IMG/VR virus record: IMGVR_UViG_3300020190_000007
Coordinates: 1-64,000 of that record
Length of the DNA: 64,000 nucleotides
Source: a virus
Direction: 5' to 3' (one strand)
In this document: one piece after another, positions 1 to 64,000 of the stretch
Layout of the letters: each line of letters starts with the position of its first letter
Numbering within the stretch: position 1 is the first letter of the stretch
Notes under the pieces: model-generated
Told to the model about the DNA's origin: nothing
Databases searched by the model: none
What the model saw: the letters and a program-made list of their open reading frames with translations, nothing else
Program-made: the position numbers and the translations under genes

Positions 1-96
1 GTTAGAGGTAAATGGAACATGTCTGAATATGGTAATGAGTTATCTATTCCGATAAATGAACACGGAATAGATGTAAACATAAGAGGAATATATTAA
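1..96 (+). CDS. 3' end of upstream ORF of the sugar-modification operon (partial)
   Basis: Open frame from base 1 (VRGKWNMSEY...IRGIY*) ending 2 nt before the next ATG. Confidence 0.55.
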   Translation, partial: VRGKWNMSEYGNELSIPINEHGIDVNIRGIY

Positions 97-98
97 TT

Positions 99-773
99 AT
101 GAAAATTGTATTATCATTTTACACCAATGAAAAATTTCGTAGCGTTAGTCAAAAATTGATTCAATATTACCAATCAAGAGGGTTTAATGATATCCGTGAA
201 TTTAATTCGGAAAATGTAAAAAAAGGTTCTTTTTATGATAAGAACAAAGAGATATTAGATTGTGAAATAGGAGATGGACTTTGGTTATGGAAACCAAAAA
301 TCATATTGGATATTTTAAATCAAATAGAAGATGGTGATGTGTTGATTTACACTGACGCGGGTGATTTGGTTGATGTTGATTACAACACGTTGGAGAATTA
401 TCTAAAGGACAATGATTATTATTTTACAAATTGGGGTGGTAAACGGTGGCCTCAAAAAATTTGTACGAAAAGAGACTGTTTCATATTAATGAATTGTGAT
501 GAGGAAAAATATCACGAAACTCCACAAATAGAAGCCGGTTTTATTATCATAAAAAAAACAAATCAAATGATGGATTTTGTTCAAGACTATTTACATTATT
601 GTAGTATTAAACAAATAGTTGACAACGAACCAAACAAATTAGGTGAGAATTTTCCTAATTGGCAATTTCATAGAAATGACCAAAGTGTATTAACAAATTT
701 AGTCGTCAAACATAATTTAAGATTTGACTCGTCACTTGATTATAGAATTCAATATAACATACATTTACCATGA
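99..773 (+). CDS. Putative glycosyltransferase (GT-A-like; DUF1647-like motifs)
   Basis: WLWKPKII, IYTDAG and HRNDQSVL motifs; ATGA-coupled to the next gene. Confidence 0.6.
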   Translation: MKIVLSFYTNEKFRSVSQKLIQYYQSRGFNDIREFNSENVKKGSFYDKNKEILDCEIGDGLWLWKPKIILDILNQIEDGDVLIYTDAGDLVDVDYNTLENYLKDNDYYFTNWGGKRWPQKICTKRDCFILMNCDEEKYHETPQIEAGFIIIKKTNQMMDFVQDYLHYCSIKQIVDNEPNKLGENFPNWQFHRNDQSVLTNLVVKHNLRFDSSLDYRIQYNIHLP

Positions 774-1531
774 AATTTATCGCATTAAATTATAATTACG
801 ATTTAAATAAAATGTCCCAAATAGGTAGAAAATGGGCATATGAAGTTTATAAAAATAATAAATTTATTGTTGATTATTCGGCAGCATCATATGCCTCATT
901 TATAGATAAAAATAAAAATAGTGTTCTACATTTATACACAGATAATGTGAACCTGATGAGGGAAAAGATGTCATTTTATAATATTGACCAAGATAGAATA
1001 ATATATATTGATTATTCTAATGAATTACGTAAATACGGTAGTGAATTAAATTACAGTTTTACGGTTTTGAATGATTTTATCAATTATGCAAAATCAGAAA
1101 CTGAGTATACCGTAAAAATTGATAATGATTTGTTTTTTCATTCGGAATTACCCAAAATTGATGAAGATTCTATCATGGTTTGGAAATATGAAAGGATTGT
1201 TAAAAATGGAGACCCTAGGTGGGGTGAAATAAAAATTTGTAATCACATCACAAAAAATTTAGATTTTAAAATTTACAATTTAGGAATATTTGGCTTACCT
1301 GTTGGATACGACATTGAGTCCGCAAAAAAAATCATGGAGGAAATGATATCTGTAGACATATCGGATGTTACAGATGTCGATTCAAAAATATATCACTGTT
1401 GTGAGCAAACCGCAAATAATTGGATTTTTCACATAGAGAAATATAATGTTGTCGAAATGTACAATTATGTTGACCACCTATTTGACCGAAAAGGTGATTG
1501 TATCGAATTATCAAAATATCTATTAAAATGA
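770..1531 (+). CDS. Putative nucleotide-diphospho-sugar transferase
   Basis: LYTDN, KIDNDLFF (DxD), YNLGIFG and CEQ motifs; operon context. Confidence 0.55.
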   Translation: MKFIALNYNYDLNKMSQIGRKWAYEVYKNNKFIVDYSAASYASFIDKNKNSVLHLYTDNVNLMREKMSFYNIDQDRIIYIDYSNELRKYGSELNYSFTVLNDFINYAKSETEYTVKIDNDLFFHSELPKIDEDSIMVWKYERIVKNGDPRWGEIKICNHITKNLDFKIYNLGIFGLPVGYDIESAKKIMEEMISVDISDVTDVDSKIYHCCEQTANNWIFHIEKYNVVEMYNYVDHLFDRKGDCIELSKYLLK

Positions 1532-2295
1532 AAACATCAGTAGTATTAACAATCCACAATAAGGAGTTTTTGATGAATCAAGTGGTAAACAACTTGGTAA
1601 ATAATTTATCAGAACTGAATGACCAAATTGTAATAGTTTTTGATGGTTGTACAGATAATAGTGAAGGTATTGTTCGTGACATTTTAAAGAGTGTTAATAA
1701 TAAGAAAATTGATTACCTGTATGTGGATAATGTATTTGAAACCAAAGCCAATAATATTGGTCTAAAATCTGTTCTAAATGATTATGTTGTTTTAATACAA
1801 GACGACATGGTTGTAACGGAAAAAGATTTTGATAAAAGGATGTTGGTACCATTTAAAAAATATGGTGACGTGTTCGCTGTAACATCTTTTGTTGCTCACA
1901 ATAACATATATAATGAACAGACAAAACAAATAAACTATATTGATATTGCACATAAAGATAACTCGTCAAGGGATATTTTCTATGCTAGAGAATATGGTAA
2001 TAGAGGTCCGTTAATGTACAACTATAACGACGTAGTAAGATTAAATTTTTTAGATGAATATTTTTCACCTCAAAATTATGATGATATGGATATATCTATG
2101 AGGGCATTCAAAGAACTCGGAAAAGTATCAGGTTTATACAAGGTTGATTATATTTCTGAACCTGGATGGGGTACTACTAGACAAAAAAATCAATCACTAC
2201 ATAATAATTTAGTTTATATAAATGCAGCAAAAATCCTTGAAAAACACAGGGATTTATTGTATAATAAAGACAAATATAAAGAGGATAGAGAATGA
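1528..2295 (+). CDS. Glycosyltransferase family 2
   Basis: SVVLTIHN, VFDGCTD, LIQDD and YDDMD motifs; start moved to ATG 1528 (ATGA overlap). Confidence 0.85.
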   Translation: MKTSVVLTIHNKEFLMNQVVNNLVNNLSELNDQIVIVFDGCTDNSEGIVRDILKSVNNKKIDYLYVDNVFETKANNIGLKSVLNDYVVLIQDDMVVTEKDFDKRMLVPFKKYGDVFAVTSFVAHNNIYNEQTKQINYIDIAHKDNSSRDIFYAREYGNRGPLMYNYNDVVRLNFLDEYFSPQNYDDMDISMRAFKELGKVSGLYKVDYISEPGWGTTRQKNQSLHNNLVYINAAKILEKHRDLLYNKDKYKEDRE

Positions 2296-2909
2296 ATAAT
2301 TTAGAATTAAAAACATTCATGTTAAAACATAATGTTAATATCCATGGTGTAATTCACGTTGGTGCACATTTTGGTCAAGAAGATGAGGTTTATAAAGAAT
2401 TGGGTATTTCAAATAGAATGTACTTTGAACCATTATCTTCTAATTTTGAGACCTTAAAAGAAAAAATAGATGATGATGCTAGTTTAATTAAACTAGCATT
2501 AGGTAATGAAAAAAGAAGAATTCCTATGTTTGTTGAATCTTTTAATAAAGGTATGTCTTCTTCGATATTAGAGCCCAAATTACATTCTGTTCAATTTCCT
2601 CACATCGTATTCGACTCCGTAGAAGAAGTTGAAATGGATAGACTGGATGATTTAAATTATGATTTTTCAAAATACAACATGATGAACATTGATGTTCAGG
2701 GTTTTGAATTAGAAGTTCTTAAAGGTTCTGTAAATACATTAAACAACATAGATTATATTATCGTAGAAATAAACAAAGCCGAATTATATAAAGGATGTCC
2801 ACACTTTAATGAGTTAAACAATTGGATGATTCATCATGGGTTTACCTGTGTTGAACAGTTTTGGTGGGGTAATAATTTTGGTGAAGGATTTTTTAAAAAA
2901 GTAAAATGA
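2292..2909 (+). CDS. FkbM-family SAM-dependent methyltransferase
   Basis: IHVGAHFG, FEP, ALG, NIDVQGFELEVLKG. Confidence 0.9.
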   Translation: MNNLELKTFMLKHNVNIHGVIHVGAHFGQEDEVYKELGISNRMYFEPLSSNFETLKEKIDDDASLIKLALGNEKRRIPMFVESFNKGMSSSILEPKLHSVQFPHIVFDSVEEVEMDRLDDLNYDFSKYNMMNIDVQGFELEVLKGSVNTLNNIDYIIVEINKAELYKGCPHFNELNNWMIHHGFTCVEQFWWGNNFGEGFFKKVK

Positions 2910-3982
2910 AACGAGTACTTGTATTAGGTGGCGGTGGATTTATTGGTGGTCACCTCGCAAAAAGATTAAAAAATGAAGGGAACTATGTAAGAGTAGTTGA
3001 CATAAAAAGACATGAGTATTTTCATGAAAAAGATTTTTGTGATGAGTTCTTAGTTTATGACTTGACGGACCCAAAAAATGTGTCATCGGTTATGAGACTG
3101 GAAGAATCAAATGGTGTGATATTACCTTTTAATTATTATAAACAACCATATTCAGTTGAAATTCCTTTTGATGAGGTATACCAATTAGCCGCAGACATGG
3201 GTGGTGCTGGTTACATTTTCACAGGTGAAAATGATGCGAATGTTATGCACAATTCGGCTATGATAAATTTAAATGTTGTGAATGAATCGGTAAAAACTAA
3301 AGTTAAAAAGATTTTTTATTCATCGTCAGCATGTATGTACCCCGAACACAATCAATTAGACCCTAACAATCCAAATTGTGAAGAATCTTCAGCATATCCA
3401 GCAAACCCCGATTCAGAGTATGGTTGGGAGAAATTATTTTCGGAAAGACTGTACTTGGCGTTTTACAGGAACCATGGTTTAAATGTTCGAATTGCCAGAT
3501 TTCATAACATATTTGGTCCTTTTGGTACATGGAAAGGTGGTAAAGAAAAGGCACCAGCTGCGATGTGTAGAAAAGTTGCCGAAATGTTAGATGGTGGAGA
3601 AATTGAGGTATGGGGTGACGGTCAACAAACTCGTTCATTCTTATATGTTGATGAGTGTGTTGAGGCGGTTTTAAGGTTAATGAGACAAGATTCTTTCTTG
3701 GGTCCTGTAAATATTGGTTCCGAAGAGAAGGTAACAATTAATGAGTTAGCACAAATGGCTATTGATATCTCAGGTAAAGAAATCTACATCAAAAATATTG
3801 GTGGTGAGGAATTTAAACAGAAGTATGGTTACAAGTGTCCTGTCGGTGTTAGAGGAAGAAATTCTGACAATAATCTATACCGTGAGAAAATAGGTTGGGT
3901 AGTTAATGAACCTCTATTTTATGGTATGGAAAAAACCTATAAATGGATTAGTGAATTAGTAAATAAAAAAGGGGGTTATTGA
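2906..3982 (+). CDS. NAD-dependent epimerase, GDP-mannose 3,5-epimerase-like
   Basis: GGGGFIG, YQLAADMGGAGYI, YSSSACMYP, YGWEK, GDGQQTRSF. Confidence 0.88.
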   Translation: MKRVLVLGGGGFIGGHLAKRLKNEGNYVRVVDIKRHEYFHEKDFCDEFLVYDLTDPKNVSSVMRLEESNGVILPFNYYKQPYSVEIPFDEVYQLAADMGGAGYIFTGENDANVMHNSAMINLNVVNESVKTKVKKIFYSSSACMYPEHNQLDPNNPNCEESSAYPANPDSEYGWEKLFSERLYLAFYRNHGLNVRIARFHNIFGPFGTWKGGKEKAPAAMCRKVAEMLDGGEIEVWGDGQQTRSFLYVDECVEAVLRLMRQDSFLGPVNIGSEEKVTINELAQMAIDISGKEIYIKNIGGEEFKQKYGYKCPVGVRGRNSDNNLYREKIGWVVNEPLFYGMEKTYKWISELVNKKGGY

Positions 3983-3998
3983 CCCCCTTCTTTTTTTT
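3965..3998. terminator. Bidirectional intrinsic terminator at a convergent gene overlap
   Basis: AAGGGGGT/ACCCCCTT stem flanked by an A-run and a T-run. Confidence 0.7.
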
Positions 3999-4269
3999 CA
4001 ATGTATTTTAATATGATAGCCAACGCCTCATCATCCCCATCAAAATCTTTTTGAGGACAAAAAAAAGGTCCTTTACCCGTATCGTCTTTTTTAATATAAA
4101 AAGCGGGTAGGTACTCATTACCTGTTTGCTCAATCACCTTATTCCAAATCTCTTTATTCCTACCAACTTCGACTTCTCTGTAGGGGAGCGACTCTTTTTT
4201 GAGTCTTTCTTTTAATCTATTACAACCTCCACATCCATCAAGGGTAAATAATAATAATTCATTTGCCAT
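3976..4269 (-). CDS. Glutaredoxin-like protein
   Basis: LFTLDGCGGC (CxxC) and a cis-Pro-type YLP motif. Confidence 0.75.
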   Translation of the reverse strand: MANELLLFTLDGCGGCNRLKERLKKESLPYREVEVGRNKEIWNKVIEQTGNEYLPAFYIKKDDTGKGPFFCPQKDFDGDDEALAIILKYIEKKEGGQ

Positions 4270-4270
4270 A

Positions 4271-4576
4271 TTATAACGAATTTAATATTTCTTTATAGAA
4301 CCAATCGGGTCTAACTCCGGATGTTCTTGATACCTCATTATTACCGTTGAATATCATAACCGTGGGTACTGAACGTACTCCATATTCTTGGGAGCCCGAC
4401 ATTTCAGAATCAACATTAACTTTCACAAATTTAATATCGGGGTATTCGTGTTGTAGTAAGTCTAATTTTGGTAATAACATTTTACATGGTCCACACCATT
4501 CGGCGTAAAAGTCGGCGAGAACTTTCTCACCATTTTGTTTCATTTTGTTTAGTTTTTCAACTGTTACTAACTCCAT
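4271..4576 (-). CDS. trxA: Thioredoxin
   Basis: DFYAEWCGPCK, VRSVPT. Confidence 0.95.
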   Translation of the reverse strand: MELVTVEKLNKMKQNGEKVLADFYAEWCGPCKMLLPKLDLLQHEYPDIKFVKVNVDSEMSGSQEYGVRSVPTVMIFNGNNEVSRTSGVRPDWFYKEILNSL

Positions 4577-4580
4577 TTTT

Positions 4581-5654
4581 TTAATTTTTAAAACCTATTT
4601 GTTTTTTATTTTCAACTCGAACCACGTCTTCATCGATATTATAAATATCTGCAAGTGTGGTGGGTTTGTCAACCGTTTTTTTCTTACCTAAATGTTTCAA
4701 CAATTTGTTTGATTCTTCAATACTTAAAGGTTCAAATTTATGTTCACAAATCAACCTGCCTTTTCTTAATAAAGCTTGGTCAATTTTTTCTTTTTTCATA
4801 TTGAAAGTAGCAAGGATTTGAATATTTAAACAATCTCCAAGTATACCATCTGTTAGATTTAAAATGTTAGAAACACCAGCAGACGAGCCATTTAATTCTC
4901 TATCTGAAATTACTTTTTCCGCATCTTCAATAATCAGAATAGAGTTTTTATGCTCCATTAAAAACGGGATTATTGATGGTTCTGATAATGATTCCGCCAT
5001 GGTGGGCGGGATGAAAAGTATTTCCTTATCGTTTATTAATTTAGTTAGGTATTTGATATAGGAAGTTTTACCTGTGCCAGGGTCTCCATGAAATAATACG
5101 ATACCCTTATCATTATTTTTGTTTAAACGACTTATGATTGTTTCGTGTATTTTTACAAATTTAGAACCGTAATTCAATTTTATATTAACATCTGGTACAT
5201 TCAGTTCATACTCCTCAGTGTCCATGTGACCCATTTCGGATTTGACTAAACTTATGCCCCCCTTTTTTAATTTAACTTCAAATTCAGATATTTTTTTAAG
5301 GTCAAAATTTATATCAAAAATACCTTGTGATAAGGTATAATAAAATTCCAAATCAAATAATAGTTCGTCCTTTTCATATCTTGATTTTAACAAAATCGCG
5401 GTTTTATTGTCATTATTGAGAAGAAAAATCTCCGTACTTGGTTTATGTACTCTTCTTTTAGTGGTCGAATTTAATTCGCTTATAGGTCTGTACCCATTTA
5501 ATATAAAATAATCGACTATATTCGACTCATATACCTTATCTGACTTATAAAAAGAAGGTACTTCATCAAAAATGTGAAGATACAATTGCTTGGTTGGTAT
5601 ATCTGTACCATATGATGTTTCATAAATTAAATAATGTTTTGGTGTTTTTCTCAT
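4581..5654 (-). CDS. AAA+ ATPase
   Basis: Walker A GDPGTGKT, Walker B IIEDAE, IDQALLRKGRL. Confidence 0.9.
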   Translation of the reverse strand: MRKTPKHYLIYETSYGTDIPTKQLYLHIFDEVPSFYKSDKVYESNIVDYFILNGYRPISELNSTTKRRVHKPSTEIFLLNNDNKTAILLKSRYEKDELLFDLEFYYTLSQGIFDINFDLKKISEFEVKLKKGGISLVKSEMGHMDTEEYELNVPDVNIKLNYGSKFVKIHETIISRLNKNNDKGIVLFHGDPGTGKTSYIKYLTKLINDKEILFIPPTMAESLSEPSIIPFLMEHKNSILIIEDAEKVISDRELNGSSAGVSNILNLTDGILGDCLNIQILATFNMKKEKIDQALLRKGRLICEHKFEPLSIEESNKLLKHLGKKKTVDKPTTLADIYNIDEDVVRVENKKQIGFKN

Positions 5655-5655
5655 T

Positions 5656-5946
5656 CTACTTAAAATAAAATTTTAAATCTTTTGATTCGTAAAAATATAT
5701 TTCATGAAATTCGCTTTCTTCTACACTTTTGAAAATCATTAAAGACATTCTTAAGAATTCAAGTTGTTCTTGTGACAATTGAGGTTCCCCCGTTTTTTTA
5801 AAGTTATTTTCCGCCACTTTCAAAATACTATTATAAAATTCATTTTCATCTACGTTTGACAAAAAATATTTACCTACCTCTTCGTTATTTTTAAAATAAT
5901 TTTGGATGGTTTGTAGATATATAAGACTTTCGGGTGAAAAATCCAT
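5656..5946 (-). CDS. Hypothetical protein
   Basis: 96-aa ORF tightly packed in an operon. Confidence 0.75.
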   Translation of the reverse strand: MDFSPESLIYLQTIQNYFKNNEEVGKYFLSNVDENEFYNSILKVAENNFKKTGEPQLSQEQLEFLRMSLMIFKSVEESEFHEIYFYESKDLKFYFK

Positions 5947-5948
5947 TT

Positions 5949-6839
5949 TTAATAATTCATTATTAGCAACTCGATACCTTCGTTTTGAGTTCCGTCTTTC
6001 TTAGCTGCCGCCGCCTTCTTAAAAGTTTGTTCAGCCCACTTATAACCAGTTGGTTCAAACATCAATAATTGGCCGTTTTTACCCAACCCAATTCCATTTT
6101 CGGGAAACCAATCATGAAGTTGCTTAAATTCATAATACGATAAACTAAATTTACCCTGTATATTTTTAAGTGCATTAGCCAATCTCTCGTGGTCACCACT
6201 ATCAAAATCGTGATTTGAATAATAATTTTCTGTTTTCCAATACGGTGGGTCCATGTAAAAATATGTTTTTGGTGAGTCATATTTTTTAAGGACGTTTTCG
6301 AAATCCATATTTTCAACAAAAGTAATTCTATCTAAATGTGCTCGGTACTCGGGATGTTTTAATTTATCCATGAAAATTAAGACTTTACACCTGTACTTAC
6401 CTTTATAATCGGTGTAACTAGATGTTTCGGGTTTAGAACCTGAAAAAACTTGAGTTAGTACATATACATATTTAGCCGCAATATCAAAATTTGGTTCATC
6501 ACCAATTACTGTCTCATCCTCAAAAACCTCTTTTTGATATTTACGAAACATTTGTTCGTACTCAGGAGGGGTGTCTTCGATACCTAGCTGTTGACATGGG
6601 TATTTTGAAAGTTCTTCCCATAGTCGGTCGTAATTTTTAGCACACTTAAATAGATTTGCGTTCAAACGATTAAAATCGTTATAAACGACAGTTTTAAGAT
6701 TTGGGTACTTATTTAGGTCCATATTAAAAAATACCCAAAACATACCTGAAAATCCCTCTACATAAGTTTCAATGTCATTAGGTATGAATGGAACTATCCA
6801 CTTACCTATTCTAGCTTTTCCTCCAATATAAGATATCAT
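5949..6839 (-). CDS. DNA N6-adenine methyltransferase (Dam/D12 class)
   Basis: SYIGGK, YVEGFSG, YNDFN, YMDPPY. Confidence 0.9.
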   Translation of the reverse strand: MISYIGGKARIGKWIVPFIPNDIETYVEGFSGMFWVFFNMDLNKYPNLKTVVYNDFNRLNANLFKCAKNYDRLWEELSKYPCQQLGIEDTPPEYEQMFRKYQKEVFEDETVIGDEPNFDIAAKYVYVLTQVFSGSKPETSSYTDYKGKYRCKVLIFMDKLKHPEYRAHLDRITFVENMDFENVLKKYDSPKTYFYMDPPYWKTENYYSNHDFDSGDHERLANALKNIQGKFSLSYYEFKQLHDWFPENGIGLGKNGQLLMFEPTGYKWAEQTFKKAAAAKKDGTQNEGIELLIMNY

Positions 6840-6879
6840 GTATGATTTTTATTTACACTATTAGTCATGTAACTATAAA

Positions 6880-6908
6880 AATATAATAAATTTTTTTTAA
6901 AAATGGAA
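6880..6908 (-). promoter_or_regulatory. sigma70-like promoter for the methylase-redoxin operon
   Basis: TTCCAT-N17-TATATT; weak -35 box. Confidence 0.4.
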
Positions 6909-6923
6909 ATCTAGTTGTTCATT

Positions 6924-7091
6924 TTATTTAACGGGTTTAGATTTGGTATTTCCTCCTGATTTTCTTTTTTTTCTAGCGGCGCAATGTGCTTTTTGTGAGA
7001 ACCCTTTTGGGTTTTCACAATTAATGGTCTTTTTATACTTAATGGACCACTTCTCCATCACAACATCCTTTAATAATTCTATTAATTTCAT
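6924..7091 (-). CDS. 55-aa basic protein absent from the ORF track (probable late/head-internal protein)
   Basis: MKLIELLKDVVMEKWSIKYKKTINCENPKGFSQKAHCAARKKRKSGGNTKSKPVK*; TATTTAT motif 4 nt upstream. Confidence 0.8.
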   Translation of the reverse strand: MKLIELLKDVVMEKWSIKYKKTINCENPKGFSQKAHCAARKKRKSGGNTKSKPVK

Positions 7092-7095
7092 ATTG

Positions 7096-7102
7096 ATAAA
7101 TA
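7096..7102 (-). promoter_or_regulatory. TATTTAT putative late motif
   Basis: 4 nt upstream of ATG 7091. Confidence 0.55.
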
Positions 7103-7128
7103 CTTATTTATTACTTATTTTTTGTATT

Positions 7129-7293
7129 ATGGGATGTTCTAATTGTAAACAGAAAAAAGAAATGGTTCCACCAACAAAGGAGTCATTAGAAAGATTAGCA
7201 CAAAAGACAGAAAAGGTGATGTACGGCGCTTTTATTATTTTAAGCGTTTTTGCGGTTTACGGAATCTACTCTTTTATTAAAAACTTTCTATGA
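7129..7293 (+). CDS. Small membrane protein with N-terminal CxxC
   Basis: MGCSNCKQKK...C-terminal TM helix; start moved to ATG 7129. Confidence 0.7.
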   Translation: MGCSNCKQKKEMVPPTKESLERLAQKTEKVMYGAFIILSVFAVYGIYSFIKNFL

Positions 7294-7928
7294 AAAATGG
7301 AAAATACTTTGTAGTTTTATTTTGTAACAAGAAAAGAGTTAAAATTCTATACAGATGTCAAAAAAGGACAACTGTGTACGAGTATTGGCATGAATATAAG
7401 ACAGAGAAAAAACCAAGATTTGTAAAGACACAAAACAGAAAAAGGAACAACGAAGTGGTTTATGAACTGGTCTTAATTTTTCCCAACAATAGGTGGGCGA
7501 CTAAAACATTTGTCAAGGATAGTTTGGGGAGATTGATTGAGGCTAAGTACGAAGATGATAAATTCAGAATCAAAGAGATAATTCCTTATTGGAAAGAAGA
7601 ACTAATATACGATTTTCAAAAGAAGGAGAGAATTAGATATCATGAATTATTGGAACAAATAACATCTATAAATGAAATAGGTCAAATATTCACATTGAAT
7701 AATAAACTATTTGTTCAAAACGATAATAATATACTGTTGTTTGGAAATAAGAATATTGGTGACACTAAAAGGTTGTTTGAATTGATAAGAGAAGATGTTC
7801 TAAAAAAGAATAGTGGTAATTTCATATTCATAAAAGACGTATCAACCGCGCAAAGAAAATCTCTTTATCAATTATTAGAATCTAAAGGATTTAAAAAATC
7901 TGAGCTATTTAGACACTACTCTTATTAA
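7290..7928 (+). CDS. Hypothetical basic protein
   Basis: 212-aa ORF, ATGA-coupled. Confidence 0.75.
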   Translation: MKNGKYFVVLFCNKKRVKILYRCQKRTTVYEYWHEYKTEKKPRFVKTQNRKRNNEVVYELVLIFPNNRWATKTFVKDSLGRLIEAKYEDDKFRIKEIIPYWKEELIYDFQKKERIRYHELLEQITSINEIGQIFTLNNKLFVQNDNNILLFGNKNIGDTKRLFELIREDVLKKNSGNFIFIKDVSTAQRKSLYQLLESKGFKKSELFRHYSY

Positions 7929-8148
7929 AGATAATGTCAACTTCACCAATTTTAATTGTGAACGTTTTATCGGGTTTACCCATTTTTCCATTTTGTTTTT
8001 TCGAAATATAATCAAAAGTTTGTAGAAATTTTTCATTTTCTAACTCAATAACTAAGGTACTAGATTTTGTATCTAAGTTAATTTTTTCAATTAAATCTGA
8101 AATTATCGCTAATTGGTTTATTAAGTCACCCCTTTTTTCCATATCCAA
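7909..8148 (-). CDS. Hypothetical protein
   Basis: 79-aa ORF in a run of - strand genes. Confidence 0.65.
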   Translation of the reverse strand: MDMEKRGDLINQLAIISDLIEKINLDTKSSTLVIELENEKFLQTFDYISKKQNGKMGKPDKTFTIKIGEVDIIFNKSSV

Positions 8149-8338
8149 ATATTATAGATAGTCTTTTAAATAAAGAAAATTTTTCTTTTTTAGGTGATTC
8201 AAACATTTTGGTTTTATCCAACTTTTTAATTTCCTCAATCATTTGGTTCTTGTGAGATTGTATCTCCTTCGAGTCCCTCTCCACTTCTCGATTCAACCAA
8301 TTTAATCCCTGTTGTATTCTCTTGTCTTGCATCCTCAA
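8126..8338 (-). CDS. Hypothetical protein
   Basis: ~70-aa ORF overlapping its neighbours. Confidence 0.6.
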   Translation of the reverse strand: MRMQDKRIQQGLNWLNREVERDSKEIQSHKNQMIEEIKKLDKTKMFESPKKEKFSLFKRLSIIFGYGKKG

Positions 8339-8690
8339 TAAATGATATTTCTTTTAGTTTATCTAATGATTGGTGTTGAAACAAAACTTCTAACTCTTTA
8401 ATTTTTTGTTGTAAGAGTCTTTGTTTCTCTTCCATTTCTTTGTTTATTTTTATAATTTCTTTTGCGCAAGAAAAAACCAAATCATATCCATCAGCTGTCG
8501 CGTTACTTATTAACGAAATCAAAGTAAACTTCTCATTTTTATCTTGTACTTTATATTTGATAGATTGATATTGAGAAATAATTGATTCAATTTTCCAAGT
8601 GACAGGAAGTTTAATATCTAAACTTACATTATTATCTATTTCTCTAAAAGAAAAAAAATGTGGTCTTAAATGTCTTATGTTGTCAAACAC
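8235..8690 (-). CDS. Hypothetical protein with coiled coil
   Basis: 151-aa ORF. Confidence 0.7.
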   Translation of the reverse strand: MFDNIRHLRPHFFSFREIDNNVSLDIKLPVTWKIESIISQYQSIKYKVQDKNEKFTLISLISNATADGYDLVFSCAKEIIKINKEMEEKQRLLQQKIKELEVLFQHQSLDKLKEISFIEDARQENTTGIKLVESRSGEGLEGDTISQEPND

Positions 8691-8694
8691 TAAT

Positions 8695-8877
8695 TTATAC
8701 TATTAAAAATGTTATGATATAGGAAATTGAGAGGTAAAACAAAGTAGATTCTATCTTAGTTAATTTCAATATAGAGGGTTCTACTGAAAAAAATTTTATT
8801 AAAAACTCAATACAGAACCTCATTACATAAATGGTACTTAATACCATTAAAAAAATAAAAATGTAATTAACTATCAT
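8695..8877 (-). CDS. Small two-TM membrane protein
   Basis: Two hydrophobic segments in 60 aa. Confidence 0.6.
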   Translation of the reverse strand: MIVNYIFIFLMVLSTIYVMRFCIEFLIKFFSVEPSILKLTKIESTLFYLSISYIITFLIV

Positions 8878-9049
8878 GTTTTTTCATTTCTTGTAAAAGC
8901 TCCTTTCTATAAAGAGGAATCAATTCTTTTATTTCTTGCGCATATTTTCTAGCCCTTATAGATGCGCTCTTATTACCTTTTTCGAATACCTTGGCGGTAT
9001 CTACAGACATTTTTTCCACCAAATCTTTGATTTTTTTAATTGTGTCCAT
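8867..9049 (-). CDS. Histone H1-like (Hc1-type) protein, Bacteroidota-like
   Basis: EKGNKSASIRARK motif in a 60-aa helical protein. Confidence 0.75.
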   Translation of the reverse strand: MDTIKKIKDLVEKMSVDTAKVFEKGNKSASIRARKYAQEIKELIPLYRKELLQEMKKHDS

Positions 9050-9067
9050 TTTTCCGTTTTTATATAT

Positions 9068-9096
9068 AATATATGGAAAACAAACTATTTTTTCAA
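9068..9096 (-). promoter_or_regulatory. sigma70-like promoter
   Basis: TTGAAA-N17-TATATT upstream of the Hc1-like gene. Confidence 0.6.
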
Positions 9097-9540
9097 GTTT
9101 TGCTCTAATAATTTATAAATTTCTGTGAGAATGTCTAACTCGGACCTTGATTTTTGATGTCTAAAGTCAAATAATTTATAAAAATATTCATATATTCTAT
9201 TTTCTTTTTCTTCTAACTTAACAAGATAATACGCTTCATAGAAAAGATTCCACATATACTCATAGTGAGTACCCTTTTCCTTAAAGAATATCTTTTCTTT
9301 ATCAAAATTTGTAATTATTTTATTCCAACACCAATTAAAGTGATTTTGTTGGTCTATTTCTTCATAAAGAACATCTGAACCTAAAAAGGTTTCATCCACT
9401 AAATCATGTAGAGAAGATAGGAAATCATAGAATAGTGTTATTTTATCACTATTTATGTTGTAGGTTCTGTACCAAATGTCTATTTGATGTTTGTATTTTT
9501 CAGAAATGTCTGACTCAATATATTCCTCTCTATTTTCCAT
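9085..9540 (-). CDS. Hypothetical protein
   Basis: 151-aa aromatic-rich ORF. Confidence 0.75.
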   Translation of the reverse strand: MENREEYIESDISEKYKHQIDIWYRTYNINSDKITLFYDFLSSLHDLVDETFLGSDVLYEEIDQQNHFNWCWNKIITNFDKEKIFFKEKGTHYEYMWNLFYEAYYLVKLEEKENRIYEYFYKLFDFRHQKSRSELDILTEIYKLLEQNLKK

Positions 9541-9590
9541 AATCCTTATCTCTTAAAATATAAGAATAAAAGAAAACAAAAAAAAGAAAA

Positions 9591-10853
9591 TTATTGAGTG
9601 CTTTCGTCGTATCCGATGATTTTCTTCATTCTTGAGATTTCCTCATTTAAAATTGAAGTCATTGTGTTTTGAGATTCATTCACACTTTTTACTTTTAAAG
9701 GTTGAACCCCTCTTGCCCCATAGAATGCCTCAGGTGTTTCTTTCTGTTTTTCTTTTTTTCTTGTAGCCGATTTACTTAATCCTTTTCCTGTTGTTGTTTT
9801 TATAACATTAGCAGCTTCTTGTGAGTTACCCATCGTAGGGTCTCCTTCTAACGCCATTTTTAATCTTTTTTTGAAAGATTCCGATGGTTCAAAGTCGTAA
9901 TCCAAATTTAATAAAGTACCACCTCTCATATTGTCATCGATATACTCTTCCTGTTTTTCAGTTGGGTTTACGGCCATTTTTTTACCTTTACCAACCTGTT
10001 TTGGGAACTCCGGATTATCATTACCACCAAATCTTGATGCTTTTTTTAGTTTTTCTTGTACATCTTTTATTGCTGCAATTCCGTCTTTCTTGGAGCCATT
10101 TCGAGCCTTTTCAGTTACCTCTAAACCAGGAATAGATTCACTTAAATTTTTTTTTGAGTTCACCACCATTTTTTTAATCAATGATACTAATTCATTTTCC
10201 TTAACTATGAGAATAGGTTTACGAGATTCGTAAACGACATTTACACCCTCTTTAGTTTCAATGTTTTTTTCTAAAGTTACAGGATGCATTTTGCCGCTAC
10301 CTTTGGGGAATTCAAATTGTTTTTTACCCGCATCTTTAGCGGCGTCTGCGGCTAAAATAAAGGCGTTTGATTCCTCCATATTTGTTTCTTCTTCCATGTA
10401 TCCTTGTCCACACTCATCACAAATACCTTCCCCTTCTTCAAGTTGTTTCCATGATTCTTCAACATTGTGTACTTTTCCGCTAATTTTAATTTCTTTTAGA
10501 CCCTTTTCTTTAGCGGATAAAATAGCTTCTCCCACGCTTGATACTTTGATTTTTTTCATTTTTTTGGTTTCTTTATTTTTCTCTAATTCTTCTCCCATCT
10601 GGTCTAATTTATCAATCATTTCAGTTGGTGAATTATATTTTACTTTTTCGATTATGAACTCCTTTTTAGGATGTTCCTTTCTATAAATATCCATATGTTT
10701 CATTGCAATTTCTTCGGATTGAAACGTTTCAAGTGGTTCTCCCTCGCAAGTAATTTGAAACATATCTTTAGATTTTTTATTTTCTTTTAATATGGTTTTT
10801 TTTACTTCGTCAAATAATGACTCCGAAATAATATTAGATATATTCTTTTTCAT
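9591..10853 (-). CDS. Probable head-internal/prohead-processed protein
   Basis: E/K-rich; many [ILV]-x-E sites (ISES, LKE, LSES, VNES, LNEE); TATTTAT motif upstream. Confidence 0.55.
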   Translation of the reverse strand: MKKNISNIISESLFDEVKKTILKENKKSKDMFQITCEGEPLETFQSEEIAMKHMDIYRKEHPKKEFIIEKVKYNSPTEMIDKLDQMGEELEKNKETKKMKKIKVSSVGEAILSAKEKGLKEIKISGKVHNVEESWKQLEEGEGICDECGQGYMEEETNMEESNAFILAADAAKDAGKKQFEFPKGSGKMHPVTLEKNIETKEGVNVVYESRKPILIVKENELVSLIKKMVVNSKKNLSESIPGLEVTEKARNGSKKDGIAAIKDVQEKLKKASRFGGNDNPEFPKQVGKGKKMAVNPTEKQEEYIDDNMRGGTLLNLDYDFEPSESFKKRLKMALEGDPTMGNSQEAANVIKTTTGKGLSKSATRKKEKQKETPEAFYGARGVQPLKVKSVNESQNTMTSILNEEISRMKKIIGYDESTQ

Positions 10854-11357
10854 TTACTTAATAAATATCTTATTTATTTCATTTATTACAATTTTCTCGA
10901 CCTCAGAATACGGTAATCCTAATTTTCTTGATACATTTTGAACTGATTCTTTTAGTTCTTTGTATTCAAAAAAGTCTAAACTTTTGATATCACCTTGATT
11001 ACAGTATGGAAATTTTTTACATCTCTCTTTTACTTTGACATAAACACCGCCGGGTCCCCCAAATTTTGGGAAATTTTTATCTGTAACCGCTCGACTGTTT
11101 ATGATACTATTAGGACCATTGATTTTTAAGGGGTTTGACCTACCAGCGCTAAAAGAAACGTCATATTGTCCTGAAGAAGATGAGTCCGTAACTTCACTTA
11201 ATTCCTCTTCAAAATTATGAATCTTATTTACTTTCCTTTTAACCAATGGACCGCTCAGTGCACCCTCAAATGAACCCGAAGAATCCGCGGAAGTTTCGTT
11301 GGTATCTTTTGGGGAAGATTTTTTCCCCCTCAATATTTTCTCAAAATTATATGACAT
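10854..11357 (-). CDS. Hypothetical protein (possible head-internal)
   Basis: 167 aa; LSE and LKE sites; CKKFPYC motif. Confidence 0.65.
   Translation of the reverse strand: MSYNFEKILRGKKSSPKDTNETSADSSGSFEGALSGPLVKRKVNKIHNFEEELSEVTDSSSSGQYDVSFSAGRSNPLKINGPNSIINSRAVTDKNFPKFGGPGGVYVKVKERCKKFPYCNQGDIKSLDFFEYKELKESVQNVSRKLGLPYSEVEKIVINEINKIFIK
10861..10867 (-). promoter_or_regulatory. TATTTAT putative late motif
   Basis: 7 nt upstream of ATG 10853. Confidence 0.5.
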
Positions 11358-11596
11358 TATCTAACACTTTTTAAAGGTTGTTCCCAAAAAGACTTACGTT
11401 GCCATAGTGTTTTGAAAAGTTCGACAACAACTTTAGATGACAGGTCAACGATTCTTTCATCAACTGACTTAGCACCTATCTCTTTTTGTATTATTTTCAT
11501 TACAATGTTATGCGCTTGTGTCGTCTCAAGAAAATCTTTCATTTCTTTTCTTGCAATCTTCTCAATTTCTTTAACATCTGTATTTGTTAGTGCCAT
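11357..11596 (-). CDS. Hypothetical protein
   Basis: 79 aa; TAATG-coupled. Confidence 0.7.
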   Translation of the reverse strand: MALTNTDVKEIEKIARKEMKDFLETTQAHNIVMKIIQKEIGAKSVDERIVDLSSKVVVELFKTLWQRKSFWEQPLKSVR

Positions 11597-12141
11597 TATA
11601 CGTTCATTCTATCTCTAATTAATGGTTCCATAGCCGATGTAAAAGTTGGTTCAAACTTTCTTAATTTTTCCAATATTTCCATTGTTTCGTCATCAAGAGG
11701 TAACATATCACAATTTATATACAACCCACTACCCTCACCAGCAATCATTACAAAATTTATTTCTAAGTCAGTGATTTCACCATCAAGTCTAATTTCGGTT
11801 TCAGTGACGGTAATTCCGGGTTCTAAGCTGGCAATTTGAGAAACTTGTTGTCTAAACGAATCAACTATTTGTGATATGGCTGTTTTTTCTTCAGGTTTAA
11901 GTTTTATATCCTGTTGGTCAGATGACAATAATTTTACATCCATATCATTAACAACTTCTAAGTTATCGTACCGCTTTTTATTTAAATCGTTATCGGTATT
12001 TTGTGTGTTAATATTAGGTTGTTGGATTTCATCCTCCTCTTTAATTAAATTCTTGTTGGTGTAGACGGTTTCGTTTAGAGACCTTAGTGTCTTTAACATA
12101 CCTTTAATCTCGTCGTACCCCGATGTTTTTTTATTGTTCAT
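11596..12141 (-). CDS. Hypothetical protein (possible head-internal)
   Basis: 181 aa; LNE and IKEE leader-like sites. Confidence 0.65.
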   Translation of the reverse strand: MNNKKTSGYDEIKGMLKTLRSLNETVYTNKNLIKEEDEIQQPNINTQNTDNDLNKKRYDNLEVVNDMDVKLLSSDQQDIKLKPEEKTAISQIVDSFRQQVSQIASLEPGITVTETEIRLDGEITDLEINFVMIAGEGSGLYINCDMLPLDDETMEILEKLRKFEPTFTSAMEPLIRDRMNV

Positions 12142-12736
12142 TATTAAAAATTAATCTAAAATTAAATGATGGGTTTATATCTGTATAAATATTTGAAAAA
12201 TTAGATTTACACACTATACCGTTAAATTTAATTGCGTTTTCAAAATATCCTTGAGATGGAACTATATTTTTTGATATGTGGTGAGTTTCACATATTTGCT
12301 CGCTTAATTTGGATATTGATAATATTTGTTCATCATTGTATCTATCCCAAAAATAATGATTTCTCCAATTTCTAACGAAAGGGGTACATCTATATGGGTC
12401 ACCAATCCAATTATGCATGAATCCCGTTACGGTGTTTTTACTCAACCAACCCAAATTTTCAATTGCAATTTTAATAAATTGCTTGTCTATATAAGGTTCA
12501 CCAAATGTGTTTGAATAATAATTGGTGTCAAAAAGTTGATAGATTATACCTAATTTAGTAACAATAAAGTGTGGCACCTCATTGTATTTACCACACTTTC
12601 TGTACTTTAATTTATTTATAAAATCATCTGCACGTCTATTAGTATCGTACAGTAATATTTGAGTCTTTTTCGTTCTACGGCGAACAACATTTAAGGTTTT
12701 ATTATCTAAACCTTCTACGTTGTGTATTTCCAACAT
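12131..12736 (-). CDS. N-acetylmuramoyl-L-alanine amidase (Amidase_2/AmpD fold), apparently degenerate active site
   Basis: PHFIVTKLGIIYQLFD, IAIENLG, TDINPSF; expected His ligand positions read ILLYDT and GIVCKSN. Confidence 0.7.
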   Translation of the reverse strand: MLEIHNVEGLDNKTLNVVRRRTKKTQILLYDTNRRADDFINKLKYRKCGKYNEVPHFIVTKLGIIYQLFDTNYYSNTFGEPYIDKQFIKIAIENLGWLSKNTVTGFMHNWIGDPYRCTPFVRNWRNHYFWDRYNDEQILSISKLSEQICETHHISKNIVPSQGYFENAIKFNGIVCKSNFSNIYTDINPSFNFRLIFNNEQ

Positions 12737-12854
12737 TTCTAGTTAACTTTTTACTGATAACAGAAGAAATGTCGATGTCTTCTGTGTTATTTATTTTCCC
12801 ATTGTCCAAACCAGAGTTTTCCAATAAGTCCTCCTGTTGTGGGAACTCTTCTAA
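12702..12854 (-). other. -1 frame 50-codon extension of the 386-aa ORF (candidate frameshift product)
   Basis: A10 run just before TAG; the -1 frame reads LEEFPQQEDLLENSG...RRRFR* across the intergenic gap. Confidence 0.5.
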
Positions 12855-14011
12855 TTTTTTTTTTCTTCCTCAATCGGAGGTTCTTCAATTTGTTCAATGA
12901 TGTCTTGTTGGAGTTCTTCTGTGACAACAGGCGGTTCGGGTTCGATTACCACGGGTTCTTCAACTATAACAGGTTCCTCGATTGTAACAACTTCGGGTTC
13001 GATTACCACGGGTTCTTCAACTATAACAGGTTCCTCGATTGTAACAACTTCGGGTTCGATTACCACGGGTTCTTCAACTATAGGTGGTTGTGCATCCAAA
13101 AATCCATCAGTACTAATAATCGGCTCTTCTATACGGATAGGTTGTTTTTGAACAACTACCACAGATTCTTCTTGAATAGGTGTTTCTTTAATAATTGGTT
13201 GTTCAATTATTTCTTGAATAGGTTCAACTATTACTGGAACTTCTGTGATTTGTGGTTCAGATACAATTGGTTCAGCAATTTCCTTACCAATAAGATGGTC
13301 CTCAATTAAGAAAACATCATCTTTTTTTTCTTTTGTTGATGTGTGAGATTCTTCTTCAAATGATTGGTGAGGTGTTTCGGTTTTTGGGGTTTTAGTTAAA
13401 AATTTTTCAAGTAAATTTAATTCTTCATCCGTAAATCTAACTTTAGAAACTTCACCAACAACATCTTTAGCATCTACCACTGGTATTTTTTCACCGTCGG
13501 GTTGGGGGGAAGGTTTTATCACCGATGTATCATCTACAACGTTTTTTTCATTTTGTGTAAACTTAACTAACATATGTAGAAAAGAAAGTGAGATGATTGG
13601 TAACATACCACCAGAAAAAAACGCTAAAAATCTTTTGTGACCAATCACATCTGTGGGGTCAACACCAATAAATTCTACAAGTGGTGAAACCAACTCAACC
13701 CAAGAGATAAAGGATTTACTTGTAATATCAATGTAAGCATAAGAGAAATAAATATTACCGATAAACTGAATAAGAGTTACAATACTAAATGGGAAATATA
13801 CCTTTCTTCCCATGTCAGCAGATATTGCGGCCAAAGCGGACAATGCCGCAATCTCAATACCTATTGATAAATAAATTGCCCAACTAATGGGATTTGAAAT
13901 TCCATACCATTTAGTTACGTGAGATATTGAGACTAACGCAACGGTAACGATTGGAATTAAAAATGCCGATATTATTAAATTTTTATAATTCTTACTAAAC
14001 CAATTTCTCAT
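12851..14011 (-). CDS. Multi-pass membrane protein with acidic E/P/V-rich tail (lysis-associated?)
   Basis: About 4 TM segments in the N-terminal 150 aa; repeat-rich C-terminus. Confidence 0.75.
   Translation of the reverse strand: MRNWFSKNYKNLIISAFLIPIVTVALVSISHVTKWYGISNPISWAIYLSIGIEIAALSALAAISADMGRKVYFPFSIVTLIQFIGNIYFSYAYIDITSKSFISWVELVSPLVEFIGVDPTDVIGHKRFLAFFSGGMLPIISLSFLHMLVKFTQNEKNVVDDTSVIKPSPQPDGEKIPVVDAKDVVGEVSKVRFTDEELNLLEKFLTKTPKTETPHQSFEEESHTSTKEKKDDVFLIEDHLIGKEIAEPIVSEPQITEVPVIVEPIQEIIEQPIIKETPIQEESVVVVQKQPIRIEEPIISTDGFLDAQPPIVEEPVVIEPEVVTIEEPVIVEEPVVIEPEVVTIEEPVIVEEPVVIEPEPPVVTEELQQDIIEQIEEPPIEEEKKN
12935..13082. repeat. 57-bp exact tandem repeat, ~2.6 copies (EEPVVIEPEVVTIEEPVIV)
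   Basis: Units begin at 12935, 12992 and 13049. Confidence 0.95.
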
Positions 14012-14295
14012 CTAATATTATTTTCTAACTCACTTATTTCATTATCAATTTCGGTTTGTCTATTTACATCTAAAATTTTTCTATCTGTGGCTTGAATCAT
14101 CCTTTTCTCTGATTTCAATCCTTCAATTCTTAATCTTACATCTAATTCTTGTTTAGTGTATGTAGAATCTTTTATTGATTGAACTTCCTTTCTCATTTTA
14201 GAAAGTTCTCTCCCATCGCCACAACTTTTGAAAAAACCTAAAAGCGTAACAATCAAAACAATTATTGTGAAATTTTTTTGAATAAAATTTTTCAT
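14008..14295 (-). CDS. Membrane-anchored coiled-coil protein, possible lipoprotein/spanin-like
   Basis: N-terminal TM followed by FFKSCG, then coiled coil. Confidence 0.5.
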   Translation of the reverse strand: MKNFIQKNFTIIVLIVTLLGFFKSCGDGRELSKMRKEVQSIKDSTYTKQELDVRLRIEGLKSEKRMIQATDRKILDVNRQTEIDNEISELENNIR

Positions 14296-14302
14296 ATTTT
14301 TT

Positions 14303-15115
14303 TTATAAATAGTTTAATAATCCATAACTGTCGTTACGGAGTTTCTTTAATGCTTTATCACGTAGTTGTCTAATACGTTCTTTGGTACACCCAAATTCAT
14401 CACCCAAATCTTCTAAATTCATTTCAATACCATTTAGTCCATAGGATTTTTCAATAATTATTTTTTCTCTATCATCTAAAATTGAAAGCATTTGTGAAAC
14501 TCTTTTTTTTATTTCTTCAGAAGTGTTTAAAATGTCCTCAGGATTATCGGCGTTTACATTAATTATGGTATCAATTAATTGGTCACCCTCTTCATTTATT
14601 TCGTCATTCAAATTTACGCAATGAGGGAGAATAATTTCAACCCCAATATCTTGATAATTTATGAAGAAGGGGTCATTCATATTTAATTGTTTATTCTTCT
14701 TCCTTTTTTGATTTTCCTGAATGATGTTTGATGGTAATCTTATCATTCTTGAATTTTCATTAAGGGATGCCATTATAGATTGTTTTACCCACCAAACAGC
14801 GTATGAAATAAATTTGTATCCACTATTTGGGTCAAATCTTTCGGCCGCCCGTATAAGACCAATGTTGCCTTCAGATATTAAGTCAATTAAATCCATCCCA
14901 TTGTTTTGGTATGATTTGGCGACGCTAATAACGAATCGTAGATTACCCAATACGAGTTCGTTTAACAAATCGACTCTTTCCTTTTTTGGAAGGTCTTGAT
15001 TTTTTAGGAGTTCAAAGATTATATTTTGTCTTTCATGGGTGATTACCTTGATTTTTCGGATGTCTTTGATGTAATTCTGAATTTCTTCAGTATTGATTAG
15101 TAATGATTTAGCCAT
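14303..15115 (-). CDS. RNA polymerase sigma70-family factor (Bacteroidota RpoD/SigA-like, no region 1.1)
   Basis: NLRFVISVAKSYQN, DLISEGNIGL, KFISYAVWWVKQSI, TKERIRQL HTH. Confidence 0.93.
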   Translation of the reverse strand: MAKSLLINTEEIQNYIKDIRKIKVITHERQNIIFELLKNQDLPKKERVDLLNELVLGNLRFVISVAKSYQNNGMDLIDLISEGNIGLIRAAERFDPNSGYKFISYAVWWVKQSIMASLNENSRMIRLPSNIIQENQKRKKNKQLNMNDPFFINYQDIGVEIILPHCVNLNDEINEEGDQLIDTIINVNADNPEDILNTSEEIKKRVSQMLSILDDREKIIIEKSYGLNGIEMNLEDLGDEFGCTKERIRQLRDKALKKLRNDSYGLLNYL

Positions 15116-15159
15116 TGGTGTTTGGTTTATGATTCATGGGTAAAAATATGATAAAAAAA

Positions 15160-15621
15160 TTAATTTTGGAAGTCGTCCAAAAATTTTTTTTCGTCAGGGG
15201 TCAAACTATCTAATCCCCTTTGTTCAATTTTTTCTAAAATATTATCTAGGTCCATGGACTCATTGGTTTCCCCACTTTTATCATTCTTATTATATTCTAA
15301 TCTAAGTGAATGATATTCTTCACTTGATTTAAACATAAAGTCTCTCATCTGAATCGGTAGGTTAGCACTATAGATACTGTCTCTTTCAAACAAAAAATAA
15401 AATTTCGCGTCCTCCATAGATATAATGTTGTGAAGTTCCTCTGAAAGTTCTTTTCTCGTCGCCTCGGATTCAAATATAATAATTATACTTTTAGATGTGT
15501 CTTCAATTATAAACCTAACCTTAGAAACTTTTTTACTAACCCCGAAAACCTCCAAACAAAAAAATTCAATGTCTTCTTGGTCTTCAAAATTGGCGAATAA
15601 AAATAAAAGATATGTTTTCAT
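15160..15621 (-). CDS. Hypothetical protein with C-terminal DUF6576-like helical domain
   Basis: LDNILEKIEQRGLDSLTPDEKKFL. Confidence 0.55.
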   Translation of the reverse strand: MKTYLLFLFANFEDQEDIEFFCLEVFGVSKKVSKVRFIIEDTSKSIIIIFESEATRKELSEELHNIISMEDAKFYFLFERDSIYSANLPIQMRDFMFKSSEEYHSLRLEYNKNDKSGETNESMDLDNILEKIEQRGLDSLTPDEKKFLDDFQN

Positions 15622-15630
15622 TGAAATAAA

Positions 15631-16059
15631 TTACTGCACGATTAAAAATACGGATAAAATTGCAATAATTCCACCTCCTACGATATTTTTAAACTTGTTT
15701 TTTACTTTTTCTTTTTTCAATAGTAATTCAACATTTTTGGTGTGATTTTCTAAAACCTGATACTTTTGGTCTTGTGATTTAATAATAGTTTCATAATTTT
15801 CTTCCTTTTTTTGCATGGTAACAATCACACTATCTTTTAATGAAACCTTTTCCTCTAATTTATTAATCTGCTCATTAGCCAATTTTAATTCGGCCTTAGC
15901 ATAATCGCCTTGTAATAAATCTTTCGCAATGGATTTAAATGTTGAAATCGGTAAACACTTTAATGGTTCGTTATTGCCATTTTTATTATTTGTATCTGTC
16001 TGAGAAAAAACTATCAAGTTCTGGCTCAGTAAAATTAGAAACACGATTAATTTTTTCAT
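15631..16059 (-). CDS. Signal peptide + coiled coil + C-terminal TM protein (spanin-like partner?)
   Basis: MKKLIVFLILL leader; hydrophobic C-terminus; overlaps upstream ORF by 74 nt. Confidence 0.55.
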   Translation of the reverse strand: MKKLIVFLILLSQNLIVFSQTDTNNKNGNNEPLKCLPISTFKSIAKDLLQGDYAKAELKLANEQINKLEEKVSLKDSVIVTMQKKEENYETIIKSQDQKYQVLENHTKNVELLLKKEKVKNKFKNIVGGGIIAILSVFLIVQ

Positions 16060-16378
16060 GATATACTTCTTTTACAATTGTTTTTTGATTTTTAATTTTA
16101 TTGATACTATAATCGACCTCTCCAATTTCCTTATTAATGTTGTCGATTTTATCGTCTAATATTTCTTGTTCTTTGTACATATTACTGATTATAATATTCA
16201 AAGAATCAATCTTCGATTTATCCTCAGGTGACATACCCATTCGAGGTGTTAAAATGAAAACCATCCAATACAAAATGAATGCTCCGAACAAAATCACTAA
16301 AACAACTTTGTAATTCTTAACAAGAAAACTTGCAATTTTATTTGTATTTTCTTTTGCGTTTAAAAGTTTTTTGTTCAT
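15986..16378 (-). CDS. TM-anchored coiled-coil protein (i-spanin-like?)
   Basis: Start moved to ATG 16378 behind a TATTTAT motif; one TM then heptads. Confidence 0.55.
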   Translation of the reverse strand: MNKKLLNAKENTNKIASFLVKNYKVVLVILFGAFILYWMVFILTPRMGMSPEDKSKIDSLNIIISNMYKEQEILDDKIDNINKEIGEVDYSINKIKNQKTIVKEVYHEKINRVSNFTEPELDSFFSDRYK

Positions 16379-16383
16379 ATGAT

Positions 16384-16390
16384 ATAAATA
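16384..16390 (-). promoter_or_regulatory. TATTTAT putative late motif
   Basis: 5 nt upstream of ATG 16378. Confidence 0.55.
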
Positions 16391-16400
16391 TTTAGAATAA

Positions 16401-17075
16401 TTATTTTTTCTTTCTAATAATCTCATCAATGATGCCATAATTTAAAGCATCTTCCGACGATAACCATAAATCCCTTGACGCGTCTTCCATTACAACTTCT
16501 GATGGTTTATTACAGTATTCACCTAATAAATCAAAAAGTATTTTATTCAATTTTTCCCACTCTTTCATGTTGATTTTAGCGTCTTGAATATTACCCTCAA
16601 ACCCCCCTGAAGATTGATGTAACATAGTTCTACTAAACCTTAAAGAACATCTTTTATTTTTTGTACCAGCACCTAACAAAACCGAACCCATAGACGCAGC
16701 TATTCCTGTGTTAATTGTACGAATATCTGAATTAATATAATCCATGACATCAACCATAGATAATCCACTTTTAACTGAGCCACCTGGACTATCAATATGC
16801 ATTGTTATGTCTGTATTGTCAAGACTATCTAAAAACATTAATTGAGCTTGGACAATGGTAGACATATTATCATTTACAACACCCGCGACCCATATAATTC
16901 TTTCCATCATTAATCGTGAGAAAACATCCATCACGGTAACGTTCATTTGTCTTTCCTCTAAAATGTAAGGGGTCAAACTGTCTTCGACCTGTTTGTTGTA
17001 ATTATGTAAATTTAAACCACTAATCCCTTTATCCTTAGCAAATAACCCAAAGTCTTTATATTGTTTACTGTTCAT
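16401..17075 (-). CDS. clpP: ATP-dependent Clp protease proteolytic subunit
   Basis: MDVFSRLMMERII, IDSPGGSV, AASMGS (Ser), MLHQ (His), SRD (Asp). Confidence 0.95.
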   Translation of the reverse strand: MNSKQYKDFGLFAKDKGISGLNLHNYNKQVEDSLTPYILEERQMNVTVMDVFSRLMMERIIWVAGVVNDNMSTIVQAQLMFLDSLDNTDITMHIDSPGGSVKSGLSMVDVMDYINSDIRTINTGIAASMGSVLLGAGTKNKRCSLRFSRTMLHQSSGGFEGNIQDAKINMKEWEKLNKILFDLLGEYCNKPSEVVMEDASRDLWLSSEDALNYGIIDEIIRKKK

Positions 17076-17113
17076 GTGAATTTTTTTTTAAAATGTAAGA
17101 AAAAAAAGTGAAA

Positions 17114-19480
17114 TTAAGAAATTTTAGGGGTAATAAAATCGATTGAACTGATGTTGTTATCTTTTTTTACCATAATCAAATTATCTGACCAATTTCTAAT
17201 TAACGGATTATGAGAAATAACAATTATGTGTTCAAAATAATCTTTAATTTTTTTGAAGAACTCACCAACCATCTCCAAATTCTCATCCGCTATTTTACCA
17301 AATATCTCATCCATCACAACAATATTGGGTTTAGGTAGTGATGATATTTTTGTTAATACACTTCTGAGAGCGAGAGATGATATGGTTTTTTCGTAACCAG
17401 AACCACTAACAAGGGGTTTCACTATTCTCGTTTCAGTGTCAATCATTATAAACTCTACCTCGTTTCTATCATTAATATTTAATTCCAAAATAAAATAGCA
17501 GCTATCAACTAAAAGTCTGTATAGCTCTTGATTGATTAGAGGTACCATATTTTTTAATATGACTTTAGATATTCCATTTTTACCAAAAATAGTTAGATAA
17601 ATCTTGAAAATAGATTGCGTTTCATTTTCGACTTTTATCTTCCTAATCAAATCTTTATTTGTTTCAATTTTTTCAGATAGAGTTTGATTTTGGTTTTTTA
17701 ATCTTTCAATGGTTGAACCGTAACTTCTCAAATTTGCATTAAGAGTTTCAATTTGAGACTTTAAACCGACTATTTCGGCATCTATCTTTTGATTCTCCTC
17801 TAGTTTTTGTTTATTGCGGTCATAGTTGTCGAGTTTTGTTTGTAACTTTTCAATCTCTATCTTTTTCTGTTCAACTTCCAATTCATATCTGGTCTTTTTG
17901 ATTTTGTTTTTTTCGTACTCATCATATTCTCTTTTCAAATCAATAAACACTTTTTCTTTTTCCACCAATTCATCGTACTTTTTACGATTATCTGTTTGAA
18001 TTTTTTTAATTGATTCAACCAATTCATTTAACTTATTAATCTCATCGGAGTGGTCGACTTCGTCTAATGCGCGCTTACAAGTCGGACATATCTGTCCCTC
18101 TTCTAATTGTTTTATTAGTTCTTCGTTTCGTTTAATTGAGTCCGCGTTTACCCTACCTTCCACAACTATCCCGTTCATTTCATCTTTTAGTAATAAATGA
18201 TTTTCTTCAAGATAAAATTGTGAAGGTTCTTTTACATTAACAGAATCTGCATTGGTAATTGAAACTTGTTTTTGTTTTTCTAAATTACCAATATCAACCT
18301 TTATTTGGCTTGTATTTGTACGAATCAAATCTTGGTCAATGTCTGTATTTCTTTTCGATAACAACTCATCTCTTTTATTTTCCGCGTCTTTTAAACTTGA
18401 TTGGGTTTTGGTTGTTTCATTTTCTAATCTATGTGTTTCTGATTTGTTTTCGTCAATACCTTCTTGAAAAGTGGTGATTTCTGTTTCTAAATCATTCACA
18501 TTATGATTATTTGAAATCAATTTTTTACTCCACTCACTTTGAATGGTTTTACAGATTTCTTCTTTCTCTTTTAAAATTTCTAAACCCAAAAACTTAGTCA
18601 ATATCAAACCTCTTGCAGTAGGTTTTGATTCGATGAGTTCTTCTAAATTATTTCCTGTTGTTAATATTGTTGATAGGAAGTCTTCTTCTGTACCAATTGC
18701 CTTCGTAATAAAATCTTCAGTCTCTCTGCGTTGTTCACCTGTCAAATTTTCAATCGTACCATCTTGATTTATTTTATAAAAATCCAATTTGTTTGTGACA
18801 TTGTAATCACCACTTTTTGTTTTTTTACGTGAACTTATTCTCTCAATTATATAGTCTTCGTTGTCTATTGTTATGTGACCCTTAACTTTTACTTCGTCAC
18901 TATTACTGAATCTATTAAAGATTTCTAAATTAGTTTTAGTTTTAGTGGTTTTATTAAAAAATAAAAACATCATCAAGTCTACTGTCGCAGTCGACTTTCC
19001 ACCAAAATTTTTAGGTGTAGATTCTACAACTGTAATGCCGGGTAATATTGTAAAATCGATATGGTTATTTTCCCCGTAGGATAGGAAATTTGAAAATTCA
19101 ACCTTTTTGATATACCATTTTGTGTATTTGATTCTATCACCGTTTTTACGGATAAATTCTTCATTTACTTTGTTGTCAAGATTATTGAGTCTTTCCAATG
19201 ATACACTAATTTCGTTCTCATCGACGAAATCTTTCATCAAAGTTTTTTGATATTGAAAATCAGATATATTTTCTGTTATATCCAAAGATGCCAATTTTGT
19301 TTGGTCGTCATTAGATATAACTTTGGTTATTATTTGAACGTACTTTGTGTTGTATTTCTTTTGAAAATATGATTTAACTCTATTGAGTTTTTCGGAGGTA
19401 AAGTTCTCGTGAGTATCCCGCCATGTGACTTTAATGTACGGATTATTAAGGTTGGTTACTTCTTTCTTTGTGGTGTCCAT
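17114..19480 (-). CDS. SbcC/Rad50/gp46-like SMC ATPase
   Basis: FSNFLSYG, GKST, coiled coils with CPTC zinc hook, VVMDE, IVISH. Confidence 0.9.
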   Translation of the reverse strand: MDTTKKEVTNLNNPYIKVTWRDTHENFTSEKLNRVKSYFQKKYNTKYVQIITKVISNDDQTKLASLDITENISDFQYQKTLMKDFVDENEISVSLERLNNLDNKVNEEFIRKNGDRIKYTKWYIKKVEFSNFLSYGENNHIDFTILPGITVVESTPKNFGGKSTATVDLMMFLFFNKTTKTKTNLEIFNRFSNSDEVKVKGHITIDNEDYIIERISSRKKTKSGDYNVTNKLDFYKINQDGTIENLTGEQRRETEDFITKAIGTEEDFLSTILTTGNNLEELIESKPTARGLILTKFLGLEILKEKEEICKTIQSEWSKKLISNNHNVNDLETEITTFQEGIDENKSETHRLENETTKTQSSLKDAENKRDELLSKRNTDIDQDLIRTNTSQIKVDIGNLEKQKQVSITNADSVNVKEPSQFYLEENHLLLKDEMNGIVVEGRVNADSIKRNEELIKQLEEGQICPTCKRALDEVDHSDEINKLNELVESIKKIQTDNRKKYDELVEKEKVFIDLKREYDEYEKNKIKKTRYELEVEQKKIEIEKLQTKLDNYDRNKQKLEENQKIDAEIVGLKSQIETLNANLRSYGSTIERLKNQNQTLSEKIETNKDLIRKIKVENETQSIFKIYLTIFGKNGISKVILKNMVPLINQELYRLLVDSCYFILELNINDRNEVEFIMIDTETRIVKPLVSGSGYEKTISSLALRSVLTKISSLPKPNIVVMDEIFGKIADENLEMVGEFFKKIKDYFEHIIVISHNPLIRNWSDNLIMVKKDNNISSIDFITPKIS

Positions 19481-19962
19481 TTATTCTTCTTTAAGTTATA
19501 AGTTTGAACGTGTTCTTTTTTAAAAGACATCCATTTTTCTATTTCCTCACTATTGTTTGGTTTGAATTCTGTGAAAAGTATCTTGTTTTTATTCTTAATT
19601 GTGGTAGGTTTTATTAGTATAACTTGAGTGAAATCTCTATTAGTTCTAATAAACCAATGTTTATTTTTATTTGGGGCTATTGTGTCACCTACTTTATCGT
19701 ACCAATATTTTACCTTACGTATTGGTATGTTAACAGTCCTAAAATCATAACCACTAATCAAAGAATATTCATTCTCCCAAAAATCACCAGTCCAACCTCC
19801 CTTTTCCAATTCCACACCAAATGAATTATCCTCAACACAAATTAAATCAATTGCCTTTGAATTAGGGTGTGACTCGAACAAAATGTTAAAAACTTCTTTA
19901 ATGAAAATTTTAGCAAAATTTCTTACTTCAGTGTCATCAAAATTTCTTTTTATATAACCCAT
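19456..19962 (-). CDS. Hypothetical protein, possibly PD-(D/E)XK-like fold
   Basis: IDL...GVELEK pattern. Confidence 0.45.
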   Translation of the reverse strand: MGYIKRNFDDTEVRNFAKIFIKEVFNILFESHPNSKAIDLICVEDNSFGVELEKGGWTGDFWENEYSLISGYDFRTVNIPIRKVKYWYDKVGDTIAPNKNKHWFIRTNRDFTQVILIKPTTIKNKNKILFTEFKPNNSEEIEKWMSFKKEHVQTYNLKKNKWTPQRKK

Positions 19963-19990
19963 TTAAAATTTTTGTACATCCCGTTAGGGT

Positions 19991-20335
19991 TTATTTGTTG
20001 AATCTGTTTTCTTCAAAGAATTCAACTATTCCATTTATTGCCCATACACTTCCGGCAGTAAACATACCGTCAAAGAAAATAGATGGTAACCAATGAACAC
20101 CAAATTGAGTTGTCATTCCCCCGAAACACAGTGACAAAAAGAATCCAACCCATGTTGATGTACACAACATGCAACTAATCAGTTCTGAAATAAATTTCCC
20201 GACTCTTTGAATAGGGGTATATTTATTTTTAGTCAAGTTATGTATGAAATTTCTCACTGAGTCTAAAATAGAACCATAAACGATTATGGTGCTCATTCCA
20301 TATGCCACCATAATCCAAATAAAAATGTTTGTCAT
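19991..20335 (-). CDS. DUF1360-like membrane protein
   Basis: ELISCMLCTSTWVG within TM segments. Confidence 0.6.
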   Translation of the reverse strand: MTNIFIWIMVAYGMSTIIVYGSILDSVRNFIHNLTKNKYTPIQRVGKFISELISCMLCTSTWVGFFLSLCFGGMTTQFGVHWLPSIFFDGMFTAGSVWAINGIVEFFEENRFNK

Positions 20336-20383
20336 GTTTTAATGTATTTTATAAAATATATAAAAAAAAAATCAATAAAAAAA

Positions 20384-20905
20384 TCATTCACCATATAAAG
20401 ATGAAAGGTTACTGTCCTTCATAAATTTACCTTTTTTACCGATACTCTCTAATGATTTTGTGAGATTTTTCAATTCCAAGTTCAATTTTTCATTTTCCAT
20501 TTTTAAGACGTTTAATTCCTCCTCGTTTTTTACCATAATAATCTTTTCAATTGGTACTTCTTTTATGACCTCTCTTACAACAATCTGAGTGTCACCTTTT
20601 ATCTCTATCGGTACCTCTTTAATAACCTCAACCGGCACTTCTTTTACTACTTCTCGAATAATTTCAATTGGTTTTTCAATTATTCTATCTATAGGAATCT
20701 CTTTAATTATTTCTTTGATTACTTCCTTCTCAACTATCTTTTCACCATTTTTAAATCCAAATGGTACTTCACCATACTTTACAATGTTGAAACCCTTTTT
20801 AAAAACTTTTTCTGCGAATTCTTGAGGGTTATCAATTTTGTTTAATTCACAATACTTTATGAATTCATTATCTAATGTTAAGTAGTTTTTCTGATTCATT
20901 GTCAA
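20384..20905 (-). CDS. Protein with (V/I)KEVP(V/I)E repeats and coiled coil
   Basis: EKEVIKEIIKEIPI...VVKEVPVEVIKEVPIE. Confidence 0.7.
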   Translation of the reverse strand: MTMNQKNYLTLDNEFIKYCELNKIDNPQEFAEKVFKKGFNIVKYGEVPFGFKNGEKIVEKEVIKEIIKEIPIDRIIEKPIEIIREVVKEVPVEVIKEVPIEIKGDTQIVVREVIKEVPIEKIIMVKNEEELNVLKMENEKLNLELKNLTKSLESIGKKGKFMKDSNLSSLYGE

Positions 20906-21674
20906 TATCTAATATGTCAGATATAGAGAAATGTAGGAAAGGTTGTTCATTCTCTATATCATAAGTATTGTATTCATCGTTTACTACATCATAAACACCA
21001 TATCCGTGATAATTAACTGTCTCACCAAAATTTTGTTGAATTAGCGAACCAATCATGACGGCTTTACCTCCATTGGGTAAGTCAAACATTTGTCTCTTAT
21101 GGATGTCACCACAAAGTAATAAATCTAACCCAACAAAATTTAATGGCGAGTAGGCGTTCTCAAATTCAAAACCTAAATCAGTAGACAACCCTTGAATTGG
21201 GCCGTGAAATAAACCGACATAAAACTTATTATCATCTTTTTCAAAATCCGGTCTTTGATTATGTTGGTATAAAGAATAAACCACCCAATTAATATTCTCA
21301 TCCTCAAACACCCCGCTATTTTTAAAATATTTAACATTTTCATTATTCAACATTTCAACGATTGGAGTGATGCTATCTAATCTACTTACATTGTTTTCTA
21401 AAAAATCATGGTTTCCTGGTATTATTATAACAGGTCCGATATTTTCATATATCTGTGTTAGAAACCAAGACGTGAGCATCATTTGTTCGTTTGAAATGTT
21501 AATTTTTTGATGAGCAATGTCACCAGTAATAATCACTCTTATCTCATCGTAATCACAATCTTCCACTCTTCTTATCACATCGTCAATTACCATCTTAAAT
21601 TGTTTCTTATACATGTCATGTAATTGAAAAGTCCTAATGTGTAAATCAGACATATGTATAATTTTTCTTATCAT
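20868..21674 (-). CDS. SbcD/Mre11/gp47-like metallophosphoesterase nuclease
   Basis: SDLH, TGD, PGNHD, FHG, GDIH. Confidence 0.9.
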   Translation of the reverse strand: MIRKIIHMSDLHIRTFQLHDMYKKQFKMVIDDVIRRVEDCDYDEIRVIITGDIAHQKINISNEQMMLTSWFLTQIYENIGPVIIIPGNHDFLENNVSRLDSITPIVEMLNNENVKYFKNSGVFEDENINWVVYSLYQHNQRPDFEKDDNKFYVGLFHGPIQGLSTDLGFEFENAYSPLNFVGLDLLLCGDIHKRQMFDLPNGGKAVMIGSLIQQNFGETVNYHGYGVYDVVNDEYNTYDIENEQPFLHFSISDILDIDNESEKLLNIR

Positions 21675-22525
21675 TTTAAGTATTTTTTTAAATCCATTTG
21701 TAAAATTGAATTGGTCATATCCGATGGGACTTTGTATTCTGTAAATGTTCCATTATCTTTAAGATGAGCGATAACACAACCTAATAATTTTATATTTGAA
21801 AACTTACTTTCCTCTAACATTTTTAATAATAGTTTACCGTATAATGGTAATTGAACATAATAGTGACTCAGGGCGGTGTTATAATAGTTTTCGAAGGGAT
21901 GTAACATTTTTGATGTGTAGGGTTGTATTTGAAAATTTTTTTCTTGGTTTGTTTTCCAATCCGTAACAACAATACCAAACCCGTCTTTTTGTTTGTTCAT
22001 CATTAACCAACATTTATCAGGTTGACCAACGTATCCTAATTCAGGGTCACCCAACACCATTTCAGTATCTAATAGCACCGCACCTCTTTCTTCCATTAAG
22101 GTTAAAAAATCTTTACCCGCCGATATCATACTGTCACTCTTCATGATTTGTTGATTGTCACATTCAAAAATTGGTTGTCTCACATCTTTGTAATTACCAT
22201 ATCTACCAACTAAATCAGTTTCTAACATGTAATGAACCCTACTACCTAAATTTGTAGAGTAATCACCGGCTTTCTTCCATTTTTCTAATAATAAACGAGT
22301 TTCTTCCTCGTCACCATCTGTCATTTGGTAAGCTTTAGATTCTGCATCAAATGGGATGTAAAATTTTTTAATCACTTTTGATACGGATGGAAAATTATTT
22401 CTATGTTTTCCATCTAAATCTCTCATAAAATAAATGTGTTCATCTTCATAAAAAGTAAGTTCTAACTCCTTTTTTCTAATTTCAACACACTCTCTAATTT
22501 CCTGTGCTATTTCTGTTAAATTCAT
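21671..22525 (-). CDS. PD-(D/E)XK exonuclease
   Basis: PSVS, GSRVH, GQPD...DWKT, YYVQLPLY. Confidence 0.8.
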   Translation of the reverse strand: MNLTEIAQEIRECVEIRKKELELTFYEDEHIYFMRDLDGKHRNNFPSVSKVIKKFYIPFDAESKAYQMTDGDEEETRLLLEKWKKAGDYSTNLGSRVHYMLETDLVGRYGNYKDVRQPIFECDNQQIMKSDSMISAGKDFLTLMEERGAVLLDTEMVLGDPELGYVGQPDKCWLMMNKQKDGFGIVVTDWKTNQEKNFQIQPYTSKMLHPFENYYNTALSHYYVQLPLYGKLLLKMLEESKFSNIKLLGCVIAHLKDNGTFTEYKVPSDMTNSILQMDLKKYLK

Positions 22526-22526
22526 T

Positions 22527-23465
22527 TTAATCTAATTTAAATTCTTTGTATTCAGTTAAGTTTCCTTGTAAATCTGCAATGTCTTTGTCTTTAGGTAGTT
22601 TCACGATGTTTATCTTACCCAATAGTTTACCACAATTTAATTTGTGATATAATTTTTCTGCGTCGTCCCACGCATCACCGTCTAACAATATTGTCACTTC
22701 ACATCTAAGGTCATATATTTTATTAAAGAGCAAATCACTTATGTACTTACCTAACATTGGGACGGCATTATCTAAAAAAATAGAGTCAAACGCACCCTCA
22801 ACTAAATAAATTTTTTTTGACCAATCTATCAAACTTTCATTAAAAATAATTGTCTCCTTTTGTACGTCAGGATTTTTATATTTTAATTTAGTTTTTGACA
22901 AAAATGAACGTGCAACAAAGTAATTGATTTGTCTCCATTCATTATAAGATGGGATTATTATTCTATTCTCATATGGTCCTGAGAATGCAAACCCCATATT
23001 GTGTTTTCTTATTATTTTGTCAGTAACGTTTCTCTTTTTTAGATACGCCATGGCTTGTCTATAGTGGTGAGTCAATTTAACACCGTTACTTGGATTATTA
23101 AGTGCAATAAATTCTTTGGGTAATTCAACTTGTTTGAATTGTTTCACCGCAAGTTCCACTTCGTCGGGTTTTAGTAATTCATATCTTTTTAGATGTTTTT
23201 CGTTTCCATATTTTTTTATGAGTTTGTAAACCGAGCCATGGGTATTGTACAATTCGGAACATGACCAACATTTATAAACCAACATTTTGTAGTTGATTTC
23301 TAAGTTACCTTTACCATCACCGTGGTCTAATCCTTTGATTTCATGGGAACATACAGGACAATCAAAAGCTATCTGTCCTTTGTATTCGTTATGCATTCTA
23401 CAGTTACCAAGAATATCTTCAAGGATGTCAATAACAGGTTTGTATTCAATTGCAACTGATGGCAT
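22527..23465 (-). CDS. DNA primase (Zn finger + TOPRIM)
   Basis: CPVC...CWSC, EGAFD, LDGDA, KDIAD; start moved to ATG 23465. Confidence 0.9.
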   Translation of the reverse strand: MPSVAIEYKPVIDILEDILGNCRMHNEYKGQIAFDCPVCSHEIKGLDHGDGKGNLEINYKMLVYKCWSCSELYNTHGSVYKLIKKYGNEKHLKRYELLKPDEVELAVKQFKQVELPKEFIALNNPSNGVKLTHHYRQAMAYLKKRNVTDKIIRKHNMGFAFSGPYENRIIIPSYNEWRQINYFVARSFLSKTKLKYKNPDVQKETIIFNESLIDWSKKIYLVEGAFDSIFLDNAVPMLGKYISDLLFNKIYDLRCEVTILLDGDAWDDAEKLYHKLNCGKLLGKINIVKLPKDKDIADLQGNLTEYKEFKLD

Positions 23466-23471
23466 AGATAA

Positions 23472-23500
23472 AATATACAAAATAAAAATTGTAAAACCAA
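23472..23500 (-). promoter_or_regulatory. sigma70-like promoter, probably leaderless primase mRNA
   Basis: TTGGTT-N17-TATATT; ATG 6 nt after the -10 box. Confidence 0.5.
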
Positions 23501-23507
23501 ACCGCAT

Positions 23508-23545
23508 AAAAAAGGTGGGGGTTGTACACCATAACCTCCCACCTT
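23508..23545 (-). terminator. Intrinsic terminator
   Basis: AAGGTGGG(A)GGTT/AACCCCCACCTT stem followed by T-run. Confidence 0.8.
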
Positions 23546-23597
23546 ATGTCAAAATACTAATGCTATCTTGACATTATTAGTTATTGAATCAAATTCT
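23508..23597 (-). ncRNA. Candidate ~90-nt small RNA
   Basis: Own promoter, 11-bp hairpin with strand-specific G.U pair, terminator hairpin + U6; no ORF. Confidence 0.45.
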
Positions 23598-23603
23598 TTT
23601 AAA

Positions 23604-23632
23604 AGTATACACAATCATTTTTGAAAAAACAA
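23604..23632 (-). promoter_or_regulatory. sigma70-like promoter for candidate sRNA
   Basis: TTGTTT-N17-TATACT. Confidence 0.45.
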
Positions 23633-23635
23633 AAT

Positions 23636-24244
23636 TTATTCAGAAATACCAGATTTTTGCATGTTTACAAATCCAATCACCGCGGTTGCCGCATCACTCA
23701 TATCGTAGTTTTCTTTTTTTAATTGACCGTTTTTACCATATAACCACTCGACCTCAGGACATACATCGTTTACGTTTTCCCATATAATATGTTTCTTATC
23801 GATATCTTTGGGTAATCCACCAAATAAAACGCTCTTACCTTTATCGTTTTTACCAATTAAACTTGGAAACGCGTACTTTCTTGCATTATAAGTGGTGATA
23901 AAAGTAGGTATAATACCTAAAATTTCATAGCACGATTTTAGAATCATGGTATTATATCTTAATAGTGTACCAACAGTATAAATGTTGTTTGAGTTCAAAA
24001 GAGGTTCCTCAATTATTATCCTTGTGATTCCAATGTCACTATACGATTCTAAATGTTTTTTAAAAGCATCCGCTTTCTTTAAGAGTTCCTCGATTTTGTC
24101 CTCGGGTTGTGGTTTTATTTTAGGAGAGAAATGTGTTAATTCTAAAAGTCGAGAAGAATTAATATCAAATAGCGCCCATCCGATGGTCTTAGTTGAAATG
24201 TCTAATCCCAAAATTTTGGGTGCATTCTTTAATTTTATACTCAT
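23636..24244 (-). CDS. RuvC-like Holliday junction resolvase
   Basis: ILGLDISTKTIG, IIIEEP, DMSDA; start moved to ATG 24244. Confidence 0.8.
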   Translation of the reverse strand: MSIKLKNAPKILGLDISTKTIGWALFDINSSRLLELTHFSPKIKPQPEDKIEELLKKADAFKKHLESYSDIGITRIIIEEPLLNSNNIYTVGTLLRYNTMILKSCYEILGIIPTFITTYNARKYAFPSLIGKNDKGKSVLFGGLPKDIDKKHIIWENVNDVCPEVEWLYGKNGQLKKENYDMSDAATAVIGFVNMQKSGISE

Positions 24245-24250
24245 ATAAAA

Positions 24251-24279
24251 ATTATATGAGATATTATTCAAAATGTAAA
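24251..24279 (-). promoter_or_regulatory. sigma70-like promoter, probably leaderless
   Basis: TTTACA-N17-TATAAT; ATG 6 nt downstream. Confidence 0.65.
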
Positions 24280-24282
24280 GAG

Positions 24283-26433
24283 TTAAAAATCTATTTTAAT
24301 TGCAAATACTTGAGTTCCGCTTCTCTTAACAGGATTGGCGGTTTTACCAATCGCCAAAACTTCTTTGTTTTCATTTAGTAACACAACCTCCGTAATTCTT
24401 TTATCTTGACCTGTCGTATATGTTGGGTTTTGGGTAACATTGAATTGACTGGCGGGTAGGTTTACCAAGAAATTCATTTTCTCGATGTCAGTTGCTCTTA
24501 TCAATTTGATACTACCAGGAAATGGTTGTTCATCACCAAACTGTGGTGAAGTTGAAGGTTGGTTTGGTATCTCACCAATATATGATTCTAAATCAAATAT
24601 TGTGGTATCGTTATCGTACATATCAAATGTCACTTGGAATGAATAGTCAACTAAGTTTGCAGGATTAATTGTGTTACCCACAGTATGATTTGGTATGTAC
24701 TGAGTCATGTCTAATAATTTCCAAAAATTTGGTTCAGGTAAATCACCGTAATCCGTGACTTGAATTAATAATTGGAACTGATTTGCAATAAATCCATTTT
24801 TAAAATTACAGGTACTACCTGTTACCATATCGGTAAAATACCCATTGGCAAACTTAACATATAATTGACTTGGTGTTGTGTAATATGTACTATCTGTTGT
24901 TGTTTCAAATTTAGTATAGTAATTACAAGGTAATCCATTCATTTTAGTATCACCCGTAAAGTTTAACATGTATGTCAACCATATAGTTTGTTCGGTTGAA
25001 CCTGAATAGAATGATTGGTTAGCGGGTAGGTCACTTGGTAATAAGTTTATTTTTGGTGCGGGTAATGTATATTTTCTGTTAGATTTGTAATCCATAACAG
25101 CAACTAATTCTTGGTCATCAATTACAACTACTTTATTATTTACAAAAATTTTACCAACTTTATTTCCAATCTCGTCTAAAAGATATCTGTACTTAATTTT
25201 TTGATATTCATTCTTCTTTGAACTCACAAAGTAATCAGTTGTGTCCATAGTAAGCAAAGCACCTATTGTTGTACCGGTATTTCTATGGTATTGAATAAAC
25301 GGTATATAAACTTCGAAATATTCTAAATCTGTGATTGTGTTACCGATTGAGTCTTCTAATAATGCCTGAGATTCCGTATTATTTGTACTAATATAATCAT
25401 CGTACTTATAGAATCTTTCTGGGTCATTTTTTAAATCCCCAAGTTCTGAATAATGGATTACAGCAATACACCTTTGTTCCTCAGGGGTTACTTCAATCAC
25501 TTCATCATATGAATTTTTGTAAGAAGTGGCGTTACTTACGGTGCTTCCTGAACTTGTTGTAAATGTCTGACCACTTGATGTTGTATAACCCAAAAATTGT
25601 TTAGTTGATACATGTTTATTTGATGTAAAACCCGTCAAATTTTCGTCTACACCGTCAACATCAAAACCAATTGGTTTCATACACCAAACTACGTTCATGG
25701 TCCATGAATTTAATTGTTGTGTCGGGTCAATTTCCACGGGTCTACAGTTTGGATTATATGTAACACTTACGGGGTATTCATTTTCACAAGAATTACATAC
25801 CACTTGAGCAGGACCTGTACAACCTGAAAAATTAGGTGTTGTCCTATCAAGGTAAAGTGTATTTCCCGTTACACCCGTTATTTTATATATTAAACTGTTT
25901 GTCTCACCAGTGATTACAGGATGATTTGGGTCATTCCCACAAAAACCACCATAAACTATTGTTATGTATTCACAATCATTAAAACTAGCACCTGTTAGTA
26001 CTACCACACTATTATCTCCTGTCATTGCTGACAAGGATATTTGTTGAGTCTCACATTCAACACTGGTTCCTGTACAATTACTACTGTCGTAATCAATATA
26101 TTCAGTAACAAAACCGGCCGGTCCCATAACATTTCTCAAGGTATCGGTAGTTGAAGATTGTACAGGAATACCATAAACAGTAGAACCTGTGTTACTACTG
26201 TCTAATTTATATGGATATTTTACTCCACCCTCTTTATCAAAAGGCGCAAAAACCATTTGAAATGGTTCCGAGTTTAATCCTGTAAAACTATCAAACGGAG
26301 ATGTATAATCAAATTCAGAATCGCCGATTTGAAAATATGCAATATTGAAACTACCTTTCGCAATAGAATTTCTACCTTTTTGGGTAATCCTAACCGATAA
26401 AAATTCTGAATTATTATTACTTAAAAAACTCAT
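24283..26433 (-). CDS. Virion structural protein (baseplate/tail-fibre attachment-like)
   Basis: N-terminal ITQKGR...FQIGDSE and C-terminal RITEVVLLNENKEVLAIGK...IKIDF; late motif upstream. Confidence 0.65.
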   Translation of the reverse strand: MSFLSNNNSEFLSVRITQKGRNSIAKGSFNIAYFQIGDSEFDYTSPFDSFTGLNSEPFQMVFAPFDKEGGVKYPYKLDSSNTGSTVYGIPVQSSTTDTLRNVMGPAGFVTEYIDYDSSNCTGTSVECETQQISLSAMTGDNSVVVLTGASFNDCEYITIVYGGFCGNDPNHPVITGETNSLIYKITGVTGNTLYLDRTTPNFSGCTGPAQVVCNSCENEYPVSVTYNPNCRPVEIDPTQQLNSWTMNVVWCMKPIGFDVDGVDENLTGFTSNKHVSTKQFLGYTTSSGQTFTTSSGSTVSNATSYKNSYDEVIEVTPEEQRCIAVIHYSELGDLKNDPERFYKYDDYISTNNTESQALLEDSIGNTITDLEYFEVYIPFIQYHRNTGTTIGALLTMDTTDYFVSSKKNEYQKIKYRYLLDEIGNKVGKIFVNNKVVVIDDQELVAVMDYKSNRKYTLPAPKINLLPSDLPANQSFYSGSTEQTIWLTYMLNFTGDTKMNGLPCNYYTKFETTTDSTYYTTPSQLYVKFANGYFTDMVTGSTCNFKNGFIANQFQLLIQVTDYGDLPEPNFWKLLDMTQYIPNHTVGNTINPANLVDYSFQVTFDMYDNDTTIFDLESYIGEIPNQPSTSPQFGDEQPFPGSIKLIRATDIEKMNFLVNLPASQFNVTQNPTYTTGQDKRITEVVLLNENKEVLAIGKTANPVKRSGTQVFAIKIDF

Positions 26434-26442
26434 GGTTATATT

Positions 26443-26449
26443 ATAAATA
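26443..26449 (-). promoter_or_regulatory. TATTTAT putative late motif
   Basis: 9 nt upstream of ATG 26433. Confidence 0.55.
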
Positions 26450-26553
26450 CTTTATTATAAATTATCAATATTCAAATTTAAATTATTATCCCTACATACA
26501 TAAGGTCCTTGAGTCACCGCATATAATCCACATATAATTGTACGTCCACATCA

Positions 26554-27771
26554 TTATAATATTTCAAGATTGGTGGGGGTTGGTGTTGGAGTTGGTGTTG
26601 GAGTTGATGTTACGCTTGTTGTAATAGAAGGTGTTGGAGTTGGTGTTGGAGTTGATGTTACGCTTGTTGTAATAGAAGGTGTTGGAGTTGGTGTTGGAGT
26701 TGATGTTACGCTTGTTGTAATAGAAGGTGTTGGTGTTACGCTTGTTGTAATAGAAGGTGTTGGACTAGGGGTTATATAATCACAACATTCATCCAAATTA
26801 ACTCTAAAAACTTGTTCACAACATCCTTCACAATCAATCCTTACATACATTTCCAGTAATGTTGCGGTTATACCTGTAATTTCACAAATATCCCCTGTGG
26901 TCATTCCTGTACAAGATGTTACACCTGTTATATTGGTTGATGTAATTCCCGTATAAACCGTACAATTTGTATAATTTGAACCCGAATTAAATGAAATTTT
27001 TATACCTTTTGGGGTTACCGTATCATGAACACAAGGTGCACCCAATGATGAACTTGGGGTTATTGATGGTGTAACACTCGGTGTAACAGATAGAGTAATA
27101 GATGGTGTAACACTTGATGTAACAGATGGTGTTACCGAGCTGGTTACTGACGGTGTAACAGATGGTGTTACAGAACTGGTGGGTGTTACTGATGGTAACA
27201 AATCACAACAAACTAAAGTTATAGCGACACTACTCATGGATGGTATTTGTTGGTTTCCTGAGGCGTCTAAAATATAAACTGAGGGTGCACCTGCTGCGTG
27301 CCTATTACAATCATAATTCGGATAAAAACCAGCGACTGTTACTAAAACATTTTGTTGTGCTCCTGTCGTACAATCATAGTAAACCACGTGTACACCATTA
27401 TCCAAACTTGCGGATATATCTGCATCACCAACGGTCAAATCGAATAAATGACAAAGACACTGAGATGATGTTGTCGGTGTAGGTGTTGGTGTTGGTGTGG
27501 GTGTTGGAAGGGGTGTGCAATATTCTACACCAGTTATGATACCATCAGCCATTTCAACCCTAAATACTACGTTTGGGTCGGTAGTGTAATCAATGTAGTA
27601 TCCAATAGTTGCGATACTTGTACAACCCGAGTCAGTAAAAATAGTATCACCAACACCTAATCCGACTGACCCCAAATCATCGTAATAATAATTACTCGTT
27701 GTTGCTCCAGTGCCACACGCGGCGTTTTTATCTACACCATATTTTAATGATATTGGACCCGTACACGCCAT
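26554..27771 (-). CDS. Cys-rich modular fibre/decoration protein with PT/TPSV linkers
   Basis: Three Cys-rich domains separated by Pro/Thr/Ser repeats. Confidence 0.7.
   Translation of the reverse strand: MACTGPISLKYGVDKNAACGTGATTSNYYYDDLGSVGLGVGDTIFTDSGCTSIATIGYYIDYTTDPNVVFRVEMADGIITGVEYCTPLPTPTPTPTPTPTTSSQCLCHLFDLTVGDADISASLDNGVHVVYYDCTTGAQQNVLVTVAGFYPNYDCNRHAAGAPSVYILDASGNQQIPSMSSVAITLVCCDLLPSVTPTSSVTPSVTPSVTSSVTPSVTSSVTPSITLSVTPSVTPSITPSSSLGAPCVHDTVTPKGIKISFNSGSNYTNCTVYTGITSTNITGVTSCTGMTTGDICEITGITATLLEMYVRIDCEGCCEQVFRVNLDECCDYITPSPTPSITTSVTPTPSITTSVTSTPTPTPTPSITTSVTSTPTPTPTPSITTSVTSTPTPTPTPTPTNLEIL
26582..26762. repeat. 48-bp exact tandem repeat x3 plus a 30-bp partial unit (TPSITTSVTSTPTPTP)
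   Basis: GATGTTACG recurs at 26606, 26654 and 26702. Confidence 0.9.
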
Positions 27772-27774
27772 TTA

Positions 27775-28125
27775 TTAACTTAATTGAATAACATTTATAT
27801 TAAAATCACAAGCAATGTAACAATCACTACATCTTAAATCGACCAAAGCCAATTGATATCCCCCTTGTAGTTTTGTTGCGGGTTGTGGTGTTGGGGTTAT
27901 GTGTCCATCACAGTGTTCAACAAATACAAAAATTTGAGGAATGTTATCTAATAAACTTATATTAAACGTATATCCGGTTGATATTGAAATTAATGTAATA
28001 TTACCATTTAAATAACCAGCATCATCAATGTTGTGAGTCAATCCTGTATAGATATAGTATCCACTACAAGGTGTTTTTCCCGAAAAATTTGAAATTGTAA
28101 TTTGATACTGTTTTATTGATGGCAT
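27775..28125 (-). CDS. Small Cys-containing virion protein
   Basis: 116 aa; late motif upstream. Confidence 0.65.
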   Translation of the reverse strand: MPSIKQYQITISNFSGKTPCSGYYIYTGLTHNIDDAGYLNGNITLISISTGYTFNISLLDNIPQIFVFVEHCDGHITPTPQPATKLQGGYQLALVDLRCSDCYIACDFNINVIQLS

Positions 28126-28130
28126 ATTTC

Positions 28131-28137
28131 ATAAATA
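28131..28137 (-). promoter_or_regulatory. TATTTAT putative late motif
   Basis: 5 nt upstream of ATG 28125. Confidence 0.55.
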
Positions 28138-28166
28138 TAAAAAATCATATTTTATAATCAAGTATT

Positions 28167-28859
28167 TTAAGCACATGATGCACCATCATACTCATATGGT
28201 GCTGAGTAGGCGCTTTCTCCACATGAACCCTGTATTTTAACCCTTATAAAATAATTTAATAAATATCCTGGTTCTTCAAGGTTTCTAGTCACTGTATTTC
28301 CAGAACCACAACCAGCGGTATTCGTGAGACCCCAAATTGCACCATCTTGTGAGAATTGTATGGTACTCAGATTACAACCACTACATCCTATTATACTAAA
28401 TGTAACGTCTATTGTACCACCAGTTGATGGACACACACTTTGAATTACAGGTGTGGTACACGCACAAGAAGGAGTTGGGGTAATTGTTGGGGTAATTGTT
28501 GGGGTTGGGGTAATTGTTGGAGTAATTGTGGGGGTTGGGGTTATTGTGGGGGTTGGGGATGGACTAACACATACGGTTTGGACATCGAAACACATTGTAT
28601 CATAACATGGGAATGCTTTACTATCGTGAGTGTAAATATTTTTAATGATATACCTACCTGTAGTTTGGTCCGTCATTTTTATCCAAAACTGTGTATCGAA
28701 TGAAAGCCCACTGATTGTAACTGTGGTTGCTGTTAATCCTGTATTATATAAAGTAAAAGTCGAATCATTAGTTTCGGGATATGGGGAATCCCCTGACTTA
28801 TATCTTATCGAATAATTACCGTCGGATACAATATTATATATTCTTACATTTAATCCCAT
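28167..28859 (-). CDS. Two-domain (Fn3-like) virion protein with PT linker
   Basis: TVTISGLSFDTQF and YFIRVK...ESAYSAP Fn3-like signatures. Confidence 0.6.
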   Translation of the reverse strand: MGLNVRIYNIVSDGNYSIRYKSGDSPYPETNDSTFTLYNTGLTATTVTISGLSFDTQFWIKMTDQTTGRYIIKNIYTHDSKAFPCYDTMCFDVQTVCVSPSPTPTITPTPTITPTITPTPTITPTITPTPSCACTTPVIQSVCPSTGGTIDVTFSIIGCSGCNLSTIQFSQDGAIWGLTNTAGCGSGNTVTRNLEEPGYLLNYFIRVKIQGSCGESAYSAPYEYDGASCA

Positions 28860-30634
28860 TATGTTGTTACGTCAGATGTTATATAGATTATTATAGAGTT
28901 TGTACTATCAGGTATAGTATAAGAATCATTTATAGAACCTGTGCCGCAACTTGACTCTGTATTTGTTTGAACAATTGTTCCATTTCTTTCTATAGAGTAT
29001 GTTATACTACTACAAGAATACCCTAACGCACTACACTCTGAAGTTATTCCCAACGCGTCCATGCTTAATGTAATTATGTCACCCACATATGTTGTTGTTG
29101 TACCACTATAAATACCGACAGATAATGGAGTATTCCAAGTATAGAAAGTTGTTCCGTTTTTCTGTACATTACCAAATGTTCTTGAACAAGAATTTAATTT
29201 CTGATGTTGGTGAACCATTGTTATGGTAATAATACTCGGAGTTGGGGTCGGGGTTAAAGATGGTGAAGGAGTTGGTGTTTTTGATGGTGTGATTGATGGT
29301 GTTACAGTAATTGAAGGTGTTACCGAAACTGTTGTATCAGGAGTTTTTGACGGTGTAGGTGTTTTTGATGGTGTGATAGATGGTGTTTTTGTTACCGTAG
29401 GTGTTATTGTTGGAGTAATTGTTGGGGTAATTGTTGGAGTTGGTGTTTTTGTTACCGTAGGAGTTGGTGTGATTGATGGTGTTGGGGATGGTGACGGTTG
29501 TGGTGTTGGGGTTGCGATTAAATAACTAACAGAATTAGTACAAGTTCCAACACTTTGTATTGTACCACCTGTAATTGGACTACATACTGTTGTAGTATAT
29601 CCTGAAAGTAGTTGTGCGTTTGTTACATTAGTGGCAATTAGTACTATTGTTCCTCCCGTTGTTGTTCCCGATATATCGTAAGGACCTGCTTGTGTTAAAA
29701 AATAAATTTCTTGTAACGAGAATGTATATTGAGCACAACCCGGAGTTAATGACGGGGTTGGAGTAACGGACATTGTTGGTGTGGGTGTTTTGGTGGGTGT
29801 TACTGATGGGGTAATTGTAACACTTGGTGTGATAGTTGGTGTAACTGATGATGTTGGTGTTACTGATGGGGTAATTGTAACACTTGGTGTGATAGTTGGT
29901 GTAACTGAATTAGTTGGGGTTACAGATGGTGTAACACTTGGGGTTGGTGTTGGGGTAACAGATGGACATGATACGACACAAACACTACCCATATTAACCG
30001 CAACACCAGTGTAAGGTAATACCCAATTTAAACACACTTCTGTTCCAATACCTCCAACACCTGTTTGGTAAACACCACAACAATCAGTATAATACCAAGT
30101 ACCAGACGTATCAATCACACCGTCATAACAAACAACTGTTGGGGTTGGTGTTGGGGTGGGTGTCATTGTTGGGGTGGGTGACGGAGGGTTTAAACAACTA
30201 GCACAATCTGTGAATAGTGAGCCTGATTCAATTAATTCTGTAACAGTATAATTGTAATTAGTACTACCGGTACCTTGTTCATAACCTCCTATATAGTTGT
30301 AACACGTACCATCATAAGAAATTGTGGCACCTGTACTTTCAAAGTATTGATTAACCTCAGAATTTTTTAATCCAAAGTAAAGAGGGGGGGTACCAGGAAA
30401 TTCACAATGTTCAAATTCCCACCCATTAAAATCATCATTACATTGTTGACAAGTTGTATAACCTGTAAAAATAACTAAACCCGGTGTTGTCGTGCCTGTT
30501 GTACTCGTTGCGGTCCAACATTTATAATCACCAAAAATTATACTTCCTGGTGTAATAACGGAGGTATCAACATCAAAGTGTTTTGTTGTTCCTGTGTTAC
30601 CACATAATTCAAAAAGTATTCTTTGTATCGGCAT
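28859..30634 (-). CDS. Cys-rich modular fibre protein with three PT/TPS stalks
   Basis: CxxC modules, YTDCCG module and TP repeats. Confidence 0.7.
29796..29908. repeat. 60-bp period duplication within a TPS stalk
   Basis: GGTGTTACTGATGGGGTAATTGTAACACTTGG repeated at a 60-nt offset. Confidence 0.85.
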
Positions 30635-30651
30635 TTATTAATATTCTTTCT

Positions 30652-30658
30652 ATAAATA
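30652..30658 (-). promoter_or_regulatory. TATTTAT putative late motif
   Basis: 17 nt upstream of ATG 30634. Confidence 0.5.
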
Positions 30659-30675
30659 CTTAAATCATTATTTTA

Positions 30676-33600
30676 TTATGCACACGACGTACTACATGCC
30701 GTACAATTTGCACATGTTTGTGCACGTTGTGTGAGTGATGAGAATTGAGCGAAACCACCAGGAACAAACAAAGTATTACCTACAACATTTAACATACATC
30801 GAGTATCAGTTGTTGCGTTTGTAAATGTTTCAGTAATGAAAGTTCCATCACAACATTGATAATATAGAATAACTGAACCAGATTGTAAAATATCATCATC
30901 ACTTATTTGAATATCAAAACAATAACATTCACCACAGGCACCCAATTGGACTACCACCCCAAAATGCGGCCCTCCTACGGTTGGGGTATTACAAGAACAA
31001 ATTTCAAGTTGACCACCGTTAACATCCCAATATGTTGGGTCATTTAATTGTTCTGTTTGACTATTACAACAGTTAGTATATTCAACAAAATTTTCCGCGT
31101 ATAATTCATTTATAAAATATTTTTCACACGAGCATGGTGGTGATGGTGTTGGGGTTGGGGTTGGTGTTCGGGTCGGTGTAGGAGTTACTGACCTAGTAGG
31201 AGTTACAGATGGTGTAACAGAAGGTGTTCTACTTGGCGTAACACTCGGTGTTCTACTTGGTGTAACAGAACTTGTAGGAGTTACAGATGGGTCTACTTTT
31301 AGAGATGCAGATGGTGTAACACTCGGTGTTCTACTTGGTGTAACACTCGGTGTTCTACTTGGTGTAACTGAACTAGTGGGTGTAACACTCGGTGTTCTAC
31401 TTGGTGTAACACTTGGTGTAACTGAACTAGTGGGTGTAACACTCGGTGTTCTACTTGGTGTGACACTTGGGGTTTTTGTTGGTGTAGGTGTAACTGAAGG
31501 ACATACTATATGAGTTTCCGATTGACACAACGCGCAACTATCATATTTTAAAGTTAAAATTGGTCCTGCGTCAGGTCCGTAATCAACAAAAGTTGCACAA
31601 ACTTGTGCTGTTGGTATGTACCATACTGAACCGAAGGGTGCTCCAAGTGGTAACCTCGCATTATAAATTGTGGTATCACCAGGACAACAAGAAGAAAAAT
31701 ACGCACCAAAATATTGTGGACTTGGTGATGGTGTTACACTTGATGTTGGTGTTAATGATGGTGTAACACTTGGTGTAACCGATGGTGTAACACTTGATGT
31801 TGGTGTAACACTTGGTGTTCTACTTGGGGTGACACTCGGTGTAACAGAACTTGTAGGAGTTACGGATGGTGTTCTACTTGGCGTAACACTCGGTGTAACA
31901 GAACTTGTAGGGGTTACGGATGGTGTTCTACTTGGGGTGACACTCGGTGTAACAGAACTTGTAGGAGTTACGGATGGTGTTCTACTTGGCGTAACACTCG
32001 GTGTAACAGAACTTGTAGGGGTTACGGATGGTGTTCTACTTGGCGTAACACTCGGTGTAACAGAACTTGTAGGGGTTACTGAAGGAGTAACACTCGGAGT
32101 TACTGATGGTGTAACAGAACTTGTAGGTGTAACAGATGGTGTTCTACTTGGCGTAACACTCGGTGTAACAGAAGGTGTAACAGAACTTGTAGGTGTAACA
32201 GATGGTGTAACACTTGGTGTTCTACTTGGCGTAACACTCGGTGTAACAGAACTTGTAGGAGTTACAGATGGTGTTCTACTTGGCGTAACACTCGGTGTAA
32301 CAGAACTTGTAGGGGTTACGGATGGTGTAACAGATGGTGTAACTGATGGAGTAACTGAACTAGTTGGGGTGACGGATGGTGTTCTACTTGGTGTCACCGA
32401 TGGAGTAACGCTTGATGTGGGTGTTAATGATGGAGTAACAGATGGTGTTCTTGACGGTGTGATGGAAGGTGTAACAGAACTAGTTGGTGTGATAGATGGT
32501 GTAACACTTGGTGTAACCGAAGGTGTAACACTTGGTGTAACAGAACTTGTAGGTGTAACTGAAGGTGTTACGGATGGGGTAACACTTGGTGTAACAGAAC
32601 TAGTTGGTGTGATAGATGGTGTAACACTTGGTGTTCTTGACGGTGTAACAGAACTTGTAGGTGTTACTGAAGGTGTTACTGAAGGTGTAACACTTGGTGT
32701 GACAGAACTAGTAGGAGTTACTGATGGTGTAACTGAAGGGGTAACACTTGGTGTTCTACTTGGTGTAACAGAACTTGTAGGTGTAACTGAAGGTGTTACA
32801 GATGGTGTAACACTTGGAGTTACTGAACTAGTAGGTGTAACACTTGGTGTTCTACTTGGTGTAACAGATGGTGTAACAGAACTTGTAGGTGTTACTGAAG
32901 GTGTTACTGAAGGTGTAACACTTGGTGTGACAGACGGAGTTACCGATGGTGTAACTGAAGGTGTTATGCTCGGAGTTACGGAAGGTGTTACAGAACTTGT
33001 AGGTGTTACAGATGGTGTTCTACTTGGGGTAACGGATGGTGTAACAGATGGTGTAACAGATGGTGTGACACTTGGTGTTACCGATGGTGTTACCGATGGT
33101 GTAACACTAGATGTTGGTGTAACACTTGGTGTTCTTGATGGTGTGATTGACGGTGTTACCGAACTAGTAGCAGTAACTGAAGGTGTAACACTTGGAGTCA
33201 CGGATGGGGTTACTGAACTAGTTGGTGTAACGGAAGGTGTTCTTGACGGTGTGATAGATGGGGTTACACTCGATGTTGGTGTGATAGATGGAGTAACAGA
33301 TGGAGTAACAGATGGAGTTACTGAACTACTTGGTGTTACTGATGGTGTAACACTTGGTGTAACCGATGGAGTTACTGAACTAGTGGGGGTTACTGAAGGA
33401 GTTCTTGAAGGTGTAATAGAAGGTGTAACGCTTGATGTTGGTGTAACTGATGGGGTAACTGATGGGGTAACACTCGGAGTAATAGAACTAGTTGGTGTAA
33501 CGGATGGGGTAACTGATGGAGTTACTGATGGAGTTACTGAACTACTCGGTGTTACCGACGGAGTAACTGAAGGAGTAACACTTGGTGTTCTTGATGGTGT

Positions 33601-36600
33601 TACCGACGGAGTGATTGATGGGGTTACCGACGGAGTGATTGATGGGGTTACAGAAGATGTTGGTGTAACTGATGGTGTGACACTTGGCGTAACTGATGGT
33701 GTGACAGAACTTGTAGGAGTTACTGAAGGAGTTCTTGAAGGTGTAATAGAGGGTGTAACGCTTGATGTTATTGATGGTGTTACTGATGATGTGACACTCG
33801 GAGTAACCGAAGGTGTAACTGAACTGGTTGGTGTCACCGATGGTGTAATAGATGGGGTAACTGATGGAGTTACAGAAGGTGTAACTGATGGTGTAACACT
33901 CGGAGTTTTACTTGGTGTGATAGATGGTGTAACACTAGATGTTGGTGTAACTGATGGTGTAACAGATGGTGTAACACTTGGAGTTACAGAAGATGTTGGT
34001 GTCACCGATGGTGTAACACTTGGTGTAACTGAACTTGTTGGGGTAACAGATGGTGTCACTGATGGAGTGACTGACGGGGTTACCGAAGCGGTTACTGATG
34101 GTGTAACAGAAGGTGTTCTACTTGGTGTAATAGATGGTGTGACAGAACTAGTGGGTGTGATTGATGGTGTTATAGAGGGTGTTACCGAACTTGTTGGAGT
34201 TACAGATGGTGTTACGGATGGTGTTATTGATGGTGTTACAGAAGATGTCGGTGTAATTGATGGTGTGACACTCGGAGTTACAGATGGTGTTATAGATGGA
34301 GTAACGCTTGGTGTAACTGAAGGTGTAACAGATGGAGTTACAGAACTAGTAGGTGTAATTGATGGTGTAACCGAAGGTGTAACCGAAGGTGTTACGGAAC
34401 TTGTAGGTGTGACACTCGGAGTTACAGATGGTGTAACTGATGGTGTGACGCTCGGTGTAACAGATGGTGTTCTACTTGGTGTTATAGATGGGGTAACTGA
34501 AGATGTCGGCGTAACTGATGGTGTGACACTTGGAGTCACGGATGGAGTAACGGAACTTGTTGGAGTAACGGATGGTGTAACTGATGGTGTAACAGAACTA
34601 GTAGGGGTGATAGATGGTGTTACTGATGGAGTTACAGATGGGGTAACAGAACTGGTAGGTGTTACCGATGGTGTAACACTTGGCGTAACTGATGGTGTTT
34701 TACTTGGTGTAACAGATGGAGTTACAGATGGTGTGATACTCGGAGTGATTGACGGTGTTACCGAACTTGTTGGAGTAACAGATGGTGTTCTACTTGGTGT
34801 TACAGATGGTGTAACAGATGGTGTTACAGATGGGGTAACGGATGGGGTAACTGAAGGCGTTACGCTCGGGGTTACTGAACTTGTAGCGGTAACCGATGGT
34901 GTTATACTTGGAGTTACGGATGGGGTTACAGAACTTGTAGGTGTCACCGACGGAGTAACTGACGGTGTCACGCTTGGTGTAACTGATGGTGTAACACTTG
35001 GAGTCACTGATGGTGTTACAGATGGTGTAACACTTGGAGTTACTGAACTAGTAGGTGTAACCGATGGTGTTATACTTGGAGTTACGGATGGAGTTACAGA
35101 ACTTGTTGGAGTTACAGACGGAGTAACTGACGGTGTTACAGATGGTGTGATAGATGGTGTAACACTTGCGGTAACAGAAGGTGTTCTACTTGGTGTTATA
35201 GATGGTGTAACAGAACTAGTAGGTGTAACCGACGGAGTTACAGATGGTGTAACAGATGGTGTTACTGAACTAGTAGGTGTTATTGATGGTGTTATAGACG
35301 GTGTTACCGATGGAGTTACACTTGAAGTTGGAGTTACTGATGGCGTTACTGATGGTGTTACAGATGGTGTGACTGATGATGTTGGAGTGACTGAGGGTGT
35401 AACAGATGGTGTAACACTAGATGTAACTGATGGTGTGACACTCGGAGTAACTGAAGGGGTAACAGATGGAGTAATAGATGGAGTTACAGACGATGTTGGA
35501 GTAACACTCGGAGTTACAGACGGTGTTACCGATGGAGTAACTGAACTAGTGGGCGTTACCGATGGTGTGACACTAGGTGTAATCGATGAAGTAACTGATG
35601 GGGTTACAGAAGGGGTTACAGAAGGGGTTACAGAAGGGGTTACAGAAGGGGTTACGCTCGGTGTAACTGAAGATGTTGGCGTAACCGATGGTGTGGTACT
35701 TGGGGTAACTGATGGTGTAACTGACGATGTAACACTAGGTGTAACTGATGGTGTGACACTCGGAGTAACTGAAGGGGTAACACTTGGGGTTACTGAACTT
35801 GTTGGAGTCACCGATGGTGTTATACTTGGAGTTACGGATGGGGTTACGGATGATGTCGGTGTTACTGATGGGGTGATAGAAGGTGTGACAGATGGGGTTA
35901 CGGAACTAGTTGGTGTGACACTCGGAGTTACACTTGGGGTCACCGAGCTGGTTACTGACGGTGTTACAGAAGAAGTTACAGATGGTGTAACTGATGGTGT
36001 TATTGATGGTGTTACAGAACTAGTAGGTGTAACTGATGGGGTGATAGATGGGGTAACACTTGGCGTAACAGAACTAGTTGGTGTAATTGAAGGAGTTACT
36101 GAAGGAGTTACTGAAGGAGTTACTGATGGAGTTACTGAACTAGTAGGAGTGACAGAGGGTGTTACTGATGGAGTTACAGATGGGGTAACACTTGGTGTAA
36201 CAGAACTGGTGGGAGTGACAGAGGGCGTTACAGAGGGTGTTACTGATGGAGTTACTGATGGGGTAACACTTGGTGTAACAGAACTAGTAGGTGTAACGGA
36301 AGGTGTAACAGATGGTGTTACACTTGGTGTAACCGATGGTGTAACCGATGAAGTGGGAGTTACTGATGGTGTAACACTTGGTGTAACAGAACTAGTAGGT
36401 GTAACGGAAGGTGTAACACTAGCAGTTACTGAAGGTGTAACAGAACTAGTTGGGGTCACTGACGGAGTAACACTTGGAGTCACCGAAGGTGTAACAGAAC
36501 TAGTAGGAGTTACAGAGGGTGTTACTGATGGAGTTACGGATGGAGTTACAGATGAAGTAGGAGTTATTGATGGTGTAATAGATGGGGTAACACTTGGTGT

Positions 36601-39498
36601 AACAGAACTAGTGGGTGTAACGGAAGGTGTAACAGATGGTGTTACACTTGGTGTAATGGAACTAGTAGGAGTTACAGAGGGTGTTTCAGATGGTGTAACA
36701 GAAGGTGTAACAGATGGTGTAACACTTGATGTTGGTGTTACTGATGGTGTAACGCTTGGTGTAACGGACGGTGTAACTGATGATGTTGGTGTTACACTTG
36801 GTGTAACGGAAGGTGTAACGCTTGGTGTAATAGAACTCGTAGGAGTTACAGATGGGGTTATTGATGGTGTAACAGATGGGGTTACAGACGATGTGGGTGT
36901 GATAGAAGGGGTAACGCTCGCGGTCACCGATGGTGTAACTGAACTAGTGGGGGTTACTGATGGTGTAACACTCGGAGTTACTGAGGGTGTGACAGATGGG
37001 GTAACACTTGATGTAGGTGTTAGTGATGGTGTAATAGAAGGTGTAACACTTGGTGTAACAGATGGTGTGGTAGATGGGGTGACAGAACTTGTCGGTGTAA
37101 CACTTGGTGTAAGACTTGGGGTTACTGAAGGAGTAATCGATGATGTTGGTGTTACTGATGGAGTTACGGATGGTGTAACAGATGGTGTAACAGAACTTGT
37201 TGGGGTGATACTAGAAGTTACTGATGGTGTTACCGAGCTGGTTACTGACGGTGTTACAGATGGTGTCACGCTCGGTGTTACGGAAGGTGTCACAGAACTA
37301 GTTGGTGTAACACTTGGTGTAACAGAAGGTGTTACTGATGGCGTAACAGAGGATGTAGGGGTTACAGATGGTGTAACACTCGGAGTTACTGAAGGAGTAA
37401 TCGATGATGTTGGTGTAACACTCGGTGTAACACTTGGTGTTTCAGATGGTGTAACACTCGGTGTAACTGAACTTGTAGGTGTTACTGATGGTGTAACAGA
37501 TGGTGTAATAGACGGTGTTACCGAACTAGTGGGGGTTACTGATGGAGTTACGGATGGCGTAACAGATGGTGTAACTGATGATGTTGGTGTTATACTTGGT
37601 GTGACCGACGGTGTAACTGATGGAGTTACAGAACTAGTAGGTGTTATTGATGGTGTTATAGACGGTGTTATTGAACTAGTAGGTGTTACTGATGGTGTAA
37701 CAGACGGTGTAACAGACGGTGTTACGGAACTAGTAGGTGTAACAGATGGTGTAACGCTTGGTGTGACCGATGGTGTGACAGAACTAGTGGGAGTTACAGA
37801 AGGTGTAACTGACGGAGTGACCGATGGTGTAACAGAACTAGTAGGGGTCACCGATGGTGTTTCAGATGGTGTGACTGAACTAGTTGGTGTCACACTAGGA
37901 GTTACTGAAGGTGTTATACTTGGTGTCACAGAAGACGTTGGTGTAACGGAAGGTGTGATGCTTGGTGTAACAGACGGTGTTACTGAACTAGTAGGTGTAA
38001 CAGATGGTGTAACACTTGGTGTAACACTCGGAGTTACTGAAGGAGTAATCGATGATGTTGGTGTAACACTCGGTGTAACACTTGGTGTTTCAGATGGTGT
38101 AACACTCGGTGTAACTGAACTTGTAGGTGTTACTGATGGTGTAACAGATGGTGTGACTGAACTGGTTGGAGTTACTGATGGTGTAACAGACGGTGTAACA
38201 GACGGTGTAACAGAACTAGTTGGAGTCACAGAAGGTGTTACGCTAGGTGTTTCAGATGGGGTTACAGAACTAGTTGGTGTAACGGAAGGTGTAACACTTG
38301 GTGTAATAGATGGTGTAATAGAACTAGTGGGAGTCACAGAAGGTGTTACGCTAGGTGTTTCAGATGGTGTAACGGAACTAGTGGGAGTTACTGATGGTGT
38401 AACAGAAGGTGTTACCGATGGTGTTACGGAACTAGTGGGAGTTACAGATGGTGTTTCAGATGGTGTAACAGAAGGTGTAACGCTCGGAGTTATTGACGAT
38501 GTTGGAGTAATTGAGGGTGTAACACTTGGAGTTATTGAAGGAGTTACCGACGATGTTGGTGTTACAGATGGGGTAACACTTGGTGTTTCAGATGGTGTAA
38601 CACTTGGTGTAACTGAACTAGTCGGGGTTACAGAAGGTGTTTCAGATGGGGTAATAGATGGTGTAGCACTTGGTGTAACAGAACTAGTTGGTGTAACAGA
38701 TGGTGTTACACTCGGTGTAACCGAAGGTGTAACAGAAGATGTAGGAGTTACAGAAGGTGTAACACTTGGTGTAACCGATGGTGTAACTGAACTAGTAGGT
38801 GTTACTGATGGTGTTTCAGATGGTGTAACACTTGGTGTAACTGAACTAGTTGGAGTTACAGAAGGTGTTTCAGACGGGGTAATAGACGGTGTAACACTTG
38901 GTGTAACAGAACTAGTAGGTGTTACTGATGGTGTAACAGAGGGTGTTACACTTGGTGTAATGGAACTAGTAGGTGTTACAGATGGTGTAACAGAGGGTGT
39001 TACTGATGGTGTAACACTTGGTGTAACCGATGATGTTGGTGTTACTGATGGAGTTACTGATGGTGTAACACTTGGTGTTATTGAACTAGTAGGAGTTACA
39101 GAAGGTGTAAGTGATGGGGTGATGGAAGACGTGGGGGTTACTGATGGTGTTTTAGATGGTGTGATACTCGGAGTTACGGATGGTGTAACACTTGGTGTAA
39201 CTGAACTAGTGGGTGTAACACTTGGTGTTCTACTTGGTGTAACAGAAGGTGTTACTGATGGTGTTTGTGTTAATGTTGGTGTAGGTGTGGGTGAAGGAGT
39301 GGGACAAGGAATTTCAGCCACACAGGTTTTATCCAGTGATGGAAAATAAATTGAGTAAGTACCTAAATAATAGTTTGTTTCGTAATAATATGGCATTAGG
39401 ACGGAACCTAAATTTATGGTACCGCCAGTACAAGGATAAAATGTAATGTCACCGATTTCCTCATTAAAATTACCCGCGTTTATTTTTATTAATGCCAT
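30676..39498 (-). CDS. Giant mucin-like Thr/Pro/Ser/Val repeat protein with Cys-rich C-terminal modules (putative long fibre)
   Basis: 65-aa N-domain, ~2500 aa of [10 protein letters not shown], Cys-rich tips; non-repeat ends are protein-like only on this strand. Confidence 0.85.
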   Translation of the reverse strand: MALIKINAGNFNEEIGDITFYPCTGGTINLGSVLMPYYYETNYYLGTYSIYFPSLDKTCVAEIPCPTPSPTPTPTLTQTPSVTPSVTPSRTPSVTPTSSVTPSVTPSVTPSITPSKTPSVTPTSSITPSLTPSVTPTSSITPSVTPSVTPSVTPTSSVTPSVTPSVTPSVTPSVTPTSSITPSVTPSVTPSVTPTSSVTPSVTPSITPSETPSVTPTSSVTPSVTPSETPSVTPTSSVTPSVTPSVTPSVTPTSSVTPSVTPSVTPSVTPTSSVTPSATPSITPSETPSVTPTSSVTPSVTPSETPSVTPSVTPTSSVTPSITPSVTPSITPTSSITPSVTPSVTPSETPSVTPTSSVTPSVTPSVTPSVTPTSSVTPSETPSVTPSVTPTSSITPSITPSVTPSVTPTSSVTPSETPSVTPSVTPTSSVTPSVTPSVTPSVTPTSSVTPSVTPSVTPTSSVTPSVTPSETPSVTPSVTPTSSITPSVTPSVTPSVTPSVTPTSSVTPSVTPSITPSVTPTSSVTPSITPSVTPSVTPTSSVTPSETPSVTPTSSVTPSVTPSVTPSVTPTSSVTPSVTPSVTPSVTPTSSVTPSVTPSVTPSVTPTSSITPSITPSITPTSSVTPSVTPSVTPSITPTSSVTPSVTPSVTPSVTPTSSVTPSITPSVTPSVTPTSSVTPSVTPSETPSVTPSVTPTSSITPSVTPSVTPSVTPTSSVTPSVTPSVTPSVTPTSSVTPSVTPSVTPSVTPSVTSSVTPSVTSSITPTSSVTPSVTPSVTPSVTPTSSITPSVTPSLTPSVTPTSSVTPSTTPSVTPSVTPSITPSLTPTSSVTPSVTPSVTPSVTPSVTPTSSVTPSVTASVTPSITPTSSVTPSVTPSITPSVTPTSSITPSVTPSVTPSVTPTSSVTPSVTPSVTPSVTPTSSVTPSVTPSVTPSETPSVTPTSSITPSVTPSVTPSVTPTSSVTPSVTPSITPSITPTSSVTPSVTPSVTPSVTPTSSVTPSVTPSVTPSVTPTSSVTPSVTASVTPSVTPTSSVTPSVTPSVTPTSSVTPSVTPSVTPSVTPSVTPTSSVTPSVTPSVTPSVTPSVTPSVTPTSSVTPSVTPSVTPSVTPSVTPTSSVTPSVTPSVTPSVTPSITPTSSVTPSVTPSITPSVTPTSSVTPSITPSVTPSVTSSVTPSVTSSVTPSVTPSVTPTSSVTPSVTPSITPSVTPTSSVTPSVTPSITPSVTPTSSVTPSVTPSVTPSVTPSVTPSVTSSVTPSVTPSTTPSVTPTSSVTPSVTPSVTPSVTPSVTPSVTPSVTSSITPSVTPSVTPTSSVTPSVTPSVTPSVTPTSSVTPSITPSVTPSVTPSVTPSVTSSVTPSVTPSVTPTSSVTPSVTPSVTPSVTPTSSVTPSVTPSITPSITPTSSVTPSVTPSVTPSVTPTSSVTPSITPSRTPSVTASVTPSITPSVTPSVTPSVTPTSSVTPSVTPSITPSVTPTSSVTPSVTPSVTPSVTPSVTPSVTPSVTPSVTPSVTPTSSVTPSVTPSITPSVTATSSVTPSVTPSVTPSVTPSVTPSVTPSVTPSRTPSVTPTSSVTPSITPSITPSVTPSVTPSKTPSVTPSVTPSVTPTSSVTPSVTPSVTPSITPTSSVTPSVTPSVTPTSSVTPSVTPSVTPSVTPTSSVTPSITPSRTPSVTPSVTPSVTPSVTPSVTPTSSVTPSVTPSVTPSITPTSSVTPSVTPSVTPSVTPSITPSVTPSVTPSITPTSSVTPSITPSVTPSVTPTSSVTPSITPSITPTSSVTPSITPSRTPSVTPSVTASVTPSVTPSVTPSVTPTSSVTPSVTPSVTPTSSVTPSVTPSVTPSVTPTSSVTPSITPSKTPSVTPSVTPSVTPSVTPSITPSVTPTSSVTPSVTPSVTSSVTPSITSSVTPSITPSRTPSVTPTSSVTPSVTPSVTPSVTPTSSVTPSITPSVTPSITPSVTPSRTPSVTPSVTPSVTPSSSVTPSVTPSVTPSVTPTSSITPSVTPSVTPSVTPTSSVTPSITPSRTPSVTPTSSVTPSVTPSVTPSVTPSSSVTPSVTPSVTPSITPTSSVTPSITPSRTPSVTPTSSVTPSVTPSVTPSVTATSSVTPSITPSRTPSVTPTSSVTPSVTPSVTPSVTPSVTPSVTPSVTPSRTPSVTPTSSVTPSVTPSITPSVTPSVTPSVTPSVTPSVTPSVTPTSSVTPSVTPSRTPSVTPTSSVTPSVTPSVTPSVTPTSSVTPSRTPSVTPSVTPSVTPTSSVTPSVTPSVTPSVTPTSSVTPSRTPSVTPSITPTSSVTPSVTPSVTPSVTPTSSVTPSVTPSVTPSVTPSITPTSSVTPSITPSRTPSVTPSLTPTSSVTPSVTPSRTPSVTPTSSVTPSVTPSVTPSVTPTSSVTPSVTPSRTPSVTPTSSVTPSVTPSRTPSVTPSVTPTSSVTPSVTPSVTPSRTPSVTPTSSVTPSVTPSVTPSVTPTSSVTPSVTPSRTPSVTPTSSVTPSVTPSRTPSVTPTSSVTPSVTPSRTPSVTPTSSVTPSVTPSRTPSVTPTSSVTPSVTPSRTPSVTPTSSVTPSVTPSVTPSLTPTSSVTPSPSPQYFGAYFSSCCPGDTTIYNARLPLGAPFGSVWYIPTAQVCATFVDYGPDAGPILTLKYDSCALCQSETHIVCPSVTPTPTKTPSVTPSRTPSVTPTSSVTPSVTPSRTPSVTPTSSVTPSRTPSVTPSRTPSVTPSASLKVDPSVTPTSSVTPSRTPSVTPSRTPSVTPSVTPTRSVTPTPTRTPTPTPTPSPPCSCEKYFINELYAENFVEYTNCCNSQTEQLNDPTYWDVNGGQLEICSCNTPTVGGPHFGVVVQLGACGECYCFDIQISDDDILQSGSVILYYQCCDGTFITETFTNATTDTRCMLNVVGNTLFVPGGFAQFSSLTQRAQTCANCTACSTSCA
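31725..39300. repeat. Degenerate 12/18-bp coding minisatellite (TPSV / TPTSSV)
   Basis: Synonymously diversified units; internal ~136-bp duplication 37371-37506 vs 38019-38154. Confidence 0.95.
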
Positions 39499-39538
39499 TT
39501 AAATCTAAAGTCTTATCTATATCTATTTTTACTATAAA

Positions 39539-39567
39539 AATATATTTATTTATTTGGGTATTGTCAA
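39539..39567 (-). promoter_or_regulatory. sigma70-like promoter upstream of the giant fibre gene
   Basis: TTGACA-N17-TATATT. Confidence 0.65.
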
Positions 39568-39588
39568 CGTCTATTTTTACAGTTTTTA

Positions 39589-42500
39589 TCATGGACAATC
39601 AAAAATGGAACTACTTAATTCCTCATTAGTTGGTTCTGTAGGACAATGGTTGGCATCGATATAATATTGACCGAGGTTGAATCCAATATTTGGATGTTTA
39701 TCATATTTGTGTTTCATCAGAATTTTGTCACTGTTGTTTCCGTTAAAAACAACAACAAATTCATCATCTATTGGTGTATTGTCTAATTCAAAGTTTAGAT
39801 TGAAGTATAATCCTGTATCGCAATAATTTAAATCGACATCAATTACTTCTATGGTTTCACCATATTTGTTTATTAAATAATCTCCGTGATTGTATAATTC
39901 TTTCGGATGGTCGCAACAAGGTTCAATAAAATCTATTGGTTTTTTCTGTAATTCCTCAGGAAATCTGTCGTCAAAAAAGTAAACACTATTTGTTGGTGTC
40001 CCAAAATTTTCAATAATTCTATTTGTATAAACTCTTAGTTGTGTTGTTGGTAAAACTTCAAAAACTTCATAGGTGTTATTTTGGGTCAATCCCGTGATAA
40101 TACTTTTCTTTATTGATGCTAAACATTCAATATCCGTGATTTCAAGTTTTTGATAGTTGTACGTAAATGAATATCCTGATACAGGACCATTAACAATTTG
40201 TTGGTGACTATATTCTGTACATTGTTTATATGAAGCGGATAAAACATATTCCCCAACATTTAAATCACAAACACTTTTACCACTTATCGTACCACCACTA
40301 ATATAACTTTCAATATTACTATCGGTTGTTTGGTCATCAATGGTTAACCCACTATTAACCACCAAAACAATAGAGTCACATTTTAGCCCATAGTTAAAGT
40401 TTGATTTGTATTGTACTTTTGGTTGTATAGTATAACCCGTGTAATTGTCACAGTATGTTGCACCTGAAACAACTGAAATTGGTGAAGCGATTGTTCCTTG
40501 GTAACCAACAATACTGAATAACTCTACGTGACTCTTTCCTGATGGTGTTGGACATGGGTCATGTTCAATTTTGGGTTGTAGACCTTCTATTTTGAATTTT
40601 ACTTCTTTATTCGCAGCATCTACAATATTGAAATCTATTACATCATTTTCTGAAACACCAGTTAATTTGTATACACAATCACTAACTTTTTGAATGTGAA
40701 CATCCGCATTTTCATTTGTTCCACTCACACAGTTAGCATAAATGTTAAATGGCCATGTTGAACCTTGTTGAATTCCTGTTTTATACCCAATTACCTCAAA
40801 AAATACATCACTTACTAAAGTGCACCCACTATTTGAGTCACAGTAAACGGTATTATCAGTATAAACTTTAACACTGATTCCATGTGTATTTTTTGTAATT
40901 TTATAATCAGCATCAAATCGATAATCAAAATAGTCAACCACCGAACATTCGTTTGGTCCTAATTTTACGGATGAAAACTTAACTTTTTCGACACCATTTT
41001 CATCAGTGTATGTTGTGTATTTTATTAATGGTATTGTTTCTGAAAAATATGTTTGACCAGTGGTTCCCGTGAAAGCGGAATAGGGTTCATATCCCGCGCT
41101 ATTTCTTGTAATAGTTACGTCATCAATCAATACAGATAATGCCGATAACCATAATTCTTTAATTTTAGTAACATCAGGTTCAAGATAATCTTTATAATCA
41201 CATATTAAGGAAAGATTTACAGTATCACCACTTGTTACACCACTCGTACATCCTGTAAATGGTTGTGCGTCAAATAATTTTGCACTATTTGAAGTGTTAC
41301 TTGTTCCACTAACAATTACATACATGGAAGATGTTAGTCCTGTGTAATTAGCACCACCATAAACTGTTCCGTCAATTTCAATTACCGGATAATAAGTAAC
41401 ACCGGTAAGGTTTATTAAACCTCTGAAATTATTTTCTTCGCCTAAAATGTTTTCTAAATCTTCTTCGATTACGTTTTCAAAATCAGGGTATAATTCCTCG
41501 ATAAATTCTAATGGTTGGCAATCATATCTATATTGATATTTTGGTCTACCAAAAACGTTATTTTCAATTAAATTACCACCAGTCCATTGAGTGGTTGATG
41601 GTACTAATTGTTCTACTAATTGTGGCCAATATGGAGATAATTTATTTACAAATTCAGTGACATTTATTTGGTTATATGGTGTGAAACCTGTGGTTTGTGA
41701 AATATAATCTCTATAAACATCCTCTAACTGTATATAATTTTTATTGTAACGAATTTTGTTTGAATTAGTTACAAGACTATGAATAAATGTGTCTAAAAAT
41801 TCAGCAAAAGTTTTACCTGTTTGAGGTAATAAAGTATTTGTACCAAAACTTATTAATAATTCTCTACTTTGTCTAAATATATCATAATCTATACCTCGTG
41901 ATGGTGAGATATAAATTCCAATATTTTTTCTATTTAAAATTAATAAATAATCATCTTCAATTGGTTTTCCGTCTTTATTATCAACAGCAGACACCAATTC
42001 ATAACCTGTATCTAAACCCGGTAATGTTCTATATAAATCAAAATATTCTTCTCCGTATGTATAGTTTTTATTCTTTGTTTTAATTGTTTTAGTGTTACCC
42101 GTCAATATTGAGTTACTACTATCTAAAACAAGTGGAGAACGATGTGATAATGTAATATCGTACCATCCTGAACCTTTACCAAAGAAAATGTTTTCAGTTT
42201 CATTATATGCTCTTCTTGGTAGTCCAGTTTTTTCGTCTACGGGGTAACCCTCTCTATCAAATGTTGTTGATGCTGAGTAGTAAACTTTAGAGTATGTGTA
42301 ACCTGTGCTGTCAAAAGTTGCATAGGAATATCTTTTACTACCTTGAATCGCGTCGTATATATCTTGTTGTAAATTAAAACTAGACGGTATCGATGTGACT
42401 TTATAAATATACTCATCGATTCTAATTAAAGGTTCTGGTGCTCCTAAAAATTTCAAAAAGAAATCAATAGAAGATTTTGTTCCTTTTGATTTATAAATGT

Positions 42501-43833
42501 GTGCGAGATTTATTAATAATCTTCGATAAAACTCATATTCAGATTCAATTAAATTAGTGCCGGTTGACACACCGTCATAGTTTGATTGTAACCTTGAATA
42601 TAAAACATCATTTAAGCTATTCTCATCAAATAAATTTAATGTAGATAAACCTAAATTTTCTGATAAATTCTTTAAAAGTACATCGGGTAGATTATTAATA
42701 CCATCATAACTTACATTTCTCATTTGAGCTATGTTGTCTATATACTTCTTTACACTATCAAAACTTTGTCCGTATAGTTCAAATATACTTTCAGCCCTTT
42801 TATCTTCAGTATCAAATTCAAATAATTGTGGCGCAGCTAAAAATCTGACCATCAAATTAGATTTGTATCCATCTATTTCATCAGCAATGTCTTTTAATTT
42901 ACTAACGTATAAATCGAAATAAAACCCTGTTATTTCTATATTGTAACCATCTTCAGATATTGGCCAAGTTATTACCACATCAACCAAAGATGTTTTTGAA
43001 TTATCTTCAACATCTTTAGGTACTTTAAATGAAGAGGTATAAATTGGATTTGTGTCTCTATTTAAAAGTGATTCTTCTAAATCATCTAATCCTTCAAAAA
43101 ATTCTTCAACTAAACCATCATTTGGTCTTATTAATAAGTTTTCTGAATATGTTGTACCAGTAAATGGTTGTCCATATACTTTTAAGTAAATTCTGTTGTT
43201 TATATTTGGTTCAATATAATCTAAAATTGGATATGATGTGTTATTGGTAATAACAACATATTTTGTATATGACGAATAAAAATTTCTTAATTCGTTTTCA
43301 GTTTCTGGTTTAACCACAGAATTAGGTTCTATAAAAACTAAATTAAACGGATTAAATATTTTGCTTCTTTCAATGTAAAAAGTAGTGGTGTTGGTGCTAT
43401 CATTATATGTTATTCCACTAGCACTAAAATTAGAAACACCAATAGGGGTGTCTGATAAAATCGAAATTGCACCCGGAAACTTATTAATAATTCGAGTTAG
43501 TGAAACTAAAATTCTATCTGTTAATGAACCAAATAAAGATTTATCGGCATATTTTTTGTTACCCTTAAATCTTACTTCGTCAGTTCTTTTTTTTGAAGGT
43601 TTTACAGATGTTGTTTGAATACCTTCAACTTCCTTTAACGTATCTAATGTTAAAAATTGAGAGAATGGATTACTTGTAAAATTTTTAGAATCTTTATCAG
43701 GAATAGACTTATCAAGCGCAAATACGGTGTTAGTTAGTGCAGATGAACCATCGGTTATCTGTCTACCAACTAAGAAATCATTAAATGTTTCAGCTCCGCT
43801 TGACGCTTGACTAGGTACTTTTCTCCTTGCCAT
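39589..43833 (-). CDS. Large baseplate wedge protein (P2 gpI/gp7-like central motif)
   Basis: LPDVLLKNLSENLG...YRRLLINLAHIYKSKGTKSSI. Confidence 0.65.
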   Translation of the reverse strand: MARRKVPSQASSGAETFNDFLVGRQITDGSSALTNTVFALDKSIPDKDSKNFTSNPFSQFLTLDTLKEVEGIQTTSVKPSKKRTDEVRFKGNKKYADKSLFGSLTDRILVSLTRIINKFPGAISILSDTPIGVSNFSASGITYNDSTNTTTFYIERSKIFNPFNLVFIEPNSVVKPETENELRNFYSSYTKYVVITNNTSYPILDYIEPNINNRIYLKVYGQPFTGTTYSENLLIRPNDGLVEEFFEGLDDLEESLLNRDTNPIYTSSFKVPKDVEDNSKTSLVDVVITWPISEDGYNIEITGFYFDLYVSKLKDIADEIDGYKSNLMVRFLAAPQLFEFDTEDKRAESIFELYGQSFDSVKKYIDNIAQMRNVSYDGINNLPDVLLKNLSENLGLSTLNLFDENSLNDVLYSRLQSNYDGVSTGTNLIESEYEFYRRLLINLAHIYKSKGTKSSIDFFLKFLGAPEPLIRIDEYIYKVTSIPSSFNLQQDIYDAIQGSKRYSYATFDSTGYTYSKVYYSASTTFDREGYPVDEKTGLPRRAYNETENIFFGKGSGWYDITLSHRSPLVLDSSNSILTGNTKTIKTKNKNYTYGEEYFDLYRTLPGLDTGYELVSAVDNKDGKPIEDDYLLILNRKNIGIYISPSRGIDYDIFRQSRELLISFGTNTLLPQTGKTFAEFLDTFIHSLVTNSNKIRYNKNYIQLEDVYRDYISQTTGFTPYNQINVTEFVNKLSPYWPQLVEQLVPSTTQWTGGNLIENNVFGRPKYQYRYDCQPLEFIEELYPDFENVIEEDLENILGEENNFRGLINLTGVTYYPVIEIDGTVYGGANYTGLTSSMYVIVSGTSNTSNSAKLFDAQPFTGCTSGVTSGDTVNLSLICDYKDYLEPDVTKIKELWLSALSVLIDDVTITRNSAGYEPYSAFTGTTGQTYFSETIPLIKYTTYTDENGVEKVKFSSVKLGPNECSVVDYFDYRFDADYKITKNTHGISVKVYTDNTVYCDSNSGCTLVSDVFFEVIGYKTGIQQGSTWPFNIYANCVSGTNENADVHIQKVSDCVYKLTGVSENDVIDFNIVDAANKEVKFKIEGLQPKIEHDPCPTPSGKSHVELFSIVGYQGTIASPISVVSGATYCDNYTGYTIQPKVQYKSNFNYGLKCDSIVLVVNSGLTIDDQTTDSNIESYISGGTISGKSVCDLNVGEYVLSASYKQCTEYSHQQIVNGPVSGYSFTYNYQKLEITDIECLASIKKSIITGLTQNNTYEVFEVLPTTQLRVYTNRIIENFGTPTNSVYFFDDRFPEELQKKPIDFIEPCCDHPKELYNHGDYLINKYGETIEVIDVDLNYCDTGLYFNLNFELDNTPIDDEFVVVFNGNNSDKILMKHKYDKHPNIGFNLGQYYIDANHCPTEPTNEELSSSIFDCP

Positions 43834-44750
43834 TATTCTGTGATAGTATCAAAGTTTAAGGTTTCGTCTATATCACCCCTCTCCTCACGAATTTCATATA
43901 ATGTCTCATTAAATTCGTCTTTAACCTCGTAAAGATTGTATTGTCTATAGATGTTATTATTATTATCATAAATGGTATAGATACCTTGTGAAACCGCTTT
44001 GCTTTGATTACCATAAAGGGCGTGTGCTATGGTTGAAGCGTCGTGTTCAACCATTTCTACTTCAATTGTGGTAGGATTTAAAAATGTATTTGTTAATATA
44101 ATTTTTTGTGATGGTAAACCAATAAATGGAACCGTGTTTGGTTTATTTGTTGGTGCTGAAGATGGTGTTACTGTTAAAAACATTAAATTAGTTGCTTGTT
44201 CACTATACTGATATCTAATAGCTTTTTGTGATGTACTTGTTAAATTTGAAACAATAGGTGAGCAATAGAACGAAGATGTTACAATTCTATAAAAATTTGG
44301 AATTTTTTTATTGTCAGATGAATTAATATACTCAATTCTATACCCAACAAGTCCTTGTGGTGTAAATTTATTTCTATCATCAGCGGGAACATTGGATAAG
44401 TCAATAATCAATCCTCTAACTGAAGGTAGAGATGCTAAAATTCCACAATCGGTAATCGATGTTCTTATTTGTTTTGGTCTTATATGAAGTGTATACACGC
44501 CTAAATCCGCAAAATCATCCGCGGTTAATTTTAAATTGTATAATCCACCTAAGATTTCAACATTAGGTGCTGAAGTATCATCCGTAGTATTCGAATTGTG
44601 ATAAACAGGGGTTAATACTTCCGCTGAACTTAATTTCTTAAGAGTAACAGTCGAAGTGCTATTTCTATCCGCAACATAATGAAAATAAATTTCAACGTCT
44701 TCGGGTGACACATCTGATGGTCTAATTATACCGTAACTACCTACTGCCAT
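43833..44750 (-). CDS. Virion structural protein
   Basis: 305 aa in baseplate cluster; late motif upstream. Confidence 0.65.
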   Translation of the reverse strand: MAVGSYGIIRPSDVSPEDVEIYFHYVADRNSTSTVTLKKLSSAEVLTPVYHNSNTTDDTSAPNVEILGGLYNLKLTADDFADLGVYTLHIRPKQIRTSITDCGILASLPSVRGLIIDLSNVPADDRNKFTPQGLVGYRIEYINSSDNKKIPNFYRIVTSSFYCSPIVSNLTSTSQKAIRYQYSEQATNLMFLTVTPSSAPTNKPNTVPFIGLPSQKIILTNTFLNPTTIEVEMVEHDASTIAHALYGNQSKAVSQGIYTIYDNNNNIYRQYNLYEVKDEFNETLYEIREERGDIDETLNFDTITE

Positions 44751-44761
44751 GTTTTTTTATA

Positions 44762-44768
44762 ATAAATA
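44762..44768 (-). promoter_or_regulatory. TATTTAT putative late motif
   Basis: 11 nt upstream of ATG 44750. Confidence 0.55.
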
Positions 44769-44774
44769 TGAAAA

Positions 44775-45941
44775 TTATTGTTTTCTAATATTAAAATATC
44801 CGTTTCCGTAAATTGATAATTCACCTGTGTTGTCAATTTCAGATAATCGTAATGTTTTTTCCATTACACCTTGTTTTCCTCTTTCAACAAAAATGTCAGA
44901 ATAGATTACTGGTTCATCAATAAATCCTAAGAAATGTTCATTTCTTGTAATAACCTTATTGATGACTTCTTCTTTTGTAAATCCTGATGTTGTACCGGTA
45001 ATTGTGGTAATTCCATCTTCGAAATCTTGATAATATAAATTATCAATTGTGTATGCACTGTAAGTCACACCATTTGTTACTCCTGTAGTTACACCTGAGT
45101 ATATATTTGAACCGTATAATTTTAATTCACTAATTTTACTTTTACCAATTGCTGCGTATGTAAATGTGGTATAACCTGTGTTGGTTCCATTATAGTCTAA
45201 ATCGTTTAGATAATTTTGACTTTGACCAGATATGTTGGTGTATGGTATTGTGAACCCGGAGAATGTCCCTAATGGGTTAGAGACAGTGGTATTTGAAGGT
45301 ACTTGTACTTTCTTTTTAGTTTCAAACTGACTCCATGGTGTGTTGATTGAAATTGATATGGTTGTTTCGCCGGTGGATGAATATGTTTTTGTTGCGGTAA
45401 TTCCAGTTGTTGATAGAATACTTGTAGTTCCATCTCCCCAACTGACAGTAAAATCGATATAATGTATTTCAGAAACTTTACTCGTGTCCACCGTATTGTA
45501 AACCTGAACTGTGTTACCGGTCTGAGTATAAGAAAAGTTACAAATTTGTTCAACTTGTTCAAGTTCCCCATCAAAACCAACCATTACACCCATTTCGTCA
45601 ACGTGTGTTTCTAAAAATATCGGTAACATATGTTCACCATACGCCTCCCCTTTTGTAATATTGTTCCAACCATATAGTTCTAAAGTTAAATCACAACCAT
45701 TGTCTCCGTAAGAGTTGGTTGGTATGGTGGTTCCTGTCCACATGTAGTAACCATCACCGACGGTACCGCCGCTTACATTATATACTATTAAACCTTCTAA
45801 CGGGTCAAGATATTTAGAATTTGACCAAGATATTAAACTACCCAAACTATTGTACCAATATGGACCATCGATTGAATACAATTTGACATTAAGAATGTTT
45901 TTCCTTAGTATCTCAAATTTTGTTGGTGATTTAATATCCAT
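44775..45941 (-). CDS. Virion structural protein with PKD-like domain
   Basis: FTVSWGDG motif; Thr/Gly rich. Confidence 0.65.
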   Translation of the reverse strand: MDIKSPTKFEILRKNILNVKLYSIDGPYWYNSLGSLISWSNSKYLDPLEGLIVYNVSGGTVGDGYYMWTGTTIPTNSYGDNGCDLTLELYGWNNITKGEAYGEHMLPIFLETHVDEMGVMVGFDGELEQVEQICNFSYTQTGNTVQVYNTVDTSKVSEIHYIDFTVSWGDGTTSILSTTGITATKTYSSTGETTISISINTPWSQFETKKKVQVPSNTTVSNPLGTFSGFTIPYTNISGQSQNYLNDLDYNGTNTGYTTFTYAAIGKSKISELKLYGSNIYSGVTTGVTNGVTYSAYTIDNLYYQDFEDGITTITGTTSGFTKEEVINKVITRNEHFLGFIDEPVIYSDIFVERGKQGVMEKTLRLSEIDNTGELSIYGNGYFNIRKQ

Positions 45942-46771
45942 TATTGTTTTCTTTCAAAAAAATTTATTGGTAAATTATAGGTACCTTTTCTTGAACCTAA
46001 AGAGCCATCGTATGCATATACTACAAATGAATAATTTGTTCTATCTACAATTACTTTATAGTAAACATCTTGCTCTTCAATATAAGGTGTTGTTGCATTC
46101 ACATTTTTTGATTTATTTACAAAATCTATTACACTTCCGTCTTTAGCGTTGTAATATTTTGCGGTCATATAAAAAGTGTTTCCTGTAATATTAGTTTCTT
46201 CGAATGGGGTGTCGTCGGAAAACCAAAAAAAGTACATATTTTCCGTGTTTCTATAATTAGACCCCGTAAAAACAGGCACGAAAACGTAATCATTTAATGG
46301 TAATGTAGCGCCTGATGGTGTGCCTGTATAAAATATTTTTTCACCAAGAGGTAATGATAAATTTTTTGCAAAAACCAATCTTCTATTTGTTTGATTTGGT
46401 GACGCGTCATGGTTGGTTTTGTAAAATTCTAACCTGAAGAAACTTTCTGTTGATTGTTTTAACATTTTTGAATTTTCTCTAAATGTTATTCCCACATCTT
46501 CATAGTTTTGTGAATAGTTACCCGAGGAATTTAGAAAATAAAAATTATATAATATGTCGCTTTGAATGAACGTAATGTCCGAATCAGAAACTACACTATA
46601 GGGTTCATGAATATACCTTACGGTTTCATAATTTTCAGTTGGATTAATAATTTCATATAAAATCTCTTGCTCCATTTGCTGAGCATTATCAGTCCAACCC
46701 AAATCTGTTTGAAACATTTGGTTTGGTTCAATTATAATTGATTGGTCATTATTTTTAACAAGAATTTTCAT
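45941..46771 (-). CDS. Virion structural protein
   Basis: 276 aa, coupled in structural operon. Confidence 0.6.
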   Translation of the reverse strand: MKILVKNNDQSIIIEPNQMFQTDLGWTDNAQQMEQEILYEIINPTENYETVRYIHEPYSVVSDSDITFIQSDILYNFYFLNSSGNYSQNYEDVGITFRENSKMLKQSTESFFRLEFYKTNHDASPNQTNRRLVFAKNLSLPLGEKIFYTGTPSGATLPLNDYVFVPVFTGSNYRNTENMYFFWFSDDTPFEETNITGNTFYMTAKYYNAKDGSVIDFVNKSKNVNATTPYIEEQDVYYKVIVDRTNYSFVVYAYDGSLGSRKGTYNLPINFFERKQ

Positions 46772-46772
46772 A

Positions 46773-48533
46773 TTAACATTTAAATTTATCTACATTCTTA
46801 ACTTCATCCTGTTTATTCCTGTGAATATTTTCATTTCGCAAATAAAAATCAATGTCGCTTTTTACGTAATGTAAATTATTAATAAAAGGAAAGTTGGTAC
46901 CAAAACCATCTGGGTCAATAAATCCATGGTCATATAAATCTCTCCATTTCCATAAGGACTCATCTTCAAAATATTTTGAATTCTGTGGTAATCCATACAC
47001 TTGATTTGTTTTTGAAGTCTCAATGTATGGGGACAATTGTCTCAGTTTTACTCTATGGTGTGGTTTATAATAAAGACCATACATATTTGTTACTGAACCA
47101 CCTGAAAAAGCCACAGTTGTACCCGTTTGTCCATAATCAAACACAAATAAAGGATTAGAAAATCTATGATATGATTCACTTATAATTCTTTCATTTAATT
47201 CTGAATGATTGTATTCAACAAAGGCACCGTGTAAAACTGTACCAACAGGTAAATCTATACCTGTTGTAAAATTATAGGTTGTTGCACTAATCGTTCTTGA
47301 GAAACCACTTGTTAATATAGACGTTTCAGTAGTTCCTGTACCATTAAAATGCTCGTCAACCCACGTGTCATGAAAATTAAACTTCCACCCAACTTTAGGT
47401 GGATATTCAAAATAACCATTTCTATTGGCTAAAATGGTACTGACATAAACTTCAGTTGGTAAATAACCTAAGTTATTGGTTAATCCCGTGAGAACAAATG
47501 GTTCTTTAAAATCATAAATTAATGATTCCATCATATTTCTCTCAACTAAAACATCGGAAACACCAGCGCTATTTTCTAAAAGTAATTTTCTTTCGTTTTC
47601 CCAAATGGATGATTCAAATCCAATTTTGTCTAATATGTAATCTTCTCTCTCTGTTAATGTTTTGTGTTCGTGAACGTAATAAATTGAAGTGGAACCTGTA
47701 ATATTATTTATATTAAGACATCTTTTACCAAAAACCACCGTGGATAGTGTTGAACCAGATGGTAATTCGGATTTAGATATTTCTAAAACATATTTTTCAG
47801 AATTATATATTGAATCACCGACACTTATAATTGTAAAAGTTTTACCTGTGACATTCACCGCACTGTTAAAACTTCCACCACTTAATATTATAAATTCACC
47901 TGATGACATTCCGTGTTCAACAGGGCTTGTTAACTTATATGTGTTACCAGTACTTTCAACTCGAAAAGGTATTCCATCACCTGATGTGAAACTAAAATAA
48001 GTTCCACCACTTAATGAATATTTCATTGGATAATCACTGTCTTGACCATATACATATGAAAGGTATATGTTCCAATTATGATATGGCGCGTCAATACTTG
48101 AAATTGTGGTATGTTCGGACGCTCCTGAATAGGTAAAAACAGGAGTAATTGTTGTTAAAGATGAGATGGTTTGTATTGTATTTACTTGTCTTAAAACGTC
48201 TTTTCTTAAAAAAGCAAATTCTTGATAGGGTATAAATCCATCAAAATTATTATCACTACCGTCACCGACTAAATACAATCTTTTTAATAATGGATTATAT
48301 TCAGATGAACCACTATAAAGATTTCTAAAAACCATTTTAAGTTTACCATGAATTTTATAGCTATTACTTTCGTTCCTTTCTTTATTAAAGAGCTCCGCGT
48401 TACTTAGAATAATTGTTCTGTCACCTTCTCTTAAAAGATTCTCAGTTTCCTCTAACCCAACACGAATTGTTTGGTCTTCATTGATTGAACCAAAAAATTT
48501 TTTAGATGGTAATATAATTCTTTTTTTATCCAT
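46773..48533 (-). CDS. Virion structural protein
   Basis: 586 aa, coupled in structural operon. Confidence 0.6.
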   Translation of the reverse strand: MDKKRIILPSKKFFGSINEDQTIRVGLEETENLLREGDRTIILSNAELFNKERNESNSYKIHGKLKMVFRNLYSGSSEYNPLLKRLYLVGDGSDNNFDGFIPYQEFAFLRKDVLRQVNTIQTISSLTTITPVFTYSGASEHTTISSIDAPYHNWNIYLSYVYGQDSDYPMKYSLSGGTYFSFTSGDGIPFRVESTGNTYKLTSPVEHGMSSGEFIILSGGSFNSAVNVTGKTFTIISVGDSIYNSEKYVLEISKSELPSGSTLSTVVFGKRCLNINNITGSTSIYYVHEHKTLTEREDYILDKIGFESSIWENERKLLLENSAGVSDVLVERNMMESLIYDFKEPFVLTGLTNNLGYLPTEVYVSTILANRNGYFEYPPKVGWKFNFHDTWVDEHFNGTGTTETSILTSGFSRTISATTYNFTTGIDLPVGTVLHGAFVEYNHSELNERIISESYHRFSNPLFVFDYGQTGTTVAFSGGSVTNMYGLYYKPHHRVKLRQLSPYIETSKTNQVYGLPQNSKYFEDESLWKWRDLYDHGFIDPDGFGTNFPFINNLHYVKSDIDFYLRNENIHRNKQDEVKNVDKFKC

Positions 48534-51500
48534 TATTCTTGAGATGGGAACGCACCTTTTGGTCCAAATAATTTTATAAATTTATCAAGAGCGGTTGCCC
48601 CAGGTCTTAATCCAAAATAAAATAAGAATGGTGTTGATAATATTTGTTTATTACCGTTGTAATTGACTTGTGTTGGTTTTAATATAAAATCAACATCAAA
48701 ATTCCAAGGTTTGGATGTCCATCCACCTACTTCACCGACTCTAATCCATAAAGTACCCGCGTATGCCGTTTCGGTATCTCCTGATGTAATATGTAAAAAT
48801 GTAAACCCTTCTTCTTGATTATCAAAATTAAGATGATAGTCAGCCGTATCTTCTTCATCAAAATCAGCAAGTGCAACGTTCGCGCCGGAAATTGTAAACG
48901 TATCACCTGAATATGTTTTAGTCATTGGAAATAAAACATAATTATATGTCGAATCTCCCGTAAATGCGTAATTATGGGACATACCCTGAAGATTTTGAGC
49001 AACAACACTTGTATAATCCCACGACTGATTAATACCTTCACCAAATCCGGGACCTTTTTTATCCCAATAAAAAAATGGTACCACCTGTGATGATTCTGTT
49101 AATCGTCCTGGCTCGTTCAAACAAACCCTAACTCTATAACCATCATCATCATCTAAAACAAAATTTATAGGTAAAGGTCCGTTTGTAGTACCGCTTTGTG
49201 ATTTGAAAATATTTGGATAATCTTCGGGGTCCAAAATTACTGGACTGTATTGACCATAATACCTATTTTGTAAATCGAACTCATCGATACCGACTTCGTT
49301 ATTAATTGAAATTAATTGTAGAACATCACCATTCATTATTTGGTTGTTTGTAAAATAAGGATAAGTAGTAAAACCATTGTTTTGGAAAAAACTTTTATAC
49401 GTGTAATTTGGGTTAGTATCCATTCGATAATTAATGTATAGACCTAACATTTCCTTAAAATTTTGAAATGACGTTGAACCAATACTTCTAACCACGGAAC
49501 AATTAGGGTCTAAAGATGGGTCTACACAAATTTCTTTTATAAATTCATCTCTTGGACCTAAGTCCATGACCGTGGTTGGGTATCTTAGTGTTGTAAATTG
49601 AGTTCCAACATCTTTTGTTATTTGAAATTGTGATGTTGTATTATTCCATTTTGTTGACCTATAATAAAACCTTTTTACAGCACTTTTTGATGATGCCTCA
49701 TCAACTTTATAGTATACTAAGTCTTTACAATAATTTGTACCCCTAAAATTTAAATCTAAAATTTCCTCATTATCCCATCTTACTTTAGCTTTGAATGGGA
49801 ACATATATAAAGAACCTGCTAACCAATTTTCAAAAAAAGAATATTTAGCGAGTCCTTCACAAAATACTTTGTTAACCAATTTTCTTCTACAGTATTCATT
49901 AATTAATTTAAATTGTGTTTCCCTATTAAAATCGTTGGCTGCGGGAATTATTGTATATATACCAAATCTGAATTCAGAAAAACCTGTTCGAGTGTCACAT
50001 CTACCACAAGGATTTAAACCACTTTGGTTTACGTAAGCAACCTGACCTACTATTATTTTATTTAAACTAATACAATTGGTACCTGGATTTAAAATAACTT
50101 GAGAGGGGTCACTATAATTGTCTGCAACATCTGTTGCACAATAAGTTGCCGGTACAGAAACCGTATTGTCGTAAATAGTATTATTAGATAAACAACCTTC
50201 GGGTAAAGACGTTGTATCCATCGCGGTTGCTGCTGTAACTCCTACTGGATGTCCACTATCATAAATTTCGTAAGTAAATCCCGACCAAACAAAATCCTCA
50301 ATAACCCCACTTGAATTATAACGATATGGTATATTAGTACTTTCTATTCCTTTATATCCTGTTGTTGCCCCCACAGAATATGTACCTAATGTGAATGAAG
50401 TTGTTATGCCTGTGGTGATATTGGCATTTAGATAATTAATATCGGATGTTTGAGCATTTCCATGCGGACTATATGAAATTATTTTAATGAAATAAGTTCT
50501 ACCCGTGGCCAAACCATTTAAATAATTTATATATAATTGGGTTGGGGATTGTCCATAGGTATATCCGGTGTAATTATATATCGTTAGACCTGAGGAAGGT
50601 GTTTCCGTTAAAATAAATTCATTTGTTCCATTTATTGGGTCGGCAATAAAAATATCTGTAACAGTTTGGTCACACGTACCCGTTACTACCGGTACACCGT
50701 CTCCGCCAGCATATGACATTGACCCGTCTCTTGCACAAATTCCTGTTACCGATGACCCACCGGAGGGTATCGATTGAGATTGAATTGAGTTGTTAGTACA
50801 ATCTCTCCAAGTGTAAGTGGTTGTACCAACACTTGGTGGCGGTAAATTGTATGTTGTACAGTTAACTAAAAATGTCAACTCATCCCTAACCGCGTAACCA
50901 TCGACAACTTTTTCATAAAGAACGGAGGGGTCACTAGTGGTATCAACAGATTGATTAAAAACTTCAATTTCATCGCACGACTGACATTCTGGATAAATCA
51001 CTAAACTAAGGTGAACGGTGCCCAATTGTTGTAAAAATTCAATAATATCATCGAGGAATTGAAATCTACCGAAGCCAAATACTGTACTACCAAACACCCT
51101 TATCCTAAAATACAATATATCATATAACCATTGAAAAGGTCTAATCAATATTTGCATTGCCCCAATAAACGCGGTGTATATTACTTTTTCAAAAGCATTT
51201 ATAATAATTGCTAAAAGAATTGAAAAATTAAATTGTTTATATGCGTAATTTGTGGGTGGGGTAAGAACACTTGATTCACAATCATCTTCTTCTTTAGGTG
51301 CAATATCCTTTATTCCAAGAAACGAAGACGGTGAAATAGTCCCTAATGGACCTTCAATATGTGAACTTATATACGATGTTACCGCGTAAACTTTATTATA
51401 TGTGAATCTATAAAAATAATCTTGGGGGTAATAACTACCATACGTTTGATTGAATATTATCGATGTGTTTTTTGCACTAGTTGGATAATCGTTCCAATCA

Positions 51501-52690
51501 AGTGAAAACGCATAAGATTTATCCACATCATTTTGATATTCACGTATGTTTGGTACTAAGAAACTACCTACGGAGCGAACCCTACCTAATGTTTGATTTT
51601 TACCCGATATTCTAAATCTATAACAAGCTGATGTTGGAATACCTTTGTTTGGGTCGTTTGTTATTTCGTTTTCACCAAATTCATTTGTGAATATAAAATC
51701 CATATTCATTGGTAATGGGACAACGAAAGAACCATCTTCTTCAATATCTTCTTGTATTTCATATCTTTCGAGTATAGGGAAACCATTACCGTCTTTATTT
51801 GGTGTAAACCTTATCATTTCAATAACCGCGTCAAATGTGGTTAAATCACACTTTCTACCCATAGCGTTTTTAGGGGTGCAAGTTTTATTTAATGTGTTTT
51901 TACCTTTATCTGAGTAAATTGAACCTAAGAAATATGCCTTTGGTTCCACTTTTACACCCTGACTAGATAAATCAAAATCAGTTCTGGTTAATCCAATTTC
52001 ACATAAATCTTCATTACCCCAAAAAGGATAAACCTCCACGGTTTGATTAAATGAAACTATTTGTGGTAAAGAATCAATATCGTTTGATGCTTTGTATGTA
52101 TAAGTGTTTTTAAACTTATCTACACCCGTACCTTGTCTGATAAAGTCATCTGGTCTAAGTGAAAAACAACCAATATCAGATAAGTCGACATCTACGTGAA
52201 TTGTTTGTGTACCAACAGGTACACCCCAAATCATAAAGTCACCAGCATCATTTGTTTTTACTGTGTATTTGTAATATTTTTCATAAACCTCAAGGACCTC
52301 TTCCCTTGTTAGAATGTCTTTTTGGTCAGGGAATGTTCCGGTTGGTTCATGTCCACCATGTTGTTTTCGACTTGGTAAAAGATTATATTTATAACCATCT
52401 TGATTTTTATCATCCACAGTTGTATATGGATATAAAACAGATATCACAGGGTCGTTTGTGTCTTCTTCTGATATTGGTATAAAAATTGAAACTCTAGCAT
52501 TTGGAACACCAAAACCATTGTTTACAAATATTCTACCACAAACCACACCGTAGTCTGAACACATTGACGAGTAAACTTCGGTCTGTGTAAATTTTAGAGA
52601 TAATATCTCCAATAAGTCAAAATCGTTTTTTAATTCGACAACGACTTTTTGGTCTTTACCTATATTTGTGGAAATTCTGTGTTTCTGCAT
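48533..52690 (-). CDS. Large virion/baseplate protein
   Basis: 1385 aa; N-terminal beta-sandwich (GVPNARVSI...TNDAGDF); internal Cys module. Confidence 0.65.
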   Translation of the reverse strand: MQKHRISTNIGKDQKVVVELKNDFDLLEILSLKFTQTEVYSSMCSDYGVVCGRIFVNNGFGVPNARVSIFIPISEEDTNDPVISVLYPYTTVDDKNQDGYKYNLLPSRKQHGGHEPTGTFPDQKDILTREEVLEVYEKYYKYTVKTNDAGDFMIWGVPVGTQTIHVDVDLSDIGCFSLRPDDFIRQGTGVDKFKNTYTYKASNDIDSLPQIVSFNQTVEVYPFWGNEDLCEIGLTRTDFDLSSQGVKVEPKAYFLGSIYSDKGKNTLNKTCTPKNAMGRKCDLTTFDAVIEMIRFTPNKDGNGFPILERYEIQEDIEEDGSFVVPLPMNMDFIFTNEFGENEITNDPNKGIPTSACYRFRISGKNQTLGRVRSVGSFLVPNIREYQNDVDKSYAFSLDWNDYPTSAKNTSIIFNQTYGSYYPQDYFYRFTYNKVYAVTSYISSHIEGPLGTISPSSFLGIKDIAPKEEDDCESSVLTPPTNYAYKQFNFSILLAIIINAFEKVIYTAFIGAMQILIRPFQWLYDILYFRIRVFGSTVFGFGRFQFLDDIIEFLQQLGTVHLSLVIYPECQSCDEIEVFNQSVDTTSDPSVLYEKVVDGYAVRDELTFLVNCTTYNLPPPSVGTTTYTWRDCTNNSIQSQSIPSGGSSVTGICARDGSMSYAGGDGVPVVTGTCDQTVTDIFIADPINGTNEFILTETPSSGLTIYNYTGYTYGQSPTQLYINYLNGLATGRTYFIKIISYSPHGNAQTSDINYLNANITTGITTSFTLGTYSVGATTGYKGIESTNIPYRYNSSGVIEDFVWSGFTYEIYDSGHPVGVTAATAMDTTSLPEGCLSNNTIYDNTVSVPATYCATDVADNYSDPSQVILNPGTNCISLNKIIVGQVAYVNQSGLNPCGRCDTRTGFSEFRFGIYTIIPAANDFNRETQFKLINEYCRRKLVNKVFCEGLAKYSFFENWLAGSLYMFPFKAKVRWDNEEILDLNFRGTNYCKDLVYYKVDEASSKSAVKRFYYRSTKWNNTTSQFQITKDVGTQFTTLRYPTTVMDLGPRDEFIKEICVDPSLDPNCSVVRSIGSTSFQNFKEMLGLYINYRMDTNPNYTYKSFFQNNGFTTYPYFTNNQIMNGDVLQLISINNEVGIDEFDLQNRYYGQYSPVILDPEDYPNIFKSQSGTTNGPLPINFVLDDDDGYRVRVCLNEPGRLTESSQVVPFFYWDKKGPGFGEGINQSWDYTSVVAQNLQGMSHNYAFTGDSTYNYVLFPMTKTYSGDTFTISGANVALADFDEEDTADYHLNFDNQEEGFTFLHITSGDTETAYAGTLWIRVGEVGGWTSKPWNFDVDFILKPTQVNYNGNKQILSTPFLFYFGLRPGATALDKFIKLFGPKGAFPSQE

Positions 52691-52696
52691 TATTCT

Positions 52697-52703
52697 ATAA
52701 ATA
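52697..52703 (-). promoter_or_regulatory. TATTTAT putative late motif
   Basis: 6 nt upstream of ATG 52690. Confidence 0.55.
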
Positions 52704-52742
52704 GAAAATTATGGATTTCCAGAAAAATAAATAAAAATTAAA

Positions 52743-54575
52743 TTAGAATGTAGTCGTTCCTAATGTTTTTACTCTGACTTTTATGTCTTTCTGAGGAAAT
52801 CTTATTTGATATATTTGGTTAGATTTCATATAGATAGTCATATCAGATTGAGCGATTTCTTTTGTGTTAGGGTCAATATATGACTGTAACACCTCAGAAG
52901 ATGAATATACCCCACCTACGTTATTAAAAACTCTTATATCAACAGCGTTTACCACACCGTTTACTTCACCTATTGTTTTATATAAATCACCAACAAATAA
53001 TGGGTCACCCATTTTTCTTTTTTCAATTGAAAAGTAACTAACAATATCCTCGATAATGGTTTTAACAATTTCTGTCTGATTACCATTTTTATCAATGACA
53101 ACATCAATTTCCAATGTAAAATCAACCACTTCACCGCTCTGAACCTCTAAGAAATCATTTACCATCCTATATTCAGCTAAGTAAGATAAAATATTATTTT
53201 TTAATGTATTTGAAACTGTATCAATAAGATTACCATTTTCATCATACGATAATAATTTAATTTTTATTTTATTGTCCTCTTCCATCACATTTACCTTAGC
53301 TGGTGCTCCATAGGTTGATGGCATTGTCTCAATTAAAGATTTGTAATCATTAAGAGTTACCGCCCTATTTTGTGCCGAGAAGTTATATGCAATCATATTT
53401 CTAACTTCTTCAATTGTAGGTTGGTCCGCACCACCAACAGCTGGTGTTACGTTTGTTACAATTAATGAATTCTGTACTTGAGTATTCGTTGATGAATTGG
53501 GTCCATTGATTGAAAATTCAACGTTATCCACACTTGTAATAATATCAATACCAAGATTACTGTCTTTACCACCACCAATTCTGTATTTTATGAATAATGT
53601 TGTATTTGATTTTGGTAAAGCACCTAATGATAAGTTATTTAAATAAGTTCCAAGACTTACTTTTAAATTGCCTTGATTATAGTTATCTAAATTATCTAAT
53701 GGATTAACATTACCAGAGCCAAATGTTACCGAAAAATAATTTTCGGGAGTATATTCTGTAATAAATTTATTTGTAACTGGAACGTATGTTCCCGATATGA
53801 AATTATCACTATCAGATGCTGATGTTGGGTCGGGTACGAATACTTTATCTTGTATTAATGATTTTACTTCGTACCATTTATTTTCAGAACTTAAAAATTC
53901 AGAGTTAGTTGGATTATTTACAAAGTTTGTTCCCTCTTTGTGAATTACTCCACTCACCCCTAATATGTTTTGTTCAGGTAAGAATATTTTTAAGAAAGGT
54001 TTTTGGTCAACTTCTGTTATAACTTTTCTATATATTCTTGTTACACCATTTACAACCGCTTCTCTTTTTACAATTGAGTATGATATGAGTCTATTATTAC
54101 CATCGAAATTTGGAATTTTTAATCTGTTTGGTTCTCCCCTTTTATTAAAAGGATTTGAGAAATCAATATCTTCAATTGTTTCAAAAACTTGCCCCCCACC
54201 AGATACCTGAGCCCCTGATTTAATGTTTCCCAAATAACGTTCATCTTCCTTATCCCCCCTTACGGGTACTTGTATAGTAAAATCACACAAAGAAACAGAT
54301 GGTCTATTTCCTGGTATTCTCATACCATATGTTTTAGCAATATGATACAATGATTTCCTTTGTGTTGCGAAATCCAACATTGTTTCTTGCCAAACCCTAT
54401 CAATATGAAAATGTAAATTATCTGTCACAGCGGCATTTAAATCTAATAAAACAGAATAAATTGACGCGTCATTTGTATTCTTAATTAAATCGGGATAATA
54501 TTCCCTTGTAAGATTAACTAATTCCTGTCTTAAACCAGCAAAGTCTCTGACGGCGTATGATATTTTTTTACTCAT
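52743..54575 (-). CDS. Baseplate wedge subunit (T4 gp6 / baseplate J-like)
   Basis: RDFAGLRQEL, GGAD, AQNRAVTLNDY. Confidence 0.88.
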   Translation of the reverse strand: MSKKISYAVRDFAGLRQELVNLTREYYPDLIKNTNDASIYSVLLDLNAAVTDNLHFHIDRVWQETMLDFATQRKSLYHIAKTYGMRIPGNRPSVSLCDFTIQVPVRGDKEDERYLGNIKSGAQVSGGGQVFETIEDIDFSNPFNKRGEPNRLKIPNFDGNNRLISYSIVKREAVVNGVTRIYRKVITEVDQKPFLKIFLPEQNILGVSGVIHKEGTNFVNNPTNSEFLSSENKWYEVKSLIQDKVFVPDPTSASDSDNFISGTYVPVTNKFITEYTPENYFSVTFGSGNVNPLDNLDNYNQGNLKVSLGTYLNNLSLGALPKSNTTLFIKYRIGGGKDSNLGIDIITSVDNVEFSINGPNSSTNTQVQNSLIVTNVTPAVGGADQPTIEEVRNMIAYNFSAQNRAVTLNDYKSLIETMPSTYGAPAKVNVMEEDNKIKIKLLSYDENGNLIDTVSNTLKNNILSYLAEYRMVNDFLEVQSGEVVDFTLEIDVVIDKNGNQTEIVKTIIEDIVSYFSIEKRKMGDPLFVGDLYKTIGEVNGVVNAVDIRVFNNVGGVYSSSEVLQSYIDPNTKEIAQSDMTIYMKSNQIYQIRFPQKDIKVRVKTLGTTTF

Positions 54576-54576
54576 A

Positions 54577-55029
54577 TTATATATTAATAATTACAAAATC
54601 GGACGAAACAAAAGGTTCATTATTTATGTCATAGTCAATTCGAACTTTTGCAGTATAGGGTTTTGTTGAAAAATCAGAGACTCTAAACAATCTTGAATCC
54701 TCATCTTCTTGTGGACTAATAGGTTCTTCAGGTTCTTGGTCAGCCGGGGTTACTCTGATAGATTTTATTTCTAAATTTGGGATATATTTTTTTACTGATG
54801 TTCTAATTTCATCCTCTATTTGTCCCCACGTAACAGCGTCGTTTGGTTCAAAAATAAATTCAATTAATTTAGTTCCAAAATCGGGTAAATAATATCTCGT
54901 ACCCTTTCTTGTTAATAATAAGTGAATTAAGTTTGCACGAATCTCCCTTTCAGGGGTTTCGGTCATAACCAAAAAATCACCCTTAGGACTAATTCTGAAT
55001 GGAAAATCTATACCATATGTAATCGCCAT
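54577..55029 (-). CDS. Baseplate wedge subunit gp25/GPW-like
   Basis: GIDFPF, LLLTRKGTRYYLPDFGT; start moved to ATG 55029. Confidence 0.88.
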   Translation of the reverse strand: MAITYGIDFPFRISPKGDFLVMTETPEREIRANLIHLLLTRKGTRYYLPDFGTKLIEFIFEPNDAVTWGQIEDEIRTSVKKYIPNLEIKSIRVTPADQEPEEPISPQEDEDSRLFRVSDFSTKPYTAKVRIDYDINNEPFVSSDFVIINI

Positions 55030-55033
55030 ACTA

Positions 55034-55040
55034 ATAAATA
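55034..55040 (-). promoter_or_regulatory. TATTTAT putative late motif
   Basis: 4 nt upstream of ATG 55029; second copy at 55061-55067. Confidence 0.55.
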
Positions 55041-55066
55041 TAACTAAACAACAAATACTAATAAAT

Positions 55067-55092
55067 AAAAAATCCCAACCTAAGTTGGGATT
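55067..55092 (-). terminator. Intrinsic terminator after nrdA
   Basis: AATCCCAAC/GTTGGGATT stem followed by T-run. Confidence 0.8.
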
Positions 55093-55178
55093 ATATATTG
55101 TTTGATTTTTTTGCTCTTGTATAATCAAACAAAGTAGATGTATTGTTAATTATAAAATGTCAATGGAGCCACCTACAG

Positions 55179-57611
55179 TTACGAGCCACAACCTTCACAT
55201 TCAAAAGGAGAGTCTGTTGGTCTTGATGATATGGACACCTCCACGACTTCTTCTTCTTTTTGATTATTTTGGTTATATGAAGTATTTTGTACTTCTTTAG
55301 CTTCAACTGTGGGTTTTGATGTTGAGGTGTCAATTCCTAAACCCTTTAATGGGTCAACAGCGGCTCTGGTTCGTAAATAATACATACCCGTTTTTAAACC
55401 AAGTTTCCATCCATAAATATGTGCGGCTAAAACTTTGGCTTTGTTTGCGTTGTCAATAAATAAATTTAAAGACTGTGATTGGTCGATATAAATTGACCTG
55501 TTAGATGCCATGGTTAAGATTCTTTTTTGAGACATTTCCCAAACTGTTTTGTAAACTTCTTTTATATCGACAGGTATTTCGGGAATATTTTGAACAGAAC
55601 CATTCTCTATGATTAATTTTTTCTTTAATTCATCTGACCATAATCCTCTTTCTAATAATTCATTTACAAGGTGTTTGTTTATTACTATAAACTCACCACC
55701 TAATGTTCTTCTTGAATATAAATTAGAGGTAAATGGTTCAAACGCTTCGTTGTTACCAAGAATTTGAGCTGTGGACGCTGTCGGCATGGGTGCAACTAAC
55801 AAAGAGTTTCTTACACCGTGTTTAACAACATCTTTTCTTAATGATTTCCAATTCCATCTTCCACTTGTGTCCTTGTCTGTTTTACCCCATAATTCGTATT
55901 GAAATTTACCCTCAGATAAGGGGGAACCCTCGAATGAAGAATATGCACCATTTTTAATCGCTAAATCTTTAGATGATGTAATCGCCGCGAAATAAATTGT
56001 TTCAAATATTTCCACTTGTAATTTATCCGCCTCCTCACTTTCAAAAGGTAATTTTAACATACAAAACACATCTGCCAATCCTTGTACCCCTAAACCAACT
56101 GGTCTATGTTTCATGTTTGAAAGTTTTGTTTCCTCGGTGGGATAAAAATTTAAATCAATAACGTTGTTTAGGTTTTTTACAACTTGATACACATTATCAT
56201 AAAGTAATTCATGATTAAATTCTTTATCAATAATGTATTTTGGTAATGCAATTGATGCTAAATTACAAACCGCTTGTTCTGTTGGACTTGAGTATTCAAT
56301 AATCTCAGTACACAAATTAGATGATTTAATCGTGCCTAAGTTCTTTTGATTTGACTTGTAATTAGCGGCGTCCTTATACAACATATATGGGGTTCCGGTC
56401 TCAATTTGTGCCGTTAAAATTGCGTCCATTAATTTTCTCGCTTTAACAACTTTTCTCGCTCGACCTTCTTTCTCATATCTTTCGTACAATTGAGTGAATT
56501 CTTGAGTAAAAGAAAATGGGTCATCATAAGCGTCTGACAAACCAGGAGCTTCGTCAGGTGAAAATAGTGACCAATCTCCGTCTTCCTCAACTCTTTTCAT
56601 AAAAAGATTGGGTGTCCACATTGCTAAGAATAAATCACGAGCCCTTAATTCTTCTTTACCGTGATTTTTTCTCAAATCAATAAATTCAAAAACGTCTGCG
56701 TGCCATGGCTCGAGATAAATCGCGAAAGAGCCTTTTCTTTTACCGCCCTGATTAATCCAACGAGCAACTTCATTGTATGTTTTCATCATTGGGAGTAGAC
56801 CGTCTGATTCACCACCTGTTCCTTTAATATATGAACCCTTAGCTCTAACATCATGAACATGTAGTCCAATACCACCAGCCCATTTTGAAATTTTAGCAAC
56901 ATCTTTAATTGTGTCAAATAAACCATCAATGTCATCACCTTTATTACCAATTAAGAAACAAGAAGACATTTGTGGTCTACGAGTACCAGCATTAAAGAGT
57001 GTTGGGGTTGCGTGAGTGTAGAAATGTTGTGATAAATCATTATAAATTCTCAAAGCCATTTCTAAGTCACCATTACAAATACCAACAGCAACTCTCATGT
57101 ACATATATTGAGGTCTTTCAACAATTCTTCTACCGATTTTCAAAAAGTAAGAACGTTCAAGGGTTTTAAATCCAAAATAATCAAAATCAAAATCTCTTTC
57201 TTGGATTATCGCCCCATCTAAAGATTCTTTGTTCTGAATTACAAATTGATAAACCTCATCTGAAATTAAAGATGATTCTTTTCCTGTTCTTGGTTCAATA
57301 AAACAATAAAGTTCTTTAATACATTGAGAAAACTTTTTAGGTGTTGTTTTATGTAAGTTTGACACCGCTAATCTTCCGGCTAATTTAGCGTAATCTGAGT
57401 GTGTTGTTACCATAGACGCCGCTGTCTCAGCGGCTAATGTGTCTAGCTCGATTGTAGAGATACCATCGTAAATGCCCTGAGTAACTTTAAGAGTTACTAA
57501 TGTTGGGTCAATGTATTCTAAATTTAAATCACCACAGAAATATTGTATTCTTCTGGTGATTTTGTCATATCTCATTTCTTCTAATGAGCCATCTCTCTTT
57601 TTTACTTTCAT
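55179..57611 (-). CDS. nrdA: Ribonucleoside-diphosphate reductase alpha subunit (class Ia, ATP cone)
   Basis: VKKRDG, TPTLFNAG, SSCF, SNLCTEI, APMPTAS, C-terminal CEGC. Confidence 0.97.
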   Translation of the reverse strand: MKVKKRDGSLEEMRYDKITRRIQYFCGDLNLEYIDPTLVTLKVTQGIYDGISTIELDTLAAETAASMVTTHSDYAKLAGRLAVSNLHKTTPKKFSQCIKELYCFIEPRTGKESSLISDEVYQFVIQNKESLDGAIIQERDFDFDYFGFKTLERSYFLKIGRRIVERPQYMYMRVAVGICNGDLEMALRIYNDLSQHFYTHATPTLFNAGTRRPQMSSCFLIGNKGDDIDGLFDTIKDVAKISKWAGGIGLHVHDVRAKGSYIKGTGGESDGLLPMMKTYNEVARWINQGGKRKGSFAIYLEPWHADVFEFIDLRKNHGKEELRARDLFLAMWTPNLFMKRVEEDGDWSLFSPDEAPGLSDAYDDPFSFTQEFTQLYERYEKEGRARKVVKARKLMDAILTAQIETGTPYMLYKDAANYKSNQKNLGTIKSSNLCTEIIEYSSPTEQAVCNLASIALPKYIIDKEFNHELLYDNVYQVVKNLNNVIDLNFYPTEETKLSNMKHRPVGLGVQGLADVFCMLKLPFESEEADKLQVEIFETIYFAAITSSKDLAIKNGAYSSFEGSPLSEGKFQYELWGKTDKDTSGRWNWKSLRKDVVKHGVRNSLLVAPMPTASTAQILGNNEAFEPFTSNLYSRRTLGGEFIVINKHLVNELLERGLWSDELKKKLIIENGSVQNIPEIPVDIKEVYKTVWEMSQKRILTMASNRSIYIDQSQSLNLFIDNANKAKVLAAHIYGWKLGLKTGMYYLRTRAAVDPLKGLGIDTSTSKPTVEAKEVQNTSYNQNNQKEEEVVEVSISSRPTDSPFECEGCGS

Positions 57612-57618
57612 ACTCTAA

Positions 57619-58596
57619 TTAAAAATCTATATCTTCAAACGCTGTGTGCATATCTTCAATTGACACGTTACTATTTACACCGGCTTTTTGATATTCAGCA
57701 ACTCTTTTTTCAAAAAAATTAGTTTTACCTTGAAGAGCAATATTTTGCATGAAATCAAATGGGTTTTCAACATTATAAACCTTTGAACAATTTAATGACA
57801 TTAATAATCTATCGGTTACAAATTCCAAATATTGGCTCATCAAATCTGAATTCATACCAATTAATTTTACGGGTAACGCCTCTAAAATAAATTCTTTTTC
57901 AATCTTCAACGCGCCACATATAATATCTTTAATTCTCTTCTCGCTTAATTTATTTTCAACGTGGTGATTAAACAAATGACAAGCAAAGTCACAGTGCATT
58001 CCTTCATCTCTAGAAATAAGTTCATTTGAAAAGGTTAAACCCGGCATTAATCCACGTTTTTTGAGCCAAAAAATAGAACAGAATGAGCCAGAAAAGAAAA
58101 TACCCTCGACAGCGGCGAAAGCGATAAGTCTTTCAACAAAAGTACCCTTTTCAATGTACTTTAACGCCCATTCAGCCTTTTTCTTAACAGCGGGAATTGT
58201 GTCAATTGCATTAAATAATCTACTTTGTTCTTGTTTGTCCTTAATGTATGTATCAATCAATAAAGAATAAGTTTCACTGTGAATATTTTCCATCATTATT
58301 TGAAATCCGTAAAACATTTTAGCTTCTGTATATTGCACCACGTTGACAAAATTCATCGCGATGTTTTCATTAACAATACCATCCGAGGCGGCGAAAAACG
58401 CTAATACATTTTTAACAAAATGTTGTTCGTCTTCGTTTAGTTTGTTTTCCCAATCATAAATGTCTTGGGCTAAATCAATCTCTTCGGCGGTCCAAAAACA
58501 AGATTCTTGTTGTTTGTAAAGTTTCCAAATATCGTGATGTTCGATAGGAAAAAGGACAAAACGTCCCGGATTTTGTTTCAAAATCTTCTCTGTCAT
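57619..58596 (-). CDS. nrdB: Ribonucleoside-diphosphate reductase beta subunit
   Basis: [35 protein letters not shown]. Confidence 0.97.
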
Positions 58597-58610
58597 AGTA
58601 ATAATAATTA

Positions 58611-59987
58611 TTAATTTCTGTTTAAGGTTTCCTGTCTTTGCATAAAGGCCTCTTTCATTCTTTCGGAAACATTTTTTTGTTTGTCTTCCTTGTGTCCAAG
58701 GAGTGTTGTTTGAGACTCGGTATTAATAACTAACAGTCTATTGTCAAACTTACAATTCTGCCATATAATTCCGTCACGACCAATTCTTGACTTCAGTAAA
58801 GTCATAGTTGCTAAGTTGTGTTCTTTTTGTTCTATAGTTTTACCTATTGATAAAATTACGTGAGCAATTTGCGCTTTTTTAATTGAACCACCCATTTGGT
58901 CACTATTTACAACTTCAGATGAAATAGATTCCCTGTTACCCTGAGTCGCGGTCCAAATAACGATTCCAAATTCACTTGTCATAGCTTCCAAACTTCTCAT
59001 TACGGAGCCCTCACCTTTCCACTCTTCTCCGAAATTTAATTTTTCAGGACTGATACAATCTACGTAATCAATAACTAAAAGGTCAATTTTTTTACCTTCT
59101 GAAATTCTTTTTCTCAATCGAGATTTAATTTCGGATATTGAAACCGAATCACTTGGTAATTTTAAAATATCCAATGTCCCTTTACTTTGAGTTTGAACTA
59201 CGTTTATCTTTTCTTTAACAAAATCTTTATTTTCAGATTGTTCGTCAGGTGCGATTCCTGACCAAATTGTATAATGTTTCTTTTTGATATTATCGGGATT
59301 GTCTTCAAAAAATATTTGAAGGACATTGTACCCATATAGGTATGCAGTATTTGCGAATAGTGATAATATAGTCGTTTTACCCGTACCGGTTGGAGCTAAT
59401 ACAACACCAAGCTCCCCAATACCCAATCCACCCTTTAAAGCGGTATCAAGACCCTCTATACCTGTTGGTATTGCTTGTCTATTATCTTTTTCTAAAGCGG
59501 CATCGATATTGTGAAAAACATCCATACATTCTTCAGGTGGTAATCCTACTTGTAGTGCCTTTTGAATAATACCTTCAATCTTATGGTATTCTTGAAATTT
59601 ACCATTCTCAATAATAGTGGTTACCATTTTAAGTTCCTTCTTTAAATTTTGTTGTTTACAAAAATTAAGAGCTTCTTCTCTCACCATCGGGTCATCTACT
59701 GTATTTTCTTTAATATCGTGAATTGTATCTAAATGTATTCTCGCATTTTCTTGTGAACCTATTTCAAGAATTATAGTTTGACACAAGCTCTGATAATCGG
59801 GAATTTTCCCATATTTATGATAGTATTCTTTGATATGCGAGGTGATAAATCTAAAAGAACTATTATCAAAATATTTGCTCTCAATTACATCAATAATCTG
59901 TTCACCATACTTTTTATCCTCTACGATAGATTTAATCAACGTTTGTTGAAATGACGCTCCGAGAAAACCAAAATTTTTTTCTGACAT
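58611..59987 (-). CDS. dnaB: Replicative DNA helicase (DnaB/gp41-like)
   Basis: [27 protein letters not shown]. Confidence 0.9.
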
Positions 59988-60001
59988 AGTTTTTTATTTT
60001 T

Positions 60002-60445
60002 TTATAATTTATAGTTTAAATAAGTTGTTTCCAAATTTTTAGATGATAAAATGTTGGTTAAATCTGACAAATATCTTTTTAAATATGGACGAATGTCTAC
60101 CGTATATCTAACCTTTGGATGATATAATTTAGCGGAAAACATTCTTTGAATAAATACATCGTCACCCATCTTAATCTCGAGCAAAAAATACTCTTTTTCA
60201 TTTTGTTCATCGGTTTCTACATTGTCCAAACCACAAAAATAATCACGATTTTCATGTAAATAATCCAATGTTTTTGTTTTCAAATCTACACCAATATTGT
60301 CACAAATATTTTTAACATAATAGTGTAAATCCATGGAACGTCTAGACTTTGGGTTATGTTCTCTTACATTGAAAAATCTCTGACAGATAATGTTTCCTTC
60401 TAATGTTAAAAGAAACTCAAACTTTGTTACTTCTTGATTACTCAT
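60002..60445 (-). CDS. Hypothetical protein
   Basis: 147 aa in replication operon. Confidence 0.75.
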   Translation of the reverse strand: MSNQEVTKFEFLLTLEGNIICQRFFNVREHNPKSRRSMDLHYYVKNICDNIGVDLKTKTLDYLHENRDYFCGLDNVETDEQNEKEYFLLEIKMGDDVFIQRMFSAKLYHPKVRYTVDIRPYLKRYLSDLTNILSSKNLETTYLNYKL

Positions 60446-61460
60446 TGTTTTTAATTTTAATTAATTTTTTATTCTTTTCTTTTCTTGTTAATCTTAAAAA
60501 TGGATTTAGAAAATTTATCCATGCGTCATCCGATTTTGGAAGTAATAAAAATATACCATCTTCCATCATCATCTTCATGGTGTTTTTATATGACCGACCT
60601 TCTGGGTCAATCAAATCGTTTATTAATGAAGTTATAGATTCCTTTGCTTCATCGGTTAAAAAAGGATTATCAAGACTTACAATACGACTATTTACATCAA
60701 AAAATTCTTCACCCAATATCCCATATTTGGTAACGCCTGTCAAAAAATTCTTTACAATATGATTATCATTGTCTTCCTCAAATAAATTATTAAATCTTTC
60801 AAGAATAAATTCAACGGTAATTTCTTCAGTTTTAATCTCGGGAACTAATGATATTAATCTCCTGACACCTAAATTTTTAATACCCGCAATGTTATCCGAT
60901 GGGTCTCCACAAATTATTTTAACCAATTTTATATTCTGTATAAGAATTTGTTCATGGTCATAAACGAACATATCATTAGGTTGATATATTTTACTGTGTG
61001 ATGGATTAAAAAGTTTGGTGTTTTCGGAAACTAATTGGGTCAAATCACCGTCTGAAGAAAAAATTATTTTATTTTCTTTTGGTGAGTTATGAACATAATA
61101 AGCGATTGAATCATCTGACTCACAGAATTCATATTCACCTTGCCTAACAAAAAGTTCTTCAAGGTATTGTTTTATCCTGTTTCTTTGTTTTCCATAAGAA
61201 TGTAATTCTTCCTCGGACCTTATTCGGGATTTTCTATTCTCTTTGTATTGATGATAGAATCTTTTTCTCGTTATAGAACCATCTTGCCCATCCCAAAAAA
61301 TAACAATCTTATCTAAGTGGTGGATTTCAATTGCTCGTCTTAAAGTGTTTATAAAATGATATATCCCACCAATATGCTCCCCCTTATAAAAGTGATTTTT
61401 TAATCCAAAAAAACCAATAGTAAGTAAATTGTCACCATCTACTAATAATACATTAGACAT
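60438..61460 (-). CDS. 5'-3' exonuclease / flap endonuclease (T4 RNase H / PolI N-terminal-like)
   Basis: LLVDG, YKENR, ESDD, SSDGDLTQL, GDPSDNIAGI. Confidence 0.92.
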   Translation of the reverse strand: MSNVLLVDGDNLLTIGFFGLKNHFYKGEHIGGIYHFINTLRRAIEIHHLDKIVIFWDGQDGSITRKRFYHQYKENRKSRIRSEEELHSYGKQRNRIKQYLEELFVRQGEYEFCESDDSIAYYVHNSPKENKIIFSSDGDLTQLVSENTKLFNPSHSKIYQPNDMFVYDHEQILIQNIKLVKIICGDPSDNIAGIKNLGVRRLISLVPEIKTEEITVEFILERFNNLFEEDNDNHIVKNFLTGVTKYGILGEEFFDVNSRIVSLDNPFLTDEAKESITSLINDLIDPEGRSYKNTMKMMMEDGIFLLLPKSDDAWINFLNPFLRLTRKEKNKKLIKIKNNE

Positions 61461-61491
61461 TAATTATCACTCTTATGGTATTAAACAAAAA

Positions 61492-62493
61492 TTAATCTTC
61501 CTCTTCTTCGTAATCGTAAGTTATTGATTCCTCTAAATTAAAGTCAATAGACCCTAATTTTTCTCTCCAAAAACTCGAATATTCTTTTTTATACAATTCT
61601 AACGCTTCTTTAGTATCAGCAATATATCCGTTATGAACAACGATAACTTTACCATCTTTGTATCCTAATCCGTTAACGTGGTTTTTAAGGATTGAAATTT
61701 TGGTTCTAACAGCATAAACAATTTTTCTACCATCTTTAGTTGCGTCGATTTGATTAATACCTGATTTTTTCTGATTACCAAATAAAAAAATAAGTGTAGA
61801 AGCTAATTTTATGGCTTCACCACCTTTTGGTTTGATTTCAGGTTGACCCATCGGACTGTCGGGTAATTCTACCCACGGCTGATTTACTATAACCATTGTT
61901 AGATAATATGACGAGTCTTTTGATGGATAATCTTCTTTTTTTGATTTGGTAATTCTTGAATGAATACCCATACCAATTTTATCAGATAATGCACTTGCGT
62001 TGTGTTGTTTACCACCTTTACCATCAAAGGTCATCTTACATGGTATTGAACCAATTGAATCCCAGCAAAATAAAACGTGTCTTGGAATTTCACCCTTTTC
62101 GTGAGCATCAATGATATCGTTTATAAAATCGGTTGCTTGTTCAATGTAGTCAAATGAATCATTGAAGATAAAGTCACCCGTCCATTCACCATTCGCGTCT
62201 TTTTCAGCTTGAAAACCCAACTCAATAGCGTGTTCCCATTTCCATTTTCTTTCGGTGATAATAAGAACGGGTAAATGACCTTTCTTTTGTGCGTCAACCG
62301 CAGCTAAAATCATAGCGGTTGTTTTTGATGAGTTTGTATGTCCTAAGAACATATTAATACCTCCCATCACGGGTCCAGGTAAACCACAAGCACTATTAAA
62401 AGCTTCACCACAATAATAAAAATTTTCATCCTTATATTTTGTTTTCGATGAGAATTTGGATATATAATCGAATTCTTTTTTCTTAATTGCCAT
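61492..62493 (-). CDS. RecA/UvsX-like recombinase
   Basis: GHTNSSKTT (variant Walker A), WDSIG, VNQ, KGGEAI, KNH. Confidence 0.8.
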   Translation of the reverse strand: MAIKKKEFDYISKFSSKTKYKDENFYYCGEAFNSACGLPGPVMGGINMFLGHTNSSKTTAMILAAVDAQKKGHLPVLIITERKWKWEHAIELGFQAEKDANGEWTGDFIFNDSFDYIEQATDFINDIIDAHEKGEIPRHVLFCWDSIGSIPCKMTFDGKGGKQHNASALSDKIGMGIHSRITKSKKEDYPSKDSSYYLTMVIVNQPWVELPDSPMGQPEIKPKGGEAIKLASTLIFLFGNQKKSGINQIDATKDGRKIVYAVRTKISILKNHVNGLGYKDGKVIVVHNGYIADTKEALELYKKEYSSFWREKLGSIDFNLEESITYDYEEEED

Positions 62494-62518
62494 TGTATGT
62501 TTTGTATTATTTTTAATT

Positions 62519-62565
62519 AAAAAAAGAAGAACTTGGACACGTGATTACAACTAGTGTCCAAGTTC
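62519..62565 (-). terminator. Intrinsic terminator/attenuator between SSB and recombinase genes
   Basis: GAACTTGGACAC/GTGTCCAAGTTC stem then TTCTTTTTTT. Confidence 0.75.
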
Positions 62566-62572
62566 GTTTTAA

Positions 62573-63430
62573 TTAGAATGGTAAATCGTCATCCCCATCC
62601 ATGTCTTCTTGTGGGTCAATTTGAGGAATTGATGTATTTGTTGGTGAAGATGGTTTAGACATTTCAATTTCTTGAGTAGAATTTGAAACGTATTTACCTG
62701 TAGTGGTGTCCCATCTTGGCACTTCACCTTTAGCAATCATTTCTAAATATTCTTCAGGTTTTTTAGAATACACATCAGACCAAATCAATTCATCATTAAT
62801 CCAAGAGTCCGCAATAACTGAATCACTATGTAGTGGAGATTGGTCCTCAGGGATGATAGATGTTATGGTGGTATATTCTCTACCGTTACCCGCCTTAGTT
62901 AGGTTTAGATTAATAATTAAATCCCTTCCCGTCTGTGAGTCAGTAATGTCGCCTTTATTTCTAAAAAGTGGTGCAATTTTATCTAAAACGCCTTCACTTT
63001 TAGTGTTTCTTTTGAATCTCCAAAATTTAACACCATCTTGTTCTCTATCTCTATCAATAACTTTTACAATATAGAACATTTTAGACCTGTATTGACGAGC
63101 TAAAATTGCGTCTTGTTCGTCACCTGTCATTTTTAATCCTTCGTGTACTTCGTTCAGTGGTGAGCGTTTACCCTCTTGGTTTGGGTCATAAAGTTTAACC
63201 CAATTACCATCAACCTGTACCTCATGGAAATACACGGGAACAAATGGACTACTACCGTCTTTGATAGGTAGGATTCTAATTCTTCTTTCACCGCTTCTTT
63301 CACCTTTTGGGAGGAGGGTGGTAAAATACTTTTTCATTCTATCCTCTTGGGATACCTTGTTTGCGTTGCCGCTTGCGACTTGTTTGTCTTTTTCGTACTG
63401 CGCCAGTACTGATTCTGTTGTTGACATCAT
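62573..63430 (-). CDS. Single-stranded DNA-binding protein (gp32-like) with DDDLPF tail
   Basis: IRILP, VIDR...GVKFW, DITD...GRDL, acidic C-terminus. Confidence 0.8.
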   Translation of the reverse strand: MMSTTESVLAQYEKDKQVASGNANKVSQEDRMKKYFTTLLPKGERSGERRIRILPIKDGSSPFVPVYFHEVQVDGNWVKLYDPNQEGKRSPLNEVHEGLKMTGDEQDAILARQYRSKMFYIVKVIDRDREQDGVKFWRFKRNTKSEGVLDKIAPLFRNKGDITDSQTGRDLIINLNLTKAGNGREYTTITSIIPEDQSPLHSDSVIADSWINDELIWSDVYSKKPEEYLEMIAKGEVPRWDTTTGKYVSNSTQEIEMSKPSSPTNTSIPQIDPQEDMDGDDDLPF

Positions 63431-63478
63431 ATTTTTGTTTTTTAAAAGTTAGAAAATATTTCTATGTAAAGTATAAAC

Positions 63479-63516
63479 AAAAAAAGTCAGATTACAAAAT
63501 CTGACTCTCTTTTTTT
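63479..63516. terminator. Bidirectional hairpin terminator overlapping the SSB promoter
   Basis: AGTCAGATT/AATCTGACT stem with flanking A/T runs; TTGTAA-N16-TATACT on - strand (63470-63497). Confidence 0.7.
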
Positions 63517-63538
63517 AAAATTTATTTTTAATGGTTAA

Positions 63539-63913
63539 TTACTCAAGAGTTAAAAGATACAGCAATTTATTCAATAAACCAAGTATCTCATCTCTTAAAT
63601 TTAACAAATCTGTGTCTAACCTATCATCTAAGTCATATGAAAACTCAATAAGGGCTTCAATACAAACTTTGACCATATCAACGGGATTAATCTCTGAAAT
63701 ATTTACTAAATTAATAGTTTTAGTATCCTCGTCAAGTGTAAACCTACCATATTTACCCATAGCAATCTCAACAAATTCGTCAATAGGCTCTGTTAAAGCA
63801 TCATAAGTTTTACCAAAAGCTTCGTGTCTAGCAATACCTTTTGTTTGAAAATGGTTTATTTTCATCTGTAATTGTAAACCTAACAATAAGTTTACTTTAG
63901 AACTCAAATTCAT
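63539..63913 (-). CDS. Ferritin/Dps-like four-helix protein (DUF5856-like)
   Basis: HFQT...HEAFG...YD...IDEFVE...LNLRDEI...YLL. Confidence 0.7.
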   Translation of the reverse strand: MNLSSKVNLLLGLQLQMKINHFQTKGIARHEAFGKTYDALTEPIDEFVEIAMGKYGRFTLDEDTKTINLVNISEINPVDMVKVCIEALIEFSYDLDDRLDTDLLNLRDEILGLLNKLLYLLTLE

Positions 63914-64000
63914 CTTCCTCTGTTTCTGGATTAAAACTATCTCTTATTGTATCGTTTGAATAATCCTCAATATCTTGTTTTGTAAGTATGTATTCATTTT
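63897..64000 (-). CDS. 3' end of an upstream ORF (partial)
   Basis: ...NEYILTKQDIEDYSNDTIRDSFNPETEEDEFEF*. Confidence 0.55.
   Translation of the reverse strand, partial: NEYILTKQDIEDYSNDTIRDSFNPETEEDEFEF

Follow-up and report, generated by a model that had tools for sequence, protein, structure and literature searches.

A very long mucin-like protein from the fibre cassette of a lake phage, a possible tether for host capture

Introduction

Phage fibres are currently viewed as rods, folded and mostly trimeric, with a length determined by their structure. An uncultured large lake phage (IMG/VR record IMGVR_UViG_3300020190_000007, of which positions 1 to 64,000 form the 64,000-nt window analysed here) encodes on the minus strand, at 30676-39498, a protein of 2,940 aa that consists mostly of Thr, Ser, Pro and Val. 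Is such a gene real, and what could a phage do with its product? A first, sequence-only reading had proposed a very long capture filament or glycan brush. Here the gene, its relatives, its genomic setting and the predicted folds of its product were analysed, and the possible roles of the protein were weighed against each other.

Results

Architecture of the protein

The translation bore out the anatomy proposed from the letters alone, namely a small N-terminal domain, a Thr/Pro/Ser/Val tract, a Cys domain, a short second stalk and Cys-rich tips. The features of the gene, all on the minus strand, are as follows.

30676..39498: whole gene, 2,940 aa plus stop (ORF and translation)
39301..39498: N-terminal domain, residues 1-66, six-stranded Ig-like beta-sandwich, putative virion anchor or adaptor (23 invariant columns in 12 orthologues, AF2 model, Ig-like matches)
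31744..39276: stalk 1, residues 75-2585, 2,511 aa, TPSV/TPTSSV with an 18-aa (54-nt) super-repeat, codon-scrambled (repeat counts; predicted coil)
31474..31743: "QY..CCPGDT" module, residues 2586-2675, 6 Cys (43-47% conserved in orthologues)
31162..31473: stalk 2, residues 2676-2779 (~105 aa), TPSV/TPSR linker (composition, orthologue comparison)
30679..31161: C-terminal Cys-rich domain, residues 2780-2940, 16 Cys, two small beta-sandwich halves, putative binding tip (AF2 model, conserved Cys pattern)

The protein starts with MALIKINAGNF and ends with CSTSCA. Thr (25.7%), Ser (25.3%), Pro (20.7%) and Val (16.6%) dominate its composition, T+S+P amounting to 72%, while Gly represents 0.8% of the residues and is absent from the repeat units. 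Stalk 1, with 2,511 unbroken residues, is a long Pro/Thr/Ser tandem-repeat domain of the kind that defines mucin-like PTS proteins. No signal peptide was seen by inspection, in agreement with the sequence-only reading, residues 1-20 carrying E13, E14 and D17 without a hydrophobic core.

The repeat is genuine and its peptide is under selection

Stalk 1 is an uninterrupted tract of short units, with TPSV found 339 times, TPTSSV 101 times, TPSI 54 times and TPSR 24 times, so that Pro recurs every 4 or 6 residues; it holds 1,383 Ser and Thr residues but only 27 Arg and Lys, and thus few sites for trypsin. Since no repeated 150-mer was found in the stalk DNA, and since 44 copies of one 18-residue peptide were encoded by 44 different DNA sequences (identity 0.749, against 0.728 expected for random synonymous codons), the gene is real and not the product of assembly inflation. 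The latter had been named at the outset as the finding that would undo the reading, and it is largely excluded by these two observations together with base-identical assemblies of an orthologue. The codon usage of the stalk resembles that of the neighbouring genes, and the 8.8-kb frame is still open although its synonymous sites are saturated. As shown by this codon pattern, the stalk peptide is under purifying selection.

The full repeat count of the 2,940-aa allele comes from one assembly. In an independent metagenome contig, the distal 355 residues were identical at the protein level and the stalk differed by one clean 18-residue indel. The opposite strand also carries a long open frame.

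31670..39349, plus strand: antisense ORF of 2,559 aa with GVTD/GVTL repeats, not a gene (mirror artefact of the repeat)

This frame was rejected as a gene on the basis of the lower amino-acid entropy in the minus frame, and because Ser TCN<->AGY switches are silent in the minus frame but exchange D/E with L in the plus frame.

Genomic setting

The stalk gene comes first in a hypervariable fibre cassette, within a co-directional string downstream of gp25-like and gp6-like genes. The main features of this region, all on the minus strand, are listed below.

24283..26433: conserved 716-aa gene, right border of the variable cassette (96% identical in the related contig G004)
26554..30634: four downstream cassette genes of 591, 230, 116 and 405 aa with small Cys-bounded domains (divergent, with domain gain and loss relative to G004)
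39539..39567: TTGACA-17-TATATT, within the 90-nt gap that precedes the start codon, the sequence of the 20-kb region closest to a sigma-70 promoter, no more than a weak hint
39589..43833: conserved 1,414-aa upstream flank gene, left border of the variable cassette (96.5% identical in G004)
52743-54575: gp6/J-like baseplate wedge gene, upstream
54577-55128: gp25-like baseplate wedge gene, upstream

Between phages that share 94-98% identity in the flanks, the cassette is divergent, and its gene content varies in more distant relatives. The placement "inside the baseplate module" claimed from the sequence thus needs to be qualified: gp25-like and gp6-like genes do lie upstream on the same strand, as in the tail/baseplate modules that harbour tail-fibre genes, but the stalk gene itself opens the fibre cassette further down the string. 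Its intergenic gaps are 41 and 90 nt, with co-directional neighbours, and sheath and tube genes are found elsewhere on the contig. PT/TPSV linkers occur in three of the four downstream cassette genes, the 405-aa protein sharing a ten-letter motif, and a linker of the stalk type also joins domains in other virion-module proteins, one of them encoded beside the sheath gene. When the 20-kb region was scanned for sigma-70 promoters and terminators, site counts equalled those expected by chance.

The phage is of freshwater origin, with Bacteroidota hosts predicted, and encodes bS21 (PF01165 above cut-off in G000 and G004), as do the bS21-encoding freshwater Bacteroidetes phages (PMC9723584).

Alleles differ in stalk length, stalk chemistry and tips

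In 25 related IMG/VR loci, an orthologue was found directly behind this flank gene of 1,414 aa. A comparison of lengths among relatives, proposed as a check in the sequence-only reading, gave proteins of 2,737, ~5,280 and 5,472 aa, with stalks of about 1,950 to 4,700 residues. The 16,419 nt of the 5,472-aa allele were identical in two independent assemblies, and its first 9.9 kb in 13 contigs. Many relatives' contigs end within the stalk; a long stalk explains why assemblies of this abundant lake-phage group often break at this gene.

Stalk chemistry varies by allele, the fourth residue being V, N or I, and the order of the units is irregular. The terminal domains are kept in the same order in all alleles, and identity between alleles falls from 81-88% in the N-domain to 43-47% in the middle module and 28-33% at the C-terminus. 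A conserved proximal end, a divergent distal end and cassette-like exchange, as in tail fibres, are therefore all found here. This gradient (81-88% in the N-domain vs 28-47% in the tips) fits the distal binding role suggested earlier. In distant relatives, the same N-domain followed by a short PT linker was found on a globular protein of ~1,700-2,000 aa, which suggests that the N-domain is a portable adaptor.

Predicted folds and dimensions of the stalk

The N-domain is predicted to be globular and contains 3 Cys; it was modelled by AF2 as a block with pLDDT 77-88. Its fold matches were generic Ig/FN3-like structures without a standout (best Z 6.1, rmsd 2.5 Å, 64 residues aligned), and the fold search gave no viral match at E <= 0.001. 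The C-terminal all-beta domain (about 158-161 aa) was modelled with pLDDT 87 and pTM 0.78. It had 15 homologues in 1.84 billion representatives, with a conserved Cys pattern. Searches with its model returned nothing from Foldseek/PDB at E <= 0.001 and a best Z of only 3.8 in a wide VIA-align search, and no close relatives of the C-terminus of the 2,940-aa allele were found in IMG/VR. Pfam and PHROGs searches on all modules and neighbours gave nothing assignable and no structural family that would place the protein on the virion; the match to phrog_15511 seems to come from the PT linkers themselves. In the ESM Atlas no score reached 0.9 and the clusters concerned were unnamed, and no match to known phage fibre families was obtained.

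AlphaFold gave the stalk no secondary structure, only coil with pLDDT of about 47-58; with Gly at 0.8%, this upholds the earlier view of a tract that is neither beta-structured nor collagen-like. Counted at 0.31-0.36 nm per residue, its contour length comes to about 780-900 nm. For flexible chains, the end-to-end distance is given by the denatured-chain scaling law, from which a root-mean-square value of ~50 nm was obtained for 2,511 residues, while a stiffened stalk with a persistence length of 3-15 nm would reach about 70-150 nm. The span of 600-750 nm put forward before is thus not supported as written: it comes close to the contour length, whereas the expected reach is about 50-150 nm.

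Capacity for glycosylation

Genes that could supply glycans are present in the window.

1498..3982, plus strand: GT2 glycosyltransferase, FkbM-type methyltransferase and NAD-dependent sugar epimerase/dehydratase, candidate glycan supply (family matches)

GT2 matches above cut-off numbered 4 in the phage contig and 7 in a 92%-complete relative. From these family matches, dense O-glycosylation of the stalk is only plausible. The GT2 genes are not neighbours of the stalk gene, and their products could act on other targets. The Bacteroidetes sequon D-[ST]-[AILVMT] was found 0 times in the stalk and once in the whole protein. Host-type Bacteroidetes O-glycosylation of the stalk was rejected, as there is neither a stalk sequon nor a signal peptide.

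Discussion

A proposed flexible line between a putative anchor and fast-evolving tips

Taken together, a mostly unstructured thread between a conserved putative anchor domain and fast-evolving Cys-rich tips suggests that the protein probably works as a very long, flexible line with which host cells are caught. In the more specific form of this reading, to which we give an even chance, the tether would be disordered and anchored on the virion, perhaps glycosylated by the phage, and would present binding modules; in other words, the protein would be a mucin-like long-reach adhesin. We infer its attachment to the virion, its anchor end, ligand binding, glycosylation, copy number and oligomeric state. 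The small, highly conserved Ig-like N-domain would dock on the tail/baseplate fibre apparatus, and the T/P/S/V chain would act as the tether, intrinsically disordered and in part polyproline-II-like. A ligand of the host surface may be bound by the distal Cys-rich beta-sandwich modules. These tips would sweep a volume at distances of tens of nanometres up to about 150 nm around the virion, and the fully stretched chain would measure close to 0.8 micrometres. They could thread through capsule or slime and keep the particle close to the cell until the baseplate has found its receptor. Phage GT2 enzymes may O-glycosylate the stalk in the cytoplasm, making it stiffer and protecting it from proteases.

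Several observations count against the tether. An Ig-like N-domain would be an uncommon anchor for a fibre, being more characteristic of decoration proteins, and none of the modules could be matched to the families or folds known for receptor-binding, lectin or carbohydrate-binding proteins. A frame break was found inside the stalk in 2 of the 6 full-span orthologue assemblies (G002 and G006). The four phage tRNAs detected (Leu, Arg, Met and Gly, in this 55%-complete contig) do not serve the stalk codons.

A wider synthesis can be proposed, tentatively and with less confidence than the tether itself. Hosts would be captured by a single disordered, phage-glycosylated mucin-like polymer of 2,000-4,700 residues (contour 0.6-1.7 micrometres) instead of a folded rod, a fishing line with Cys-rich hooks. 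Natural codon scrambling would keep its 8-16 kb repeat stable, and the swapping of whole stalk alleles (Ser-Val, Thr-Asn, Thr-Val/Ile) and lengths between near-identical phages would form a second axis of host-range or defence-evasion variation.

Alternative roles

An alternative that we regard as unlikely, but as the strongest of the competitors, is that of a polymer brush or decoration of the virion surface, with a steric or hydrodynamic role, shielding the tail and baseplate from proteases, grazers and non-specific sticking. In a variant covered by the same estimate, it would provide loose adhesion to slime or particles, as Ig-like decoration proteins do to mucus, the Cys modules being generic sticky or cross-linking ends. 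The Ig-like fold of the N-domain, the mucin-like composition and the GT2 genes of the phage are all consistent with a brush, and the free variation of stalk chemistry and length among alleles suggests that bulk properties outweigh sequence. However, the tips are folded and diverge fast around a conserved Cys framework, like specific binders under diversifying pressure, and the gene sits in a cassette of the host-range type. Moreover, a brush would have no need for distal modules that are conserved in type across alleles.

That several TP[ST]x chains associate in a regular manner, for example as a trimer or a bundle of polyproline-II type, and so form a stiff rod of hundreds of nanometres, as the span given in the sequence-only reading would imply, is improbable. 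Most phage fibres are trimeric, the units recur with great regularity (4/6-residue period, 18-residue super-repeat), and purifying selection on the peptide is strong, but the stalk lacks the Gly needed for tight PPII or collagen packing and is modelled as low-confidence coil. Furthermore, the variable fourth residue (V, N, I) and the irregular unit order argue against a precise packing register, and neighbouring proteins use the same sequence as a short linker between domains.

It seems just as improbable that the protein is not part of the virion, being made late and released at lysis or otherwise displayed as a matrix, decoy or aggregation factor. Such a role would agree with the missing structural-family match, but the gene is co-directional and closely spaced among tail and fibre genes, it has its linker vocabulary in common with the protein encoded beside the sheath gene, and its product lacks a signal peptide. 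Finally, an assembly artefact, or a pseudogene in decay, with a length that means nothing biologically, is very improbable: relatives' contigs ending inside the stalk, the frame breaks in two orthologues and the single full-length assembly of this allele are outweighed by the absence of repeated 150-mers, the 16.4-kb orthologue found identical in independent assemblies, the frame kept open despite saturated synonymous sites and the terminal domains conserved in order throughout the alleles.

If the tether is on the virion, phages would also use disordered mucin-type polymers, which, with up to 5,472 aa, compare in size with the largest bacterial adhesins. Such a protein would offer a natural test case for capture radius and capsule penetration as a function of tether length, a case of phage-encoded protein glycosylation in Gram-negative, Bacteroidota-infecting phages, and a case of very long repeats kept stable by synonymous scrambling, which synthetic biologists design deliberately.

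Comparison with known systems

Gel-forming and tethered mucins such as MUC2 contain PTS tandem-repeat domains flanked by Cys-rich domains. The phage protein likewise has a Pro/Thr/Ser repeat core of a few thousand residues, extended and non-globular, interrupted and capped by small Cys-rich domains. It differs in being made in the bacterial cytoplasm without signal peptide or secretory pathway, in having Val as a fourth major residue and in its only putative glycosylation, and its Cys modules are not similar to vWD, CysD or cystine-knot domains (no Pfam match).

Serine-rich repeat adhesins of Gram-positive bacteria (Fap1, GspB, Srr), of 2,000-5,000 aa, are built from SX dipeptides and carry a special signal peptide and LPXTG, with accessory Sec; their stalk is modified by cytoplasmic glycosyltransferases before display, which we count as a likeness. 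In both systems, which are similar in size, a very long low-complexity Ser/Thr stalk distances the binding region from the anchoring surface. Membership in this family was rejected, since the phage units are TP[ST]x tetra- and hexapeptides and there is no special signal peptide, LPXTG or accessory Sec gene; the putative binding modules of the phage are, in addition, C-terminal and unrelated.

The Pro/Thr-box linkers of bacterial glycoside hydrolases (Cellulomonas fimi CenA/Cex) are PT-rich, extended, often O-glycosylated and typically 20-100 residues long. The same kind of sequence joins beta-sandwich modules here, with short versions in the neighbouring proteins of the phage, but the stalk has 2,511 residues, and up to about 4,700 in relatives.

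With classical tail fibres and collagen-like fibres, the protein shares its genomic position, its conserved proximal and variable distal ends and its recombining host-range cassette. Its stalk, with 20.7% Pro and predicted coil, is neither a trimeric beta-helix nor a coiled coil, and has no fibre-family match; a collagen-like Gly-X-Y fibre was rejected because Gly is nearly absent overall and missing from the units. Hoc-like Ig decoration proteins combine Ig-like domains with a capsid-binding domain; in the phage protein, the N-domain gave the generic Ig/FN3-like matches described above and no Pfam or PHROG match.

In the literature searched, no paper, the bS21-phage paper (PMC9723584) included, described a giant PT-stalk phage protein, and a mucin-type tether design is not known to have been described for phages. 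When GenBank phages were searched by tblastn with the N-domain, the C-terminus and the 1,414-aa flank gene, nothing was recovered, and no sequence link was found to PTm1/Y3-type or glycosylated phages. Parallels exist at the level of the virion. Phage-encoded glycosyltransferases are reported to glycosylate virion proteins of mycobacteriophages (Freeman et al. 2023, as cited in PMC12582341), and hair-like appendages are known from jumbo phages, as capsid fibres in Tenacibaculum phage PTm1 and as tail hairs in Erwinia phage Y3 (PMC13282480). Large phages, one of them with a Bacteroidota host, thus do carry thin flexible appendages (PMC13282480).

A single minus-strand gene encodes a protein with a 2,511-residue stalk

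The ORF listing of the window contains one giant minus-strand ORF, 30676..39498, encoding 2,940 aa (T 25.7, S 25.3, P 20.7 and V 16.6%). ORF, translation and anatomy match those proposed in the sequence-only reading. A sliding-window parse gave the following domain borders.

Residues 1 to ~66, window 39301-39498 (-): N-domain, globular, 3 Cys
Residues 75-2585, window 31744-39276 (-): stalk 1, 2,511 aa, unbroken
90 residues after stalk 1: 6-Cys module 'QY..CCPGDT..'
About 105 residues after the 6-Cys module: stalk 2
Last 158-161 residues: C-terminus, 16 Cys

Stalk 1 is made of TPSV (n=339), TPTSSV (n=101), TPSI (n=54) and TPSR (n=24) units with minor variants, often grouped into an 18-residue, 54-nt super-repeat that was also detected by Tandem Repeats Finder. 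A charge gradient was noticed along it, TPSE being confined to the proximal ~1,000 residues and TPSR rising distally, where the last full bin of 250 residues contains 10 Arg. A 2,559-aa plus-strand ORF was rejected as a second gene, as it is the mirror image of the stalk repeat. Stalk Ser codons switch between TCN and AGY, which is synonymous in the minus frame and exchanges Asp/Glu with Leu in the plus frame. Amino-acid entropy is lower in the minus than in the plus frame, and the non-repetitive ends and the orientation of the neighbours designate the minus ORF only, not its antisense.

The stalk peptide is conserved while its DNA has diverged

The stalk DNA copies are degenerate (60-85% matches by Tandem Repeats Finder), and the codon preferences of the giant gene are those of neighbouring genes. 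No 150-mer from the giant ORF is repeated within the window, and only 1.4% of its 100-mers are. One 18-residue stalk peptide is present 44 times and encoded by 44 distinct DNA sequences, whose pairwise identity averages 0.749 over all positions and 0.436 at the third ones, for 0.728 and 0.425 expected from random synonymous choice. Since all 44 DNAs differ at near random-codon identity, the peptide has been kept constant and its silent sites are saturated. This selection signature is the strongest argument against an artefact, since the opposite pattern would be expected had the repeat grown by recent slippage or had the assembly collapsed or inflated it.

An independent 3.7-kb metagenome contig (L095) reaches the distal end of the giant gene, where the last 355 residues are protein-identical. 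Between its stalk and that of the window allele there are 4 substitutions and a single clean indel of 18 residues, precisely the length of one super-repeat. This contig ends within the repeat, and the full unit count of the window allele is based on one assembly. Taken together, the lack of repeated 150-mers, the silent divergence of the 44 copies and the agreement with L095 speak against the inflation by assembly envisaged in the sequence-only reading.

Orthologues vary in length and repeat unit

Relatives were gathered using the upstream 1,414-aa flank gene as query, which recovered 75 IMG/VR loci, and orthologues were called by their N-domain. An orthologue directly follows the 1,414-aa gene in 24 of the 75; in a 25th locus (L074) an N-domain gene (45% N-domain identity) lies upstream of it. 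The comparison of lengths suggested by the sequence-only reading could thus be made.

Giant-gene orthologues by identity of the flank gene
97% (group of loci): 5,472 aa; same N-domain; TPTN/TPTNTV stalk in segments of 669 and 4,022 residues
78% (L018): 2,737 aa; TPTV/TPTI/VTPSTS units
78% (assembly G006): about 5,280 aa in total, 4,688 aa in frame and 638 aa past a frame break; TPSV/TPSI/TPTSSV allele

In the 97%-flank group the stalk contains 45% T, 20% P and 14.5% N, and is followed by the CCPGDT module, an extra 207-residue 16-Cys segment missing from the window allele, and a C-terminus 37% identical to that of the window. Two assemblies of the 16,419-nt gene of this group agree at every base, and its first 9.9 kb are identical in 13 contigs from different samples; another assembly, G002, has a frame break and departs from it by an indel about 250 nt long. 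Single frame breaks within the stalk were found in 2 of 6 full-span orthologue assemblies (L085 of G002, 4,267+1,144 aa; L137 of G006, 4,688+638 aa), and the run of N in G006 is located away from the break. They could be errors of sequencing or assembly, or reflect pseudogenisation or phase variation. Several relatives' contigs terminate within the stalk, so that assemblies are frequently broken at the giant gene.

A conserved island, PAPSCDIDYT[MR]LPSPTP, interrupts the stalks of L083 (residues 758-781 of the G004 protein) and L018 (601-628) and is not present in the window allele. An exact 16-residue stalk motif was found in only 37 stretches among 2.9 million viral contigs, several of them from this clade. 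Long TPSV-type open frames were also seen on other IMG/VR contigs (L104, L108, L112, L117, L123): that of L104 (1,079 aa) is all stalk and cut at both ends, that of L112 (2,535 aa) is complete, and L123 has a C-terminal domain 41% identical. The giant-stalk design, as judged from such frames, may be wider than this clade.

The giant gene heads a variable cassette rich in PT linkers

Between the window and G004, a 288-kb relative (92% complete), the genes on either side of the cassette are 94-98% identical and the five cassette genes, the giant gene and four downstream, differ by domains gained or lost, the downstream ones encoding 591, 230, 116 and 405 aa in the window against 854, 283, 122 and 973 aa, respectively, in G004. 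Relatives with a flank identity of 68% or less are devoid of the giant gene, and their interval between the conserved 1,414-aa gene and the likewise conserved 716-aa gene at the other border is filled by small 'bead' genes in varying combinations or by sequence that extends the 1,414-aa gene at its C-terminus. At 47-60% flank identity (L037, L043, L045, L050-L059), where the giant stalk gene is missing, such additions bring the 1,414-aa gene to ~1,970-2,895 aa.

The downstream cassette proteins are composed of small Cys-bounded domains, joined in three of them (591, 230 and 405 aa) by PT/TPSV linkers; the 405-aa protein shares the motif [10 protein letters not shown] with the giant stalk. A 640-aa protein adjoining the sheath gene (whole contig G000, 83015-84937; L138:7016-8938, minus strand) has a ~150-residue TPSVTPTSS-type linker and a C-terminal PT tail. 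PT linkers are generally found in proteins from the virion gene modules of this phage. The giant stalk is thus a hyper-expanded form of its standard interdomain linker.

The folded modules diverge towards the C-terminus

Identity between alleles falls along the giant protein, from 81-88% in the N-domain to 43-47% in the middle module and 28-33% in the C-terminus. The N-domain has 23 invariant columns across 12 orthologues, and its AlphaFold2 model is a six-stranded beta unit (block pLDDT 77-88). Structural neighbours of this model are generic Ig/FN3-like sandwiches with no standout (best Z 6.1, rmsd 2.5 A over 64 residues), and no viral match was obtained. T9SS substrate C-terminal domains are among the near structures (Z 5.8-5.9, rmsd 2.6-2.7 A, 62-63 residues), a likeness which is curious given the predicted Bacteroidota hosts, yet, on this model, indistinguishable from generic Ig-like similarity. 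In distant relatives from ENA/JGI/Logan metagenomes (P0017-P0020), an N-domain 49-55% identical is followed by a short PT linker and a ~1,700-2,000-aa globular protein without match to a known family. As it carries this cargo too, the N-domain behaves as a portable adaptor.

The C-terminal domain has no Pfam, PHROG or Atlas assignment. Among 1.84 billion representatives it has only 15 homologues, which are all short and most likely contig-end fragments of the giant-gene family; its Cys framework is conserved. The confident model (pLDDT 87, pTM 0.78) is all-beta and made of two ~70-residue halves, with no significant structural relative. The extreme end (residues 2929-2939, window 30682-30714, minus strand) reads C-x2-C-x2-C-x3-C, the ferredoxin-type 4Fe-4S spacing, common to the homologues P0002 and P0005; G004 has C-x3-C-x3-C-x3-C instead. 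This motif could form a metal site or a disulfide knot.

Phage context and glycosylation capacity

The window corresponds to the initial 64 kb of G000, an IMG/VR viral contig of 170,860 b (CheckV 55% complete). In PHROGs searches, the stretch at 52.7-55.1 kb of the window matched baseplate wedge genes (gp25-like and gp6/J-like), and further matches were to ribonucleotide reductase, DnaB-like helicase, SbcCD, primase, prohead protease and a sigma factor. The genes for sheath and tube are on G000 beyond the window. Ribosomal protein bS21 is encoded by G000 and G004, consistent with published bS21-encoding freshwater phages, whose predicted hosts are Bacteroidetes (PMC9723584); that paper makes no mention of the giant gene. 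No GenBank phage matched the N-domain, C-terminus or 1,414-aa gene. The nearest deposited relatives of the window baseplate protein (25-29% identity) are an uncultured 484-kb phage, Flavobacterium 'immuto' phages and a Microcystis phage. ARAGORN detected four tRNAs on G000 (131633-132878; Leu-TAA, Arg-TCT, Met-CAT, Gly-GCC), none serving the codons for Thr, Pro, Ser and Val that prevail in the giant gene.

GT2 matches above the Pfam cut-off number 4 on G000 and 7 in G004. A sugar cluster occupies the start of the window.

99-3982 (+): two unassigned ORFs, then GT2, FkbM-type methyltransferase and NAD-dependent sugar epimerase/dehydratase

The stalk contains no D-[ST]-[AILVMT], the sequon of host-type O-glycosylation in Bacteroidetes. 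Any glycosylation of the stalk would likely be the work of phage enzymes in the cytoplasm, by analogy with mycobacteriophage virions, for which a passage of PMC12582341 citing Freeman et al. 2023 reports glycosylation by phage enzymes.

A possible tethered adhesin

The conserved proximal adaptor, the disordered spacer, the fast-evolving folded tips and the place of the gene as the first in a recombining cassette of the host-range type lead us to propose that the giant protein is a tethered adhesin. The N-domain would attach to the virion, the stalk would be a spacer selected for composition and length and not for exact sequence, and the distal modules would form the binding end. We consider this proposal, in which we infer attachment, polarity, ligand, glycosylation and copy number, about evenly balanced between right and wrong. 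A non-specific brush or decoration is unlikely. We find it quite doubtful that the protein forms a regular multi-chain rod, the first 70 stalk residues having been modelled with no secondary structure (pLDDT 47-58), and just as doubtful that it is a non-virion protein. An artefact or pseudogene is highly improbable.

For the tethered adhesin, the contour length of the stalk is 778-904 nm at 0.31-0.36 nm per residue, close to the 600-750 nm span of the sequence-only reading; that span does not hold for the computed reach. For the 2,511 residues of the stalk, the scaling of denatured chains, Rg = 0.193 N^0.598 nm, puts Rg at about 21 nm and the rms distance between the two ends at about 51 nm. 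Treating the stalk as a worm-like chain raises this distance to 68-153 nm for persistence lengths of 3-15 nm, as expected of chains that are Pro-rich or glycosylated. The 4,691-residue allele would reach 74 nm (scaling) or 93-209 nm (worm-like chain), for a contour of about 1.5-1.7 micrometres. According to these models the stalk is therefore not a rigid 0.7-micrometre filament, but a flexible line sampling a sphere of about 0.1 micrometre and extensible to nearly a micrometre.

Comparison with known systems

The literature searched does not describe a phage protein of this kind. Some jumbo phages, including Tenacibaculum phage PTm1, bear hair-like appendages (PMC13282480), but no sequence link between these phages and the giant gene was found. 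The giant protein does not qualify as a mucin, serine-rich repeat adhesin or cellulase-type PT linker, since it has no signal peptide, unrelated domains, no LPXTG and a different repeat unit, nor does it qualify as a collagen-like or beta-structured phage fibre. It is convergent in composition and layout with mucins, which combine a PTS core with Cys-rich domains, and in layout with the Gram-positive serine-rich repeat adhesins, where a long glycosylated stalk keeps the binding region off the anchor; its stalk is an overgrown cellulase-type PT linker. If our reading is true, the protein would be a phage fibre or adhesin whose shaft is disordered and of the mucin type.
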